This document shows, in pieces, positions 1 through 64,000 of a DNA stretch of 64,000 bases. Source of the DNA: Podarcis muralis (Eukaryota); assembly GCF_964188315.1 (NCBI RefSeq), contig NC_135657.1:88412001-88476000 (forward strand), in the 5' to 3' direction. The first letter of the stretch is position 1. Each line of letters opens with the position of its first letter. A program made the translations under genes and the position numbers. The notes beneath the pieces were generated by a model. The model searched no databases. It saw only the letters and a list, made by a program, of their open reading frames with translations, and had not been told where the DNA came from.

Positions 1-96
1 CCTCGTTAAGTACATTTCCTAAGAATCGGACACATTACAGATTGCACTGCTAATTATATATGTACGTTTTGATTCCCTGCCGCTTTCCCCACCCAG

Positions 97-642
97 GCTC
101 AGCATGAGAAAATTATTTCCCAGCAGCAAGCTGTCATAATAGCTACACAGTCAACCCAAGCCCTGCTTGAGAAGCAAGGACACCATCTTTCTCCAGAGGA
201 AAAGGAGAAGATTCAAAGGAATATGAAGGAACTGAAGGTGCAGTATGAAACTGCCTTAGCGGAGTCGGAGCAGAAGCTGAAGTTGACTCGCTCTTTGCAG
301 GAGGAGCTTGAGAAGTTTGATGCAGACTATGGCGAGTTTGAAAGCTGGCTCCAGCAGGGAGAGCAAGAACTTGATAACCTGGAGACAGGTGCATCTGACT
401 TTAATGGGATTATCATCAAACTGAAAAGGCAGAAGAGTTTTTCAGAAGATGTCATTTCTCACAAAGGGGACTTGCGGTACATCACCATTTCTGGACAGAG
501 AGTATTGGATGCTGCTAAATCGTGTAATAAAAGAGAAGGTGTCAAATATGACAAGGATGGTATTGATACTTCTTCAACTTACATTGAGGTACAGAATAAG
601 CTGGATAGTGCAACTGGTCGCTTCAAATCTCTCTACTCTAAG
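97..642 (+). CDS. DST: Dystonin rod exon ([10 protein letters not shown]...RFKSLYSK), phase 0-0
   Basis: cccag acceptor 95-96, AAG|gtaaat donor; 546 nt open frame; spectrin-repeat peptide matching recalled vertebrate DST ([24 protein letters not shown]). Confidence 0.95.
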
Positions 643-964
643 GTAAATTGAGTCTGAATTCATGTGGAATGTGTATCCATGAGATAAACCTTTTAGTTCA
701 CTGAATTGTTACATGAAATTAAAAGCAGAATGCTTTCTGTAGAGGAGGAGCCTGTCTAAGGGTATTTTGTTGCTGCATCTCTCTGTATCTTATGTTTTCC
801 CTGTATCAGGCAAAATGTATAACTGAATTGAGGAAGCAGGATTAGGGTTTAGGTTTCTCCCTTTCACTCTCAGTTTGTGAGTTTCTACAGTCTCTTGTTC
901 CCACTTTTTGTTGTTACTCACTTCATTTTTATCTTACACTTTCTCCGTGAGCTCAGTCTCCACC

Positions 965-1135
965 CCCACCCGACCGCAGTTTATTCTCACAAGCTGAAAA
1001 GTAGGTTAGGTAGGTTAGGCTGTGAGTGAGGCCCAGGGTCACCCACTGAGCTTCATGGCTAAGCAGGGATTTCAGCCAGATTCTCTCATGTCCTAGCCTG
1101 ACATTCCCATGCACCACTTGTGAGCATTGCCAAAC
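965..1135 (-). mobile_element. tRNA-derived squamate SINE fragment (MIR/Squam3-like), degenerate
   Basis: gtaggttaggctg..cccagggtcacccactgagcttcatggct..gggattt motif shared with copy at 30908. Confidence 0.5.
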
Positions 1136-2854
1136 CAATTTACAGTGGAACCAGATATGATCCTAAAACCACATTCAAAACCTGGATATAATCAGGGTTC
1201 TCACAGTGAATTTGTGAGCATAACTGCTGTCATGTTAATTAGGCTTGGAAGTATTCCTCATCATCCCTAAACCATGTTTAAATCTTGCAGTTCAATTCAT
1301 TGCATGTTTCTTCAGAAGTAAGTCCCGCTGTGTTTAATGGAACTTGCTCCCTAGTAAGTTTGCTTAGGATTGCAGCTTTAATGTTAGTGTACTGGCTTTA
1401 TTTAATGATATATGGTGGGGGTGGTGTTATGTGAAATACTAAATTGCCCTATTCTGTATATTTTTCTGTATTGCACAATATTTGATCTTCTCAGGGAATC
1501 CCATTTGTTTTCTTACCGTTTACTCTGAGGCTTTTAAACGTGTGCTCTGAGACAACTTAGAACCAAATTTGGTCTCTGTAGCTATTTAAACAGCCCTTTT
1601 AGTGCGTTAAAAAGAGTATCTTTAAGTGCCTGAACACATGAATACAGAAAGTGGGTGGGAGCAGGGACACACAAACGCACACTCCATCCCCAATGTCCTC
1701 AGCTGTTGAGCTTTCCTGTGATGTGCTAATAAGCATTCTGCAGGTGACTTCTACTCATGTTCACTAGAATTCAGGTAGAACTCTTATAAAGAGTTGAACT
1801 CTGATAAAGCAGTGTCCTCAGTTGCATGGAGGAGTCTTTTTGTGTGCAAGTGAGCAGAAGTAGAAGCCCCTGGCACACTTCCTCTGTGCAACGTGGAAGG
1901 CTGGGGACTGCAGTAGTGTGATGTGTGTGAGGACATTGGGGAGTGGGGCTTGTGTGTGCAACCCTGTCCACACATTTAACAGTCCACATGTTCTGGTGAA
2001 TGCCTGAACACCCCTAAGGCAGCAGTCTGATTGCTTCAATATGTGCCCAAAGCACAGATCAAAGCTTTGCCACTCAGGTGACATTCTGTGGTGGTGTGGT
2101 AAGCAGAAATCTGGGTGATGCCATAAGATTACCACGTAGCCACAGGTTCAGCCCTTGCCACAAATGATAATCTAGAAATCGACTAGAAGTTTCATATGGC
2201 TGCCAGACATCAGCAGGTACCACTTTGACTACTGCTCTGCATTGTGCTGGGCTTCATATTTTAGCTAAAACACCACCATTGTACATATGCGGTGATGGAA
2301 GAGAGATAAAAACTGAGATACACATTAGCCAACACACAAAATAAATTTATTCTGGAATTCTCATTTTGTTCATTTAACTCAAACTTCTAAAACTTAGGTC
2401 TTCTCAGGATATACAAACTTCCAGGTTATGATTTTGTCTGCAAATCGTACTTGTCTGGCTTTTCAAATTTGACCACCAGATGGGGCCAATTGCAATAAAA
2501 ACCTCTCACATGAGTGTCAGAAGTTAGTGAGGAGGGAAATTTAAACAACACACGCAACACACTCTAAGCCAAACCTTAGCTATGCTTGATGCAGTGCAGC
2601 AGGAAAAAGGTTTCGTTTAGGGTGTCAGACAAAGCAGGCTTGTGTGTGCTTTCCATGTTCAGCCGTTACTGGAGCAGTATGAAAAGGCATTGTTATTGCA
2701 TAAATATCTTGCAGTATGAGCTAAGCAGAGTATTTGAATTACCATTACAAGATGTTTTCAAATCGCCTAAGTCTTTTAGCTAGTAATATTATATACAAAT
2801 GCTTTAAAGTATATATCCATTCTTGAACACCGTTTTCTCTCTGTGCACTTCTAG

Positions 2855-3031
2855 TGCAGTATCCTTGGAAATAACCTCAAAGATCTGGTAGATAAATACC
2901 AGAATTATGAGGACACCTCATCTGGGCTTCTGACGGGACTTCAAGCCTCTGAAGAAGCTGTGAATAAACAGTTGTCTGAGGCAGTTGCTGTAGATCCAAA
3001 AAATCTCCAGAGACAACTAGAAGAAACCAAG
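2855..3031 (+). CDS. DST: Dystonin exon ([15 protein letters not shown]...QRQLEETK), phase 0-0
   Basis: ttctag acceptor, AAG|gtaaac donor, 177 nt; not in ORF track, translated by hand. Confidence 0.93.
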
Positions 3032-3716
3032 GTAAACCAAGTGAAAAAAAAATCTCCAGAGCTGTTGTATTTCAAGAAAAAGCAGTTTATAGAATAAAGG
3101 AAGGCCATGTTCCCCTTTGGTGTATGTGTGTTTGGGGGGGGAGGGGAGGTGTACATTAGTTGAACATGTCAGATTTAGAAAAAAATAATGCTGATTGTTA
3201 CAAGGGAAACCTGGAAGTGTCCTGTCAATGAAACTTTTTTGATCATTATCTCTTTGGCTTCCAACTTGTTCATGGGACCCCAAGTGCTTATTGAACATTG
3301 TGGCTATATGTCAGGGGTCCCGAACCTTTTTGAGCCTGGGTGCACATTTGGAAAGCTAAGGAACAGTTGTGGGCCAAAACATCCATCTCACATGGTGGGG
3401 CGGGGGGACCCACCACTCACGCTCGGATCTGATCCAACCACCACACAAATAAAATGGACAAAAAGTGTAAGCAATCCCCCACGCCCCCCCCAAAAACCCT
3501 CTCAACAAAATAAAACCCAGTAAATTTAGAAAGGACATTGAAAGGGCAAGTGGCCTCATCAGGGACCAACAGTGTCTGTCTAAGAAAACCAGAAGTAGAA
3601 TCAGGACAATGTATATGTTTTTACTCCTTTTTATCCTCCCCACACCCCTGCAAGGTAGATTATATTGAGAGATAACGAGTGACTCAATATAACCTAGAGC
3701 ATATCATAGTTTAGTA

Positions 3717-4202
3717 CGGTGCTTTTTTTCTAGACAAAAAGGTGTCAGAACGCACCTCCCGCAGAAGGCCACCCCAGAGCCCAAAGAGGATCTCTTTGGA
3801 CTTGTGGGGGGGTGTCTCCTCATGAGCCAGAGGCTTGTTGAGGATGCTTATCTGAGGTGCGTCTTCCTTGCCTCAGCTGAGCAGCTTAATGAGTCCCCGC
3901 CCCCACCTCTCTGGCTCTTATGAGCAATGGGGCTTGCTCAGCTGAGGCTCGGCTTTCCCACATGTTAGCTGGCAGGGGAAAAAGACTCAGCAAAGCACCT
4001 CTGTGCCTCCAGCTCACCAGGAAACCCTCTCCAGAGCATGAAGCGGATGTCTCCTTTTGGGCTCTGGGGAGAGTCCCCTAATGAGCTAGAGGTGCAGCAG
4101 GGCTTTGCTGAGGTTGTTTGGGGTCCTCCGCACTTCCAGGGCCCAGTTGACATGTGCCGGAACAGCGTTCCAGAATGTTCTGACAGGGGGAAAAATGTCC
4201 TA
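3717..4202. mobile_element. hAT-type non-autonomous element
   Basis: Termini cggtgctttttttctag ... ggaaaaatgtccta, internal gtgccggaac motif, near-perfect 8-bp TSD gtttag(t/a)a. Confidence 0.55.
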
Positions 4203-4307
4203 GTTTAGAAGGGATTTGATCTCAGTCTCCTCGGTCCAAGCCCAGCACGCCTACTCAGAGTCACTGCATCACGCTGGCATCAGGGGGGAAAAATCACAAT
4301 TCAAGTA

Positions 4308-4895
4308 CAGTGGTACCTCAGTTTACAAACACTTTGGGTTACGGACTCCGCTAACCCAGAAGTAGTACCTCAGGTTAAGAACTTTACTGCAGGATGAGAA
4401 CCTAAATCGTGCGGTGGCAGCAGCAGGAGGCCCCATTAGCTAAAGTGGTACCTCAGGTTAAGAACGGTTTCAGGTTAAGAATGGACCTCCAGAACCGATT
4501 GAGTTCTTAACCAGAGGTAAAGGTAAAGGTACCCCTGCCCATATGGGCCAGTCTTGACAGACTCTGGGGTTGTGTGCCCATCTCACTTAAGAGGCCGGGG
4601 GCCAGCGCTGTCCGGAGACACTTCCAGGTCACGTGGCCAGCGTGACAAAGCCGCATCTGGCGAGCCAGCGCAGCACACGGAACGCCGTTTACCTTCCCGC
4701 TGGTAAGCGGTCCCTATTTATCTACTTGCACCCGGGGGTGCTTTCAAACTGCTAGGTTGGCAGGCGCTGGGACCGAGCAACGGGAGCGCACCCCGCCGCG
4801 GGGATTCGAACCGCGACCTTTCGATCGGCAAGCCCTAGGCGCTGAGGCTTTTACCCACAGCGCCACCCGCGTCCCTCTAACCAGAGGTACCACCG
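4308..4895. mobile_element. Tc1/mariner (Tigger-like) MITE interrupted by a Sauria SINE
   Basis: TA|cagtggtacctc ... gaggtaccaccg|TA; same family as 12916-13131 in opposite orientation. Confidence 0.8.
4516..4875 (-). mobile_element. Sauria SINE, full length, subfamily A
   Basis: Minus strand starts gggacgcgggtggcgctg, B-box ggttcgaatcc, ends (ACCTTT)n; flanking duplication tct(t)aaccaga. Confidence 0.9.
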
Positions 4896-5663
4896 TATTT
4901 GTGTGGAGAGAGGAAACAACAACAACATGGACACTTCTTCATAAGAAGTTTTTTTGTTTGTTTTTTTTAAAAAGAGAACTGGATTAAGGTAGATGAAACA
5001 TTCTCTTTATCTGGAGTTCTTTCCTCCAAATCCTCCTGGTTCCCGACAAAAGTTATCTCTTGTGACATAAAGCAGAAGTAGCGCTATAGGCAGAACAGAG
5101 AGGGCTCTCCATCTGCAGCCTGCCCACTTTACCACCCCAAAGGCCGACTGACATCACAGATTGCGTTTTTAATAACAAAACTCTCTTCCCATGGATGGGT
5201 AACTGCTTTTATGTGACAGGGAAGCTCTGTTTATGGCAGTTGGTTAGGAGAGCCTGTTTTTTTTAAAATGAAATGCTTATCACAGTGGTAGCCAAGTTGC
5301 AATTTTAATGTATAGCATGAAAAGCATAGTCATTGCGTAAGTCCCATTGTAGTAAACGGGAGCTATGCAAAAAAAGGGCAGTAAGCAAAATATCTTGGGC
5401 TGCAAATTGCGCTTGCCCATCAAGATAAGAAGTGCCTGTTCTGGATCAGCTCATGGTTTCATTTAGTGTAGCTTTCTATCATCCCGAGTAGCCAACTGGA
5501 TTCTGCTCAGAAGTTCCCCAGCAGAGCAAGATGTGTATTGTCATCTGTAAGATGTTTAATGGTGTCTGCCAAGCCAACCTTACTGTTATTGTGTGCCTGT
5601 GTGTGTGTACATACACACACAAGTTAGCAAGCAGTAGAATTGAAAAGTTGTACATTTTTACAG

Positions 5664-5787
5664 GTGCTTCAGGGGCAGGTGTCCGGTCACCAGGTTGCTG
5701 TAGAGAAACTGAAAAAAGCTGCCGAAGTGCTTTTTGACACCAGGGGAGAGTTACTGCCAGACAAAGATGAAATCCAGAATACCCTGG
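5664..5787 (+). CDS. DST: Dystonin exon ([18 protein letters not shown]...IQNTL), phase 0-1
   Basis: tttacag acceptor, G|gtaaga donor, 124 nt. Confidence 0.93.
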
Positions 5788-6249
5788 GTAAGATGAGTAA
5801 CTGTCTTCTCCGTTTTCTTCTTTCATTGCTCATATTTGTAGACTGGAGAAGATACTAAGTGGTGGTTGCCTCCTGGCCTCCTACAACTCAGCTATTTTTA
5901 CCATTATTATTTTTTAAGGCAAAGGGCATAATTCACTGAATCAGGCGGAGCAGTTGTTTAGCTCTCAGCCCATGAAAATCAGCAGGACTTAGTAGTGCTC
6001 AGGTTTGGCTGGGTCATGTCCCTATAAAGTAACGCCAAACCGTATGTGACAGTGACAGGCCCGTGTCTAAATGCAGGTCTGCTGCAGTCGCATGTTACAA
6101 ATGGGATGAGTGAGCCATTTTCAAGGGCAAAAGGGTGGAGGGGAGATGTGTTGAAGTTGCTTATGTGAGACTCTCAGTAGCTTTCCCATGAGGCACTGAT
6201 CAGGTTTTCCCCTGCTTAGCTTCAATAGCTTCAGGTGATCCTAGGGCAG

Positions 6250-6374
6250 CATTGGGGTACCTGGGCCCTCCAGGTGCCATCGAATTCCAGCTCCCGTCAG
6301 CCCCACCCAGTGGTCAGGGATGATGGGCATTGTGTTCCAGCAACATTTGGAGGACCACGGGTTCCCCATGTCTG
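6250..6374. mobile_element. Palindromic ~135-bp hAT MITE (degenerate)
   Basis: ggccctccag...catttggaggaccacgggttcccc; same family as intact copy at 63314. Confidence 0.65.
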
Positions 6375-6376
6375 TT

Positions 6377-7318
6377 CTCCAGTCTGGAGGTGACCGTCGC
6401 GTGGATCACAGTGGCTAGGTCAGGGCGAGAGCGGTAAGGAGCCAACTGCTTAGCTTGGCGGAGATGAAAAAATGCCGCCTTTGTTGTAGCTGCAATCTGC
6501 ACCTCCATGGAAAGGGAGGTGTCGAAGATTACACCCAAACTCTTAACGGATGGTGTTGGCACTAATTGCGCCCCCGCAAGAGATGGGAGTTGCCCCCCCA
6601 ATCCCATATCGTCCCTTCCCAGCCAAAGGACCTCTGTCTTCGAAGGATTTAACTTCAACCGGCTCCCAGCCACAGCTTCCAAACATCTGATCAGTGTGTC
6701 TGGGGCCGAGTCAGGATGGCCATCCATCAACAGATAGAGTTGGGTGTCATCAGCATACTGATGGCAGCCCAGCCCAAAACTCCGGACAAGCTGGGCGAGG
6801 GGGCGCATAAAGATGTTGAAAAGCATTGGGGAGAGTATTGCACCCTGAGGCACTCCACACACCAAGGAGTGGCGCGATGACAGTTCCCCCCCAAGCGCCA
6901 CCCTCTGTCCCCGACCAGAGAGAAACGAGCGCAGCCATTGAAGGACTGTGTCCTGGATCCCCACGTCGGCAAGGCGGTGGTCCTGGAGTTCGTGATCGAC
7001 CATATCAAAAGCTGCTGACAGATCTAGAAGAATCAGCAGCCCCGACCCGCCTCGATCCAGCTGCCTACGGAGATCATCTGTTAGGGCGACCAGAGCCGTC
7101 TCGGTCCCATGACCAGCGCGGAAGCCGGACTGGAATGGATCCAGGGCCGATGTTTCACCCAGAAACCCACCAAGCTGTTCAGTAACCGCTCTCTCAATCA
7201 CCTTACCCAGGAATGGAAGGTTCGAAACCGGGCGGTAATTGGATAGATCTAAAGGATCTAATGATGTTTTCTTTAAGAGCGGACGCACCACTGCCTCCTT
7301 CAATTCCCCTGGGAAGTG
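6377..7318 (-). mobile_element. L2 LINE reverse transcriptase fragment, truncated at both ends
   Basis: NYRPVSNLPFLGKV, FQSGFRAGHGTETAL, LLDLSAAFD, GVPQGAILSP, YADDTQLY motifs; no stop codons. Confidence 0.92.
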
Positions 7319-7440
7319 CTAATCATATGTAAACATTTATAGTTAAGAAGAGTAGTATCGCTTTCCAGTTCATCACATCTATATGTCTTTATACAAATAT
7401 TATTTACCACTATACCATTTTTTAAAAAATCAAATTAGTT

Positions 7441-7442
<2 letters not shown>

Positions 7443-7525
<83 letters not shown>
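7443..7525. repeat. Compound (CT)n(CA)n microsatellite
   Basis: Directly visible. Confidence 0.98.
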
Positions 7526-7526
<1 letters not shown>

Positions 7527-9642
7527 TAAAAAGTTAAGATCAGAGGCCATCAACTATCTATTATTCAAAGGCCAGCATAGGCATTAACTGTGCATGTTCA
7601 TAATTTGTTTTCCTGTTTCAAGCCGGAAAGGAATTAGGGGAAATGACACACAGTTCAGTGATATTTCTACTTGTAATAATAATCAAATATGCTGAAACAG
7701 AGAAACTGTTACCAAGAAGTGCAGAGGTAATGACGGGTTAAACTAAACTTTGGATTCATGGGTGATCTTGTGGTTTCAGTGAGTTAAAGAGACACACATC
7801 CTAAGAGTCTGGAGAAGAGGATATCTGAGCTGATTGAGGTTTCTTTTAAAATTATAACTGTTCTGCCCTAGCAGCCATATGAGATTACTGGAATATGTAT
7901 AAAGGCCTGCAAGAGAAAGCTGGCTATGCAGACTTAAGCCTTTAATTCCCTGGTTCCAACCGTCAAGTATGCGAAGTCCATCTGTTTAACATCCTGCTGT
8001 TACAAGTTAATGTATTAAAATATTGCAATACCTCTTTTCATACTCATGCCTGGCACTGCTTAACCTGCTAAATTTTTGGTGGTTTGTTTTTCAGTGCTCC
8101 GTCTGATATTTTTCTAGCTGCTTTTCTAGCTATTTGTGTCTGATATTTGATGAATAAAGAATGTGTAAAAAGAAAGCGGGAAACACGACACTGCAGAATT
8201 TCTGGGGAACCCCCCCCCCCCATTTCAGATTCCCTCACCAGCTACATCCCTTCCTCGCTTTGCACCCTCCTTGAGGATAGAAAAGAGTATGGGAGTGTGT
8301 GTAGAGACTAGCCTATTGTACAAAGACAAAATTTACATTCATTACTCTGCCTGCTTTTGCCTCTGTTACAGCGCACCACTGGCATGTTGTCCCTGGAAGC
8401 TTGCCCAGAAAATAATGCTGCCCACAGGCTGAAAAGGGTTCCCCATTCCTGCTGTACAGAATAAAAGCCAGGTTGTATTTACCTGGCTTCGAGATGTAGG
8501 GTAGTTCTGAGCAACTGATAGAATTGTCCCCTTTATGAGACAGTGATATTAGTTGCTAAAACCAATCCGCAGGAAGAACAGATGAAATCCTTCTTTTGTA
8601 GAATATTGCCCTTTGACTTCGGACCTCAGCAGTCTTTTGGAACATTTGCTTTTTAGATAACCTCTTTCTTTTAGATATTTTGCAATCTGCCTTTTTAAAA
8701 CGCTCTCAGAAAAAAATAACTTTTATCTATGAGTCCCCTATGCTGTGAACTTTTAAGGTTCAGTTTCTAAGGTTCAGTTTCACTTGAGAGAACCTCCAGT
8801 AGAAAATTCTGCATCCTTCTGGGGCTACTCTGAGAGCCAAGCTACTGTTTACCTGCTTGTATTAACTGGCCTCTTCTATATTGTGTGGTATGCTCCTTGT
8901 TGCTAGTTATTGGTCATATCGGCCAGCTGTTTGCAAATACTAAATTCTGAAGAATACTCCTTAGGCAAATCTTTAGGTGTGGATTGGGAAAGTGAGTTAG
9001 AAGAACTTTTTTGGGAGTGGGGACTGTTCCTTAAGAGGAGAGAGACTGTGTTATTTCCAATGAGTGTTCCAGAATATGTGGGATACAGGCAGCTACAGGG
9101 ATTTTTTTAAAAAAGTTGAAACCGGGGGGGGGGGGGGGGAGAGACACCTCCACCACTTTGTCTAGTTGCCTATCCTGCTCCAAAACTTAGGGGAAATTTC
9201 TCCTGCCTGTCTTCAAAGGGATTATGTTTTCAACTCTCTTTCTTGTGCAGGATTGAAAGAAGCTTGGCCGAAAATAGCGACCCAGCAATACTTTGAATGT
9301 GTGTTTTACATGCAAAGTATTGCTTTGCTGGTATTTTTGGCTAACCTTTCAGTGTTAAGGCTCTTGTAAAATTGACACTTGCGTAGATAAGAGAATATGG
9401 TCAGGTGCAGCTTTTCAAACTCCTGCCCCAGTGTGCCAAGGCAAACTACACTTTATGGATTAGCTTCTCTTCTTCCCCAATAACTTGTTTAAGGTACCGG
9501 AGCTATCTTTGACGTATTACAAAATTTGAGGTTCAATTCCATTGACTCCAGTCATAGGGTGTTAGGGAGCAGGATTGGCAAAGACTTGTGCCTGAGACCC
9601 TGAAGTGCTGTTCCTAATTGCAGTAAATTATGTTGTGTTAGC

Positions 9643-9769
9643 CCTGGGGTTGTGAACCTGTGGCCCTCCAGATGTTGTTTGATTCCAATTTCAGCCCCCG
9701 TGGCCAATGGTACCAGGGTGATGGGAATTGTTGTCCAACCACATCTGGGTGGCTATGGCTAAATCCCTG
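9643..9769. mobile_element. Palindromic hAT MITE (degenerate)
   Basis: aacctgtggccctccagatgttg ... acatctgg ... ccctg. Confidence 0.6.
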
Positions 9770-9870
9770 ATTTAGCTGGACTATTGGCATAACTCTGCCA
9801 AAGGCAGTTGCTTGTATTCTAAAATGGTTGTGAACTTATAAACTATCCTTTATCTACTTGTTTCTTTCAG

Positions 9871-10079
9871 ATACTATTGTGGATAAGTATAACCACTTAT
9901 CCAAAGCAGTGAATGACCGGAATGAGAAACTTCAGATCACTCTGACACGTTCATTAAGCGTCCAGGATGGATTGGATGAAATGCTTGATTGGATGAATGG
10001 TGTTGAGAAGAGTCTTGAGGAGCAAGGTCAAGTGCCTTTGAATTCTTCTGTAATTCAGGATGTCATTAGTAAAAGTATG
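9871..10079 (+). CDS. DST: Dystonin exon (DTIVDKY...VISKSM), phase 1-0
   Basis: tttctttcag acceptor, ATG|gtgagt donor; [22 protein letters not shown]. Confidence 0.95.
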
Positions 10080-10900
10080 GTGAGTTAGTTTTTAGCAGAG
10101 CAAATTTTCCTCCTAATGCCAGGAACTTAAAGCGCAAAATGGGGGTGGGGGAAATCAAGATACTGAAAATAAGTTTTCATTAATTCAGATATCTGAACAA
10201 AATTCAGTCTTAAAACAGCGTTTCATTGTGGCAGACTTCCACAAATCCAAATATACTATCAGGGTCGGCACAGGGGGCTGCACAAAACCATTGGTCATCA
10301 CTTCTGCAGCTATTGAGTAATGACTACCTTTTCTAAGAATAGCAATAAACAAATCTGTCTCTTTTAATTTCATATTTTTCCAATAAGTTCCGTTTGTTAC
10401 ATTTCTGCGTCAGTTCGATTTTTTTTAACAAAGTCATCACAACAGTTCATTAGCATTTTTGTGTGCCTTTCTCCTAAATGTACACATATATGTGTGCAAT
10501 TTTGCCCGATATACACGTTTTTGTAGGCAATTTTTGCCTGTTAGGCAGTTTTGTGTGCTACATTCATTGAATTTTTATAAATATTTCATGCTAATGTACG
10601 CAGTTGTGTATAGTTTTTTTTAGTTTGAGAGCTGCATTGGTAAATTTGGAGACTTGCAAAGGATAGCTGTGCTTTTGCTTCACATATTCTTTCATGCTCA
10701 CCTTTAAATGCAATTCAAGTTTCTTCCGCATCTTTATCTTTGGGGTTCTTCCTCATTGCCACTTCTTGTTTGTGGATTCCATTGCTTCAGAAACTGACTA
10801 CAGGAAGTGCAGTTATTTACATCAGCTTGCAATCACTTCATTTACATAGAGATGCACCCATGAGTATGGCTGTCTTCTCAGACTTATCTATTTATCCCAG

Positions 10901-11218
10901 GCTCTAGAACAAGACATTGTGGGTCGGCAAAGTAGCCTAAATGCCATGAAAGAAAAGTTGAACAAATTCATGGAAACAACAGACCCATCCACTGCATCCT
11001 CTTTACAAGCTAAAATGAACGAACTTTCTCAGCGGTTTTGTGAAGCAAATAATAAACACAGGAAAAAACTTGAAAAGTTGGAGGGATTGAAGACCAAAGT
11101 GGAGCTGTTTGAGTGCCTCACTGATAAACTCCAGTCATTCTTGGACAAGAAAACTCAGGCTCTCAGCGAGGCTGACATCCCAGGAAAAGACGTTACTGAG
11201 ATGTCCTTATATGTGCAG
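10901..11218 (+). CDS. DST: Dystonin exon ([10 protein letters not shown]...SLYVQ), phase 0-0
   Basis: tatcccag acceptor, CAG|gtactg donor, 318 nt; [18 protein letters not shown]. Confidence 0.95.
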
Positions 11219-11398
11219 GTACTGTAGATTTTTACTGATGTGAGCCCTACATTGCCCCTTACTGAGCAAGCAGTACAATGGCTGGCGTAACTATGCCACC
11301 CACAATTATAAGAGAACCTGCTGAGTCCAAGGAATAAATTTTGAACACCGTGCAGTGTGTTCAGGTGTGAAGCAATTACTTTCTTGTCCATTTTAAAG

Positions 11399-11565
11399 GA
11401 AACCAACACTGAACTGATGGAGCAGAAAAAAGATCTTGAAAATTTGCAACACCTCATTGAAGAACTCTCTCCTCATGCTCTTCCTGGAGACAGGTCATTA
11501 GTGTTAGAAAAAGTAAATGCCCTGTCAAAGAAATTCAAGGAAATGGAAGAGACTATACGAGAAAA
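11399..11565 (+). CDS. DST: Dystonin exon (ETNTELMEQKK...TIREK), phase 0-2
   Basis: ttttaaag acceptor, AA|gtgagt donor, 167 nt. Confidence 0.92.
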
Positions 11566-12722
11566 GTGAGTACAATAATCAAATTTTAGAATAGTGTGTG
11601 CTGATGGTGGTGGCGGTGATGAAAATAATCAGGGTTGTCAATGAGTAAATAATTTCTGCTGATTATCTGTCTTGTGACTGATTTATTTTTACCTAATTAC
11701 AATAATTTCCATGTGCATATTTCAAACACTTCATTATAGGTGCCTTTTTGAGGTAACTTAGAATTTGATAAATAAAATATCCCACTCAATACTAGAAGTT
11801 AATCTTTAATACCCCCCCATAGTGTACAGCAGAATCAAAATAGGCTCAGCAAAGCATGCCTTGAACTTGTAATCTTGCCAATTCATCAGTCAACCAACCA
11901 ACCAACCAACCAAAGGGTTACCAATTACACATATTAAATGCTGCAACTATAAAAGTGAGAGTTCCAAATAATGTGATGCACAGACCTATAAGACGGTTGT
12001 GGTGTGTTTTGCAGTTTCATAAAGTGAAGGAGAAGTTACTGGCTTGTAACAATATTGCAGAATTAAGAAACACTCGTCATGCTAAGCCAAACCATAGCTT
12101 TGCATAGATGCACAAGTGTATGGGTTCTCTTCTCTAGGATATGATAAGCAGTATGATAAGCAAATATGTGGCTCAGCATGGTGCAAGCAGCAAAAGAACT
12201 AGAAATGCTGAGCCATAGTTTGGTGCGGCATGTTTTCTGGAGAAAACTAAATCATGAGCCCAATTCTAGATGATATGATAAGCAAATATGTGGCTTAGCT
12301 CAGCATGGCGCAGGGAGGAGTGAAGTGGCTGGGATTTCATCTCCAGGAACTTGTGTGCACCAACCAGACAACAGTAAAAATACAGTAATAATATATAAGG
12401 AAATGCCACTAGTTGGGCTGAGATCTAAAGGGCCGGGTGTGATGGTTTGCATGTACATTGTGACAAGCCCCTGTTAGTCCATCAAGACTCTCACTTTGGA
12501 GCAGCATTTGAAATGTGAGATGTGGTATGAGGGGCTGTAGTCTGAAAGGAACACTTGCAACCCTTCTGTGCATAAATAGGAGTGCTTTCAGTCCCGGCTA
12601 TACATACAGGTTGTTAATACAGCCCATATTATAGTTTTATCTAGAAGAAGGATTTGCCTACATTATCCCGAGAACAAGGAGACTATCTCTCCCATATCCC
12701 TTCCTTATTTTCAATTGTGCAG

Positions 12723-12879
12723 AGAAGAGGATGTGTCCTCTTGCCAGAAGCAGATGGATGAGTTCAATCTTCATGTAGAATCTTTGAAGAAATGGGTAGA
12801 TGAGATGACGGAAAGAATCCCAGCTATCCAGCCCTCTTTGAATGTGGAGAATTTAAACAAACATTTGCAGAACACCAAG
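12723..12879 (+). CDS. DST: Dystonin exon (EEDVSSCQKQ...LQNTK), phase 2-0
   Basis: tgtgcag acceptor, AAG|gtgaga donor, 157 nt; phase continuous with neighbours. Confidence 0.9.
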
Positions 12880-12915
12880 GTGAGAGACTTCTTATCATTT
12901 CTGACAATTTCATTA

Positions 12916-13131
12916 CAGTGGTACCTCAGGTTAAGAACTTAATTCGTTCTGGAGGTCTGTTCTTAACCTGAAACTGTTCTTAAGCTAAAGCACCACTTTA
13001 GCCAATGCTGCCACTGCGCCGCCGCTGCATAATTTCTGTTCTCATCCTGAAGCAAAGTTCTTAACCCAAGGTACTATTTCTGTATTAGTGGAGTCTGTAA
13101 CCTGAAGCATATGTAACTCGAGGTACCACTG
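12916..13131. mobile_element. Tc1/mariner (Tigger-like) MITE
   Basis: TA|cagtggtacctc ... gaggtaccactg|TA terminal inverted repeats with TA TSD. Confidence 0.85.
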
Positions 13132-13545
13132 TAATTGGATTTGTATGTCAGTTGATTTGTCAACTGTGTCCTTTTGGTCTCAATGAATTAAGTAGGAACG
13201 CTGTAGATCTTTTGAATGATATATTTCGTTGGTATTCAACTGGGTTTTACTCAGTGTAGATCCATGGAAATTAATGACTAAGTTAGGTCCATTATTTCAA
13301 TGGGTGTACATCTAGTAAGACTTAGTTGACTACTGACCATAATGACACAGCTCCAAGGGACAGACGATGCACTTGCAAGAACTTACCAACTCACTTCAAA
13401 GCAAAAGACACCTCTGTGTGTGCAAAAGGATATATGTGTGCAGCTGCACACATTAGTGAATAGGGAAATCTTTGCAAGTGCAGAGAACTTGACTTGCAGC
13501 TATTTGCTAGACTTAGACAGACACCTTTCGTCCCATTTTTTAGTT

Positions 13546-14320
13546 ACAGATAGGTAGCTGTGTTGGTCTGCCATAGTCAAAACAAAAAAATTCCTTCCAG
13601 TAGCACCTTAAAGACCAACTAAGTTAGTTCTTGGTATGAGCTTTCGTGTGCATGCACACTTCTTCAGATACACTGAAACAGAAGTTGCCAGATCCTTCTA
13701 TATAGTGAGAAGGTGGGGAGGGGTATTACTCAGAGGGGGGTGGGAATGGGTGATTGGCAGATAGCTGTGATGAGCCTGTTGACGACTCTTAACGACTGCA
13801 GTAGGTCTTACAGGAAAAAGCAAGGGGTGAGAAGGTGAAAAATGGCTTTGTTATGTATAATGAGATAAGAATCCAATGTCTTTGTTCAGGCCAGGTCTCT
13901 CCGTGGTTTTAAGTTTGGTAATGAGTTCCAATTCAGCAGCTTCTCTTTCCAGTCTATTTCTGAAATTCCTTTGTAGTAAAACAGCTACTTTGAGATCTTG
14001 TATAGAATGTTCTGGGAGATTGAAGTGTTCTCCTACTGGTTTCTCTGTCTTGTGATTCTTGATGTCAGATTTATGTCCGTTTATTCTTTGGCGTAAGGTT
14101 TGGCCTGTTTGTCCAATATAGAGAGCTGAAGGACACTGTTGGCATTTGATGGCATACACAATGTTAGACGATGAGCAATTAAATAGTCCCGAGATGGTAT
14201 GTGTGATGTTGTTGGGGCCAGTAATGGTGTTGTCCGGGTGTATGTGGCAGCAAAGTTGGCATCTGGGTTTATTGCAGGCTCTGGTGCCAGTGTCCGTGTT
14301 AAGTCTGGTTGTAGAAACTG
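13546..14320 (-). mobile_element. Penelope-like retroelement 3' fragment: GIY-YIG endonuclease plus 3' tail
   Basis: CNKPRCQLC..NIVYAIKCQQCPSALYIGQTGQTLRQRINGH..GLNKD; tail gtagcaccttaaagaccaactaag; 5' boundary approximate. Confidence 0.9.
13634..13671 (-). ncRNA. Minimal type-I hammerhead ribozyme motif in Penelope tail
   Basis: Minus strand GUAU-CUGAAGA-A-GUGUGCAUGCACAC-GAA-AGCU-C^AUAC: core intact, stem I GUAU/AUAC, palindromic stems II and III. Confidence 0.8.
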
Positions 14321-14608
14321 GGCATGGTTTAAATACGAGTAAAGTACTTGCATTATTTTGGTACCAGTCCATCTTCCGAGCCCTATTTCGTTTGAGAGTT
14401 CTGCTATCTCACTTTTTAAAAAATGTTCGCTCTAGTTTTTGGGTCTTAAATGAGAAATGGCAGGGCACAGTTTGATGATAAAGCAAGTGGGATGTGTGAC
14501 ATGATGAGATAATTCCTGGCCGTGTCCAGCCCATCTAGAATGGAATGCTTTTTGTTACGCTTACAAATATAGTCAGTAGTTGAAAATAACATCTTGTTCG
14601 TTTCTCAG

Positions 14609-14732
14609 CATTTGGAGGAGGAATGGAGTTCGAAGGCACCTGACATTCAGAAAATGATTAGCAGAGGAACAGCATTGTGCAACCTAATTAGTGCTGTGAC
14701 TTCCCCTGCAAGGTCAAGGGGAGTAAAATCAG
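14609..14732 (+). CDS. DST: Dystonin exon (HLEEEWSSKAPDIQK...GVKS), phase 0-1
   Basis: tttctcag acceptor, G|gtatgt donor; LCNLISAVTSPA. Confidence 0.92.
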
Positions 14733-14799
14733 GTATGTTCAATGGACATTTCTACGTATTTAAAAGTACACATGAACGAAATTAAATAGCTAACACAGA

Positions 14800-14801
<2 letters not shown>

Positions 14802-14851
<50 letters not shown>
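14802..14851. repeat. (CA)n(TA)n microsatellite
   Basis: Directly visible. Confidence 0.97.
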
Positions 14852-14971
14852 GATGTCTTTATTAGCTCCCTAGATCAATCCTGTGTAGTTGGGGAAACTT
14901 TATGCCAGATTGCTTTATAGACATGAATTTTAAGGTACATTAGGTCACAGGTGGTATAAGAAAAGCCTGAG

Positions 14972-15038
14972 CCATTGGTACACAGCTTGAACCCATGACC
15001 CTGAGATTCAGAGTTTCATGCTGTACCGACTGAGCTAT
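14972..15038 (-). pseudogene. Degenerate tRNA-Lys(CTT)-like sequence (pseudogene or SINE head)
   Basis: Minus strand tagctcagtcggtacagcatgaaactctgaatctcagggtcatgggttcaagc aligns to recalled tRNA-Lys-CTT; acceptor stem and anticodon mutated. Confidence 0.6.
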
Positions 15039-15054
15039 TTCAGTTTAGAAAAAT

Positions 15055-16400
15055 ACTTCTCTCTGTCACTCAATAGCATTTTTCTGTCTTCTTCACACAA
15101 GGTCCCTATTACACGATTGTTCTTTCTTCTTGCTTCAAACATACCTGAATAAGCTTTTAAAGTTATTTTTAACCTCTCTTGCAAACCTGACTTCATTCTG
15201 AGCTTTGGCCTGCCTGACCTTCTCCTTGCAACTGTTGGATACTTGTATCTACCCTTCCTTTGTGATTTCTCCTCTTTTCCATTTATAATGCATTCCCTTC
15301 TTACATCTCAGCTAATCCATCAGCTCCTTGTGCAGCCACACCAGTTTCTTTAGCTACCTCCTGCTTTTCTTTCTTGTTGGAATTGTCAGCATTTGGGCCT
15401 TTAATATTTCACCTATAATAAACTCCCATCTATCTGGGGCTCACTTATCTTTTGAGTATTTCTGACCATGGGATTTCTCCCAGTAGCTCCTTAAACTTTT
15501 TGAAACTGAGCTTCTTAAAGTCCAGAGTGCATCTCTTGACTACACTCAGCTTTCCCTTCTCCTCTGTATCATGAAACCAGGAGGGCATGATCACTTCCTC
15601 TCAAGTTTCTGAGTATTTCCACCTTGTCGATCAGTTTCTTCCTGTTGGTGAGGACCAGGTCCAATATAGATGACCCCCTTGTTGCTTCTTCTACCTTTTG
15701 GGAAATGAAATTATCAGAGAGCCAATTGTGAGATTTGTTGGACCTTAAATTCTTGGCAGAGTTTGAGTTCCAACGGATATTGGGGTAGTTGAAGTCTCCC
15801 ATGACTACTATATCTTTCCTTTTTGAATGGTTGATAATCTGCTCTAGGAAGGCTTCATTCAAGTCTTCAGTCCAAGGTCACTGTTGTTCCTTCTCCTACC
15901 ATATTTACCCATATAGTCTCATGGATCTCTTCACAAGTGTACACATCTTTTACATGTAATGCTATTTCTCCCCCCTTCCTGTTTGATCTATTCATTTTGA
16001 ATGAGTCATACCCCTCAATTCCTTCATTCCAGTCTCATTCCACCAGGTTCCAGTAATGCCTATTAGATAATATTTGCCATCCTGTATTCAGAGCTCAAGT
16101 TTTTCTTGCTTGTTTCCCATACTCTGTGCATTTGTATAGAGACAACTGAAACCATGAGTCATTTTTCGGCACACTACTGCCTCTGTCCTCTGTAGAAAGT
16201 CACCTGCTACCACCACACATCTCCCCCTTCTTTGGGGAGGAGCATGAATTGTTTTGTACGCTGTACCTTCTACTACCACCTCAGTGTGTTCTGAGGTCTG
16301 CAGCCACTGTACTTGCTCCTCTGGCTGAGAATTTCCAAACCTCTTCATCTTATGATGAAAATTCTGCCTCCAGTCCCATTTTAGAGTGTTCCCAGATGCT
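15055..16400 (-). mobile_element. CR1 LINE relic: part of ORF1 plus ORF2 endonuclease, no RT
   Basis: CLYTNAQSMGNKQ, VVMGDFNYP, EATRGSSILDLVLTN, GSDH motifs; ORF1 esterase-like VVVAGDFLQRTEAVVCR; several disruptions. Confidence 0.85.
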
Positions 16401-18351
16401 AGCTTTCCATGCTCCTGACTCAGGTCTCAATGCACAGTTCAGAGTTCAGGCAGTGTGCTGTGAAAACGCAGGTAGCATGAGTACCATATGACCCATGCAG
16501 GTTGTGCCACTTCCTGCTAGCTGTATGGGTTATCAGAACAGTGTAGACTGAAAACCTCGGTTTGTGTGCACTTTGGAGATCAGATCCTCTTTATCAAAAA
16601 GAAGTGTAGCTTATCCTCCTAAATCAGAGCAATTTCCATTTTTTAGTATGGACTAATGAATCCAGCAGTAAAGGGCAAGTAACTTCAGAGAAAGTACTGC
16701 TCTAATATAGAAAATTTATATGCTGCTTGTTCAGAAAAATCAAAAATCAAATCATGTGTCTGGAGAGCCTTGCTACAACAGAAAAGTTTTCAGTAGGTAT
16801 ATAAAACAGTATTGTGAAGGAACCTGCTTAATGCCAACAGACAGGGAGTTTCAGAAGACAGGTGCTGCTATGCTAAAGGAATGATTTCTCTTAAATGTCG
16901 AATGAACATTGTGTGGCACTTGTAAATGTGAAGTAAGCAAATAGGCACATTTGGGGTAGGGCAATTCTTTAAGTATACTGGTCCCAAGTTGTTAATAATT
17001 ACAGACAGTAATTTTTAGTATTCGTACCAACAGAACTTTGTGTACTTGAAATAATGTTATTTTAAAAGGGTGAAATATCTGTTCAGAATTTGCTTACTAC
17101 ATGTGTTAATCATTTCTTTATTGGGTTCATTATGAGTGAGTTCAAGTACCCTGAGTTTTGTGCCAATGATAAATGTTTCCCTCATGGGAAATATAGAAAA
17201 GTCTCAGTATCTTAGTATGTGACCATCTCACTTACTTGGCTGACTTACTTGCTCTCACCATTTCCCAGCTGCCATTAGGCTAGCACTCACTTTCCAGCTG
17301 GTGGTGAGGGGTGAATGCTTGGCCTTCTCCAAGGCAACCATTAATTCTACTCCATTAAATAATCATCTTCAGGCTCTCTACTTACATAGACATACAGTAG
17401 ATTCTACTTAGCGCTCTTATTCCCTTCATAAATAATGGGTACTCATGAAATTGCCTGTGGAACAGCTAAAAGGGGGGCAGGGTTTCTGAAGTTAAATTCA
17501 CAGTGTGGAAAATCTGTAAACAGAAAACAAAGTTTTACACCAAAATTTAACTTTGGAAACCCTCTCATTCCGCATTTTGTCTGTTCTAAATCAGTGTACC
17601 ACAAATGTTTTGGGGTCCTTGTTCCACAATGCATGGAATCACAGAACTGCAACTACATGAAATATTGTGAACTGCTGACTTAAGGCACGTTTCATTCAAA
17701 ATTTTAGACATGGCTACTGATAACAGCTCAGAACAAGTTCTGTTTATACCAATTCAGTTATGCTGGGCACAAATATGTATTATATTTTCCTTTAAAATGT
17801 TTAGAACGGGCAATCTGCAATCAGAGAGTGATTGGGCTCCAAATTCCAAGCTGCAAATAATGGATACATGTGCCTTTCACAATTAGCCTGCAGCAGTGTT
17901 ATTTTATCCTTAGGGCAGCTTCTCACAAAAGGCTTTGTACACAAGTATTTCTGCCAAAGTTATAATGTCATGATGATATTAGCATGTATCTTTATGTTTA
18001 CAGTTATGACAGCACTTCGGTTGAGCTGATTTGGGACTGATTTTGTAAAAATATCCTAAAAATTTTGTTGTTATGAAGATCCCACTTACAACTAGTCTAC
18101 TCTTAAACTACTAAGACCAGTGTGACAAACATGACAGTCTTAGACCTTGGTTTTACGTTTTTATTGTTGTAAATCTCCCTCTCTCACTCACACACAAATA
18201 TGCAGTATACAAATATTTTTATAAATAAAAATAAAAGAAAGAATTGGCTTCAACACACTGCTCAACACACACTCATTGGGTGTTTTAGGCAAGTCATGCT
18301 ATGACTGCATTCACATGTCACACTAAACCATAATTTACCATAACATAAATG

Positions 18352-18708
18352 AGGATGCGGGTGGTGCTGTGGGTTAAATCACAGAGCCTAGGACTTGCTG
18401 ATCAGAAGGTCGGTGGTTCGAATCCCCGCAACGGGGTGAGCTCCCATTGCTCTGTCCCTGCTCCTGCCAACCTAGCAGTTCAAAAGCATGTCAAAGTGCA
18501 AGTAGATAAATAGGTACCGCTCTGGCGGGAAGGTAAACGGTGTTTCCATGTGCTGCTCTGGTTCGCCAGAAGCGGCTTAGTCATGCTGGCCACATGACCC
18601 AGAAGCTGTATGCTGGCTCCCTCGGCCAATAAAGCGAGATGAGCGCCGCAACCCCAGAGTCAGTCACGACTGGACCTAATGGTCAGGGGTCCCTTTACCT
18701 TTACCTTT
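18352..18708 (+). mobile_element. Sauria SINE, full length, subfamily B
   Basis: gatgcgggtggtgctgtggg head, ggttcgaatcc B-box, (ACCTTT)n tail, TSD taaatgag. Confidence 0.9.
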
Positions 18709-19298
18709 AAATGAGCCTAGGTGAGCCTTGTTCTCACATACTCCTCTTTCCCCACAATTTATTGTATTGTCTGGACCTAAACATTTTGTTAGCATTAACT
18801 ATGGTTGGTGGTATCTGAACATTACCCCCCATGGAGCAAATAGCAGCTTTAATGGGGGTGATTTTCATGGGGAAAATGGCACTGGGGAAAGGGTTAAACC
18901 ATTACTTCCTAGCACCATGATTCCAGTGAGACACACACATCTCTGAGGCTGTTCTTCTAAAATGCAGTGGGAGAGCTGTTCACCTGCCTATGCTACATCT
19001 AGTTTGGCCCTTAAATTGGTTTGAAATGGGATCAAATACTTCCATAGTGTCTGAACAATGAGGGAAGAACCCAACATTGCATTATGGTGATTGTTCCATC
19101 AGGGCAAGCTTGCCAGATGGAATGATCCCTCCTCTCCCCTGCTTACTGTTCCAGGGGTTCTCTTGACCTGCCCTGAGCCAGTTGGGGAACATGTGTGGGG
19201 GAGACTCCATAATGCAAGTGGAAGTCCTTGCTCGGGGCTTCTGCTGACTGAATTCATTAGTTGAATCCTGCTCTAAATCTCTAATCTCTCTCTTTCAG

Positions 19299-19367
19299 CT
19301 GTAAGCGGAACAGTATTAAATGGTGAAGGAGCAGCTACAGGTACCCAGGGATTCCTAACAAACAAAG
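19299..19367 (+). CDS. DST: Dystonin 69-nt linker exon (AVSGTVLNGEGAATGTQGFLTNK), phase 1-1
   Basis: ctctctttcag acceptor, G|gtgact donor; VLNGEG matches recalled DST linker; bridges phases of 14732 and 20678. Confidence 0.85.
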
Positions 19368-20099
19368 GTGACTAATAATGGCTCACTTAAATACATAATT
19401 CTTGTGAGCAAGCATAAGATGTTTATAATTTGTCCCATTTTAATAGAATTTTCTAAATAACAGTCAAGACCCCCTATTTAGCTGGAGTCTTCTACACTTT
19501 GACATATATATGTCTATGTATATGCATGCATCCGGTTAATTCAACTTCTGTCTGGTTTCAGTGGGTGAACTAGTGATTGTGGTTAATTGAGAGCCAAGAC
19601 AAGATAAGGAGTTATTTCTTGGCTTTTTAATCCATTAAGAATTAATAATGAGTAGCAACAGTAGCAAGGTTGTTATCTCTAGTAGGTGGAGTTCACTGTT
19701 TTTAAGAAGTGACTTGACTATCAAGTGACCCAAGATAACATATGAATATAAGAAGCTGCTTATACTGGAGAGCCAAAGTAGATGTGACATTGGAGATATG
19801 TGGAGTCTCTCACACCATTCATTTGAACTTTACTTCAGCTAAAAGGGAGGAGGGAAGCAGCGGGGTGTGTGTGTGTGATGTTCATTGAAAAAGGACAGAT
19901 TTCCCCTTTCCCACTAACTATTCCAATCCAATTTAGATTTCCACAGCTGCCCTCAAGGGGAAAATAAAATTAGAAGACACTCCATGTATCTCCCATTTTG
20001 CCTCTACTTTGGCCTTGAGTTAGAACATTGGAACCATCCAAACGGGTAGAATTCAGAAAGGCCCCAAACAGACTAACCTCTTATATTATTGTGTTTGGC

Positions 20100-20171
20100 C
20101 TGCCTAGCTGTTATCATCCTGAGCCTCATTCTTGACTGCCTAGCTGTTATCATCCTGAGCCTCATTCTTGA
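20100..20171. repeat. Perfect 36-bp tandem duplication
   Basis: ctgcctagctgttatcatcctgagcctcattcttga twice. Confidence 0.95.
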
Positions 20172-20677
20172 ATCCTTTGCATGTGTTAACAGAAAACAGC
20201 AGAAGTATATATTTAAAATTAACAGGCATGGTTTTTAAGGTTTATTTTAATCAAAAATTAGCATGCACACATCGTACTATAGCAGGCTCTAGAACACTTC
20301 AGTTTTCCTAAGAAATCAGATGTTGAAATTAGGATGGTGATAACTAGCTGTGTTCCAACACCCTTAAATTAGAAACCAAAATAATGCTTGTCTTCATGCA
20401 GGATTTTCTTTCAGAAGTCCTTATACAATACAGTATTTCTGTACAAAAAAAAATAAAAAATCCACTGTCATCAGCCTGGTGAATGGTTCATTCTTTCTTA
20501 ATCTACTAATATTGGGGTATCAACTTTGTAGGAAAGAAATGACTGTAACCAATTATTCTAGTTATTATTTCATGGAAGGATTAAAAACTTTTAATGTATA
20601 ATCTTTGCATCCTTTCTTGCTGTCACGACTAGTAAAATAATAATAATAATAACAATGTATGTCCACCTCTCTTGCAG

Positions 20678-20913
20678 AAGTGACCACTGTCCAACACAAC
20701 ATGTCAACTGTAAGCCATAGTTATGATGATTTGGGAGCTGTACTGAAGGAAAAAATATCAGAACTGGAATCCACTCTTTCAAATATGCAAAACATTCAAA
20801 GAGAATCAAATTCAATGATGGAATGGTTACAGAATATGGACACTGCTGCAGCCAAATGGGAAGCAACTCTTATTGACAGTGAGGCTGTTAAAGAGCAAGT
20901 CGATCAACACAAG
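20678..20913 (+). CDS. DST: Dystonin exon (EVTTVQHNM...QVDQHK), phase 1-0
   Basis: cttgcag acceptor (CAG-AAG tandem), AAG|gtagtt donor. Confidence 0.9.
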
Positions 20914-21235
20914 GTAGTTTCTGTCTCCCCCTCTGTTCAAAACTATCAATTAAGCATAATTAATTTTTAAAGTGAGCTTCCTGTTCATATTAATGGACAG
21001 GGTCTGTTTAATAATGTATGTAACAGTGCAACCATATATTAGCACTTTGTACTGACGCCTTATGGAAATACAATAAAAAACATCTTATCAGGCATAGGAT
21101 CAGAAGTCAGATTGCATACCTGTGATAAAATGTATCAGAGCTGCCTAAACAGATTAAGAGATCATCTCAATGAAACACTGCTTCTGCCAAACACTTTGTT
21201 TTTTATGTATTCTCTAACATGTTCATTCTTCATAG

Positions 21236-21365
21236 CTATTTGAAACAGAATTGAAACAGAATGAGAATAAAGTGCAAGAACTGAAGGATAGAGTGACAGA
21301 GCTATTGGAGAAGAACCCGGACTCTCCTGAGGCACCGAAATGGAAACAGATGTTGGATAAAATAG
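21236..21365 (+). CDS. DST: Dystonin exon ([17 protein letters not shown]...MLDKI), phase 0-1
   Basis: cttcatag acceptor, G|gtatgg donor, 130 nt; hand-translated. Confidence 0.93.
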
Positions 21366-22115
21366 GTATGGCAGGTTTTATTTTGCAGTGTAGGAGAGGG
21401 TCAATGATCTAACATTTGGCAAAACAAAACATAGATTGAATGTCTGCGATCTTTGGAGAGAAGGATTGCACCTCATCCACATGACATACTAGAAAACTCT
21501 TCTGGACATGCTTTTGTTCATACATGACTACTGGATTATGAGGTTTGGTCTATCCTATCAGATCTTATATTTTAAAAGGCATTGGCCAGAGCCACATGTC
21601 AGGATAAAACAGCTCATGGGAACTATCATCCATGGCTTAACGTTGCGTCCAACCCAGGGATTTTGGTTTGCTTAACTCAAACAAACCACAATTCGGAAGT
21701 CAAGCATAAACCTTGGATTTTCATTGTGGTTTGTTTGGACTGAAACAAACGCACCATCCCTGGTTTTTATATAATATTAAGCCAGGGCTTGTGGTTTGTT
21801 CCTCCCACTTGCGAAATCAGAATCCCCAGCTTGGCATTTGAAAAAAAGCTCTGCTGTCTGTTTGCCAAAGCTTGTTCTCGGTTTCTTGATTGTGGCCTGT
21901 GTGAGCAAACCAAACCAAGACCCCCAGGTTGGGTGTAAAGCTAAGCCCAGGGATCATGGTTTGTTCCTCCCCCTTGTTCTAGTAGAGAAGTACAGCGGGA
22001 ACCATCTGCATGTCCACAGCAAACCACTGCCATTGTTTATTTGTTTGACAGTTTCATGTGAAATTACTACGATTATCATGCAGTTTTACAAAATATTCCA
22101 TTCATTTTTTCACAG

Positions 22116-22315
22116 ATTCCAAATGGAGGGAACTCAGCCAGGTAACAGCTGACAGACAGAAAAAACTGGAAGAGTCATCAAATTACCTGACCCAGTTCCA
22201 GGCAACCGAGGCTCAGTTGAAACAGTGGCTGGTAGAAAAAGAATTAATGGTCAGCGTGCTTGGACCACTGTCAATTGATCCAAATATGTTGAACACGCAG
22301 AAGCAGCAAGTTCAG
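22116..22315 (+). CDS. DST: Dystonin exon (DSKWRELSQ...QKQQVQ), phase 1-0
   Basis: tttcacag acceptor, CAG|gtgagc donor; [25 protein letters not shown]. Confidence 0.95.
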
Positions 22316-23667
22316 GTGAGCATTTGGTCCCATTGCATATTATTTGTAGAAAGATGCTTGTGCTTCCTGGATTGAAAACACTGCTATTGTGGAGCCATCA
22401 CCAATTTGGTTTATCCTTTTTTTTTGGCAGAGTGTAGTTCTGAAAACAAATATGAAGGCACCAAACAACAATCAGTTTTCTTAAAAAAAAATGGAACTAA
22501 TAATGTTAATAATGACAAAAAAGGGGCTTCTATGTGGTGAGAGAAGTGCAGCTAGAGGTTAAAGTTTTCAGCAGGGGGAAATGAATGCTAGCGCCTTTCT
22601 TCTATGACCCTGTGCATATATAAACAAGTATCAATCACACGTGAATTACAAAATATTCCACACTCACGACCAGTATAGATATTGGAAAGGAAATATGGGG
22701 TCTCACTGTTGTCTTTTCTTCCTAATGCTGTTTCATGGTATGTGATGACACTTGGAAGTGCAGTAGGAGGTGCTTAATCTTTTGCCCACTCACTGATTCT
22801 TCCTTCCAAATACTCCCACATATAATTTCCCCCTTCAGCGCACACACAGGCTTCCAAAATCAGGAGTGAGCTTTGACTGGGGGGAAAAACAACCTGGATT
22901 TGTTTGCTTTTTGCAGGGGAGAATGAGGACATGTGGGAGAGTTTGAGCACCCCTACCCACCATTCCTCCCCACCAAGTACCCACCCCTTCCCACTTCCCA
23001 TTATTTTGATAGACATGGAACTGGAAGCACTCGTTTGATGGTCTTCTGCTCTTAGAACTGTCTTCTAAGAAGTTTTCTTCCGCTTTTAGAAGTCAAGCGG
23101 GAAAGCTAATGACTAGACATAGTAAACCCTTGGAGCAGTGGGCTGTAGGGGCTTGTTTGGCCCTCAGCATTCATGGTTCCATAAATTGCAGTGAAACAAA
23201 TGTGCACTTTAATTGAGAAGTATTGTTTGAGGTGATGTCCGATGAGATAAAAACCACAGTATTTAATCTGTGGTGACTGCTTCATCCACACGTGTCAATG
23301 CTCAGGTTGATTGATTTAACACGTGTCTCAAAGCAGGAGATTAGGTCATGCAAATCAGATGTTTTCCAAGGTGCCTCTTTATCCTTAGTGATAGTATATG
23401 CATGGTGGAGTTGACGCAGGGTGCACCTGCTCTTCCACATCATGGGTTGCAGTACTGGATCAGCAGGTTGTCTGAACCAGACGTAAGGGATAAATATGAA
23501 TATATTAACCTACCTTAAAGCGATATTGGCAGAATGCCTTTTATTTTTACGACCAAGAGCTATTTCATGTACTCATCAGCCTAGGATGCTACACTAGGTA
23601 AATGGCTAGTCCAGTTTGTCATATCTGTGTTTCCTTACGCTTTCCTGAAATTACTTTCTCTCATCAG

Positions 23668-24163
23668 ATTCTGCTCAATGAGTTTGACACTCGAAAACCC
23701 CAGTATGAGCAGCTGAATACAGCAGGACAAGCGATAATGAAGAGACCAGGTGAACACCCACCTTCTCACGAAATGGTGAAGCAGCAACTGGCCGCTGTGG
23801 CGCAGAAATGGGATGGCTTAACCGGACAGCTGAGTGACCGATGCAACCGAATCGACCAAGCCATTGTCAAAAGCACAGAATATCAAAGCTGCCTGAAAAG
23901 CCTTTCTGAGAAGCTTAGTGTCTTGGATGATAAACTGAACAGCAGCCTGGCTATAAGTACAGACCCTGATTCTGTGAAGCGGCAGCTGGAAGTGGCCAGA
24001 GAAGTGAAAGAAGAAATTGAACGGGAAATGCCAAAGAGAAAGGCTGCTCAAGCTCTGTGCGAGGAATTGTCTGCACTGGTGGCAGAAGATTACTTGAAAG
24101 CTGAGCTAGCTAGGCAGTTGGATGGCATCTTAAAACCCTTTCACGATATGGAACAAAAAGCAG
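23668..24163 (+). CDS. DST: Dystonin exon ([16 protein letters not shown]...MEQKA), phase 0-1
   Basis: tctcatcag acceptor, G|gtttgt donor, 496 nt. Confidence 0.95.
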
Positions 24164-24553
24164 GTTTGTTAACATCATCATCATTTTTTATTTGTACGCC
24201 ACCTTTCCACAGTTAAAAAAACAATGCTCAAGGTGGCTTACAGCATGACAAGATTTACATAATTACAAAAGTCATAAACAAATAAATAAACCACATCAAA
24301 TGAGATGAGATGATATTGAGGGCCTAGATTCTATGAATGGGTGGGTGAGAATAGCTGCATATTTATAGACTGTGCCAGTTGTTTGAATCTTTTAAGATAT
24401 CAAATGACATGTGATTGACAGTAGATTGTATATGTGAGGGATTCACACATTGTAAATTAATGCTTCTATGTGAAATTTATGTAGGGAAAATACATGTATT
24501 TCTCCAACATTTATGTATTTGTCTTGACCATGCTACAGTTTCAGACAGTCTTA

Positions 24554-24809
24554 GGGTTCATCCACACTTCTATATGCCCTGCCGCTTTCCCCTGGAGAAA
24601 TTGGTGGTTTAGTGCTGAATCAGAACACACGGCAAAACCTGATTGCCATTTGTTCCGTTTAGCACTAAAGGGTGGGTTTTCCAGGGAAAAGTGACAGGGC
24701 AAAGCTGCTTGGATCCATGCTTTCCAGGCCTGGAAACTGAATTAGCTAGGCAAGCAGAAAACTGCTTGGACCCGTGCTTTCTAGGCACAGGACAAGAATG
24801 GATGAGCCC
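24554..24809. mobile_element. PIF/Harbinger-type MITE
   Basis: TTA|gggttcatccacactt ... aatggatgagccc|TTA; 3-bp TWA TSD. Confidence 0.65.
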
Positions 24810-25279
24810 TTACTTTGGGGGTGGGGGTGTTTTAGACTCAACAAGGGAGTCCCAACAGGAGTTCTGTAAAGTTGTAACAGGACTGGCAGTGATCTTTGGA
24901 AGCATTTTATCTCAATGACTGTTGAGGGATTACTGCAAGCTTTACTGTTCATAGTGCATGTCGTTTATGTTTATGATGTTTATAGTGGCACTAGTGATCA
25001 TACTATCCTGGTTACCTGATTAGTTCCCCACCCTCAAGAATCCCTTGTTGTCAAGGGATTATTATTATCAAGGGGTTATTATTTTAGGCTGCAATACTAT
25101 TATTTCCCAAGCTGGTGGTCTGCAATAAACACTTCAGCTAACATGCTCCAATCTAAAATGGCAATAGGGTGCATTTTCCTATAACATAATGTTTCTCCTT
25201 GATTGAAATAACATCAACCAAAATCCTAGTTAGAAGCCACTCAGAGACATGGATTTTAAGAACTTTTGTTTGTTTGCAG

Positions 25280-26754
25280 GCAATCACATTGAGCAACTTC
25301 AGTCAACTTACGTTAGTTCTCATCAGTTCCAGCAAATGTCTAAGGACTTTCAGGCCTGGTTGGACAAAAAGAAGGAAGAACAGAATCAGCCTTGTCCCAT
25401 CTCTACCAAGCTGGAGTCTCTGTGGACATTAATTGATGATCAGAAAGAGTTCAAGGCTGCCTTGTCTGACCAGACTGGCTCTTATGAAAAAATCATTACA
25501 GAAGGTGAAAGTTTACTCCAGAAGACTCAGGGAGCGGAGAAGGCCGAGCTGCAGGCCCAACTGAACTTGCTCAGAGGTAACTGGGATGAAATGAACAAGC
25601 AAGTTAAAGAAAGGCAAGATAAATTAAATGATTGTTTGGAAAAAGCCCTTAGATACAGAGAGCATGTAGAAAACCTACAACCCTGGATAGCGAAATGCCA
25701 AAGCAATATCTCTCAAATAGAAATGAGCATAGATCCTGCTCGGCTAGAGAATTCCATCGCTCAGGTGAAGAGCTGGCAGAAGGACCTAGACAAACACCAA
25801 GGGTTGGTGGAGCTATTAAGTAATGCAGCTGAGACATTACTCAGTGCCTGTCAGACAGACAAAGACATTATTGAAGAGGAGAAGACACTGCTGATCCAGA
25901 ACATGGATATAGTCACAGAACAACTGCATGCTAAGAGAGATGGTCTGGAAAAGATGTCTCAGAGACTGAAAGAGTTTCAAGAGTCATCAAAAGATGTTGA
26001 AGAGCAGCTGAAGAATGCCAGAGAGCAGCTGGAAACACACAATTCTCTCAAACCCCAGACTTACAGTAACAAACACTTGACGATTATGCAGGCTCAGCAG
26101 AAAACACTCCAGGCCGTGAAGGCTCAAGTGGACCTTACAAAAAAGCTTGCCCAAGAACTGGTGGCAGATGCTTCAGATTCATCAGGTGTCTCTGACCTCT
26201 TGTTGCAGGCAGAAACGTTAGAAGAAGAATTCAGCACCATCAGTCAGCAGGTTGAAGATAAATGTTCATTCCTGGAGACTAAACTCCAGGGAATTGGCCA
26301 TTTCCAAAACAGCATCCGAGAGATGTTTTCTCAGTTTGCAGAGTTCGACGATGAATTGGACAGCATGGATTCTGTGGGTAGGGATCTTGTCACACTGCAG
26401 TCACAGCGAAAGGATATAAAAACTTTCCTGAAAAAGTTGGAGGAACTCATAACCAGTAATGAAAATGCAAATAATACCTGCAAAATGATGCTCGCAAATG
26501 AAGCTGAAGCTTCTCCAGATCTTGCAGGTATAAAACGGGACTTGGAGGCTTTAAATAAGCAGTGCAACAAGTTGCTAGACAGAGCAAAAGCCAGAGATGA
26601 ACAGATTGAAGGGACTATTAGCCGCGTTGAAGAGTTCTACAGTAAACTAAAGGGGTTTTCTAAACTGCTTGGGGAAGTTGAAGAGCATGAAGAGTCCCAG
26701 GGTTCTGTTGGAATGGAAATTGAGACGATAAATCAGCAGCTGAACGTATTTAAG
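25280..26754 (+). CDS. DST: Dystonin large 1475-nt rod exon (GNHIEQLQ...NQQLNVFK), phase 1-0
   Basis: tttgcag acceptor, AAG|gtaaga donor; several spectrin repeats ([23 protein letters not shown]). Confidence 0.96.
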
Positions 26755-27572
26755 GTAAGAAGGACCTTTCTGAGTTTTTAGAATTCTGTATTGTAAAATG
26801 AAAACTAACTGTAAGAATATTGTGACGTGAGCTCCTTAGTAGTCTAAACCCCCAAGGAAAAGTGATTGGGTTGGCCCTCCTTTTTCAGCTTATAGATCAT
26901 GTCTTGTAAGCCAGTCAGTTTCTTAAGAATTGTGTTCAAAGTCATTTTTTATGTTTCCCAACAGAGGGTGCTTTTTGCCTATTTTAAGACGAGTGAGAGC
27001 TAACATAACATACATCCCACCCAATGCATTCCCGTCTTGAGATCTAAAGCTTTATTAATAAGCAAGTTTTGTTTGTTTGTTTATGAATTCAAATGCCTCC
27101 TCTAATTTCAACGGAGAAACGGAATTGCTGCAAAATAGTTACATCATAACATTTTTATTTGCCTTGTAATGAATAAGACTTGAGTTGTCCAACAGGAAGT
27201 GATATCACATGCTCCTTTGGTTTGGAGGTCCTTGGAATTTACAAGTAATTTGTGGGTTGTGGTCTGAAGTTGTATGAAGTGTTCTCAGCTCAGTGTTCTC
27301 ATGAAGCAATTTAGAAACTGAGAAGACGGTCTTCTCTTTGGTCAAAAGTTATTAGAGAAGCATTCTTAAGTTGTTTTAAAACAGAATGTCCTGCATTTTG
27401 CTTTGAAGATCTCCAGCAAAGCTGAGCTTCTTGGGTTCTCCTCTCCTCCCCTCTTCCACAGCTGTCATGATTAATGGTAATTTTTAAATGGTAATTTAGT
27501 GCAAATACACTAAATCATGCTTCCATTCAAGCACGCAGAAGGGTTGTCAACTGCAGCTTTTGTTATTCAGAG

Positions 27573-27708
27573 CAAACTTTCCCAAACTTGGATCTCCAGC
27601 TATTGTTAAACTACAATTCCTATCGTCCCTGACCACCAGTCCTGCTAGCTAGAGATGATGGGAATTATAGTCCAACAACAGCTAGAGACCCAAGTTTGGG
27701 AAACACTG
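27573..27708. mobile_element. Palindromic hAT MITE
   Basis: tttcccaaacttgg ... ccaagtttgggaaacactg inverted ends; internal actacaattcc/ggaattatagt. Confidence 0.7.
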
Positions 27709-28974
27709 CCCTAGAGCTTAACTAACACCATTCAATTTACTTAAAAAGTTGGGGTTCTTTAAGAATCTTTATATTTGCTTCCCATTGTTGCTATACTGCC
27801 CGGCTGAGGAGGCTCAGTGCTTCTGTGGCAGGAGAGCCTTCTCATGAACAGATTGCTGAATGATGGGATAGAATGAGGGCAGAAGCAGCCCTGAACTTTC
27901 CCCACCTTCACACCCATTCAGAATATAGCCATAATCTTTCCCAGAGAGCAAGACAAAGCACAATGAACACAGCCTCCAGCATCCCACGCCCCAGAGGCAT
28001 TGCACAGGCACGCAGGAAGAAATAGATCCTGCTCTGAGTAGTGTGTTCATATCAAACAATTCCAAATAAAAGACAATGGGGAGAGGAACTGAAGAAGCTG
28101 CAATTCAACTGTCCTCTCTGACAGCTGGTGCTTATATATGTATTTGCGGCAGATATTTATTTCATTTACTACGTGCACCATATGAAGAGCCAGCCCTCCT
28201 GTGACAGAGTGAAGGTGAGGTCAAACAGAGTCCTGGGCGAGGTCCAAAAAGGCTGAGATTAGCTTTCATTCCTGGGGGTTGTCCCAAGAGTCATGACATG
28301 GGATCATGCCAGGCATTATGCAGCCAAGAGGTTTCATCCAAACCTGGTTCTCAGGATCAAGAAAAGTACTGATCAATTAGTCAGGGCAAAACAAAGAAGT
28401 GTGGAGGTGAGCTAAGGCAAAGGCAACAGGCCATTGGCTGTGCATTTGTTCTGCTGAAGCATAGTTCTGGTTTCTGTCTTGTAACCCCGGCCCTCATCCA
28501 AGAAAGCTGTCTGGCAGAATTTATTTTAATATCCAGTGTGCCTAAGATAAACTCAGTGGCTGAAAGCAAAAGAAACAATCCTGCCTTGGGCACTAGGTGC
28601 TAACTTCCATTCCATAATGAACTTTCATCTCCTAAGATGGCACAGAAGGGAAGCACAGCACTAGGTCCTCTTGCCTGCTAAACACCAGAATAAGCAGAAT
28701 AAAGGCATATAAAGGCCTGAGCAAATGAAACATTATTTACCTGGCATACAAAGAATAACAGAATGAGCCCTTCTGAACCAAAGATAGGGCTCCCCTGATG
28801 AAAAAGCCCTGTTTCAGGTTATCAGACAATAGTACCTGAAGAGATATAACAGTGGGCAGTGGAAGCAACCACTTTTTAAGGTACACTTGCTTCCAAGATG
28901 GGTTTTTTAAACTTGAAAGTCATAAAAAGTACTTAAAGGATTGCTTTTTCCTGTGTATTTCCTTCAGTGTGACC

Positions 28975-29270
28975 AAGCAACGTCAGAGGTCTTGCTTTGC
29001 ACCTCCCCAACAGCAGATATGCAGTGGGTGAGAACAATGCACAGGGCAATATCAGTTAGGGCACCAGTGCTCTGGACTGCCCTCCCCAGGAAAGCATGTC
29101 TGGACCCACCATTGTGTACATTTCACAAGCTCTTTAAGAGCTCTTTTGCAAACCCTTTGACTGAGGGTAGCTGATGGCTGTTAGCAGATCTCTCTGCTAC
29201 TGTGATGATAGTGGTTGTGCTACTACCATTTGTTTTTCTGTATTGTTTTACTGGCCTTTTTTTAAAAAAA
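28975..29270 (+). mobile_element. Old L2 3'-end fragment
   Basis: APVLWTALPRKACLDPPLCTFHKLFKSSF resembles L2 ORF2 C-terminus, followed by T-rich tail. Confidence 0.5.
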
Positions 29271-30529
29271 GAAATGTGACAGGCTTTCCTTGCCATATAA
29301 CAATGCAAGGTATCCCCCAGATAAATATGGGATGAACAGGCGTTTGAGAATTTCCTCTGTCTTTCTCCACCACATCCTTGAAAGGGGATCAATGATATCC
29401 CTGAGGAGCTGTAGTCTAAGCAATCTACTGGCCTGTTCAGGCTTTCTTTTTGTAATTTGCAGTAAGAATTGGAACAATTATGTTATCTTTTTGGGTAAAG
29501 TTTGTAATTATTACTTCATTTTATAAAGTATATGGATCAGTTAGAACAAGAGACAAAAAATAAAAGATGAAAAACAAAACTATAAAATAGTAATGTAGAA
29601 TGAGTTAAAATAACAAAGTAAAGACTTTCAACTTTACCAGATCATCTATAGTTGCAGATTTGCCAGGTTGTCTTGAAAATTATGGTGCCGCTGTATATGT
29701 CATAAAGCAATGCCAAATCATATCAAAAGTGTAAGATTTGGGCTGTTTTCTATTGAGTTGCAATTACTATTCATGCTGTCAAGATCATATATAAGACTAG
29801 TTCTTTTGACAATATATATTTACATTGGTATCATCAAAAATATTCAGTAACATTAATTTTGGACAACAAACAATATTTTCTTTAGTGATATTTATCATTT
29901 CTCTCAAAATTAAATTAAATTTTGCACCAACTGACATTCCCGCTATAAATGATAATATGTGCCAAGTTTATTGCAAACCCTCTAACAGTCAGGTGATATA
30001 GAATAAAATATTTTTGACATTTGCAAAGGCTTGCAACACCATCTGTGTAACATTTTTAAATTTTCCCTAAGGAAACCAGAAACAGATTTTTAGGGTCATG
30101 ATGCCCAAGTTTTATTCCAGTCCTTGGGAATAATTTGTGTGCCAATATCCAGTTCCCATATCTTTTTAAGGGGTGGCATAGATCCATAAGTTACATTGAG
30201 CAATGTAGAGTACAGTTTAGAAACTAATCCTTTCTCCCCTCTACCCATTGTGCTTAATAATTTTTCAGATGCTGTTAAGGGTCTTAGAGCTTGTGTTTTT
30301 ACATGTTCTTTTTAAAATAAAACTATGAAATTAATTAAAATAAACCCAGTTTGTGTTAAGTTAAGTCTTCTTTCTCTCTGACAGTTTTCACATTTTTTTC
30401 TTAATTTCACAAGTAAATGCTGCACTTTTTTGGTTTAGACTGCAACAAGCTCTTTCTGTGTCTGATTATGTTTTGGGAACTTCTGACTCGGAGAACTGGT
30501 GTTTCAATACGTGCGTGTGTATTGGGGTA

Positions 30530-30891
30530 AGGTAAAGGTAAAGGTACCCCTGCCCATACGGGCCAGTCTTGACAGACTCTAGGGTTGTGCGCCCATCTCA
30601 CTCTATAGGCCGGGGGCCAGCGCTGTCCGCAGACACTTCCGGGTCACGTGGCCAGCGTGACAAGCTGCATCTGGCGAGCCAGCGCAGCACACGGAACACC
30701 GTTTACCTTCCCGCTAGTAAGCGGTACCTATTTATCTACTTGCACCCGGGGGTGCTTTCGAACTGCTAGGTTGGCAGGCGCTGGGACCGAGCAACGGGAG
30801 CGCACCCCGCCGTGGGGATTCGAACCGCCGACCTTTCGATCGGCAAGTCCTAATCGCTGAGGCTTTAACCCACAGCACCACCCGCGTCCCC
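30530..30891 (-). mobile_element. Sauria SINE, full length, subfamily A
   Basis: Near-identical to 4516 and 58012; 14-bp TSD tgtgtattggggta. Confidence 0.92.
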
Positions 30892-30907
30892 TGTGTATTG
30901 GGGTACT

Positions 30908-31125
30908 GTATATTTATTTATTTATTTATTATTTGTTACATTGTATATCCCACCTTGCCTCCAAAGAGATCAAGGCAGCATAAAGCTTCCCCCCTCTCCA
31001 TTACCCTCACAACAGTCCTGTAGGCTAGGCTGAGAATTGGTGACTAGCCCAAGGTCACCCAGTGAGCTTCATGACCAAGTGGGGATTTGAAGCTTGTTCT
31101 CCCATGGCCTAGCATGACACTCTGA
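30908..31125 (-). mobile_element. tRNA-derived SINE with (TAAA)n tail (Squam3/MIR-like)
   Basis: (attt)n tail, tcccaccttgcctccaaag, cccaaggtcacccagtgagcttcatg. Confidence 0.55.
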
Positions 31126-32539
31126 TTTATTTGTTTATTTATGAAAATACTCAGCATGTTCATTCCATGTACATTTTATCTAGAACATCTTTGGGTTGTA
31201 TTCACTTAGTCATGCTTAGAGTAGACCCACTGGAAACGAGCAGGACTTAAATCATTTCTAAAGTCCTGTTGATTTCAATGGATCTACTCTAAGCACGACT
31301 AAGTCTGGATCCAATTTGCTTGGCAGAATGTGTTCATCACATGCAACAATGCATTTTGGCAACAGTCGCACACAGAGCTTCACAAATCCCTGTTGTTGGA
31401 CTACAAAGATTAGTCTATTTCTTTGTCTTTAGCATCCGATTCAGGTTATGTGAGGACAACTTGAATGGGTTTAATAGCACACTTCTGAAGGTCCTTTTGG
31501 AAGGACCTCTCTTTTTCTTGAAGATATGCACCTATGTTTGCAAGAAGAAGAAAAACAGAGCTTTGTATTATTATTTCTATGAACCATTCTGTGAATGGTT
31601 ACAATTGGGTGGGGGTGGGAACCAATGGCTAAAATGTTTTGATTAAATTGATCTTTTAATCTACTCCTTGATGATACCTGATGGGTACTTTTATATGTTT
31701 TACTACAAATACTGTGTGTTTAAAATTTTGTTTTCCCTCTCTGATTTTTTTTTTGGGGGGGGAGGGGGTTATTGGGTTGTTCTTGTGTTTATTTTGATTA
31801 TGTATTTTGCGTTTTTATATTGTGATTTTACCCTGTGAACCCCCTGAGACCTGTGGGTATAGGGCATTATATTAATTAATTAATTAATTAATTAATTTTA
31901 TTATTCCTGATAATCCGTATTATCTATTTTTATATATTTAAATGAGTTTTATACCATGCTTCATTTACAAAGAGGAATATGAAAAGTGGTTCACATTATC
32001 CACTTTATCCATTAATAAGCCAACAGTCAACCACAAAATTGTAGATTTTTCTCACAGTATATGCCTTTTGAGATGATGGTGTGGGCTTCTTTCAGACAGT
32101 GACCTGGTTTTCATGCCACACTAAGACAAACCATGTCTTAGTGCAAGTGTGCAGCTCCTGGAGAGGAGATAATGGTCATCTTGCTGCTCCTCAGTTGTTT
32201 TGCTGCTGCACCAGACTGAGCTAAGCCATGCCATCTTAACTTGGGCTTGTGGCATGTCTCTCTCCAGCATAATCATGATCTGTAACCAAGGTATTTCCTG
32301 TGGACGACCACCATTTGAGGCAGATACCTAGCTTTTTGGTCTCCATTCCTTGTTTTAGCAGTAGACTCCAGTGAGGGGTTGAGGGTATTGTCTATAAATG
32401 CACCATCTCCTGGGACACGCTATCAGAGGGTCTGCACCTGGTGCTTGGCCAAAGAAGCAGACTGGAGATGCTGCTGGTCTATCAACTACCCTGTTGCCCA
32501 GCAGCATGCCTGATCAAGCTGGTCAAGGTAGTCTCTGGA

Positions 32540-33055
32540 CTACTTCAATATCCATTAGAGGCTGCCACTGTACTGGCTGAGCTCAAGACTTAAGGCCTTC
32601 ATTACAACCATGCAGCTCTCTCAAATGGTCATTGGTCCAACACATCATTTAGGAGACACCCTTGATGTAGTCTTTGCCCCAAATGACCTGAGGGATGGAC
32701 TGAGGTTGGGTGTGGAAGTGCACTGCTTTGTCATGGTCCAATCATTTCCTGGTATAGTCCAGATTGGTAGCAACAATTTCCTGACTGGGAGCTGCCATTA
32801 GAAGTTTTGTGGCCAGGTACCATAAGTATGCTGGTGTCACTCAGCCATAACATCTGAATTAGGAACAATTGTGCATGCCTTGGAACAGTGCCTGGACCCA
32901 GTTTTAGCTTATTGTTTTTACTTGTTTTGAATGTTTTAAATATTCGTTTTTAGTGAATTTTTTTACTGTTATTGTTACTGGGTTATTCTTTTTGTAAACC
33001 GCTTGGAGGTTTTATTATAACCAACGGTATATAAATGTTGTGAAATAAACAAACG
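32540..33055 (+). mobile_element. Old L2 relic (endonuclease piece plus 3' tail)
   Basis: VIGPTHHLGDTLDVVF motif; tail ttgtaaaccgcttggagg..cggtatataaat. Confidence 0.55.
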
Positions 33056-34090
33056 AATATACATGATGTGCAAAGCAGACCACTAAGTAATAGTAAAGTA
33101 ACAAAGTTCAAGTGGTAGTCCCAAGCTCATTGGAGGAAGGGAATAGCAAATTGGAATTGTGACTAGTGACTCTGCTTTGAAATCATTACCAAGAACGGTG
33201 GTCCATAGGCATATATTTTTTACAATTAACAGCTGTCAGTCCACTTTTAACGAGTATTGCTTTTGGGTAGCTGAGAAGAAGATTGTCTGCTTGTAGTTCT
33301 TATATCTTATCTATCGGTATTTACATAGAGAAAAGAGGATTTTGTTTTGTATTCAGAAATCCTACCCAAGAACAAATCTTCCAGTGTTTCCAATCAAAGC
33401 TCCATTTTCAGTTACTTACAGTAGCTGGCATATTGTATTTCATGGTGTTTCTCTTTCATTCTCTCACTTTCATTCAGTTTTATTGTAGACCTTTGTGCTT
33501 TAAAGAAAGTACGCATTGAATGAACGTGGGCAAAAGAAAAATTCAGCAGATGAACTTGCTTTACTTGGGTTACACCATGCCCATTTCCTCACAAAGAGCC
33601 AACCAGCTAAGATGATCCTGAAAAACAAAAGCCCTTGTTTAGTTTGTATTTTGCTGAACATTTTAATGAGCTACTTCATGCTAGGGTGGGGTTGTGGGGA
33701 AGCAGCGTTCAATCTCTGCCACGTAATTACAATCCTCGAAATGTCTGCAAAATATTTCAGCCATAAACCTGCCACACTCTTTATTTATTCTTTTATTTAT
33801 TAAAGCACATGGATTTATGTCAGTTTCTATCACTGAATGGCTCATTAAATCCCCTCCCCCATTTAGACCATTACTAGATGCGGAAAGGGTCGTTTCAGTA
33901 TATTTCCACTGTTCAGATATATGTCAAGAGGTGCCTTCTAATTGCGCTTCATAGGAGATCTGGGCCCGGATGAATATTCCAGTTGATGAGCTTGAACTAA
34001 TATTTAAATTGGTTTATGTCGGTGTCGTAGATGGTGGCCTCTTACCTTGTTGATTGAATCAGTGTAGTGTGTTAACTTTTCCCTGAAGTA

Positions 34091-34446
34091 CAGTGGTGCC
34101 TCGCAAGACGAAATTAATTCGTTCCGCGAGTTTTGTTGTCTTGCGATTTTTTTCGTCTTGCGAAGCACGGTGTCGGAAAAGTTTTGGAAAAGCTTCAAAA
34201 ATCACCAAAGTCTTCAAAAACCTCAAAAAAGGCTACCACACTGCGTGCTATGAGTTGCTCCTCAAAGTCAAGTCGCAACTGTATTAACGGTGTTAAGAAA
34301 AAGGAAACAAACTTGCAAGATGTTTCCGTCTTGCGAAGCAAGCCCATAGGGAAAATCGTCTTGCGAAGCAGCTCAAAAAACAAAAAAACCCTTTCGTCTT
34401 GCGAGTTTTCCGTCTTGCGAGGCATTCGTCTTGCGAGGTACCACTG
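34091..34446. mobile_element. Tc1/mariner (Tigger-like) MITE with repeated CGTCTTGCGA motif
   Basis: TA|cagtggtgcctcgcaagacg ... cgtcttgcgaggtaccactg|TA. Confidence 0.88.
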
Positions 34447-35205
34447 TATGTGGTTTCTTTTCACAGGCGCCTTCAAAAGTAAAATTATATTTTGTCGCTG
34501 CATCAACTTCAATATTTGCATCCATTTTGCAGCTTAAATATAAAATGAAAAAAGAATAATAATTTATTATCACTACATTAAAGAAAAAACTCAGCATATA
34601 TTTGGGGTGGCTGTCTGCATACAGACCTTATCCTTTGTCCAGAGCCCTCTGTGTATTCTAATGCTCACATGGAGCTCCTTTACAGATGGTCTTCCCCATT
34701 CATTTAAATGGAAGGAGTAGCTGCGTGTGTCAGTTCAGGTGCTGCCTTGGACATGTACAGTGCCTGTTCAACAAATCCATGCTCAGCTGACTATAAATAC
34801 ATTCTGGGTTGGGAGTGACAGACCTCCTTCAAAGGAGGGTCTTAAGGTTCATTGTCATTCCAGTACTGACCCATTTTGCTTCTTGAAGCCCAGATAGCGT
34901 CTCCTGCCCCCCAACTAGAGCCACTGCTTTGAAAACACTTGCTGTACTTTACTTGGGAATATCCTTTGTGGCACACAATAAGATTTTCTTTGGAGTAGTG
35001 AATATGTATGGCAATGGACTGCCAGAAACTTCATTCCTGTCTGCGACTATCCCTTATAGTGCTGCCTTCCCAAGGGAGGGGAACTTTTTCTGCAGTAGTT
35101 TATTTATATGGTTTGTTGTGACTGCAGCTTGTGGTATGAAACATTGTCTTTTTAGTGGGACATGATTGTTGTTAACAACGTGGGCATTTTTATATGTAGA
35201 TATGC

Positions 35206-35455
35206 CTGCCAACCTAGCAGTTCGAAAGCACTCCCGGGTGCAAGTAGATAAATAGGGACCGCTTACTAGCGGGAAGGTAAACGGCGTTTCCGTGTGCAGC
35301 TCTGGCTCGCCAGAGCAGCAATTTCACGCTGGCCACGTGACCCGGAAGTGTCTCCGGACAGCGCTGGCCCCCAGCCTCTTGAGTGAGATTGGCGCACAAC
35401 CCTAGAGTCTGTCAAGACTGGCCCGTACGGGCAGGGGTACCTTTACCTTTACCTT
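35206..35455 (+). mobile_element. 5'-truncated Sauria SINE, subfamily A
   Basis: Begins mid-element at ctgccaacctagcag, (ACCTTT)n tail, TSD tatgc. Confidence 0.88.
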
Positions 35456-36299
35456 TATGCTGGTATACATATGGCAAATAAATTAACAATCCACCAGCCT
35501 TTAGAAATGAGCTGCTCTCCTTGCTCTGTATTATTTTTACTCTTTTTAGTGCTTTAGCTATTTATTTTATTGCAAATCTAATATGCCTTCCATCTGAATA
35601 GATCCAGAAACAAATAAGTAAAACTACTCATGCTATTACCTCAATATAGTGTGGTTTTTAGGAGTACTGTATTGGGTGAGATTTTTGAAAAGTTGCAGCA
35701 CTTCTTTGCATGTTAGGATTTGCAGTTGTCTGAGAGCCAGGAAGTGTAAAAAAATATCAAGCAAATCCCTTTTCATTGGATTAACTGGATTGTGAATGAA
35801 GAATGCATTCTGTAGTCATTCAGAGAGACCAATTTGCCGGCTAAATCCCTAATTATAGAATATAATGTACATGTGTTACAAATATAGAGCAAAGGATGCA
35901 ATCCTATGGAGATTTTTCATGGGGCTTGCTCAGAAGTAAGATCTGGCTGTTAATTAAAATTGATTTATGGTGATGGTGGAAAGTAATTCAATTTGATTGA
36001 ATTCTTATTATACAGCTGGTTAGTTTAGTTTATAATGCTACATACCATTAAAAGTGACCATCCACTATATTCAGATTCCTGTTAATCTGCATAATTTGTA
36101 AGTACTGGATTATTCTTTTTGTTATGAAGCAGAATAAGTGCAGTTTGTCAGTGTTTTAGAAGGGTCCTGGGTAGTCTGGTCCATATTTGTATGGTGTCAG
36201 GTTACCCGGTTAAGCAATATGTACTAAATTTTTGACATTTTGAACTAATTAGCACCGGTTTTTCCATTCTGCTTGTGAGCCACCACCCACCCACCCACC

Positions 36300-37110
36300 C
36301 ACCCTCTTTTCCTCCAGAATTAGAGAGCACAGACTCCGAGATGCAGGAGTGCTGCAGACAGGAACTTGCTCCTTTGTGCACCTCCCCCTGAAAAGGCTCA
36401 GCCGCGTTCAGAGACAAGACAAACAGTAAAAGTGAAAGATGGCTAAGTAAAGTCATGTGGGGCAGGAAGCGTAAGGGGGAAGAGCTAAGAGGTCAGGCAC
36501 CTCCTAATGCTCGGTTGGAATAATACTCAGGGAACGAATGCGATAGGAGCAGATGTTGCCTAAAGAATAGCAAAGGGCGTTTCTTTTAAGCTCACTATTG
36601 GGAGGGATGCCTGTCAGACCATAAGAAACCAGGGAGAGCCGGAAAGCTTATCAGCTGCGCTGGGCAGGACATGTGAGCGTTTATTGTTGTGAGCTCTTTT
36701 TAATGCCTTCTTCGCTACAGCTGCGCTTCAAGACGGAGATGAAAACAGTGACCACGCTCTTGTAGCCACCGTTTATACAAAAAAAAAGTCCTGCTGAATT
36801 TAAACAGAATGTGAATCTGTTGTGCCTTTGTGCCGGAGTGGAGGAAGAAACGCTCTAGTTTCCTGCTGTGTTGCCTTAAAACAGGACAACTTTCAAGGAA
36901 TGTGTTCTGCGAGTGAAACTGGGAGAAAAGTTTCTTTTTCTACTAATTCTGTTCCGTTGCTTTTTTGTACTATTATTATTTCATTGGTCTGGCTCCTCAG
37001 AAAACTGTTGTGTTTCCCATGGAACTTCTGAACGCGCCGCAGAGAAGCTTTAAGGAAGCAAGGAATAAACTGCCTTTTGAATCGAGGTTATTTATAGCTG
37101 CTGCCAAAAA
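36300..37110 (+). promoter_or_regulatory. Candidate internal promoter or enhancer upstream of the KIAA0754-like exon
   Basis: Non-repeat DNA with roughly two dozen CpGs in about 750 bp (by eye), twin CAGCTGCGCT E-box motifs (36652, 36718), MEF2-consensus TTATTTATAG (37088-37097). Confidence 0.4.
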
Positions 37111-37844
37111 AGGGGGAAAGCTTCTGCTTTTATTATTATTATTATTACAACTCTGGATGTACCTTTGTTTTTCCTGAAGCCTTTCTCTGTGCCTTGGTCT
37201 CCACAGTCCACAGCTCTTCTGGTTTGTTTTTCTTCAAAAGCGTCCACAACATGGCTTATTTATAAAGGAGATGGAATTCTGCAAGCCATTTAAATGGATT
37301 ACAGTTAATCTGTCACCTCCTGAATATAGTGTGCTGCCTGCTATAATGCTGATTCATTTTGAAGACTTAATCTGGAGATTTAAGACACACATTTTGACCT
37401 AAAAATTGAAATGGAATGCTATGTGGGAAGTTCTGAGTCTTTTGAGCCACTTAAAGATTTTCCTGGGGTTTGGGGGTTTGTACATTTTGTTGGTGTCTTT
37501 GTGCGTTGAGTTAGTATTTTAAAATATTAAAAGGTGTGGGGTTTTTTTGTTTCCCCTCTCCCCACCCCCTTCAGCTCAAGCACTTTATATTTTAGGGGCA
37601 AGGGGAGAAATGTTTTAAATCACAGCCAGGTAAACTTACACAGATGCACTGATTACGACCTTAACCGCCTCATAAATTATTTCCTGTGTTTTAGTATGTA
37701 AGCATCTTTCTGCTGAGGGCAAGTTTACTGTACTTTTTAAAAACTGCTTTTCTATTACTTTATTTTAAATTTTACTTTATGTGTGTTGCGTGTCTCCAAT
37801 AAGGTAGCCTAGCAGCAGTGCTAGATCTGTTAATTCCTGCAGAA

Positions 37845-39143
37845 ATGGGGAAGCCGCTGAGCAGGCCAGACTGTTTACGCCAGAATCCTCCTTGTGTAGG
37901 AAAAGGTGATGAAGAAGAAGAGGATATAAATATTGAGGACTGTTATGTTCCCCAGAGGTCAATCTATGACACAGTGCGGCTGAATGAACAGATTGACTCA
38001 GGTTCTAAAGGCAGCCTCTCCTCCAGGCATTTCTCAGATCGGACTTTGCCGTATAGTCATAGAACACTGGACCTTAGTACATTGTGCTCCAATGGTGCCC
38101 TCTCCTCCTCTAGTGTCTTTGAACTCAGAGGACGGGAAGCCAATAAGCTAGATGAAAAAATGATCTTTGATGCCCTTAAGCTGAACAGTGACATCATTCG
38201 AACAGCTGGCTTGCCCAAAGCAAAGTATCACACAGAAAAGAAAGAACATAGGAGGTCCTGGAGGATGCTTGTCCCACCAAATTTTGCAGACTATGCAAAT
38301 AAAAGTGAGTGCTCACTTGCTGGGACTGTTGATGTGTCCGACTTAGCAGCAACAGGCCAGGTCAAATGTGGGACCAGTTCTCTAACTTCCGAAGAAGATG
38401 ACTCTGGTCTGTGCAGTCCTCCAGCAGAAAGAGAAGAAAAACAAGATGTGCTAGAAGGGGAACAAACTCAGTTTAGGAGCATATCTTCCATAGACGATAA
38501 TCAGTTCATAGGTAAATTTGGATCATTTTCTCCTACCATTTCTAGTAGTGAACATCAAATTTCATTGCTTACCTCCAGAAGTGCCCCTACCAGTGGACAC
38601 TGTCGAGTAAAATTGCAGAATGCTTCACATATAGAGCAAGAATCTTTCTGGAACTATGAGGGCAACCAAGGGGAAGGAGATGGACATTGCAGTCCACTGA
38701 CATATTTGAAAGAAGACCTCTTAGCACATCCAGCATGGCTCCAGGATGGTGAGAGGGAACATGATTTCACTTTAGACAAAGAGGAAGTGAGGAACAGCGC
38801 TGAAGTTAATGAGCCATTAGACACCCAAGACAGGATGATTGAAAAGGACCTCCTGGATATTGCAACTCAGGATATAGATATTTATGATGATGATGATGAT
38901 GATGATGCAGCTTTACATGCTAGTGATACGGACTTAGTAAAATATGTGATTTTGCATGAAACTGAGGAAAGTAATATGGCCCATACAAGTGCAATAGAAT
39001 TGTCCTGTCAGGCTTTAGAGGCTAATAATACCACATGCTGTCAAAAAGCAAATCCAATCAGCGCTGAATTCAGCTTTTGGACTACAGGCATGCAAATAGA
39101 ACAAACCTTGGATACAGTGTGCAATGGCATGTTGTCTTATAAG
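37845..39143 (+). CDS. DST: Putative alternative first coding exon of DST, KIAA0754-like, 433 codons, phase-0 donor
   Basis: Stop-free non-repeat ORF; ATG in gcagaaATGG context; AAG|gtaatt donor at 39143/4 in phase with exon 43244; N-terminus MGKPLSRPDCLRQNP..IEDCYVPQRSIYDTVRLNEQID resembles recalled KIAA0754 N-terminus. Confidence 0.8.
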
Positions 39144-40520
39144 GTAATTCCAAACTTAAATGCATTCTTTTCATGCTGCAGGGTGGGTTATTTTTTATTT
39201 TATAATTTTTTCTTCTGTAATTGCATCATGAATGCTTATGTTTAGATTTTGCTAATCTACCCAAAGAGCTCCTTTAGAATCATTTGCCCAACAAGTTATT
39301 AGAAGGCAGAAATTGGCGAGATGGTCACTTCAGTAAATTGATTAAGGGCAGTTTGTGACAGGGTTGATTGCTTCCAGCTGTTTGGTTGCATGGCTATTTA
39401 TTGTCCAGATGGTGCCTGTTACCCTTTATTTGGAATGCTTCCACCAGGCATTGATGTTCAGCACCCCCTCCTCCCCTCCCCTCAAATTATGTTTCAAGCA
39501 GCCAATGCCATTCAAGGGCAGATAGGCCTTCCCTATTCAGATTTAACCAGATTTCAGCTGCAGCCATATACTGTACACACTTTCATGGGAGTAAGGCCCA
39601 TTAAACCCAACGGGCATGCTTCTTCTGAGCTGACAAGTATAGGATTGCACTGTTCATCATAAAGGTATACACAACGATGCTCAGATTGCTGCGGTTTCCA
39701 AAGTACACAGATTAAAGGCTTGTTGCACGTACTGAAATTATTTCCTTGCATCTTCATGCCAAAAAGTAGTCCTAAAGTTGTAGGGGATTTTTTACAAGAG
39801 ATCTTGTAACATTTACTGAGCGGTGAATGAAGTAAGGAAGTAGAAAACAGCTTTGTAATAAGCATGGGGAGCTTGTGAAGTCTTTAATTTAATTTTGTTC
39901 TTTTTGTTTTTGGTCACTCTGATCTGGTTGTGTCTTGAGTTATTTTAGGAGTTGTTGCTAAGCTGTTCTGGCAAACTCTAGCCTCAATTCCTACTTTTGT
40001 GAGTGGGTATGTGTATCTAAACAACAAATCAAGGGGAACAACTCGGTTTGGATTGCTATGGAATTGTCTTAAAAATATATGAACATCTGAAATAGAGGAG
40101 AGTTGGATTGAAGGACCGCGTTACTAGTTCCATGGGCCTAAACTGGAGCAGGACTTGTGTTTCTCACACAGCAACCTCAAACACAGGAAGCTTCTTTTGA
40201 AAGAGAGGGGAATTTCAAAAGTAGTTTATGGAACCTGGGGTGTGTACATGTGCCTGCCTGTTTGATTGCCAAAGATACTACTGAGCTAACACTTGGGTAT
40301 GTGTAAATTAGCTTTTACATCCCAGCCCTTGTTTATTTCTCTAAAGTAAAGAGAACTTGCCCATATTATATATTATTTTGTGGGAAAGGTAAGACATGTT
40401 TGCTGTTTTCAACTACTTGGTTCCTCAGAACTCTGCTTTATAATGTCCCCCCCCCCCCCAACAAATCCCACAATGTCCTGCAAATAGGTAGTGCTATTGA
40501 GTGCAGCAAAAACAGCATTA

Positions 40521-40524
<4 letters not shown>

Positions 40525-40559
<35 letters not shown>
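40525..40559. repeat. (TG)n microsatellite
   Basis: Directly visible. Confidence 0.97.
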
Positions 40560-40560
<1 letters not shown>

Positions 40561-42019
40561 CCTGGTTGCTACTATGTAACACACCACCGTGTCTGAGGAT
40601 TATTGCATGTAGTCTCAAACGTGTGTGGGCTGCCCATGTTCGGACTTAAGTTCCTCACTGCCTCTGCAAAACCCCCTTCTCCCGGTTATTCGAGTGGATT
40701 TAAGGCCTCGAGGAGAGATGGGTCATACACTGTCCTGTGTGTCAAATGTGCTTGCTGTGTGTTGAAGTGCTGGCTGCTGTTATGACGTAAACCTAGGTGT
40801 GAAAATGTGCTGTTTGCAGACTATCCTAGAAAATCTGGGTTTCTTACACAATGTGCATAGCAAGTTTCTTTTTTCCTACTAGTGTTGTGCTTGGCCATTT
40901 TGGTGTACAATTTATGTATCCCATCTTGGGGAGGCTTCTTATCATTTTTGTTTTCAATTATGTGAGCATAAAAATTACTTAGGGCTGATATTGAGGTACA
41001 TCAACTATAAACATGCTTTATTTTCAGACTGTTCTAGGAATTTGGGTGTCCTGGGCTCCTTGAGTGTCTAGCTCCTAGGTTCTGAGGAATAACTTTAGCC
41101 ATACTGAGGTACACTTGTAGTATCCCCATAACATTGCTTGTATTAAGGGAATGATGTTACTAGTGGCAGCTGAAATAGATATTCAGGATGTGAGCCATAT
41201 TTGCTAGTAAAGCTATAATAATAAAGCTCAGTACAGTATTGCAGTACAATGGCTTCACAATATTTTGCTGACTATAGTGAAATTGCTGCCAAGGGACAGT
41301 GTCTGTAGTAGCAGTAGAAGAAGAAAAAGAAGATTTTTTGGGGGGGGGAGGGGAGGGAGTACTTAAAAGGTAAGAAGCTTTAAGACCACAGTTTGTATAT
41401 CCTGGGTTCATAACCCACCAAAAGCATTTGATGCCTGTGGAATATTTTCTGTCACTAGCCTTTGCAAGTTCTCAAATGAACATCACTTAGGTTGGTGGAT
41501 TGAGTTAACCTGCATTATGATATCATTATGTGAAGCATGCTTGAATTTCTTGCCAATGAAGACCGCCTGGGAAATAAAGGGACATGGTCCCCACTGTTTT
41601 TCAGTATCTTCTAAAACAATATAACCATTACTAGTCTTATCTAGAAGGTGAATGCTGGTGTGAATGCTCATCCTCCCAGGCCATTCCTGAGGTCCAGGCT
41701 CACCATGCTATAGTGGCCCCCAAATCGTTGGATAGCGCTTGCATTTCTCCACTGTGCAGTTAGGACTGGGGCAGGTCCCTTCCTGCATGTGCCCAGCATC
41801 TCACTGCTCACTTGGTCTGTAGGAGCCACACTGTCCAACACCAGCTCCTCCCATTAGAATTAAGAGCACTGCATCATTTTTAAATGACTATGCAAATCAT
41901 TATGCACCACAGAAACATATGTTGAGCATATTCAGACGATTGATTAATTTCCTCACCAAACTTTAAGCATTTCCCTTGTCCACCGTTACTACTCGTACTT
42001 TCAAACTCTACTATATAGA

Positions 42020-42730
42020 CTCTGGGCACTGTGTATTTGGTCTTTCAGAAAGGGTTTGACAAAGTACTTCACCAAAGACTCCTTAGTAAGCTTAATCGTG
42101 GAATAAAAGGAGAGGTCCTCCTACTGTTCTACAAATAATTAATTAACTAATTAAGGAACAGGAAGCAGACAGCAGGAATAAATGGGCAGTTCTCCCAATT
42201 AAGAGATCAGCATTGGGACATGGGCTTTTAAACTTGATTATAAATTATAAAAGTGAGCAATATAGTAGCTGAGGTTGCTGATGGTACCAAGTGGTTCAGG
42301 GTGGTTAAAACAAAAAGAGATTGCAAGGAGATCCAAAGTGATCTATCCAAATTGGCTGAATCATACTAGAACCCAGGACCATAGTATGAAGCTAAATGTT
42401 GGGAGATTCAGGACAGAACTTAAGAAAGAACTTCTTCATGCAGTGAATAGTTTTAACTTTGACAAAGAAGTAGTGGTGACCATTACTGTGATTGGCTTCA
42501 AAAAAGAATTAGACAAATTGATTGAAGATAGAGCTGTCAATGGCTGCTAGCTATGATGGCTATGCTCTCTCTGTTGGAAGAAGTATGCTTCTGTACGCCA
42601 GAGTCACAAGTCCTTTTTGCACTCAAGTCCTGCTTTCAAGCTTCCCACAGGCATCTGGTTGGCCACTGTGAGAACAAGATGTTGGTCTAGATGGGCATTT
42701 GGCGTGATCCATCAGGGCTCTTATGTTTTT
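42020..42730 (+). mobile_element. CR1 LINE 3' relic with internal deletions
   Basis: tttcagaaagggtttgacaaagt (FQKAFDKV-like), TRTQDHSMKLNVGRFRTE, CR1-type 3' UTR ending ctcttatgtttttatg. Confidence 0.75.
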
Positions 42731-43243
42731 ATGGGCTACTTGTGTCTGCTGGCCATATGCAAAGGATAACTGTTTGCACAGAGTTGCATGGCCCCAAGAA
42801 GAATGGGCTATTGTGAACAGATATCTGAACAATTACTATCCACAATATGTCATCCTCTTCAGTTTGACATAGGTGTCCACAACGTGTACCTTTTGCTTTA
42901 AATATTGTTTGAGCATCTATATTAGGAAGATTCAGTATGGAGCACTATGTTTGTCTCTTCCTTCTAAATACAGTGTTTGTTTTTTTATGTAATAGCAGTT
43001 TCTTAACTCCTGTTTGGGTTAATGTGTATATAATTTACTCTGAGTTGTTTTGTGTTTACAACATTAAGAGCAATTTGACATGTACACTCTGTAGCTAAAT
43101 ACTGTCTTTCCACACTATGTTCATGACATGCTGTGTGATTTTACTACTGATACCTGCTCTGGTCGTCACTTATGCTCAGCATGTTCCAGACTTAATAATC
43201 TAAATGTGCCTTTGCCTTTCTTTCTTTTCCTTTTGATCTGAAG

Positions 43244-43405
43244 GTATTCGAGAAGGAAAAGGTTGAACCACTGCAGCTTAAGCAACAGGAGGTAAATTGG
43301 TTGGGTCAAGGCCTTATTCAGAGTGCTGCTAAAAATGCTAGTACTGAGAACCTTGAGCGTGATCTTGAGGATGTTAACACAAGATGGAAAACTCTCAACA
43401 AAAAG
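43244..43405 (+). CDS. DST: Dystonin exon ([11 protein letters not shown]...WKTLNKK), phase 0-0
   Basis: long pyrimidine tract then aag acceptor, AAG|gtacgc donor; [13 protein letters not shown]. Confidence 0.94.
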
Positions 43406-43799
43406 GTACGCTAGTTGTATTTGCACTCTTGTTTACCTTTCTAGTCTGCTGCTGTTTTTGTTTTGCTCTTATTTCTGATTTTCACTACAAAGTAGTACTA
43501 CACATTATTGTAGTAGACTGCATAATAAAATGCACAAAATCCCCAGTCCAGAACTCCATGTGTGCTCTGGTGCTCATGTAGAGCTCCTACAGAAGCAGAC
43601 TACCCTTTGTCACATGGGTACCCTGTCATTTTAATGTCTATGGAAAGAAACCTGTAGAAAGTCAAAAGCCTAAAGGAAATAGAGGATTGCAAAACATAAT
43701 TCATGGTGCTTTCTGTGTCATGCTGATTGAAGCAAAATGCCTACTCAACTGTCTTCAGCCCTATTTAGGGAAGTTTTTAATAACTGATGCTTTAATGCA

Positions 43800-43880
43800 T
43801 TTTTAATCTTTTGTTGGGAGCTGCCCAGAGTGGCTGGGGAAACCCAGCCAGATGGGCGGGGTATAAATAAAAAATTAATA
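43800..43880 (+). mobile_element. L2 3' tail
   Basis: gagctgcccagagtggctgggg..gatgggcggggtataaataaa plus AT-rich repeat tail. Confidence 0.6.
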
Positions 43881-44231
43881 TTATATTATATTATATTAAT
43901 GTCCAAATAAAGATGCGTGCATTCAAGAGGCACATGAAGTACTTAGGCTTCCCTGGGGATTATCCCTAGGCAGGTCTACCTCACACTTTGTGCACCTATG
44001 ACCTGCTGGTACAAAATGTTGTATTGTTCATACCTGTATTAAGACAATTTTAAATATTTGCTGAAGTGCACAGAATGTCACTCAAGTCAGTGAAGAGCTT
44101 CATAGTTTAGGAGTTGCTAGCCTTAAATTGTTCTTATTTTCCCTAGGGGTTGTTTGATTGACTGGAAAGATGGAAAGAGGTGTTGTGGGAAGAGGATAAT
44201 ATTTACAATGTTTTTTTTGTTTGTTTGTTAG

Positions 44232-44402
44232 GTTGCCCAAAGAGCAGCTCAGTTGCAAGAGGCACTGCTCCACTGTGGGAGGTTTCAAGATGCTGTCGAA
44301 TCTATCCTTAGCTGGCTTATTGACACAGAAGACCTTGTGGCTAATCAGAAGCCTCCATCTGCTGAGTTCAAAGTTGTGAAGGCCCAAATACAGGAACAGA
44401 AA
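44232..44402 (+). CDS. DST: Dystonin exon ([20 protein letters not shown]...QIQEQK), phase 0-0
   Basis: ttgttag acceptor, AAA|gtgagt donor; RAAQ/GRFQ/SAEFK residues as recalled for DST rather than MACF1. Confidence 0.95.
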
Positions 44403-44885
44403 GTGAGTGGAAGTTATTTATCTATCTTTAGATTAATTATATTTTCTCTGTAACCTGCTCAGTGGGGTATTTTAAACTGTTTTCAAAGCTGTGTTTTAAT
44501 GTTGTAACCCACCCGGGGCCTTAGGATGAATAGTGGGTAATTAATAACAGTAATAACATGTGGTGGCCTGGATAACAGTGTGGCTGAGTATGTATTAGAC
44601 ATGTGCTATAAGAGGTGCAGTTGCAAAAGAACTTGAAAAAAATACATCTCCATAGTCTCTGTGATCCCATCACTTAGGATGGTTGTCATGGATGCTCCTG
44701 GGGGGGGGGGTGTTTGGCTTTTTTCAGGGGAAGGTCAAATTTTCTCAACCCAATCTGTGAAATTCTCTTTAAAGATTTGCCCTTTCCTACTTTCATTTTG
44801 GAATTCTCCACTCATTTTAACAGAGGCATCCAGACTGTAGCATATTAGTGGCACAGGATCTATTAGTCCTGCCTTTTACTTGTAT

Positions 44886-44960
44886 GGCTCAGATTCAGCG
44901 GTAGACAGTGGGTTTTCCTGGGGGAAAGTGGCTAGGCAAGCGGAAGTGTGGGATGAGCCC
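44886..44960. mobile_element. Half copy of the Harbinger-type MITE
   Basis: Reverse complement matches left end of 24554; ends gatgagccc|TAA. Confidence 0.5.
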
Positions 44961-46855
44961 TAAATTGCTTTGGTTCATTCAATGAGAAAAGTGACCAAGA
45001 AATATAACAAATAGTTGGTATGTAAATTTATATCCATCTCTTCTTTCACCATGGAACTCAAAGGAGTTCCCAGGCAGTCTCCCATCCAGGCATTGATTGC
45101 ATCCTTTGTCCGGGGAAATGTGGTTTTCTTCACTTCTTTGGGAAATGTGGGGAGCTGGTGCAGACTGGGGGGGACAGAGGCCATGTATAGCACAGAGTAA
45201 ACAATCATTTCATTGGACCAGCTTTCTGTATATATTGCAAGGAAAACTCTGGAATATCTGTGCTGGTTCTTGGCATCATTTCATGCACGTGTACATTTCA
45301 CTGGATGCACATCAAAAACAATTATTTCGAGGATCAAAAGCAATCTGATGTTTGAAAAGACATCACTGATATTGTGAAAAGGGGCAGGGGGGAGAACATT
45401 GTAGAGCTACTCCCTTAAGTTGAAATAAAGTTCAAAATTTTGTCAGGGCTTCAATCCTCCTTCATCATTTTGACAACCCTCCACCCCACCCCTTCTCAGC
45501 TAATCTCTTTTTCCCATATATGCCATTCAGTGTGGACATATATGAGTTGCCTATACATATGGGTTAGTAAGGGATGAAATCTGTGCCTGGTGTCGGCTTC
45601 TGCTCCACCCCTTACTTCCTGACTTCTGTCTCTATAGAGTTTTGTAGAGTCTGTTTTGATTTAGGGTAACATCTTGTTGTGCCTGTATCTTCAGTTAATA
45701 ATGTCAAACACCCCTGCTTCAGATTGTTCAACAATTGTTTATAACACAGTTGCTGATGGATTGTTAGACCCTCACTTAAAAGGGGCGGGGAAAGAAGGTT
45801 CATATTAAATATTGAATTGGCAGTTGTGGAGTAAATACAGCACATCAAACTCTGTAACCAGATCCATAATTACTTTCCTGTTCAAAATAAATGTATGAGG
45901 AAGGAAAGAGCAGGTCACAGCATGCACAGCATCAGAGAGAAGTTGTGCTCTCTGAGCAGTCTTAACAAAAGGCAGTAGGAGAGAGGAGGGGGGATTTTTG
46001 GCTGAAACATAGAAGGCAACCCTCAGGGAAGAGCACTGCATGAAGCTTAGTGAATCAAGTCCTCAGGTTGTCTGGCCAAAGTGAGTATCCAAAGTTGCAG
46101 CTGCTCGCAACATAATAATCTCCGAAATGATCATATGTTTGTACTGAAAATTTGGGACACAATCCAGAGAAAGTTATAACATGTTTGATTCCCCATTAAA
46201 ATAATTTGGTCTTAGGAACATCATTAAGCCCTGAATTGTGTTCATCTTATTGAATGCAGCCACAAGTGTTTTGAAAGGTGAGCACTATATAAACAAACAG
46301 ATATTTCTCTGGATTGCAGTGGATAGTTGCAAACATCAACAGTGTATTGAAAAGATGGGGAGGGTTCTTATGTGAAGCGGAAAATTTCCTATCTTTTCTT
46401 TTTCCAAAATGGAAAAGCTTCCCCAAAAGTTCCCAGCACTGTTGTGTGTTATAAAATGTCCCACTGTGATTCCCCCCTCTTCCTGCACATGTCAACATCA
46501 TACCTCATATAAGGCATATATATCTGTAGCCCTTCCAGAGGCTTCCAGGATAGCATTGAAAAGAAATCTGAATGAAAACATTTGGAAGGATGCTAGACCT
46601 TTACAACCGATGCTAAGATTGGCACAGTTTGCTCGCTCTCATAATGAAATTACTTATTTATGCAATTTATGGCACTTGCATTGTAAGACTGCTGGCACCC
46701 TCACAATTTCCTGCCATCTCAGAAAATTGTTCCCTTAAGCCTGCCTCTTTTTGCCAGTAAACAAGACCTTGAAGAATCTGCCTCTCAATCTTTTTACAGC
46801 CTTGTAGTGAACAGTCATTTCCTGGCAATTTGATTTTTGATTATTTTGTCTCCAG

Positions 46856-47022
46856 CTTCTCCAGAGATTGCTGGATGACCGCAGACCCACTGTTGAACTA
46901 ATCAAGCGTGAAGGGGAGAAAATTGCAGAGTCAGCAGAGCCCGCTGATAAAGAGAAGATCTTGAAACAGCTGAGCCTCCTGGATAGCAGATGGGATGCAC
47001 TGCTTGATAAAGCAGAAACAAG
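46856..47022 (+). CDS. DST: Dystonin exon ([13 protein letters not shown]...KAETR), phase 0-2
   Basis: tctccag acceptor, AG|gtacct donor. Confidence 0.95.
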
Positions 47023-47435
47023 GTACCTGAAATGTTTGCATTCACTTAGGGGTACAGTAGGGTGTACTCCTTGATACAGCATTAGAAACTAATTTGAAAC
47101 TATAGCAACATTTTCATCCAGTTAACTGTAAGATTCGCATTTGAAGCTAAATGAGAAAATGGCTCTGAGTATATTACAAGTTTTATTTTTAGAAATTTCA
47201 GTGAAATAATATGGGGAAATCAGTATCACATAATCACCCGTTCTTGTAGTAAAGTGGATGTCTCCCATAATCTTCCAATTATGGGAACTACTTTTAGGTG
47301 TAGTTCAGAGATTTTCGAAGTAATTCAGTGAACATAATTAAACCGAAGTAGTTCTTTCCAAGCGCTGATTTTAACTTTTTAGTATTTCATACATCCCTCA
47401 TCCCGCAAAATGGGCTTTGTTTTCACATATTGTAG

Positions 47436-47595
47436 GAATCGTCAGTTGGAAGGTATCTCAGCTGTAGCACAGCAATTCCATGAAACTTTAGAACCACTGG
47501 TTGAGTGGCTAACCATCACTGAAAAGAGGCTTTCAAATTCAGAACCCATTGGAACACAGGCTTCCAAACTACAACAGCAGATTTCTCAACATAAA
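47436..47595 (+). CDS. DST: Dystonin exon ([14 protein letters not shown]...ISQHK), phase 2-0
   Basis: ttgtag acceptor, AAA|gtaaga donor. Confidence 0.95.
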
Positions 47596-47800
47596 GTAAG
47601 ATCTTAATGTGCCTTTGTAAATCAAAAGTGGAGTATTCCCCCCCCAACACATTTTTTATTACTTTGTTTATATTCTTCTTTTACCATCAAAGTTATATTC
47701 TTTTGGTTGTTCTTGAGTTGTTTTCATATTTGGTTTTATGGTTTCTTTTGTTTGCTTGTTTTTCTTTTCTTTTTCTTACTACTTTGAAAACTTCATTTAG

Positions 47801-48127
47801 GCCTTTGAGGAAGACATCGCCACTCGCAACAAAAATTTGGAGCAAGCTATTAATATTGGTCAGGCTTTAAAGGCATTGAGCTCCAAGGAAGACAAGGAAA
47901 TGGTGCAGGAGAAACTAGATTCTTCAGAAGCCCAATACACTGAGATTCGAGAGAAAAGTGGCAGTAGGGCTCAGCTTCTACAGCAAGCCTATTGCAATGC
48001 TCAGATTTTTGGAGAGGATGAAGTTGAATTGATGAATTGGCTGAATGAAGTACATGAGAAACTGAGCAAACTGGCAGTCCAAGACTACAATACTGACTTG
48101 CTTGTGAAACAACAAACTGAAATGCTG
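47801..48127 (+). CDS. DST: Dystonin exon (AFEEDIATR...QQTEML), phase 0-0
   Basis: catttag acceptor, CTG|gtattt donor; IFGEDEVELMNWLNEVH. Confidence 0.94.
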
Positions 48128-48367
48128 GTATTTCCATTTATTTTCTGTTGATTTTATTTTTCCATTTTAAGCACTATTTCATATTACTTCTCATTTTTTT
48201 ATTGTTATAGTCGTTTAATTCTGTATCCTGATCATTTATTTTTAAGCCCTTATCCTCCCCGCACCCTGCTCCAATTCTCACTCTGAGAGAATAAGTGGCT
48301 GCTTATAGACTTTCAGCTTTATAAAAGATGGCTTCTTTGATGATAAAAGCATTCTGAAATTTTCTAG

Positions 48368-48452
48368 GCTCTCCAAGAAGAGATTCTGCTCAGAAAGCAA
48401 AATGTTGACCAGGCTATACAAAATGGTTTGGAACTTCTCAAACAAACAACAG
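48368..48452 (+). CDS. DST: Dystonin exon ([16 protein letters not shown]...KQTT), phase 0-1
   Basis: tttctag acceptor, G|gtgaga donor, 85 nt; hand-translated. Confidence 0.93.
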
Positions 48453-48727
48453 GTGAGAAAGCCATGAGGAAATTAATGATTTATGGCAACAAAGACAAGT
48501 AAAGTAGAAACCTTTGGGGGCTCATTGACTCCTACTGGAACCTTTTTAAAGCTCATTTAAAAAAAAACCTTTTTTGTTCATAAGTAATGGGATAAGTTTA
48601 AAATTATGGGTGCAGTGTCTAATAAAGTTTCACAGTGTAATAGTATACCTGTCCGCTCAGAGGTAAGCATGACTGAGCTCAGCAGAGCTTACTCCCAGGT
48701 ATGTGAAAAGAAAGCAGTAATGAGAGT

Positions 48728-48890
48728 TGGTGTAGCATAGTGGTTGAGAGCATGAGCTGGGAGTCCTCAGTTCAAATTTAACCACAGCCATGAACTTCCT
48801 AGGTGACATTAGGCAAACCATTAATTCAGCCTCAGCCTTCCTGCTGTAATATTCTACTGGTCTACTGTGCAGAGCTATTGGGAAAATTTA
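48728..48890 (+). mobile_element. MIR-like tRNA-derived SINE (old)
   Basis: ggtgtagcatagtggttgagagc A-box, agttcaaat B-box, ggtgacattaggcaa core. Confidence 0.5.
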
Positions 48891-49389
48891 GGGCTGATAG
48901 GAAATTTCTCAGAAGAGAATTTCTTAACAGATGTTTGAACAGTTGGAGAATTTCACTCTACTGCTGGGGAATATATGGTGAAATAGCCTTCCAGATTTCA
49001 TCCTCTTTGAATTTTGAGCACACACTGGATCCAGTTTTAATATTGTTGTGGGGAGCAATAGACTTGGCCTCTACTCCTTCCCATTCTCCTCTCTTACTCC
49101 ATTAGTTCCATGTGTCGTTTCTGTCGGGGAGAGGGAAGGCCTTATCCTTTATGGAAATAGCATATAGATCATTTCTTTGCCTCTGGAAATTATTTCTCTT
49201 ATTTGCATTCCAGGTCTCATCACGAAATGTTGTTCTGCTAGGGACAAGACCCCCAAATTTTGGGGAGTCTTAGGGTTCAGGGATTTGTAAATGAAGTACA
49301 GTGGAGGGTGGTAAAGAAGCTTCTTAAAATTTTGAACTTAACACTAAAAGCGGCTTGAGACTTTTTTTATAGTACAGTATTCAGTTGAA

Positions 49390-49743
49390 GGGACGCGGGT
49401 GGCACTGTGGGTTAAACCACAGAGCCTAGGACTTGCTGATCAGAAGGTCTGCGGTTCGAATCCCTGTGATGGGGTGAGCTCCCGTTTCTCGGTCCCTGCT
49501 CCTGCCAGCCTAGCAGTTCGAAAGCACATCAAAGTGCAAGTAGATAAATAGGTACTGCTCCGGCGGGAAGGTAAACGACGTTTCCATGCGCTGCTCTGGT
49601 TTGCCAGAAGCGGCTTAGTCATGCTGGCCACATGACCCAGAAGCTGTACGCCGGCTCCCTCAGCCAATAAAGCGAGATGAGCGCCGCAACCCCAGAGTCG
49701 GTCACGACTGGACCTAATGGTCAGGGGTGCCTTTACCTTTACC
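49390..49743 (+). mobile_element. Sauria SINE, full length, subfamily B
   Basis: gggacgcgggtggc head, (ACCTTT)n tail, 12-bp TSD tattcagttgaa. Confidence 0.93.
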
Positions 49744-51098
49744 TATTCAGTTGAAACTCTTGAAAACAAGAGTGTGATCACTCACCCCTAACTTGAATAT
49801 GCATGGTTCTGGAAGAATTTGATTATAGTTTGAATAGTTCCTTATTTTTTGAGTAGCACTTCAACATTTTAAAGCAGTTTGTGATGTGTGGTATCATGAT
49901 GCATGTCCATTTGGATCTCAGCCAGTAGATGTAAGGAAGGAGTAAATAGACTGCTTAAACAGCTATATAGAAGAATGTTGTAGTAAATGTTAAAAAAGTG
50001 GTTTTTAAAAAAAATGGACTAAGTAATTGGTCTACCTATTGCTGTGAGAGAGGCTGCTTCCCCCACAGTGGACCTAGTACTGTAGGAAAGTTGCATTCCA
50101 ATTGCACACAGCATGTCTGGCTTGTAGACCAACATCTTCTAAATTTTCCAGTCTCTAACTCCATGAACTCTCCAAGATATACATAGTTTGGGGCTGGGAA
50201 GAAGGGAGGGAGGAGAGAAGGAGATGAATTACAGAATTAGAAACTGAATTGTTCACTGAAAGGTAAACATAAAGTATAACGAACAGTGCAGTTTCAATTC
50301 TGACTTTTACTCTCTTTATAATGGCGATTGCGTGGACATAGCCACTCAAAGAGGAAAATGTTCTTAATTGTAATTAGCGCTGTCAGTTGATTCATTACCT
50401 GCCTTATTTTAATGGATTAAATTTAATCACTGTACATACCACAAAATCTCAATATTTGTGTAATTTCATGTATATTGGAGAAAAGACATAGTTGGTTGTT
50501 GTTTTAAAGATATAGTCAAATAAAGTTGCCATGCGGTGTTAGAAGGAAAGGCCATCCATCTGCTCCTTAGTCTGGAATGCTATCACGTTATTCCCATATT
50601 CAGAGAGACCAATTCTGAACTTCAGAGCAGGAAACACCCTGAGCCATGAATAGTGAGCTCTGCCTACCATACTGCCTGTCACCTACTCAGAAGTCACTAG
50701 GGCTCCCAGCTTGTACTGATGACTTAATTGGCGTGAGCCAGTGCATAGAACAGGGATAGGGAGTCCAGATGTTGTTGGACTCCCATCTCCCTGTCAGCAT
50801 CGCCCTTGAGCCAGTGCACCAACTGGACTCATGCACCTCAACCCCGACTGGGCTAGGCGAGCTGGGTAGCACTGCCAGAGACCTCCTTTCTCACAGGAAC
50901 AGGTCACAGTGCTGTGGACTCACAGCTTAGAGCTGAGAGCACCGGATTCACAATAATACAGTCGTTGCGCAGCAGAGTTTTGCAGAGTCTTGCAGAGTAT
51001 AAACCACTCGGAGAGCAGCTCTGTAAAATATCTTCCTTTTATTCTGTAACTACAACTATGATACAAAACTATATACAGAGCTGAATATTCTAAGCATA

Positions 51099-52780
51099 CC
51101 GTATTTTTCGCACCATAGGACGCAGTTTTTCCGTCTTAAAAACTAAGGGGAAATGTGTGTGCGTCCTATGGAGCGAATGCAGGCTCCCTGGCTTCAGCGA
51201 TAGCAAGGCAAAGCCTCCGAAGCCTGCGCTCCGGAGGCTTCCCGTTGCTTCCGCTGAAGCCAGGAGAGTCTGCTCTTTGAGGCTGGCGGGGGGAAAAGCA
51301 GCGCTTCCCCCATCGCCAGCCCCAGACGATGGGGGGCAGCAGGAAGGTGCGCGACGCCTTCCCGCTACTCTCCAACCCTCCTGTGGGCTTTTGCGGGAGA
51401 TGGGGGAATTCCCCCACCTCCCGCAAAAGCAGGCAAAAGCCGTGCGCTCTTTAAAGGGGCTGCGCGGCTTTGCTGGCTTTTCTAGGAGGTGGGGGAATTC
51501 CCCCACCTCGCAGAAAAGCCCGCAGGAGCCGCGCACCCTTTAAAGAGCAAGCGGCTCTTGGGGGCTTTTCCCCAAGGAGGGAGAAGGGACTGACTGGCTG
51601 AGTCAGTCCCTTCTCCCTGCTGCGCGCTTTTGCGGGAGATGGGGGAATTCCCCCACCTCCCGCAAAAGCAGGCAAAAGCCGTGCGCTCTTTAAAGAGGCT
51701 GCGCGGCTTTGCTGGCTTTTCTAGGAGGTGGGGGGATTCCCCCACCTCGCAGAAAAGCCTGCAGGAGCCGCTCACCCTTTAAAGAGCAAGCGGCTCTTGG
51801 GGGCTTTTCCCCAAGGAGGGAGAAGGGACTGACTGGCTGAGTCAGTCCCTTCTCCCTCCTGCGGGCTTTTGCGGGAGATGGGCGAATTCCCCCACCTCCC
51901 GCAAAAGCAGGCAAAAGCCGTGCGCTCTTTAAAGGGGCTGCGCGGCTTTGCTGGCTTTTCTAGGAGGTGGGGGAATTCCCCCACCTCGCAGAAAAGCCCG
52001 CAGGAGCCGCGCACCCTTTAAAGAGCGAGCGGCTCTTGGGGGCTTTTCCCCAAGGAGGGAGAAGGGACTGACTGGCTGAGTCAGTCCCTTCTCCCTGCTG
52101 CGCGCTTTTGCGGGAGATGGGGGAATTCCCCCACCTCCCGCAAAAGCAGGCAAAAGCCGTGCGCTCTTTAAAGGGGCTGCGCGGCTTTGCTGGCTTTTCT
52201 AGGAGGTGGGGGAATTCCCCCACCTCGCAGAAAAGCCCGCAGGAGCCGCGCACCCTTTAAAGAGCGAGCGGCTCTTGGGGGCTTTTCCCCAAGGAGGGAG
52301 AAGGGACTGACTGGCTGAGTCAGTCCCTTCTCCCTGCTGCGCGCTTTTGCGGGAGATGGGGGAATTCCCCCACCTCCCGCAAAAGCAGGCAAAAGCCGTG
52401 CGCTCTTTAAAGAGGCTGCGCGGCTTTGCTGGCTTTTCTAGGAGGTGGGGGGATTCCCCCACCTCGCAGAAAAGCCTGCAGGAGCCGCGCACCCTTTAAA
52501 GAGCGAGCGGCTCTTGGGGGCTTTTCCCCAAGGAGGGAGAAGGGACTGACTGGCTGAGTCAGTCCCTTCTCCCTCCTGCGGGCTTTTGCGGGAGATGGGG
52601 GAATTCCGGCACCTCCCGCAAAAGCAGAGAGAAGGTCTTGGAGTAGCGCACAGGCTGCGTGCAGCCTGTCCACTGCTCCCAGAGCTGGGGGGGGGGGAAT
52701 CATATTTTTTCCTTGATTTCCCCCCCTGAAAACTAGGTGCGTCCTATGGTCCGGTGCGTCCAATCGTGCGAAAAATACGG
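51099..52780. mobile_element. Tc2-type (TcMar) non-autonomous element, 1682 bp, no transposase
   Basis: TA|ccgtatttttcgcaccataggacgca ... tgcgtccaatcgtgcgaaaaatacgg|TA; CCGTA termini with TA TSD; subterminal tgcgtcctatgg repeats. Confidence 0.85.
51377..52628. repeat. 239-bp tandem array (5 full units plus a partial sixth), each unit made of hairpins
   Basis: gcttttgcgggag recurs at 51387, 51626, 51865, 52104, 52343, 52582. Confidence 0.97.
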
Positions 52781-53343
52781 TAAATCAATGCTACACTGAG
52801 AGTCTGCAGCTGCTCTTAGCAGCAACCTTATCTCTAGGATCTCTAACACTCTCTCTCTCTCCGATACACTGACTAACTGACTGACTCTCTCACACACACA
52901 GATTGATGTGGTGCTGGGCAGAATAAGTAGATAGCAGGACACGCCTCCTCCTCTCTGGAGAGTCAGCAGAGACCATCAGGAGATCATCAGGAGATTCTTG
53001 GGTATGGGAGGGGTGAAATCTCCTCACTCCCATCAGAGCCGACCAATAATCATGCAAAGAGTTGTAGTCCAACAACATCTGGATGGCCACAGGTTCCTCG
53101 TCCCTGACCTAGAGAATCCTGATTGGCTGAGGCTTGACCTAGATTTATTTTGGTGGAGCCCAATCTAAAATAAGATGGGGTGGGCTAAAGTTGCATGTGC
53201 ACAGCAAACCTTCCATGCTCAGAAGAAAAACTAGCTTAATCAGGATGAAATATTTGTTCTATTTTCACCTGTGGACTTAAACACTAAAAACATCCTGGTC
53301 GCTTTAGATGATTTGTGTGTTAAATACCCCTTTCACATTGCAG

Positions 53344-53585
53344 GTGATGAAGTTGTCATAATTCAGGATAAATTGGAAGGCATTAAAACAAGGTACAAGG
53401 ACATAACTAAGCTGAGTTCTGATGTGTCCAAGACTTTAGAACAGGCTCTACAGCTTTCTGGTCAGCTGCAGTCAGCTCATGAGAAACTCTGCACTTGGCT
53501 GGATAAAGTTGAGGTGGAATTACAGTCGTACGAAGCGCAGGTCCCCAAAGGTGAAGAGTTAAGTCAAGCGCAAGAAAGACAAAAG
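53344..53585 (+). CDS. DST: Dystonin exon ([12 protein letters not shown]...QERQK), phase 1-0
   Basis: ttgcag acceptor, AAG|gtgagc donor. Confidence 0.95.
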
Positions 53586-54161
53586 GTGAGCATAAAATGC
53601 TGTGTTTGCTTGTGGACAGCGTTCCGGGGGTCACTTGCCAGCAGCAAAGATGGCTGGAGCAACAGGCGTGACACTTCCCTTTGTACAGCTACACAGAAGT
53701 TGGGACGTTTTTGCATGTATTCACACCTCATGCACATCCCTTCACCCTTCATCCGGCTAAGCAAGAAGCATCATCATATTTCAGAGTAGGGGAGGGAGGT
53801 GGAGAGAGAGAGATGGGGTATTGTTCTTTTGCACTATCATCTTTTATTAGTTTAGAGGTTTGTGTCAGCATCATGTAGGTAGGTCCTTTGTTTATTTATA
53901 TTGATAGTGTGAGAGGTTAGGGGGTCCCAAGCATGATTGTAACAAAAGCAAAGGTAGCCAAGTTGAAAAGAGTGATATTTATAGCTTTGGTTTGCTGCTG
54001 TAGCATTTCAACTATGTACTCTTAAACTAAATAAAAAAACTGAAGATGGGAGAAGGAGAAAACCAAAAAAGCCTCATGGGTGGAACCTTTGAGCTGTGCA
54101 GATTTTGTTTCTGCGCCAATGTGTTATTTTTAATTTGTTTACCTTAAATATTCCTTTTTAG

Positions 54162-54368
54162 GCACTGAAAAAAGAAGCAAAAGATAATAAAAGTTTACTG
54201 GACACTCTTAATGAAGTCAGCAGTGCTTTGCTTGAACTGGTGCCATGGAGAGCAAGGGAAGGGATAGACAAAATGATCACAGAAGACAACGAACGGTACA
54301 GATTAGTGAGTGACACTATAACTCAGAAAGTGGAAGAAATTGATGCTGCCATTTCCAGATCGCAGCAG
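54162..54368 (+). CDS. DST: Dystonin exon ([10 protein letters not shown]...ISRSQQ), phase 0-0
   Basis: ttttag acceptor, CAG|gtaaaa donor; [12 protein letters not shown]. Confidence 0.94.
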
Positions 54369-55299
54369 GTAAAAATGACCATAATTCTCATTTCAGTCTA
54401 TGCGTGATAGGGAAAAAAAATATGTATATTTATCTGTTCAAGGAATATATCCAGGTGTATATCTGGGAATCCGTACCAAAAGAAAAGGCTGCTGTTCATA
54501 TTATTGGCACATGCATGCTACGTCTTTGCAAGAACTGGGGCCAAACTTGAAAAGAGCTTGGTCATAGTTGTCAGACATGAGTCCTAGACCAAAGCAAATC
54601 CAGTCATTGTTGTAGCCATCTGTCTTCTAGTTGACACAGAAATTACAGATCAGTCTCATACTGAGAGGCATTACGAGTGGCATCATGCAGTGATCTCAGT
54701 GGGAATTTCAGTACAGAAAGAATTGTAAACTCAAACCCTGTAACTTATTATTTATGCTGCTATGTAGGTCATATATCAGCTTGTGTAAATGAATGGTTGA
54801 AGTAAAGATGCGTACAGTAGCCAGTGGATGCAGTTTTGCAGGAAATATAAACATTATTTGCAGTTGCGGGCAGCATTAAAATGAGCTTAATATACACATC
54901 AGTGTATATTTTCTTTTTCTTTTTTAGAGCTTCTAATTTGTTGGCCCTTTAATTTAGTATGACTCAGTTTATATGCCTCTCTTTCAAAACAGAATGTTCA
55001 GGCCAAAAGTACCTTCTCTGATTATAAATGTGAGATGACAGCAAATGTTTGTGGCTTGTTTCAAATAGATTAAACAGTGTGATAAAGAATTACTCATGAA
55101 AAACATGGAGAAACCTCAACCCACGTAACTTGCTTTTCAGTCATGATTCATAATTAAAGAATAAGATATGACAGCTTATCCATTAAATTTCACCTTCAGT
55201 TGGAAGTGACTCTGTCACCACAAACATGTAAATTATCAACTTTCTCAAGCAGCTTAATAGGATTATTTCTTGTTCAACCAGCATATGTTGAAAGCATCA

Positions 55300-55385
55300 G
55301 ACATAATGAAGAATTTTGATGACCTCTAAAGGTTGCATATGCTCCCACCAACATGAGTGGGTCCAATAAAAGTTATCCACCTTAT
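55300..55385 (+). mobile_element. Decayed Penelope-like tail with degenerate hammerhead
   Basis: taatgaagaattttgatgacctctaaaggttgca..caccaac..gggtccaataaaag resembles recalled reptile PLE tails. Confidence 0.4.
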
Positions 55386-57422
55386 CAGTTTCTCTACCAC
55401 TTTCTTTTAGGAACATGATTCACGTTGAAACTTGTTGTGTATATTTATTTGTCTGTTTAAACTAGACCATTCAAGTATTGTGCTTCACGCGCATACCAAT
55501 TGCTCTACAGTAGACTTCTCTAACTTGGTGCCCTCAATATAATTTGGACTCCAGATCGCAGCAGCCCCAGTCAGTATGGCCAGTGATGGAAACTGTATTT
55601 TAAAGCATTTGGAAAGAACCAGGATGGGGAAGGCTCTCAAAGTTCTCCAAAGCTCTCGAGTTCAGTTGAGAACTGGTCTGGTGAGCCCAGGGGAAGAAAC
55701 AAAGTTGAGGGTGGAACATTTGCATATGACAGCAGTGCCTAGTGGGATAACAGACCCTGGCTTCCCTTCCCCTGCGCCATCCACATGTTGAAAGGGAAGG
55801 TCTGAAATGAGGAGTCTGCTTTGTGTGTAGGCTCTGCCTCTGTCAGAACCCTTTGTGATCAGGGTGCTAATCTAGGTTCACACAGCGGGCTCTCCCTTCT
55901 TTAGAACCTTCCCCCAGAGTGTGGAAGTCAGGGTACCGCAAGTAGTATTGTCATGGTGGTGGGAAGCTCAGTGGGCACAAACTTGCTCTCTTCTCCCATG
56001 CATGTTCGGAAAATGACATTTGAAAGAAATCCACTAGTGGTCTCTGAAAGGATAAGGTTTTCAGGGGGAAAATATGTGTATGCTATAGATACTCAAGACT
56101 TGCGTTCGCACAACTGGACTGTCAACTTCTACCAAGAAGCAATTCCTATTTTGCTGCCCATTGATTTTAATGCCATTGATCTAGCCTAACTAAAAAATAA
56201 TCTCTCTATTGAGGCAGGGAAATAATCTTAAAGATGGACAAGAGCAAGAGATGTTTAAAGAAAAGCAAGTATTAATATTACCTTTGATGTTTGTGAGAAT
56301 TTTGACAGAGAATTCTGGTTGAAGTATAAAGTATAATGTGGCTCTGACATTTCCTGCTTCCTCTTTGTAACACTTCTGAAATAAGCTGATTTTGATATAC
56401 TCCTCAGTGTCACAGAGAGCCCTAGAATTTAATAAAATAAGAACAAACTGTGTGGTTATTATAAGAAGCTGCATTATATTCAGTCACAGCAACGAGCCAC
56501 CTAGCCTCACACTCTTAACTACTAGCACTGATTCCAGGATGCTGTGCTGCTGACCTGAAAGTCATTATTCTTCAACAAAATAACTTCAAAGGGAAACTTT
56601 AGCCAGCAGCTGCTGAACAAAAATTCATCAGCAAGCTTGAAGCTACTTGTTTCAATTTCATTCAAGGCAAAGTTTTTTTCTCCTATTTCATTAAATTATC
56701 ACAGCAAAGAGAGGAAAATTATATCGTTGCATATACCGGTAATTTGTGAATGATCACTGTGTTTATTTCGTATACTTTTGAGCTTTGCACAGAGACATCA
56801 CACTTGCTATTCAAAGATATTTGGCCCACTGCTTACAATCTTTACCTTTCTGACTCTGTATGTGTTTGACCAATGCCACTGAAGCATGTTGCACTATTCT
56901 GCCTTGCCTTACCTGTCCCTTTAAGAATACCCAGATTTCTCTCATCCTCCATCATATCTCTTAAGTGAAGAGGCCACATCTCCTCTTCCAGGTCTAAATG
57001 CACAAACTGTGGAAAGCTTATGGTCTAGCAGGGAAGTTAACAGGCACTATCTTGTTGCCATTGACACCTTGATCGCTTCATCCTCTATCCCCTCCCGAAG
57101 GTGTTGCAACACACATTCTTAGCCATGTGCAACTCCCTTAGCATTGCAGCTTAAAATACCCACCATTCTAGAACTGGCCTAGAGGCAGCTTTGCAATTGA
57201 GGGTTATACTGGTTCTGATATCCAAAACATAAACAGGTTCTCATAAACTTGGGGCTGTGTAAATGTAACCAGTGCAGTCTTACCACTGAGCTATGATCCG
57301 CACCTCTGAATCTTAAGAAATGTCTTTTCTGAAATATCTTTTCCATTTGAACCCTCTACGCATCCAGTTGGAGTTATTTTTTTATTAATTGCTTTTTTTA
57401 TTTTTTTCTGTATTTTCTTTAG

Positions 57423-57542
57423 TTTGATCAAGCAGCCGACACTGAATTAGCCTGGGTTGAGGAAACAGAAAATAAACTGATGTCTCTGGGTGACATTAGG
57501 CTTGAACGTGACCAGACCATTGCTCAGCTACAAGTTCAAAAG
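57423..57542 (+). CDS. DST: Dystonin exon ([11 protein letters not shown]...QLQVQK), phase 0-0
   Basis: long T tract then ag, AAG|gtgaac donor, 120 nt. Confidence 0.94.
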
Positions 57543-57687
57543 GTGAACAAATGTGATTCCATCTGTAATGCAATAATTAATGGCCATTACTTTTTCTGCC
57601 ATGATTTAATTTTCAGACCATTATAGTGCAGGCTTTTGCTCTATGTCCTCATATTCCTAATACCAGAGTATTGTATTATGTAATTAG

Positions 57688-57795
57688 GCATTTACCATGG
57701 AGATTTTGAAACACAAGGATACAATAGAAGAGCTTGTTGCATCTGGGGATGAAATTATGAAGACATGCACAGAAGAGGACAAACAAACCATGAAG
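57688..57795 (+). CDS. DST: Dystonin exon ([11 protein letters not shown]...KQTMK), phase 0-0
   Basis: taattag acceptor, AAG|gtaatg donor, 108 nt. Confidence 0.92.
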
Positions 57796-57949
57796 GTAAT
57801 GGAGCATGATTTGCACTTGCTTACCAATAACTTTGAAAATCTGCACGCGTAAGGGATTCCTAAGCCATGTTGCTGGAGCCCACTAAGATTATGTAAGAGG
57901 GGCTGAAATGTGCCTTGAAAGCTTAAGCTGCCTCAAGTTGGCTGCATCA

Positions 57950-58615
57950 TGCAGCACGTGGTTAAACTATGGAACTTGCTCCCACAGGAGGCAGTGATGG
58001 CCTCTAACTTAGGTAAAGGTAAAGGTACCCCTGCCCATACGGGCCAGTCTTGCCAGACTCTAGGGTTGTGCACTCATCTCACTCAAGAGGCCGGGAGCCA
58101 GCGCTGTCCGCAGACACTTCCGGGTCACATGGCCAGCGTGACAAGCTGCATCTGGCGAACCAGTGCAGCACACGGAACGCCGTTTACCTTCCCGCTGGTA
58201 AGCGGTCCCTATTTATCTACTTGCACCCGGAGGTGCTTTCGAACTGCTAGGTTGGCAGGCGCTGGGACCGAACAACGGGAGCGCACCCCGCCGCGGGGAT
58301 TCGAACCGCCGACCATGCGATCGGCAAGTCCTAGGCGCTGAGGTTTTACCCACAGCGCCACCCGCGTCCCTGGCCTCTAACTTACATGGCTTTAAAAGAG
58401 GATTAAACAAATTCATAAAGCTATCAATGGCTATTAGCCATAATGGCTATGCTCTGCGCAGTTGGAGGCAGTGCTGCTTCTGAATACCAGTTACTGGAAA
58501 CCAGAGGAGGGGAAAGTGCTCTTGTGCTTGAATCTTGCATGCTGGTTTTCCACAGGTCATTGTGAGAACAGGATGGGGGACTAGATGGACCATTGGCCTG
58601 ATCCAGCAGGTTCTT
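57950..58615 (+). mobile_element. CR1 3' end interrupted by a Sauria SINE
   Basis: VVKLWNLLPQEAVMASNL, ggctttaaaagaggatta, CR1 3' UTR ggactagatggaccattggcctgatccagcagg. Confidence 0.8.
58012..58370 (-). mobile_element. Sauria SINE, full length, subfamily A
   Basis: 14-bp TSD tggcctctaactta; head and tail complete. Confidence 0.93.
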
Positions 58616-58921
58616 AAAACTTACTTGAAATGCCTGTTGAAATTTTAAAAGGCCTTCAGTATACCCTCAAAATTCAACAGGAAAGAGGGCCTGCCTGATA
58701 TCAACTATGGGGGAGTTCCATAGAATTGGACCCGGAATGCTGAATCCACAACTCCTTGGGGGATATGCCTCCCCCAAGCACCTGCCTACTTGCCCCCTAA
58801 AGGACCAAAAGATTGCCCACCCCGTTATATAGCAAGACTAGTCACCTGCCACAATGGTAATCTTGTAAATGTCTCCAACCAAAATATAAATGCTGGTGTT
58901 TGTTGGTAATTTCTTTAATAG

Positions 58922-59140
58922 AAGAAGCTGGAAGACCTCTTGCAGAAGTATAATACACTCTGTCAAATGAACTCTAAGAGGAACCTGCAGCTAGAAAGAG
59001 CTCAGTCTCTAGCCAGTCAGTTCTGGGAGACTTATGAAGAGATTTGGCCATGGCTAACGGAAACACAAACAGTAATATCACAGCTTCCAGCACCAGCTCT
59101 GGAATATGAAACCCTAAAGCAACAACAAGAAGAGCACCGG
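58922..59140 (+). CDS. DST: Dystonin exon ([10 protein letters not shown]...QQEEHR), phase 0-0
   Basis: taatag acceptor (TAG-AAG-AAG), CGG|gtaagt donor; [17 protein letters not shown]. Confidence 0.94.
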
Positions 59141-59534
59141 GTAAGTTTGCAGTTGTCTAACAAAATGCTGTTAATTCCAAAGGTCAAAAGAAGTGCAGTC
59201 CTCTCTTTAGCATGTCATATTCACCAAACCAACCAATACTTATCAGATTTTACATATTTTTTACTCTCTGTTAAAAACAACAACCCAAAATTCATTTTAT
59301 TATGAAACAAACATTTTCTATTTTAACATAAACACAAGTTTGAGATTATTCTCAAGGCAGAGCAATCATTGTGAAAAGTGGATTAGTGAATTAGTGGCCT
59401 AACTCTGAACAAATTATTTACATTTTTTTAAAGGAATGAGAATGTTCAACAGTATCCAAAATAGCTGGAATGCAAAGCAAGCTGTGGTGTTCCCTAAGGG
59501 GGGAAAAAAAATCAAAAATCCAAAGTTGGGAAAC

Positions 59535-59596
59535 ACCTTAATTTGGACCAGCCAAAGTATCACAATCTTTTGAGTTCTCCAGAACTCTTAGTCAGG
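59535..59596 (-). mobile_element. Decayed Penelope-like tail with degenerate hammerhead
   Basis: Minus strand CTGACTA-A-GAGTTC-TGGA-GAACTC-AAAA-GATT: stem II intact, core mutated. Confidence 0.5.
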
Positions 59597-60611
59597 ATGT
59601 TATGTAAAGCAGAGAATGGGGGAAAGGGGGCGGGGGACAGCAACAAACAACAGAAATGGTTGTGGCCACTACGTCTGCATTTAGATTCAGTTTTAAGAGA
59701 GATTGCATGCTGGATTGGACTAGGTGTTGCAGACTCAGTCTGTACCCAGGATTTTGGGGAAAGAGGTGATGGCTGACCCCCAATTTTGGAAACATAAAGT
59801 CCAGCAGTTACTCAGTTCTGCCTCCAGCCTTAACAAAAGACAGAGGTTCCTGATTAGGCAGAGTGCAGCAATAAAGAGAAACATGGCTGCCTTCATATTA
59901 GCAAAGTTGGAGATTAATTATAGAGAGTGTTCTGGGTAGAAAAATCAGCTAAAGCTTCATTGAGTAGTAGTGAAGGCATACTGAATACAACAGAAACTGG
60001 AGACAAACAAAAGAATAAGTACGTACCCAGAAGCACCTTCTAAAAGTGAACTTTAAAACTATAACAGTTTGTTCTGTTAAGTTATGCTTTAAATGTGCAA
60101 CAGTGTGTTGCTTCCATTTTAATGCACAACATTTTCTACGAGTCTCAAAAATATTGGATGATCTTAATATGATTCCTTGACGTAACCTTGGAGGTTTGAT
60201 TTGCTTGCTTTTGTTACAGCACTCGAGCACTAGCGAGCTATTTATAATCACATTTAAACAATTTGGCATCTTCTGGAATGCCATTACTTAATAAATCATT
60301 TAGAGTGCCGGACAACTGGCTGAATACTTTTGACTAGTTATATTGTTTTGCTTCCCAGATTCTGTTCTTTTAAATATCTTGGTTGACTAAAATGCTGTTT
60401 TTCTAGTATAAAGGAAACATTATATGCTTAGAGCTGAAAACGCAACACTAAGGCTAAATGGATATATCCAGTATGAGTTATACTTTGTCTTAGCATGCAG
60501 CTGGGATTGTTTATTTAGACCACCTTGCCAGCTGAACGTGTTGGACGCACAGACAGCTGGAATGTGGCGATGTAAGGGTTAGATACTGATAAGTGTTTTG
60601 CTTTGCTATAG

Positions 60612-60815
60612 CAACTGCGAGAGTTGATTGCTGAACACAAGCCTCATATAGATAAGATGAATAAAACTGGACCTCAGCTTCTGGAGCTGAGCCCGCGAGA
60701 AGGTTTTTCAATCCAAGAGAAGTATGTAGCAGCTGATGCCCTTTATAGTCGAATTAAAGAAGATGTCAAAAAGCGAGCTCAGGCACTGGACGAAGCCATT
60801 TCTCAGTCTACCCAG
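60612..60815 (+). CDS. DST: Dystonin exon ([16 protein letters not shown]...SQSTQ), phase 0-0
   Basis: ctatag acceptor, CAG|gtaaca donor. Confidence 0.95.
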
Positions 60816-61844
60816 GTAACATTATTTATTAGAAGAGCAATTAGATTCCAACTGCAGGATGTTGTTATCTTAAATCAATAGACTCTAGGTACATAGTGGA
60901 CTTGCCAAGACACTACGTCACCAAATATGTGAATACGCCCATCATTGCACATAAATTTGCTCTTCCTATCTGTTAAAGAATTAAGGGCATTGCATTTTGG
61001 TGAATCAAACCTTCCCCCTGTGCCATCAAGTTCCTTGAAGGAAAGGCATAATTAAAAAATGGAAATATTCTTATCCTATTTGGGAATTACAGAATTGTTT
61101 TTCCCTGAATAATAAAGCCAGTATCCTACATAATAGTGATTTGTTCATGCATGCACACAATCAAAGGGGCTAATTGGTGTCAAGACAGCCCAGGGTTTCT
61201 CCTGGTGTCTTTGCCAAAAATAGTGGTGGTGGGACAGTGACTGACTGTTGGTCAGACTTGGCATGAAGCAACTTCCAACTTTCCAATGTAATGCTACTGC
61301 ATTATAGTTTTCTGACCCTACCTACTTAGGAGCTAGATGCTTACATTCATACGATGTCTATTAATCACTGCCGCATAATGTTAACAGTAATTAACCAATG
61401 CAGTAGGATATTTATTAGATAAAACTTTTTAATAATGTGAATTGCTGACATTTTTTAAACGACATAACACATTGTGGCAAAGGATAGGTGAAAGAAAAAA
61501 GGTGTTATTCCCTCTGTGTTATAAAACCATGTTCAGGAAACTATTAATACATAGTATTAATACATGGTGATGATGAGACAGATAACAATTGGTCTGTACT
61601 GTAAAGCTGCCTAGTTCACTAACAAACAGATATGATTTGGACATCTTGATTGGGAAACATAAATTTTGCTTAAACTAAGATCATAAATCTGTTGAGAAAG
61701 TCACAAAAATAGTTAAGGATGCTTTAAGCATGTTCATTCAGCTATAACTGTTTTTTTTCTGGTTTGACCCAATTCCTTTTAAATGTTGCTACTAATCTGT
61801 CACTCACCCAGTCTTCTCTCCCTCCTCCCCATTTGTCTGCATAG

Positions 61845-62076
61845 TTCCATGACAAGATAGATTCGACCACTGAGAGCCTAGAACGCATTGTTGAACGTTT
61901 GAGGCAACCGCCTTCCATCTCAGCTGAGGTTGAGAAGATTAAAGAACAGATCGGTGAAAATAAGAACGTGTCTGTCGACCTTGAAAAACTTCAGCCAGTC
62001 TATGAAACCCTCAAGCAGCGCGGGGAGGAGATGATTGCCCGTTCAGAAGGCGCTGATAAGGACATATCTGCTAAAG
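61845..62076 (+). CDS. DST: Dystonin exon (FHDKIDST...DKDISAK), phase 0-1
   Basis: gcatag acceptor, G|gtagac donor; [19 protein letters not shown]. Confidence 0.95.
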
Positions 62077-62171
62077 GTAGACTTCAGAATTTTACATTTC
62101 AAAATAAATGCATGAACAAGTTTCCACAAGCAGAACTTTATATACCTGCCCGTGTATATTTTACTTCCTAG

Positions 62172-62398
62172 TGGTTCAGGATAAGTTGGATCAAATGGTC
62201 TTGATGTGGGAAGACATCCATACCCTGGCTGAAGAAAGGGAGGCCAAATTGCTTGATGCAATGGAATTAGCAGAGAAGTTCTGGTGTGATCACATGGCTC
62301 TCATAGCCACTATTAAGGATACTCAGGATTTTATCAGAGAACTAGAAGGAGCTGGAATTGATCCTTCAGTGGTAAAGCAACAGCAAGAAGCAGCAGAG
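62172..62398 (+). CDS. DST: Dystonin exon ([10 protein letters not shown]...QQEAAE), phase 1-0; gene continues past window
   Basis: ttcctag acceptor after a 95-nt intron, GAG|gtaggt donor. Confidence 0.95.
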
Positions 62399-62874
62399 GT
62401 AGGTGAAATGTAACTGTTGGGCTTAGACTACTGTCCTGCTCCCATATATTTCTTAGCAATCATGTATAAGCGTGTTAGTGGTTTGGACTATATTGTTATG
62501 CTATGTTTAGTGGAAATTCCTTTACAAATCATCATGGCTGGTTCAGATGTAACAGGAAACCATTGTTTCCAGCTATGTGAATGAGCCACACTGAGCTGCC
62601 GCCTCCCATCTCCAGTGCAAGGCTCTCCACAGTTCATTCACATTATATATGGACAGGACTAGATATAGAGTCCAACACCATCTGTGTGGATTTATTTTGC
62701 TTCTTTAAGAAACAAAAATCCCTGTGTGTAACAAATGCATAGCTACAGGTAATCATGGCCTGCATTTTTTTGCCTTCCTGCACTAGTCAGTAATGCCCTT
62801 TTTTCTCTTCAGAGTCTATGCATTGCTGAATGAAAAGACTTGCATGGGGGAAAATGCATTTGAAGTAATAATGA

Positions 62875-63062
62875 AAGGTGATGGCTGTGTTCTACCTCCA
62901 ATGTCAAAGGCAGTTTGCCTCTGAATATCAGCTCCTGGGAATCACAAGTGCTGTTGTGCACAGGTCCTTCTTGCGGGCATCTGATTAACCACTGTGAGAA
63001 CATGATGCTGGACTAGATAAGCCTTTGGCCTCAACCCAGCAGGACTCAGCGTTCTTTCTGAT
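62875..63062 (+). mobile_element. CR1 3' UTR fragment
   Basis: gatggctgtgttctacctcc..ccactgtgagaac..tgctggactagat matches the other CR1 tails in the window. Confidence 0.65.
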
Positions 63063-63313
63063 GACTATTGTGCCCTTATAAGCCATCTAATGATGATTCG
63101 AGCATTGGGCCAGATTCAGTTTGCTAATGGAAGCCGGCACAAAGATTTCTGCTAGCTCAATAGAGATTTCCCCCTCTTCTTCCCCCTTCACCTCTCTCGA
63201 ATCTGCTCTGGAGGGTCAGGGGAACCCCCAGAACAGCATGGAGAAGGAGGAAAAAGGAGATAGTTGCATCTGACAAGCAGAAATTCCTTTGCTGATGGGT
63301 TATTGGCATAGTG

Positions 63314-63449
63314 CAGGCTTCCTCAAACTCGGCCCTCCAGATGTTTTGAGACTACAATTCCCATCATCCCTGACCACTGGTCCTGCTAGGTAGGGATCAT
63401 GGGAGTTGTAGGCCAAAAACATCTGGAGGGCCGAGTTTGAGGAAGCCTG
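63314..63449. mobile_element. Intact palindromic 136-bp hAT MITE
   Basis: Perfect ~34-bp inverted ends caggcttcctcaaactcggccctccagatgtttt; perfect 8-bp TSD gcatagtg. Confidence 0.92.
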
Positions 63450-64000
63450 GCATAGTGTGATGTTGAATTCCACCCATTGAGTGGGGGAAATTCATGCATT
63501 AATCACCCTTAAAACACCATCCGTTCTCACCCAGAGCAATCTCCCTCCCAACTTGCTGTTCAAATGACTGCACAAGTTTGGTCTTTTGGTTTATGTTTCT
63601 GATAGGCACTCCCCTCCCCAGTATTGCCTGTTGAAGTGAGAGGACTTTCCTAAGCCGTTTGTGATTTGCTGTGGTAGGATGTGTGTGGGATAAAGTGGAA
63701 GACAGGGAATAAAATAATCTCACTGCCATAGGACATGCCTAAAACAGCTCTGGTTTCCAACCTTTATTCACAAAAGTCATAAACATTCATTACAGGAAAA
63801 TAATAGCAGCCTGGGATCATGTGACATTGAGACATTGCATTTTTATTTGATAATATTCAGAAGCCAGACCTACTAATTTGTTTAAAAGGAGGATAGTATT
63901 CACCTTATTTTAGCATTATGGTGTAATTTTCCCACACTGTATGGCTACAATGTTAGCTTATTGAATTTGAAAGCTGTTTTTCTAAGCAGGTGGACATGTC

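What the first reader, a model, noticed from the sequence alone, without database searches (positions are those of the whole stretch)
37845..39143. Hidden KIAA0754-like first exon predicting a short dystonin without the actin-binding head
Seen: a 433-codon non-spectrin, non-transposon ORF in the intron between rod exons 26754 and 43244, ending at an AAG|GTAATT donor in phase 0, matching the downstream exon. It cannot be an internal cassette, because both nearby acceptors give stops when read from the upstream phase-0 exon (GTA GCC TAG; AAA TGG GGA AGC CGC TGA). It therefore behaves as a first coding exon. Recalled, to be verified: KIAA0754 starts MGKPLSRPDCLR..IEDCYVPQRSIYDT and lies inside MACF1, I believe in the equivalent intron, which would make this module older than the DST/MACF1 duplication. 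Established: spectraplakin C-termini carry EF-hand and GAR microtubule-binding domains (outside this window). Inference: a little-studied isoform class with a new N-terminus, the distal spectrin repeats and a microtubule anchor, but no actin-binding or plakin domains.
Basis: partly seen in the sequence, partly recalled or inferred. Interest (0 to 1): 0.9.

Follow-up and report, generated by a model that had tools for sequence, protein, structure and literature searches.

The report
Known alternative start exon of dystonin
The 433-codon reading frame is real and strongly conserved: it is the lizard copy of an internal start exon that gives a short dystonin with no actin-binding or plakin part, already present in public gene models and noted in a 2017 review but never studied functionally.

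Summary
Window 37845-39143 (+) is an open 433-codon frame from ATG to AAG|GTAATT, in phase with the next rod exon (43244-43406). The flanking exons are dystonin. The exon is under purifying selection (dN/dS 0.03-0.11 for residues 1-160). Its donor is conserved in five sauropsids, and protein similarity stops exactly at that donor. Mammalian RNA assemblies from four public runs give about 10 kb mRNAs. Each has a 1 kb GC-rich leader collinear with the genome, then this exon joined to the same downstream exon, then at least 14 spectrin repeats, EF-hands and a GAR domain. They have no CH, plakin or plectin domains. KIAA0754-type MACF1 proteins and a hagfish protein carry the same N-terminal module, joined at the same exon boundary. 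A tree separates a dystonin clade from the MACF1-type sequences.

It is not hidden or new. Ensembl/UniProt and GenBank list 2.4-2.7 thousand-residue "Dystonin" proteins that start this way, in mammals, a bird, turtles, snakes and a lizard. A 2017 spectraplakin review mentions the extra conserved exon. Function is unstudied. I infer a lipid-anchored, disordered head, but did not test it.

The parts
36400..37100 (+). Weak CpG-enriched, slightly GC-richer stretch: candidate promoter and transcription start of the short isoform (inferred)
   Evidence: CpG observed/expected is 0.64-0.80 here, against 0.30 for the window and 0-0.2 in the flanks. GC is 0.44-0.52. In mammals the mRNA leader starts in a strong CpG island at the equivalent distance from the ATG.
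36170..37844 (+). Conserved block upstream of the ATG: putative promoter plus long 5' untranslated part of the first exon (inferred for this species)
   Evidence: One continuous blastn block begins at 36167 (Elgaria) or 36188 (Pogona) and runs on through the exon. Turtle matches 36381-37452 at 75% over 1087 nt and again from 37636. A bird matches 37065-37109 and 37238-37405. Mammalian mRNA leaders match 37037-37095 and 37182-37378, collinearly.
37845..39143 (+). Coding part of the alternative first exon of dystonin, 433 codons
   Evidence: tblastn of short-dystonin proteins P0280, P0300 and P0297 starts here and continues only downstream.
37845..37895 (+). MGKPLSRPDCLRQNPPC: candidate N-myristoylation (Gly2, Ser6) and palmitoylation (Cys10, Cys17) signature
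   Evidence: M1 G2 K3 P4 L5 S6 P8 C10 C17 are invariant in 34 dystonin, MACF1, teleost-paralogue and hagfish sequences. The lipidation itself is inferred, not tested.
37845..38324 (+). Conserved N-terminal module (residues 1-160), shared with KIAA0754/MACF1. Motifs: EDCYVPQRSIYDT-R-NEQID, KLDE--IFDALKL, RRSW--F-PP
   Evidence: dN/dS is 0.027-0.112 against four sauropsids. Alignment A1. AlphaFold2 gives mean pLDDT 52.6, with only two short helices, 40-51 and 104-112.
38325..39143 (+). Faster-evolving, dystonin-specific remainder of the exon. It includes SLTSEEDDSGLCSP, a species-specific poly-Asp run, and the conserved end LDTVCNG-LS-K
   Evidence: dN/dS is 0.27-0.50, and all indels are multiples of three.
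39144..39149 (+). Splice donor GTAATT, phase 0
   Evidence: AAG|GTAAT is conserved in the window, Elgaria, Pogona, Emydura and Pogoniulus. Protein similarity among relatives ends exactly here.
39144..39245 (+). Read-through tail (33 codons and a stop). It is intron in the spliced form and is not conserved as protein
   Evidence: The tails differ in length and sequence in every species. In libraries guessed to be RNA that hold 0.70-0.96 of the exon words, 39160-40000 is held at no more than 0.28.
43244..43406 (+). Second exon of the short isoform, shared with the long isoforms (54 codons, part of a spectrin repeat)
   Evidence: The junction module|VF(E/Q)KE is seen in mammalian mRNA contigs and in many gene models.
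44232..44405 (+). Third exon ([18 protein letters not shown]...). Further rod exons follow collinearly, at about 46886, 47434, 47801, 53346, 54165, 57426, 58943, 60612, 61845 and 62171
   Evidence: tblastn of P0280, P0300 and P0297. Boundaries are approximate.
25342..26754 (+). Large rod exon of the long dystonin isoforms, upstream of the nested exon. It is not part of the short isoform
   Evidence: Named relatives are dystonin or dystonin-like only. Short-isoform proteins give only weak paralogous spectrin matches here.

Best explanation
This is the lizard orthologue of an ancient alternative first exon of the dystonin gene (DST). The exon sits in a rod-domain intron. It most likely has its own promoter about 0.75-1.45 kb upstream of the ATG. 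Transcription would start there and run through a long untranslated leader and 433 codons, then splice from AAG|GTAATT (39143) to the rod exon at 43244 and on to the 3' end of the gene. By orthologues, the product is a dystonin of about 2.4-2.7 thousand residues. It has a largely disordered N-terminal head, the distal spectrin repeats (at least 14), two EF-hands, the GAR microtubule-binding domain and the C-tail. It has no calponin-homology, plakin or plectin-repeat domains. Shown here: the orthology, the purifying selection, the conserved donor, the same junction in mammalian mRNAs and in many gene models, and the shared origin with the KIAA0754/MACF1 module. Inferred: the head is N-myristoylated on Gly2 and perhaps palmitoylated on Cys10/Cys17, so the isoform would tie a membrane, rather than actin, to microtubules. 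The conserved helices and motifs (residues 30-54, 101-113, 136-146) would then act as docking sites for partners. Use of the junction and the position of the start site in this particular species are also inferred.
For: Identity of the gene: the flanking exon hits only dystonin-named proteins. In Elgaria, Pogona, Emydura and Pogoniulus the orthologous frame lies on the same strand inside a 7.8-7.9 thousand-residue CH-plakin-plectin-spectrin gene. Conservation: 195 homologues from shark to human. dN/dS is 0.03-0.11 for residues 1-160 and 0.27-0.50 for the rest, and the donor is conserved. RNA: Logan contigs L002, L003 and L004 come from three runs and are 9.9-10.1 kb. They carry a 1.02-1.09 kb leader and an intron-free 8073-nt frame of 2690 residues. 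Poly(A) tails are present in L003 and L004. L005 comes from a fourth run. The junction is ...CNGFQLVQ|IFQKEEIEPLQ. The leader is collinear with a genomic-type contig and begins in a CpG island with GC 0.64-0.82 and CpG o/e about 1. Architecture: spectrin x14, EF-hand, GAS2, and no CH or plakin. Mapping on the window: exon 1, then 43244, then 44232 and so on, with nothing upstream. Annotated full-length relatives named Dystonin occur in Suricata, Rhinolophus, Sus, Balaenoptera, Haliaeetus, Pelusios, Gopherus, Pseudonaja and Phrynosoma. Paralogue: KIAA0754 homologue, E 1e-50. Fish MACF1 models of 3.1-3.4 thousand residues and a hagfish protein join at the same boundary. Tree. This species: the upstream block is conserved to turtle, bird and mammal, and CpG is enriched at 36400-37100. 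Twelve small libraries guessed to be RNA hold 0.70-0.96 of the exon words, but the 841 nt after the donor is held at 0-0.28. Probable DNA runs hold 0.98-1.00 of that stretch. Lipidation signature: G2, S6, C10 and C17 are invariant in 34 sequences. The head is predicted to be disordered.
Against: No read or transcript of this species was examined. The libraries are only guessed to be RNA, and exon-capture DNA would give a similar contrast. NCBI annotates the orthologous frame in several reptiles, a bird and the elephant as a separate 'uncharacterized protein LOC' that reads through the donor. Intron sequence is conserved at the nucleotide level for 300-850 nt beyond the donor, so an unspliced product may exist as well. 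Lys at position 3 violates the PROSITE myristoylation pattern as I recall it, although NCS-family proteins beginning MGKQNS or MGKSNS are myristoylated (my own knowledge). No lipidation or localisation data exist. The CpG enrichment in the lizard is weak.
Confidence: 0.85

Rival explanations
1. It is an independent nested single-exon gene, as KIAA0754 was first catalogued. The transcript would ignore the donor, be translated to the stop at 39243-39245 (466 residues) and end in the intron, giving a small protein with no spectrin, EF-hand or GAR part. This could coexist with the spliced isoform.
For: NCBI models 'uncharacterized protein LOC...' of 434-487 residues exist in Elgaria, Pogona, Emydura, Pogoniulus and elephant. 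The human cDNA FLJ26213 contains the exon without spectrin sequence. Nucleotide conservation continues to about 39470, and again at 39657-39987, in turtle and Pogona. AATAAA/ATTAAA signals lie at 39600 and 39711. Some libraries guessed to be RNA hold 0.08-0.28 of 39160-40000. The 2017 review leaves 'its own isoform' open.
Against: The read-through tails are unrelated in sequence and vary in length (2 to over 50 residues), while protein similarity ends exactly at a conserved GT donor. The human cDNA diverges after about residue 310 into unrelated sequence, so it is not a clean witness. No RNA-type library holds the 55-68% of 39160-40000 that use of the 39600/39711 signals would predict. One library that holds 0.90 of the exon holds 0.00 of that stretch. 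Full spliced mRNAs exist in mammals.
Confidence: 0.1
2. It is an internal cassette or 'poison' exon of the long dystonin transcripts. It would be spliced in from exon 26754 through the AG at 37842 or 37804, ending the long reading frame early or allowing re-initiation at the ATG.
For: AG dinucleotides with a pyrimidine-rich run precede the ATG in this window.
Against: Both acceptors give immediate stops from the phase-0 upstream exon. The AG at 37842 is absent in Elgaria, Pogona, turtle, bird and mammals. Mammalian mRNA leaders contain no rod-exon sequence and are collinear with the genome back to a CpG island. Conservation of the protein starts at Met1.
Confidence: 0.03
3. It is a chance open frame or a decaying relic with no present function in this lizard.
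For: None beyond the lack of direct expression data for this species.
Against: The 433-codon frame is intact, with only in-frame indels. dN/dS is 0.16-0.39 overall and 0.03-0.11 in the head. Homologues reach E 1e-225. Exon words are present in many small libraries of the same species that lack the adjacent intron.
Confidence: 0.02

Closest known systems
Annotated short 'Dystonin' proteins beginning MGKPLSRPDCL, for example UniProt A0A673V0K5 (Suricata, 2674 aa), A0A670YVC8 (Pseudonaja, 2613 aa), A0A480TTF5 (pig, 2680 aa), 'dystonin-like' of Haliaeetus (2687 aa) and Phrynosoma platyrhinos JD844_023976 (2428 aa)
   Same: Same first exon, same junction to the VF(E/Q)KE exon and same downstream exons. 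They map collinearly on this window. The window groups with the Phrynosoma, Elgaria and Pseudonaja sequences at 100/100 support.
   Different: Nothing of substance: this is the orthologue in another lizard. Differences are species-level, such as a poly-Asp run in this lizard. Only the first 13 or so exons lie inside the window.
KIAA0754 / 'MACF1, isoforms 6/7' (name as given by NCBI and UniRef sources) and fish or tetrapod MACF1 models of 3.1-3.4 thousand residues
   Same: A homologous N-terminal module of about 160 residues (52% identity, E 1e-50), with the same invariant G2, S6, C10, C17 and the QRSIYDT, LDE-IFDALKL and RRSW motifs. The position in the gene and the splice boundary are the same. 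The downstream architecture is the same: spectrin repeats, EF-hands, GAS2.
   Different: It is the paralogue, in a separate clade. The MACF1 exon is much longer (about 1090-1140 residues before the junction, against 411-433 in dystonin), and the part after residue 170 is unrelated.
Dystonin-a3/b3 N-terminus with a putative myristoylation motif (PMC6975176; bioRxiv 10.1101/122010)
   Same: An alternative promoter gives a dystonin with a predicted lipid-anchored N-terminus.
   Different: That leader lies at the 5' end of the gene. It is followed by one CH domain, the plakin domain and the whole rod. The exon studied here lies deep in the rod region and removes all of these. No sequence relation was seen in any search.
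Drosophila Shot D-type isoforms and other spectraplakin isoforms lacking the actin-binding domain (bioRxiv 10.1101/122010)
   Same: The same principle: internal or alternative starts give spectraplakins without the actin-binding head.
   Different: Those are different exons, and no homologue of this module was found outside vertebrates among 1.84 billion representatives. [quoted passage not shown] The mRNAs show this to be incomplete.

Membership tests
Spectraplakin internal start exon (KIAA0754 / MACF1 isoforms 6/7 type) | N-terminal module beginning MGKPLSRPDCLRQNP, with the EDCYVPQRSIYDT, KLDE-IFDALKL and RRSW motifs | tested here: met
   52% identity to a KIAA0754 homologue over 170 residues, and 26 invariant columns in 34 sequences.
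Spectraplakin internal start exon (KIAA0754 / MACF1 isoforms 6/7 type) | Lies in the rod-region intron immediately upstream of the exon that begins (V/A)F(Q/E)KE...NWLGQGLI | tested here: met
   the same boundary in 28 dystonin, MACF1 and hagfish proteins, and the window exon at 43244 is that exon.
Spectraplakin internal start exon (KIAA0754 / MACF1 isoforms 6/7 type) | Spliced from its phase-0 donor to the downstream rod exons in mature mRNA | tested here: inconclusive
   Met in mammals (mRNA contigs). In this species the donor and phase are right, and exon words are held without the adjacent intron in RNA-type libraries. No reads could be laid.
Spectraplakin internal start exon (KIAA0754 / MACF1 isoforms 6/7 type) | Own promoter, so that it is a first exon and not a cassette | tested here: inconclusive
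   In mammals the leader is collinear with the genome and starts in a CpG island. In the window there is a conserved upstream block and weak CpG enrichment, with no conserved acceptor. No 5'-end data are available for this species.
Dystonin (DST) rather than MACF1 | Flanking exons and the module itself group with dystonin orthologues | tested here: met
   only dystonin names, 55-81% identity; dystonin clade at 99/98 support including the window; nested in the giant CH-plakin-plectin-spectrin gene in four sauropsids.
N-myristoylated proteins (NMT substrates) | Gly at position 2 after the initiator Met, and Ser/Thr at position 6 | tested here: met
   MGKPLS is invariant in all 34 sequences.
N-myristoylated proteins (NMT substrates) | Myristate actually attached, and membrane association lost in a G2A mutant | not testable with these tools
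   No experiment or predictor is available. Lys3 is outside the PROSITE pattern as I recall it, but it occurs in myristoylated NCS proteins (my own knowledge).
Independent nested protein-coding gene | A conserved C-terminus and stop of its own, and a 3' end in the intron | tested here: not met
   The tails after the donor are unrelated in sequence and length. No library holds the stretch up to the first poly(A) signals. 3'-end data were not available.

The most novel reading that the evidence does not exclude
The head may be a doubly lipidated, intrinsically disordered membrane anchor that has been kept since the vertebrate ancestor in both dystonin and MACF1. If so, vertebrates make a separate class of spectraplakin from an internal CpG-island promoter, one that links a membrane compartment directly to microtubules without touching actin or intermediate filaments. 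Such isoforms would escape N-terminal DST and MACF1 mutations and be hit by C-terminal ones. They could therefore account for part of the allele-dependent spectrum of dystonin and MACF1 disease.
Probability: 0.4. Interest if true: 0.55.

Novelty: already known. Interest (0 to 1): 0.3.

Why it matters
This settles what the exon is in this genome: a bona fide alternative start of dystonin, not a stray frame and not a separate gene. Annotation pipelines disagree on it. NCBI calls it an 'uncharacterized LOC' nested in dystonin in several reptiles and birds, whereas Ensembl and UniProt list it as Dystonin. The disease-oriented isoform catalogue lists only the e, a1-3 and b1-3 forms. A head of about 160 residues with dN/dS near 0.05, kept from hagfish to mammals in both paralogues, has never been studied. 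That makes it a reasonable target for cell biologists and for interpreting DST and MACF1 variants. It is not a discovery of a new kind of element.

Tried and rejected
1. Laying RNA reads of this species over 37600-43500.
2. Pfam on the exon found no family. PF27015, seen in a relative, is a spectrin-type family (SR_desmoplakin_3) and not the head.
3. The ESM Atlas search on the flanking exon returned only generic spectrin clusters, so it was no use for telling dystonin from MACF1.
4. AlphaFold2 on a 34-sequence alignment of the head gave mean pLDDT 52.6 and pTM 0.17. No fold search was worth running.
5. The Logan contigs of a ruminant read-through form (L010-L015) break at SINE repeats. I cannot tell whether they are DNA or pre-mRNA, so I did not use them as evidence for an unspliced mRNA. 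L010 served only as a genomic-type reference.
6. P0123 turned out to be a genome gene model, not RNA.
7. Literature searches: no paper holds the peptide MGKPLSRPDCL. None holds both KIAA0754 and dystonin. The KIAA0754 plus MACF1 papers are association lists. The 'internal promoter' and 'short isoform' searches gave nothing specific except the 2017 review.
8. No protein in hand spans the long-isoform junction from 26754 to 43244.
9. I considered a second structure job on the exon-1 tail plus the first repeats and dropped it, because that tail is not conserved between tetrapod and teleost dystonin.

Full report
**Observation.**
- It opens at the ATG at 37845, in the context GAAATGG, and runs 433 codons to AAG at 39141-39143. 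GTAATT follows.
- If the donor is ignored, 33 more codons lead to a stop at 39243-39245.
- An in-frame TAA lies at 37800.
- The rod exon upstream ends TTT AAG|gtaag at 26754.
- The exon downstream runs from 43244 to 43406 and encodes 54 residues, in phase 0 at both ends.
- Pfam finds nothing in the 433 residues.

**Which gene.** The large exon at 25342-26754 finds 74 relatives. Every one that carries a name is dystonin or dystonin-like, from a sandgrouse, a pangolin and two JGI entries. None is MACF1. In Elgaria, Pogona, the turtle Emydura and the bird Pogoniulus, the orthologous frame lies on the same strand inside a gene whose product has 7837-7965 residues with CH, plakin, plectin and spectrin domains. 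The window is therefore part of the rod region of dystonin.

**Is the frame a gene part?**
- A search of 5.8 billion proteins gave 195 hits. Identity is 79% to Elgaria and 66-71% to Pogona and a boa. It is about 60% to a turtle and to birds, and 52-55% to mammals. Partial matches come from sturgeon, whale shark and a characin.
- Pairwise codon analysis against four sauropsids gives dN/dS of 0.16-0.39 for the whole exon. The value is 0.027-0.112 for residues 1-160 and 0.27-0.50 for residues 161-433.
- All indels are in frame, and the donor AAG|GTAAT is kept in all five species.
- Among relatives that read through the donor, the tails are unrelated in sequence and range from 2 to more than 50 residues. 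Similarity ends exactly at the donor, and the first tail residue is nearly always Val, which is the GT of the donor.

**Is it spliced to the rod, and is it a first exon?** A search by region for long proteins with this head returned 72 proteins of 1.9-3.4 thousand residues.
- About thirty are dystonin-type. Most of them are named Dystonin and have 2.1-2.75 thousand residues. They come from meerkat, horseshoe bat, pig, blue whale, beaver, a titi monkey, a sea eagle, two turtles, the brown snake, the lizard Phrynosoma and several teleosts.
- Three are Logan assemblies. P0297 is encoded on contigs from three separate runs. Each contig is 9.9-10.1 kb, with a 1.02-1.09 kb leader and an uninterrupted frame of 8073 nt. 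Two have poly(A) tails. P0285 comes from a fourth run.
- A frame of this length that crosses dozens of exon boundaries without introns can only be mRNA.
- These mRNAs show the junction ...CNGFQLVQ|IFQKEEIEPLQ, which is head exon to the orthologue of the window exon at 43244.
- Their domain content is at least 14 spectrin repeats, an EF-hand pair and a GAS2 (GAR) domain. There is no CH, plakin or plectin domain.
- The leader contains no spectrin-coding sequence. It aligns collinearly with a genomic-type ruminant contig back to a CpG island (GC 0.64-0.82, CpG observed/expected about 1) that lies 0.9-1.5 kb upstream of the ATG. The alignment stops at the end of the head exon. In mammals, then, the exon is a true first exon with its own CpG-island promoter.
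- Mapped on the window, the Phrynosoma, Pseudonaja and mRNA-derived proteins begin at 37845 and continue at 43244 and 44232. They then run on through 46886, 47434, 47801, 53346, 54165, 57426, 58943, 60612, 61845 and 62171. Upstream they give only weak paralogous spectrin matches.
- The AG just before the ATG, a possible acceptor, is present only in this lizard and one relative. It is absent from Elgaria, Pogona, turtle, bird and mammals.

**This species.** I could not look at reads. The indirect evidence is as follows.
- A conserved block starts at 36167-36381 and runs to the ATG in Elgaria, Pogona and the turtle (75% over 1087 nt in the turtle, higher than in the coding part). Shorter matches occur in a bird and in the mammalian mRNA leaders.
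- CpG observed/expected is 0.64-0.80 at 36400-37100, against 0.30 for the window and near zero in the flanks.
- Twelve small libraries of the same species from three studies, guessed by the tool to be RNA, hold 0.70-0.96 of the exon's sampled words.
- For the 841 nt that follow the donor, the best such library holds 0.28 and most hold under 0.2. One library that held 0.90 of the exon holds 0.00. Probable DNA runs hold 0.98-1.00.
- This contrast fits splicing at 39143. It does not fit a dominant transcript that runs to the first poly(A) signals at 39600 and 39711.
- Exon-capture DNA libraries could give a similar picture, so I count this as suggestive only.

**Relation to KIAA0754 and MACF1.**
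- A hyena 'KIAA0754 homolog' shares 52% identity over the first 170 residues (E 1e-50), with the recalled start and the QRSIYDT motif.
- Fish, frog, bird, snake and marsupial MACF1 models of 3.1-3.4 thousand residues start with the same head and then carry spectrin repeats, EF-hands and GAS2.
- In 28 dystonin, MACF1 and hagfish proteins, the head joins the same exon, the one beginning (V/A)F(Q/E)KE and containing N-(W/A/G)-x-GQGLI. The MACF1 head exon is about 1090-1140 residues long, against 411-433 in dystonin.
- A maximum-likelihood tree of the head gives a dystonin clade (99/98 support) running from whale shark through sturgeon and teleosts to tetrapods, and it includes the window. The MACF1-type sequences cover the same range of species outside that clade. 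Hagfish sits on a long branch next to the dystonin clade.
- No relative outside vertebrates appeared among 1.84 billion representatives.

**What the head may do.**
- Twenty-six positions are invariant across 34 sequences of both paralogues, a third teleost paralogue and hagfish. They include M1, G2, K3, P4, L5, S6, P8, C10, C17, the run P36-T43, and S138 and W139.
- AlphaFold2 on this alignment predicts a mostly disordered chain (mean pLDDT 52.6, pTM 0.17) with two short helices at 40-51 and 104-112.
- Gly2 with Ser6 is the core of the N-myristoylation signal. Lys at position 3 is outside the PROSITE pattern as I recall it, but it is found in myristoylated neuronal calcium sensors (my own knowledge).
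- Two invariant cysteines nearby could take palmitate.
- My reading is a lipid-anchored, disordered head with conserved docking motifs, placed in front of the microtubule-binding half of dystonin. This is inference and has not been tested.

**What is already known.**
- The isoform is present under the name Dystonin in Ensembl/UniProt and GenBank for many species.
- The MACF1 counterpart is named 'isoforms 6/7' by the sources.
[quoted passage not shown] I take this to be the same exon. The description fits, but the figure itself is not held.
- No paper in the library contains the peptide or links KIAA0754 to dystonin.
- A 2020 review of dystonin isoforms and disease lists only e, a1-3 and b1-3.
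- Annotation is inconsistent. NCBI gives the frame as a separate uncharacterised gene nested in dystonin in several sauropsids and the elephant.

**Verdict.** The exon is the orthologue of a catalogued, though unstudied, start exon. It is a useful annotation point and a fair lead for functional work, but not a new finding.

Noticed in passing
window 38884-38904: A (GAT)7 run encodes seven aspartates inside the exon. Elgaria, Pogona, turtle and bird have Y-(E/A)-(D/N) here with a four-residue gap, so this is a species-specific in-frame microsatellite expansion in coding sequence.
   Followed up: partly
window 33141-34082: A deep-intron block about 4 kb upstream of the ATG is conserved at 76% over 965 nt with Elgaria, 73% with Pogona, and 77% over 132 nt with a turtle. 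It has no coding-like frame and no match to the mammalian mRNA leader. It is a candidate enhancer for the internal promoter.
   Followed up: no
window 39144-39473 and 39657-39987: Intron sequence just after the donor is conserved at about 70% with turtle and Pogona, although the read-through peptide is not conserved. It may be a splicing or termination control region, or the 3' end of a minor unspliced transcript.
   Followed up: partly
L006-L009 (Elgaria, Pogona, Emydura, Pogoniulus), positions 6001-7464: NCBI annotates the orthologous exon as a separate 'uncharacterized protein LOC' that reads through the donor, nested in the giant dystonin gene. Ensembl and UniProt list the spliced short form as Dystonin in other species. 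The public annotations conflict.
   Followed up: yes
proteins P0154, P0157, P0158, P0162 (teleosts; 'si:ch73-305o9.3'): A third teleost group carries a diverged head (MGKPLSRPGCFRQS...). It forms its own clade at 100/100 support among the MACF1-type sequences, probably a teleost-specific MACF1 duplicate.
   Followed up: partly
window 51090-52760, minus strand: A tandem array with a period of about 239 nt shows up as a ladder of near-identical 74- and 97-residue frames.
   Followed up: no
window 6314-7303 (-) and 13851-14372 (-): Intronic transposon remains: a 329-residue reverse-transcriptase-like frame, and a 173-residue frame with a GIY-YIG-like motif typical of Penelope-like elements.
   Followed up: no
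protein P0013 (Limosa) and P0260 (Crotalus): Gene-model oddities. The godwit model joins the head exon to the third exon and skips the VFEKE exon. The rattlesnake MACF1 model has 120 extra residues before MGKPLS. These are probably prediction artefacts.
   Followed up: no

What the first reader, a model, noticed from the sequence alone, without database searches (positions are those of the whole stretch)
37845..37895. N-myristoylation plus palmitoylation signature at the start of the nested exon
Seen: M-G-K-P-L-S with Gly2 and Ser6, Cys10 and Cys17, and G at both -3 and +4 of the ATG. Established: MGxxxS is the N-myristoyltransferase consensus (MGK starts occur in myristoylated neuronal calcium sensors), and nearby cysteines are often S-palmitoylated. 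Inference: the short isoform would tether microtubules to membranes through lipids rather than through actin. Caveat: Pro4 may lower efficiency.
Basis: partly seen in the sequence, partly recalled or inferred. Interest (0 to 1): 0.7.

Follow-up and report, generated by a model that had tools for sequence, protein, structure and literature searches.

The report
Lipid-anchor start of short dystonin
An alternative first exon inside a lizard dystonin gene starts with a predicted fatty-acid anchor signal unchanged from hagfish to mammals, so a short dystonin (and its MACF1 twin) probably links microtubules to membranes, though the lipids are untested.

Summary
ATG at 37845 has G at -3 and +4 and opens MGKPLSRPDCLRQNPPC: Gly2, Ser6, Cys10, Cys17.

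The window is squamate dystonin (DST). Exon 37845-39143 lies in the intron between two spectrin-rod exons and is an alternative first coding exon.

- In 218 of 223 collected homologues the start is MGKPLS[RK]P with Cys10, plus a second Cys at 16-20. This holds in both DST and MACF1, from hagfish to mammals.
- Third codon positions vary freely and sequence upstream of the ATG is not conserved. The constraint is therefore on the protein and begins at Met1.
- About 60 gene models over 1500 aa start at this Met. Four mammalian mRNA contigs (2636-2690 aa ORFs) do too. Those checked continue into spectrin repeats, EF-hands and the GAS2 microtubule-binding domain.
- GKPLSR fits the measured NMT rule for Lys3 substrates (GKXXSX), with favourable Leu5 and basic Arg7.
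- AlphaFold gives no regular structure for residues 1-39.

N-myristoylation is likely (about 0.75). S-palmitoylation (about 0.5) and membrane-microtubule tethering are inferred.

The exon is already annotated (MACF1 'isoforms 6/7', KIAA0754) and is noted in one review. I found no paper on its lipidation. No RNA reads could be laid for this lizard.

The parts
37842..37848 (+). Translation start context gaaATGG, with G at -3 and G at +4
   Evidence: A purine at -3 and G at +4 are kept in all 7 loci compared, from whale shark to mammal.
37845..37895 (+). Codons 1-17, MGKPLSRPDCLRQNPPC: predicted N-myristoylation site (Gly2, with Lys3, Leu5, Ser6, Arg7) and candidate S-acylation sites Cys10 and Cys17
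   Evidence: Searches give M1 G2 K3 P4 L5 S6 P8 C10 C17 as invariant columns. The peptide fits the GKXXSX rule.
37845..38024 (+). Residues 1-60, close to 100% conserved across DST orthologues. It contains the basic lipid-anchor stretch, an acidic run, and the second invariant block Y-x-PQRSIYDT-x-R-x-NEQID
   Evidence: conservation in blocks of 10; invariant columns; helix 40-51; no regular structure in 1-39.
37845..39143 (+). Alternative first coding exon of the short DST isoform: 433 codons, ending in phase 0. Residues 1-150 are conserved; residues 160-433 diverge and are predicted disordered
   Evidence: There is no Pfam family.
39144..39149 (+). Splice donor GTAATT. The GT is kept in all homologues: every unspliced record reads Val straight after the exon end
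37575..37844 (+). Conserved non-coding sequence upstream of the ATG, probably 5' UTR or proximal promoter. It holds the in-frame TAA at 37800-37802
   Evidence: the lizard-bird DNA alignment runs from 37575 at 76% identity, while the shark alignment starts only at 37832. for the TAA.
25249..26754 (+). Upstream spectrin-repeat exon of full-length DST, ending in phase 0 at AAG|GTAAGA. The start coordinate is that of the ORF, not a mapped acceptor. The intron that follows carries the nested exon
43241..43408 (+). Next coding exon (spectrin rod), joined to the nested exon in orthologous short-isoform proteins.
   Evidence: Local mapping of proteins onto the window.
44232..62401 (+). Further rod exons of the short isoform: 44232-44405, 46886-47023, 47434-47598, 47801-48127, 48347-48466, 53346-53585, 54165-54371, 57426-57566, 57688-57795, 58943-59140, 60612-60815, 61845-62075, 62171-62401 (tblastn ranges, not exact splice sites)
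   Evidence: squamate proteins named Dystonin match at 85-98%, squamate MACF1 at 56-80%.

Best explanation
The ATG at 37845 starts a short dystonin (DST) isoform transcribed from inside the gene. The isoform consists of a 433-residue head exon that is mostly disordered, the distal spectrin repeats, EF-hands and the GAS2/GAR microtubule-binding domain. It has no calponin-homology actin-binding head and no plakin domain.

Proposed mechanism:
- Methionine aminopeptidase removes Met1.
- N-myristoyltransferase acylates Gly2 during translation.
- Myristate together with the basic residues Lys3, Arg7, Arg12 and Lys20 gives weak membrane affinity.
- That affinity lets membrane-bound DHHC acyltransferases S-acylate Cys10 and Cys17, locking the head on a membrane.
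- The distant GAR end binds microtubules.

Shown here: the start codon, the exon structure, the DST identity, the domain architecture in orthologues, the extreme protein-level conservation, and the fit to measured NMT rules. Inferred: the lipid attachment itself, which membrane is targeted, and the tethering function.
For: 1. Motif and start context are as described.
2. MGKPLS[RK]P with Cys10 occurs in 218 of 223 homologues, with a second Cys at 16-20, in both DST and MACF1 and in hagfish.
3. Synonymous codon variation under invariant residues 1-15, with non-conserved sequence upstream of the ATG, points to protein-level selection beginning at Met1.
4. Met1 is the only invariant Met in the module.
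5. An exhaustive HMMER search places the module at residue 1 of nearly every target, long ones included.
6. About 60 records over 1500 aa start with it. Both models scanned in full here, the catfish MACF1 model P0142 and the lizard DST model P0203, carry 11 spectrin repeats, EF-hands and GAS2. Nearly all the other long records list EF-hand and GAS2 families as well.
7. Four Logan contigs of 9-10 kb from four runs carry uninterrupted 2636-2690 aa ORFs starting at this Met behind non-coding leaders, so they are spliced mRNAs.
8. The donor GT is kept in all species.
9. Joining the upstream rod exon to the AG at 37842 gives a stop after 5 codons, so the exon cannot be an in-frame cassette.
10. NMT rules: all ten human GK-starting peptides tested were Gly-myristoylated; the deduced motif is GKXXSX; a hydrophobic residue 5 and a basic residue 7 favour the reaction. 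GKPLSR has Leu5, Ser6 and Arg7.
11. AlphaFold2 predicts no regular structure for residues 1-39.
12. Teleost paralogues add extra Cys next to Cys10 and Cys17 (MGKPLSRPCCFRQCPCC). This suits an acylation cluster better than a fixed metal or disulfide site.
Against: - No lipid attachment has been measured. The peptide GKPLSRP appears in no paper of the library, nor in the myristoylome supplements I could search.
- Lys3 is described as less favourable than small uncharged residues, and position 7 is Arg, not the Lys that was studied. Pro4 and Pro8 were not among the peptides tested.
- As I recall it, the PROSITE myristoylation pattern excludes Lys after Gly. It also misses the proven neuronal calcium sensors.
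- Invariance of Lys3, Pro4, Leu5 and Pro8 goes beyond what NMT requires, so another constraint may act.
- Cys10 and Cys17 lie further from Gly2 than in Src-family kinases or G-alpha proteins.
- The mammalian mRNA leaders carry 6-14 upstream ATGs, which should reduce initiation at this ATG.
- Several genome annotations model the exon as a separate single-exon gene of 430-490 aa.
Confidence: 0.65

Rival explanations
1. The N-terminus is real, but it is conserved as a peptide recognition motif rather than as a lipid anchor. MGKPLS[RK]PDC would be bound by a partner protein, or serve as a glycine N-degron, and Gly2 would stay unacylated or be only partly acylated.
For: Lys3, Pro4, Leu5 and Pro8 are invariant over more than 200 sequences, although the paper describes NMT pockets 4 and 5 as accepting all side chains. 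Lys3 is a less favourable NMT context. The rest of the head also looks like a string of short linear motifs in a disordered region.
Against: The two readings do not exclude each other, since partners can recognise a myristoylated peptide. All ten human GK-starting peptides that carry Ser6 were NMT substrates. Extra cysteines accumulate around Cys10 and Cys17 in teleost paralogues. A basic stretch directly follows Gly2.
Confidence: 0.17
2. The exon mainly encodes a stand-alone nested protein of about 430-490 aa. It may still be lipid-anchored, but it is not joined to the microtubule-binding end, so the tether idea fails.
For: NCBI models it as a separate 'uncharacterized protein LOC...' inside the spectraplakin gene in Elgaria, Pogona, Pogoniulus and Elephas. 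A human cDNA-derived record of 424 aa exists. [quoted passage not shown] The MACF1 version is named KIAA0754 homolog, as a separate protein.
Against: Those single-exon models simply read through the donor into the intron. The donor GT and the phase-0 exon end are conserved in all vertebrates. Four mRNA contigs and about 60 gene models join the exon to the downstream rod; the four contigs and the two models scanned in full, and nearly all long records, carry EF-hands and GAS2. Both products could coexist.
Confidence: 0.1
3. The ATG is not used as a start. The exon would be an internal cassette of long DST, or the open frame would be a non-translated by-product, which makes the MG motif meaningless.
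For: A cag at 37840-37842 preceded by pyrimidines looks like an acceptor. The mammalian leaders are long and full of upstream ATGs. A few ab initio models place the module internally, namely P0152, P0159 and P0196.
Against: Splicing the upstream exon (which ends at 26754 in phase 0) to 37843 gives AAA TGG GGA AGC CGC TGA, a stop. The AG is absent in Elgaria and Pogona. Conservation begins exactly at Met1 and follows a codon pattern. The module sits at residue 1 in 173 of 218 records; the other 45 are mostly ORF-caller extensions into non-conserved upstream sequence, plus the few ab initio models just named. An in-frame stop lies 15 codons upstream here and 28 codons upstream in the mammalian mRNAs.
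Confidence: 0.03

Closest known systems
MACF1 'isoforms 6/7' (KIAA0754-type alternative first exon of the paralogous spectraplakin)
   Same: The head module is homologous. It starts with the identical MGKPLSRPDC, has a second Cys, an acidic run, IEDCYVPQRSIYDT-x-R-x-NEQID, KLDE-x-IFDALKL and RRSW. It lies in the rod region and is followed by spectrin repeats, EF-hands and GAS2, as in the 3242-aa model P0142.
   Different: It is a different gene: the window is DST. The MACF1 exon is much longer, about 900-1400 aa against 433. The name comes from database records, and I found no functional or lipidation study of it.
BPAG1a3 / dystonin isoform 3 N-terminus (the published myristoylation motif of dystonin)
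   Same: Same gene, and the same idea: an alternative first exon gives dystonin a lipid-anchor motif in place of a full actin-binding head.
   Different: It is a different exon at the 5' end of the gene, followed by the CH2 and plakin domains. The exon studied here lies deep in the spectrin rod and drops the whole actin-binding and plakin part. I did not retrieve the isoform-3 sequence, so no alignment was made.
GK-starting NMT substrates (hippocalcin/NCS1 family, ARF6, TMEM106A/B, NKD1/2)
   Same: Gly2-Lys3 with Ser6. TMEM106B (GKSLSHLP) shares Leu5-Ser6 and lacks Lys7, yet is an efficient substrate. The deduced rule is GKXXSX.
   Different: Pro4, Arg7 and Pro8 were not represented among the tested peptides. 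Apart from the start, the proteins are unrelated.
Dual-acylated N-termini (Src-family kinases, G-alpha i/o, eNOS; from my own knowledge)
   Same: Myristoyl-Gly2 plus nearby cysteines that become S-palmitoylated once myristate brings the chain to a membrane. As I recall, eNOS uses cysteines well away from Gly2 (Cys15 and Cys26), much like Cys10 and Cys17 here.
   Different: In Src-family kinases and G-alpha proteins the Cys is at positions 3-6. Nothing has been measured for this protein.

Membership tests
Co-translational N-myristoyltransferase substrates | Initiator Met followed by Gly2 at a genuine translation start | tested here: met
   ATG GGG at 37845. Protein-level conservation begins at Met1. 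The module is at residue 1 of targets. mRNA contigs carry stops upstream.
Co-translational N-myristoyltransferase substrates | Small uncharged residue at position 6 (Ser preferred); for Lys3 substrates, the motif GKXXSX | tested here: met
   G-K-P-L-S-R here.
Co-translational N-myristoyltransferase substrates | Favouring features: hydrophobic residue 5, basic residue 7 | tested here: met
   Leu5 is invariant and position 7 is Arg or Lys. Their roles are described, where Lys7 was studied and Arg7 was not.
Co-translational N-myristoyltransferase substrates | Flexible, unstructured N-terminal segment | tested here: inconclusive
   The AlphaFold2 model has no secondary structure in residues 1-39, with pLDDT 52-65 there and a mean of 57.6. 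This fits the requirement, but low confidence is not proof of disorder.
Co-translational N-myristoyltransferase substrates | Myristate shown on Gly2 | not testable with these tools
   No mention in the searched papers or supplements.
Dual-acylated (myristoyl plus S-palmitoyl) N-terminal anchors | Conserved cysteine(s) close to the myristoylated Gly in a non-structured, basic context | tested here: inconclusive
   Cys10 is present in all 218 records and a second Cys lies at 16-20 in all. Teleost paralogues add extra Cys. Lys3, Arg7, Arg12 and Lys20 are invariant or nearly so. The distance from Gly2 is larger than in Src-family kinases and G-alpha proteins, and no predictor was available.
Dual-acylated (myristoyl plus S-palmitoyl) N-terminal anchors | Thioester-linked acyl chains shown on the cysteines | not testable with these tools
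   Needs acyl-PEG exchange, acyl-RAC or alkyne-palmitate labelling.
Dystonin (DST) orthologue, not MACF1 | Flanking rod exons closer to DST than to MACF1 of the same clade | tested here: met
   Phrynosoma and Pseudonaja proteins named Dystonin match the downstream exons at 85-98%. Crotalus and Gekko MACF1 match at 56-80% (names).
Spectraplakin internal-start isoform (MACF1 isoforms 6/7 type) | Homologous head exon in the rod region, joined to distal spectrin repeats, EF-hands and GAS2 | tested here: met
   The exon chain in the window is mapped up to 62401; the EF-hands and GAS2 lie beyond the window and are seen only in orthologues.
BPAG1a3 (dystonin isoform 3) myristoylation exon | First exon at the 5' end of the gene, followed by the CH2 and plakin domains | tested here: not met
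   This exon sits between spectrin-rod exons. Its isoforms carry no CH or plakin families.

The most novel reading that the evidence does not exclude
MGKPLS[RK]PDC...C, together with the PQRSIYDT/NEQID helix, would be a vertebrate-specific membrane-targeting head more than 500 million years old, shared by the short isoforms of both DST and MACF1. It would define a third class of spectraplakin that links microtubules to a particular membrane, not to actin or intermediate filaments. The invariance of Lys3, Pro4, Leu5 and Pro8 would mean that the lipidated peptide is read by a dedicated receptor or chaperone.
Probability: 0.3. Interest if true: 0.72.

Novelty: new member of a known kind. Interest (0 to 1): 0.5.

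Why it matters
Dystonin and MACF1 are giant cytoskeletal linkers whose loss causes neurodegeneration and skin, muscle and brain-development defects. Work on them has centred on isoforms that carry the actin-binding head.

An internally started isoform with a lipid anchor would connect microtubules directly to membranes. Mutations or knock-outs placed in the 5' half of the gene would leave it intact, which would change how such alleles are interpreted.

The head module is among the most conserved parts of both genes, yet it belongs to no Pfam family and I found no functional study of it. The most complete survey of human GK-starting NMT substrates that I could read did not include it. The prediction can be tested quickly with standard reagents.

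Tried and rejected
- **RNA reads.** There is therefore no read-level evidence for the transcription start or the splice junctions in this lizard. Later local scripts mapped proteins onto the whole window file as the target. The exon at 43241-43408 had already been located.
- **Run index.** The look-up of sequencing runs listed 14 small runs guessed to be RNA that hold 45-80% of the stretch's words. Their RNA status is only a guess, so I do not count them as evidence.
- **Family and atlas scans.** Pfam finds nothing in the exon. The ESM Atlas feature search gave only sub-threshold, unrelated hits.
- **Literature.** The peptide GKPLSRP appears in no paper. Searches for KIAA0754, O94854 and FLJ26213 returned only gene-list mentions. 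Castrec et al. 2018 is not held. The myristoylome supplements contain no GKPLS N-terminus. The MACF1 entry in Thinon et al. is a caspase-generated internal Gly5087, unrelated to this start.
- **Cassette-exon reading.** Rejected, because splicing into the AG at 37842 is out of frame and that AG is not conserved.
- **Coding exon at 33845-34082.** Rejected, because there are stops in all three frames.
- **Missing locus.** The Latimeria MACF1 locus could not be fetched.
- **Human sequence.** The human cDNA-derived protein P0056 was left out of the alignments and counts. It was used once, only to confirm that the mRNA contigs are not human (81-83% identity). No human contig was fetched.

Full report
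**1. The observation**

- ATG lies at 37845-37847, g at 37842 (-3) and G at 37848 (+4).
- Codons 1-17 (37845-37895) read MGKPLSRPDCLRQNPPC.
- An in-frame TAA lies 15 codons upstream at 37800-37802.
- The frame stays open for 433 codons to 39143, where AAG|GTAATT makes a phase-0 donor.

Taken alone, an MGxxxS start is weak evidence. Only about 2% of human proteins are myristoylated, so the case rests on context and conservation.

**2. What the locus is**

The window carries spectrin-repeat exons on the + strand and is a vertebrate spectraplakin gene.
- Squamate proteins named Dystonin (Phrynosoma P0203, Pseudonaja P0205) match the exons downstream of the finding at 85-98% identity.
- Squamate MACF1 proteins (Crotalus, Gekko) match the same exons at only 56-80%.

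The gene is therefore DST.

The upstream rod exon ends at 26754 in phase 0. The next rod exon starts near 43241. The exon under study lies in the 16.5-kb intron between them.

The cag at 37840-37842 looks like an acceptor. Joining 26754 to 37843 would read AAA TGG GGA AGC CGC TGA, which is a stop. That AG is also missing in the lizards Elgaria and Pogona. The exon therefore cannot be an in-frame cassette of long DST.

**3. Is the ATG a real start?**

*Word search.* It found 195 homologues, from sharks, sturgeon and teleosts to turtles, birds, squamates and mammals. All 120 listed keep MGKPLSRPDCL, while whatever the ORF caller added upstream is unrelated between groups.

*Exhaustive HMMER search.* It gave 48 representative hits. 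In nearly all of them the match begins at residue 1 of the target. This includes proteins of 881-3242 aa and a hagfish protein of 1899 aa that starts MGKPLSKPDC.

*Long models.* A region search with a long query returned about 70 long proteins, and about 60 collected records over 1500 aa start at this Met. About half are named MACF1, some of them 'isoforms 6/7-like'. About 30 are named or matched as dystonin, at 2100-2750 aa. Of the 70, 57 list both EF-hand and GAS2 families; eight partial or low-quality models list spectrin repeats only, three list GAS2 without an EF-hand and two an EF-hand without GAS2. In my own scans, the catfish MACF1 model P0142 and the lizard DST model P0203 each have 11 spectrin repeats, EF-hands and a GAS2 domain.

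*Transcript contigs.* Four Logan contigs of 9.1-10.1 kb from four sequencing runs carry uninterrupted ORFs of 2636-2690 aa that begin at MGKPLS.
- They can only be spliced mRNAs.
- Their leaders (384 nt, and 1.0-1.09 kb) contain no spectrin coding sequence.
- In the three longer ones there is an in-frame stop 28 codons upstream of the ATG, and the 5' end is GC-rich.
- They come from non-human mammals: 81-83% identity to the human record.

*Codon pattern.* Across seven loci (three lizards, a bird, two mammals, a whale shark), codons 1-15 encode identical residues while third positions differ at almost every degenerate site. The 30 nt upstream are not conserved, apart from a purine at -3.

*Only one conserved Met.* Met1 is the only invariant methionine of the module.

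*Donor.* Every unspliced genomic record reads Val (GTN) immediately after the exon end, which shows that the donor is conserved.

I conclude that this is a genuine, ancient alternative first coding exon.

**4. The head module**

In 119 DST-type sequences residues 1-60 are close to 100% identical and residues 1-150 are well conserved. Residues 160-433 have drifted.

In an alignment of 38 diverse DST and MACF1 heads the invariant columns are:
- M1 G2 K3 P4 L5 S6 P8 C10 C17
- D32 Y34 P36 Q37 R38 S39 I40 Y41 T43 N47 E48 I50 D51
- L102 D103 D109 L111 K112
- S138 W139

Counts over all collected records:
- 213 start MGKPLSRP and 5 start MGKPLSKP.
- One salmonid has MGNPLS.
- Cys10 is present in all 218.
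- A second Cys lies at 16-20 in all 218, and at exactly position 17 in 212.
- Teleost extra paralogues add more, for example MGKPLSRPCCFRQCPCC.

AlphaFold2, run with this alignment, gives a low-confidence and mostly unstructured model (mean pLDDT 57.6). It has two short helices, at 40-51 (pLDDT about 88) and at 104-111, and nothing regular in 1-39. No Pfam family covers the head. All recognisable relatives of the head come from vertebrates, cyclostomes included.

**5. Does it fit N-myristoyltransferase?**

Rivière et al. (bioRxiv 10.1101/2021.06.22.449375) measured human GK-starting peptides from ARF6, HPCA, HPCL4, VSNL1, NCS1, TMEM106A/B, NKD1/2 and one more.
- All were myristoylated on Gly.
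- Lys3 is less favourable than small residues.
- Ser6 and a basic residue 7 help.
- A hydrophobic residue 5 compensates when Lys7 is absent, as in TMEM106B (GKSLSHLP).
- The deduced motif is GKXXSX.
- Pockets 4 and 5 are described as accepting all side chains.

GKPLSRP has Leu5, Ser6 and Arg7 and so fits the rule. Pro4, Arg7 and Pro8 were not tested directly. The peptide is not in their list, nor in the other myristoylome data I could search.

The published MACF1 myristoylation concerns a caspase-exposed Gly5087. The published dystonin myristoylation motif belongs to isoform 3, at the 5' end of the gene. Both are different sites.

**6. Palmitoylation and function**

Two invariant cysteines sit in a basic, unstructured stretch (Lys3, Arg7, Arg12, Lys20) just after a probable myristoyl-Gly. 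Some lineages add further cysteines there. This fits the kinetic-trapping model of dual acylation, which is established knowledge; I recall eNOS as a precedent for distant cysteines. No predictor or experiment was available, so this stays an inference at about even odds.

The tether idea follows from the architecture: a lipid head, a spectrin rod, EF-hands and a GAR domain, with no CH or plakin domains. I found no study that tests it.

**7. Rivals**

- A peptide-recognition or N-degron role without lipid (0.17). The over-conservation of Lys3, Pro4, Leu5 and Pro8 suggests it, though the two roles could coexist.
- A stand-alone nested protein (0.10). Several annotations and a review's wording suggest it. 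The spliced mRNAs and the conserved donor show that the long product exists.
- Not a start at all (0.03). Section 3 contradicts this.

**8. What is known and what is new**

The exon is present in databases as MACF1 isoforms 6/7, KIAA0754 homolog, and many predicted short dystonins.

I found nothing on its N-terminal lipidation. I therefore file the finding as a new, still predicted, member of a known kind: a dual-acylation-type N-terminal anchor on an alternative spectraplakin head. It is of moderate interest, sharpened by the exceptional conservation.

**9. Limits**

- No RNA reads could be laid for this species.
- The EF-hand and GAR exons lie outside the window.
- Names of homologues are database names.
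- Statements about PROSITE, eNOS and Src-family kinases come from my own memory.

Noticed in passing
window 39310-39420: A non-coding block 170-280 nt downstream of the exon's donor can be aligned between lizards, a bird and a whale shark. It holds two E-box-like cores, CAGCTG and CAGATGG. It may be an intronic enhancer serving the internal promoter.
   Followed up: partly
window 33845-34082: A non-coding block is 84.6% identical to Elgaria, higher than the neighbouring intron. It lies in a 500-nt stretch with CpG observed/expected 0.9 and has stops in all three frames. It could be an upstream non-coding exon or the promoter of the short transcript.
   Followed up: partly
L002:1-1023, L003:1-1090, L004:1-1080: The mammalian short-dystonin mRNA contigs have leaders of about 1 kb with 13-14 upstream ATGs, including an upstream ORF of about 100 codons (MPPGLGVLRG...). 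Some gene models (P0123, P0149) fuse that ORF to the exon and so skip MGKPLSRPDCLRQ.
   Followed up: partly
window 37944-37997 (residues 34-51): A second invariant block, Y-x-PQRSIYDT-x-R-x-NEQID, is partly predicted as a confident short helix (40-51). YDTV in DST and YDTM in MACF1 fit a YxxPhi sorting or phosphotyrosine-type motif. Its function is unknown.
   Followed up: no
window 38142-38180 and 38250-38264 (about residues 100-112 and 136-140): Two further motifs are conserved in both paralogues: KLDE-x-IFDALKL (a short predicted helix) and RRSW. No known domain matches them.
   Followed up: no
window 6314-7303 (-) and 13851-14372 (-): Open frames that look, by eye, like a LINE-type reverse transcriptase and another retroelement sit in DST introns. 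These are ordinary intronic repeats; neither was scanned against any family library.
   Followed up: no
L001 and L008 (Elgaria and Pogona loci): NCBI annotation models this exon as a separate 487-aa 'uncharacterized protein' gene nested in the 7.9-kaa spectraplakin gene. The model reads through the conserved donor into the intron and is probably a mis-model of the short isoform's first exon.
   Followed up: partly
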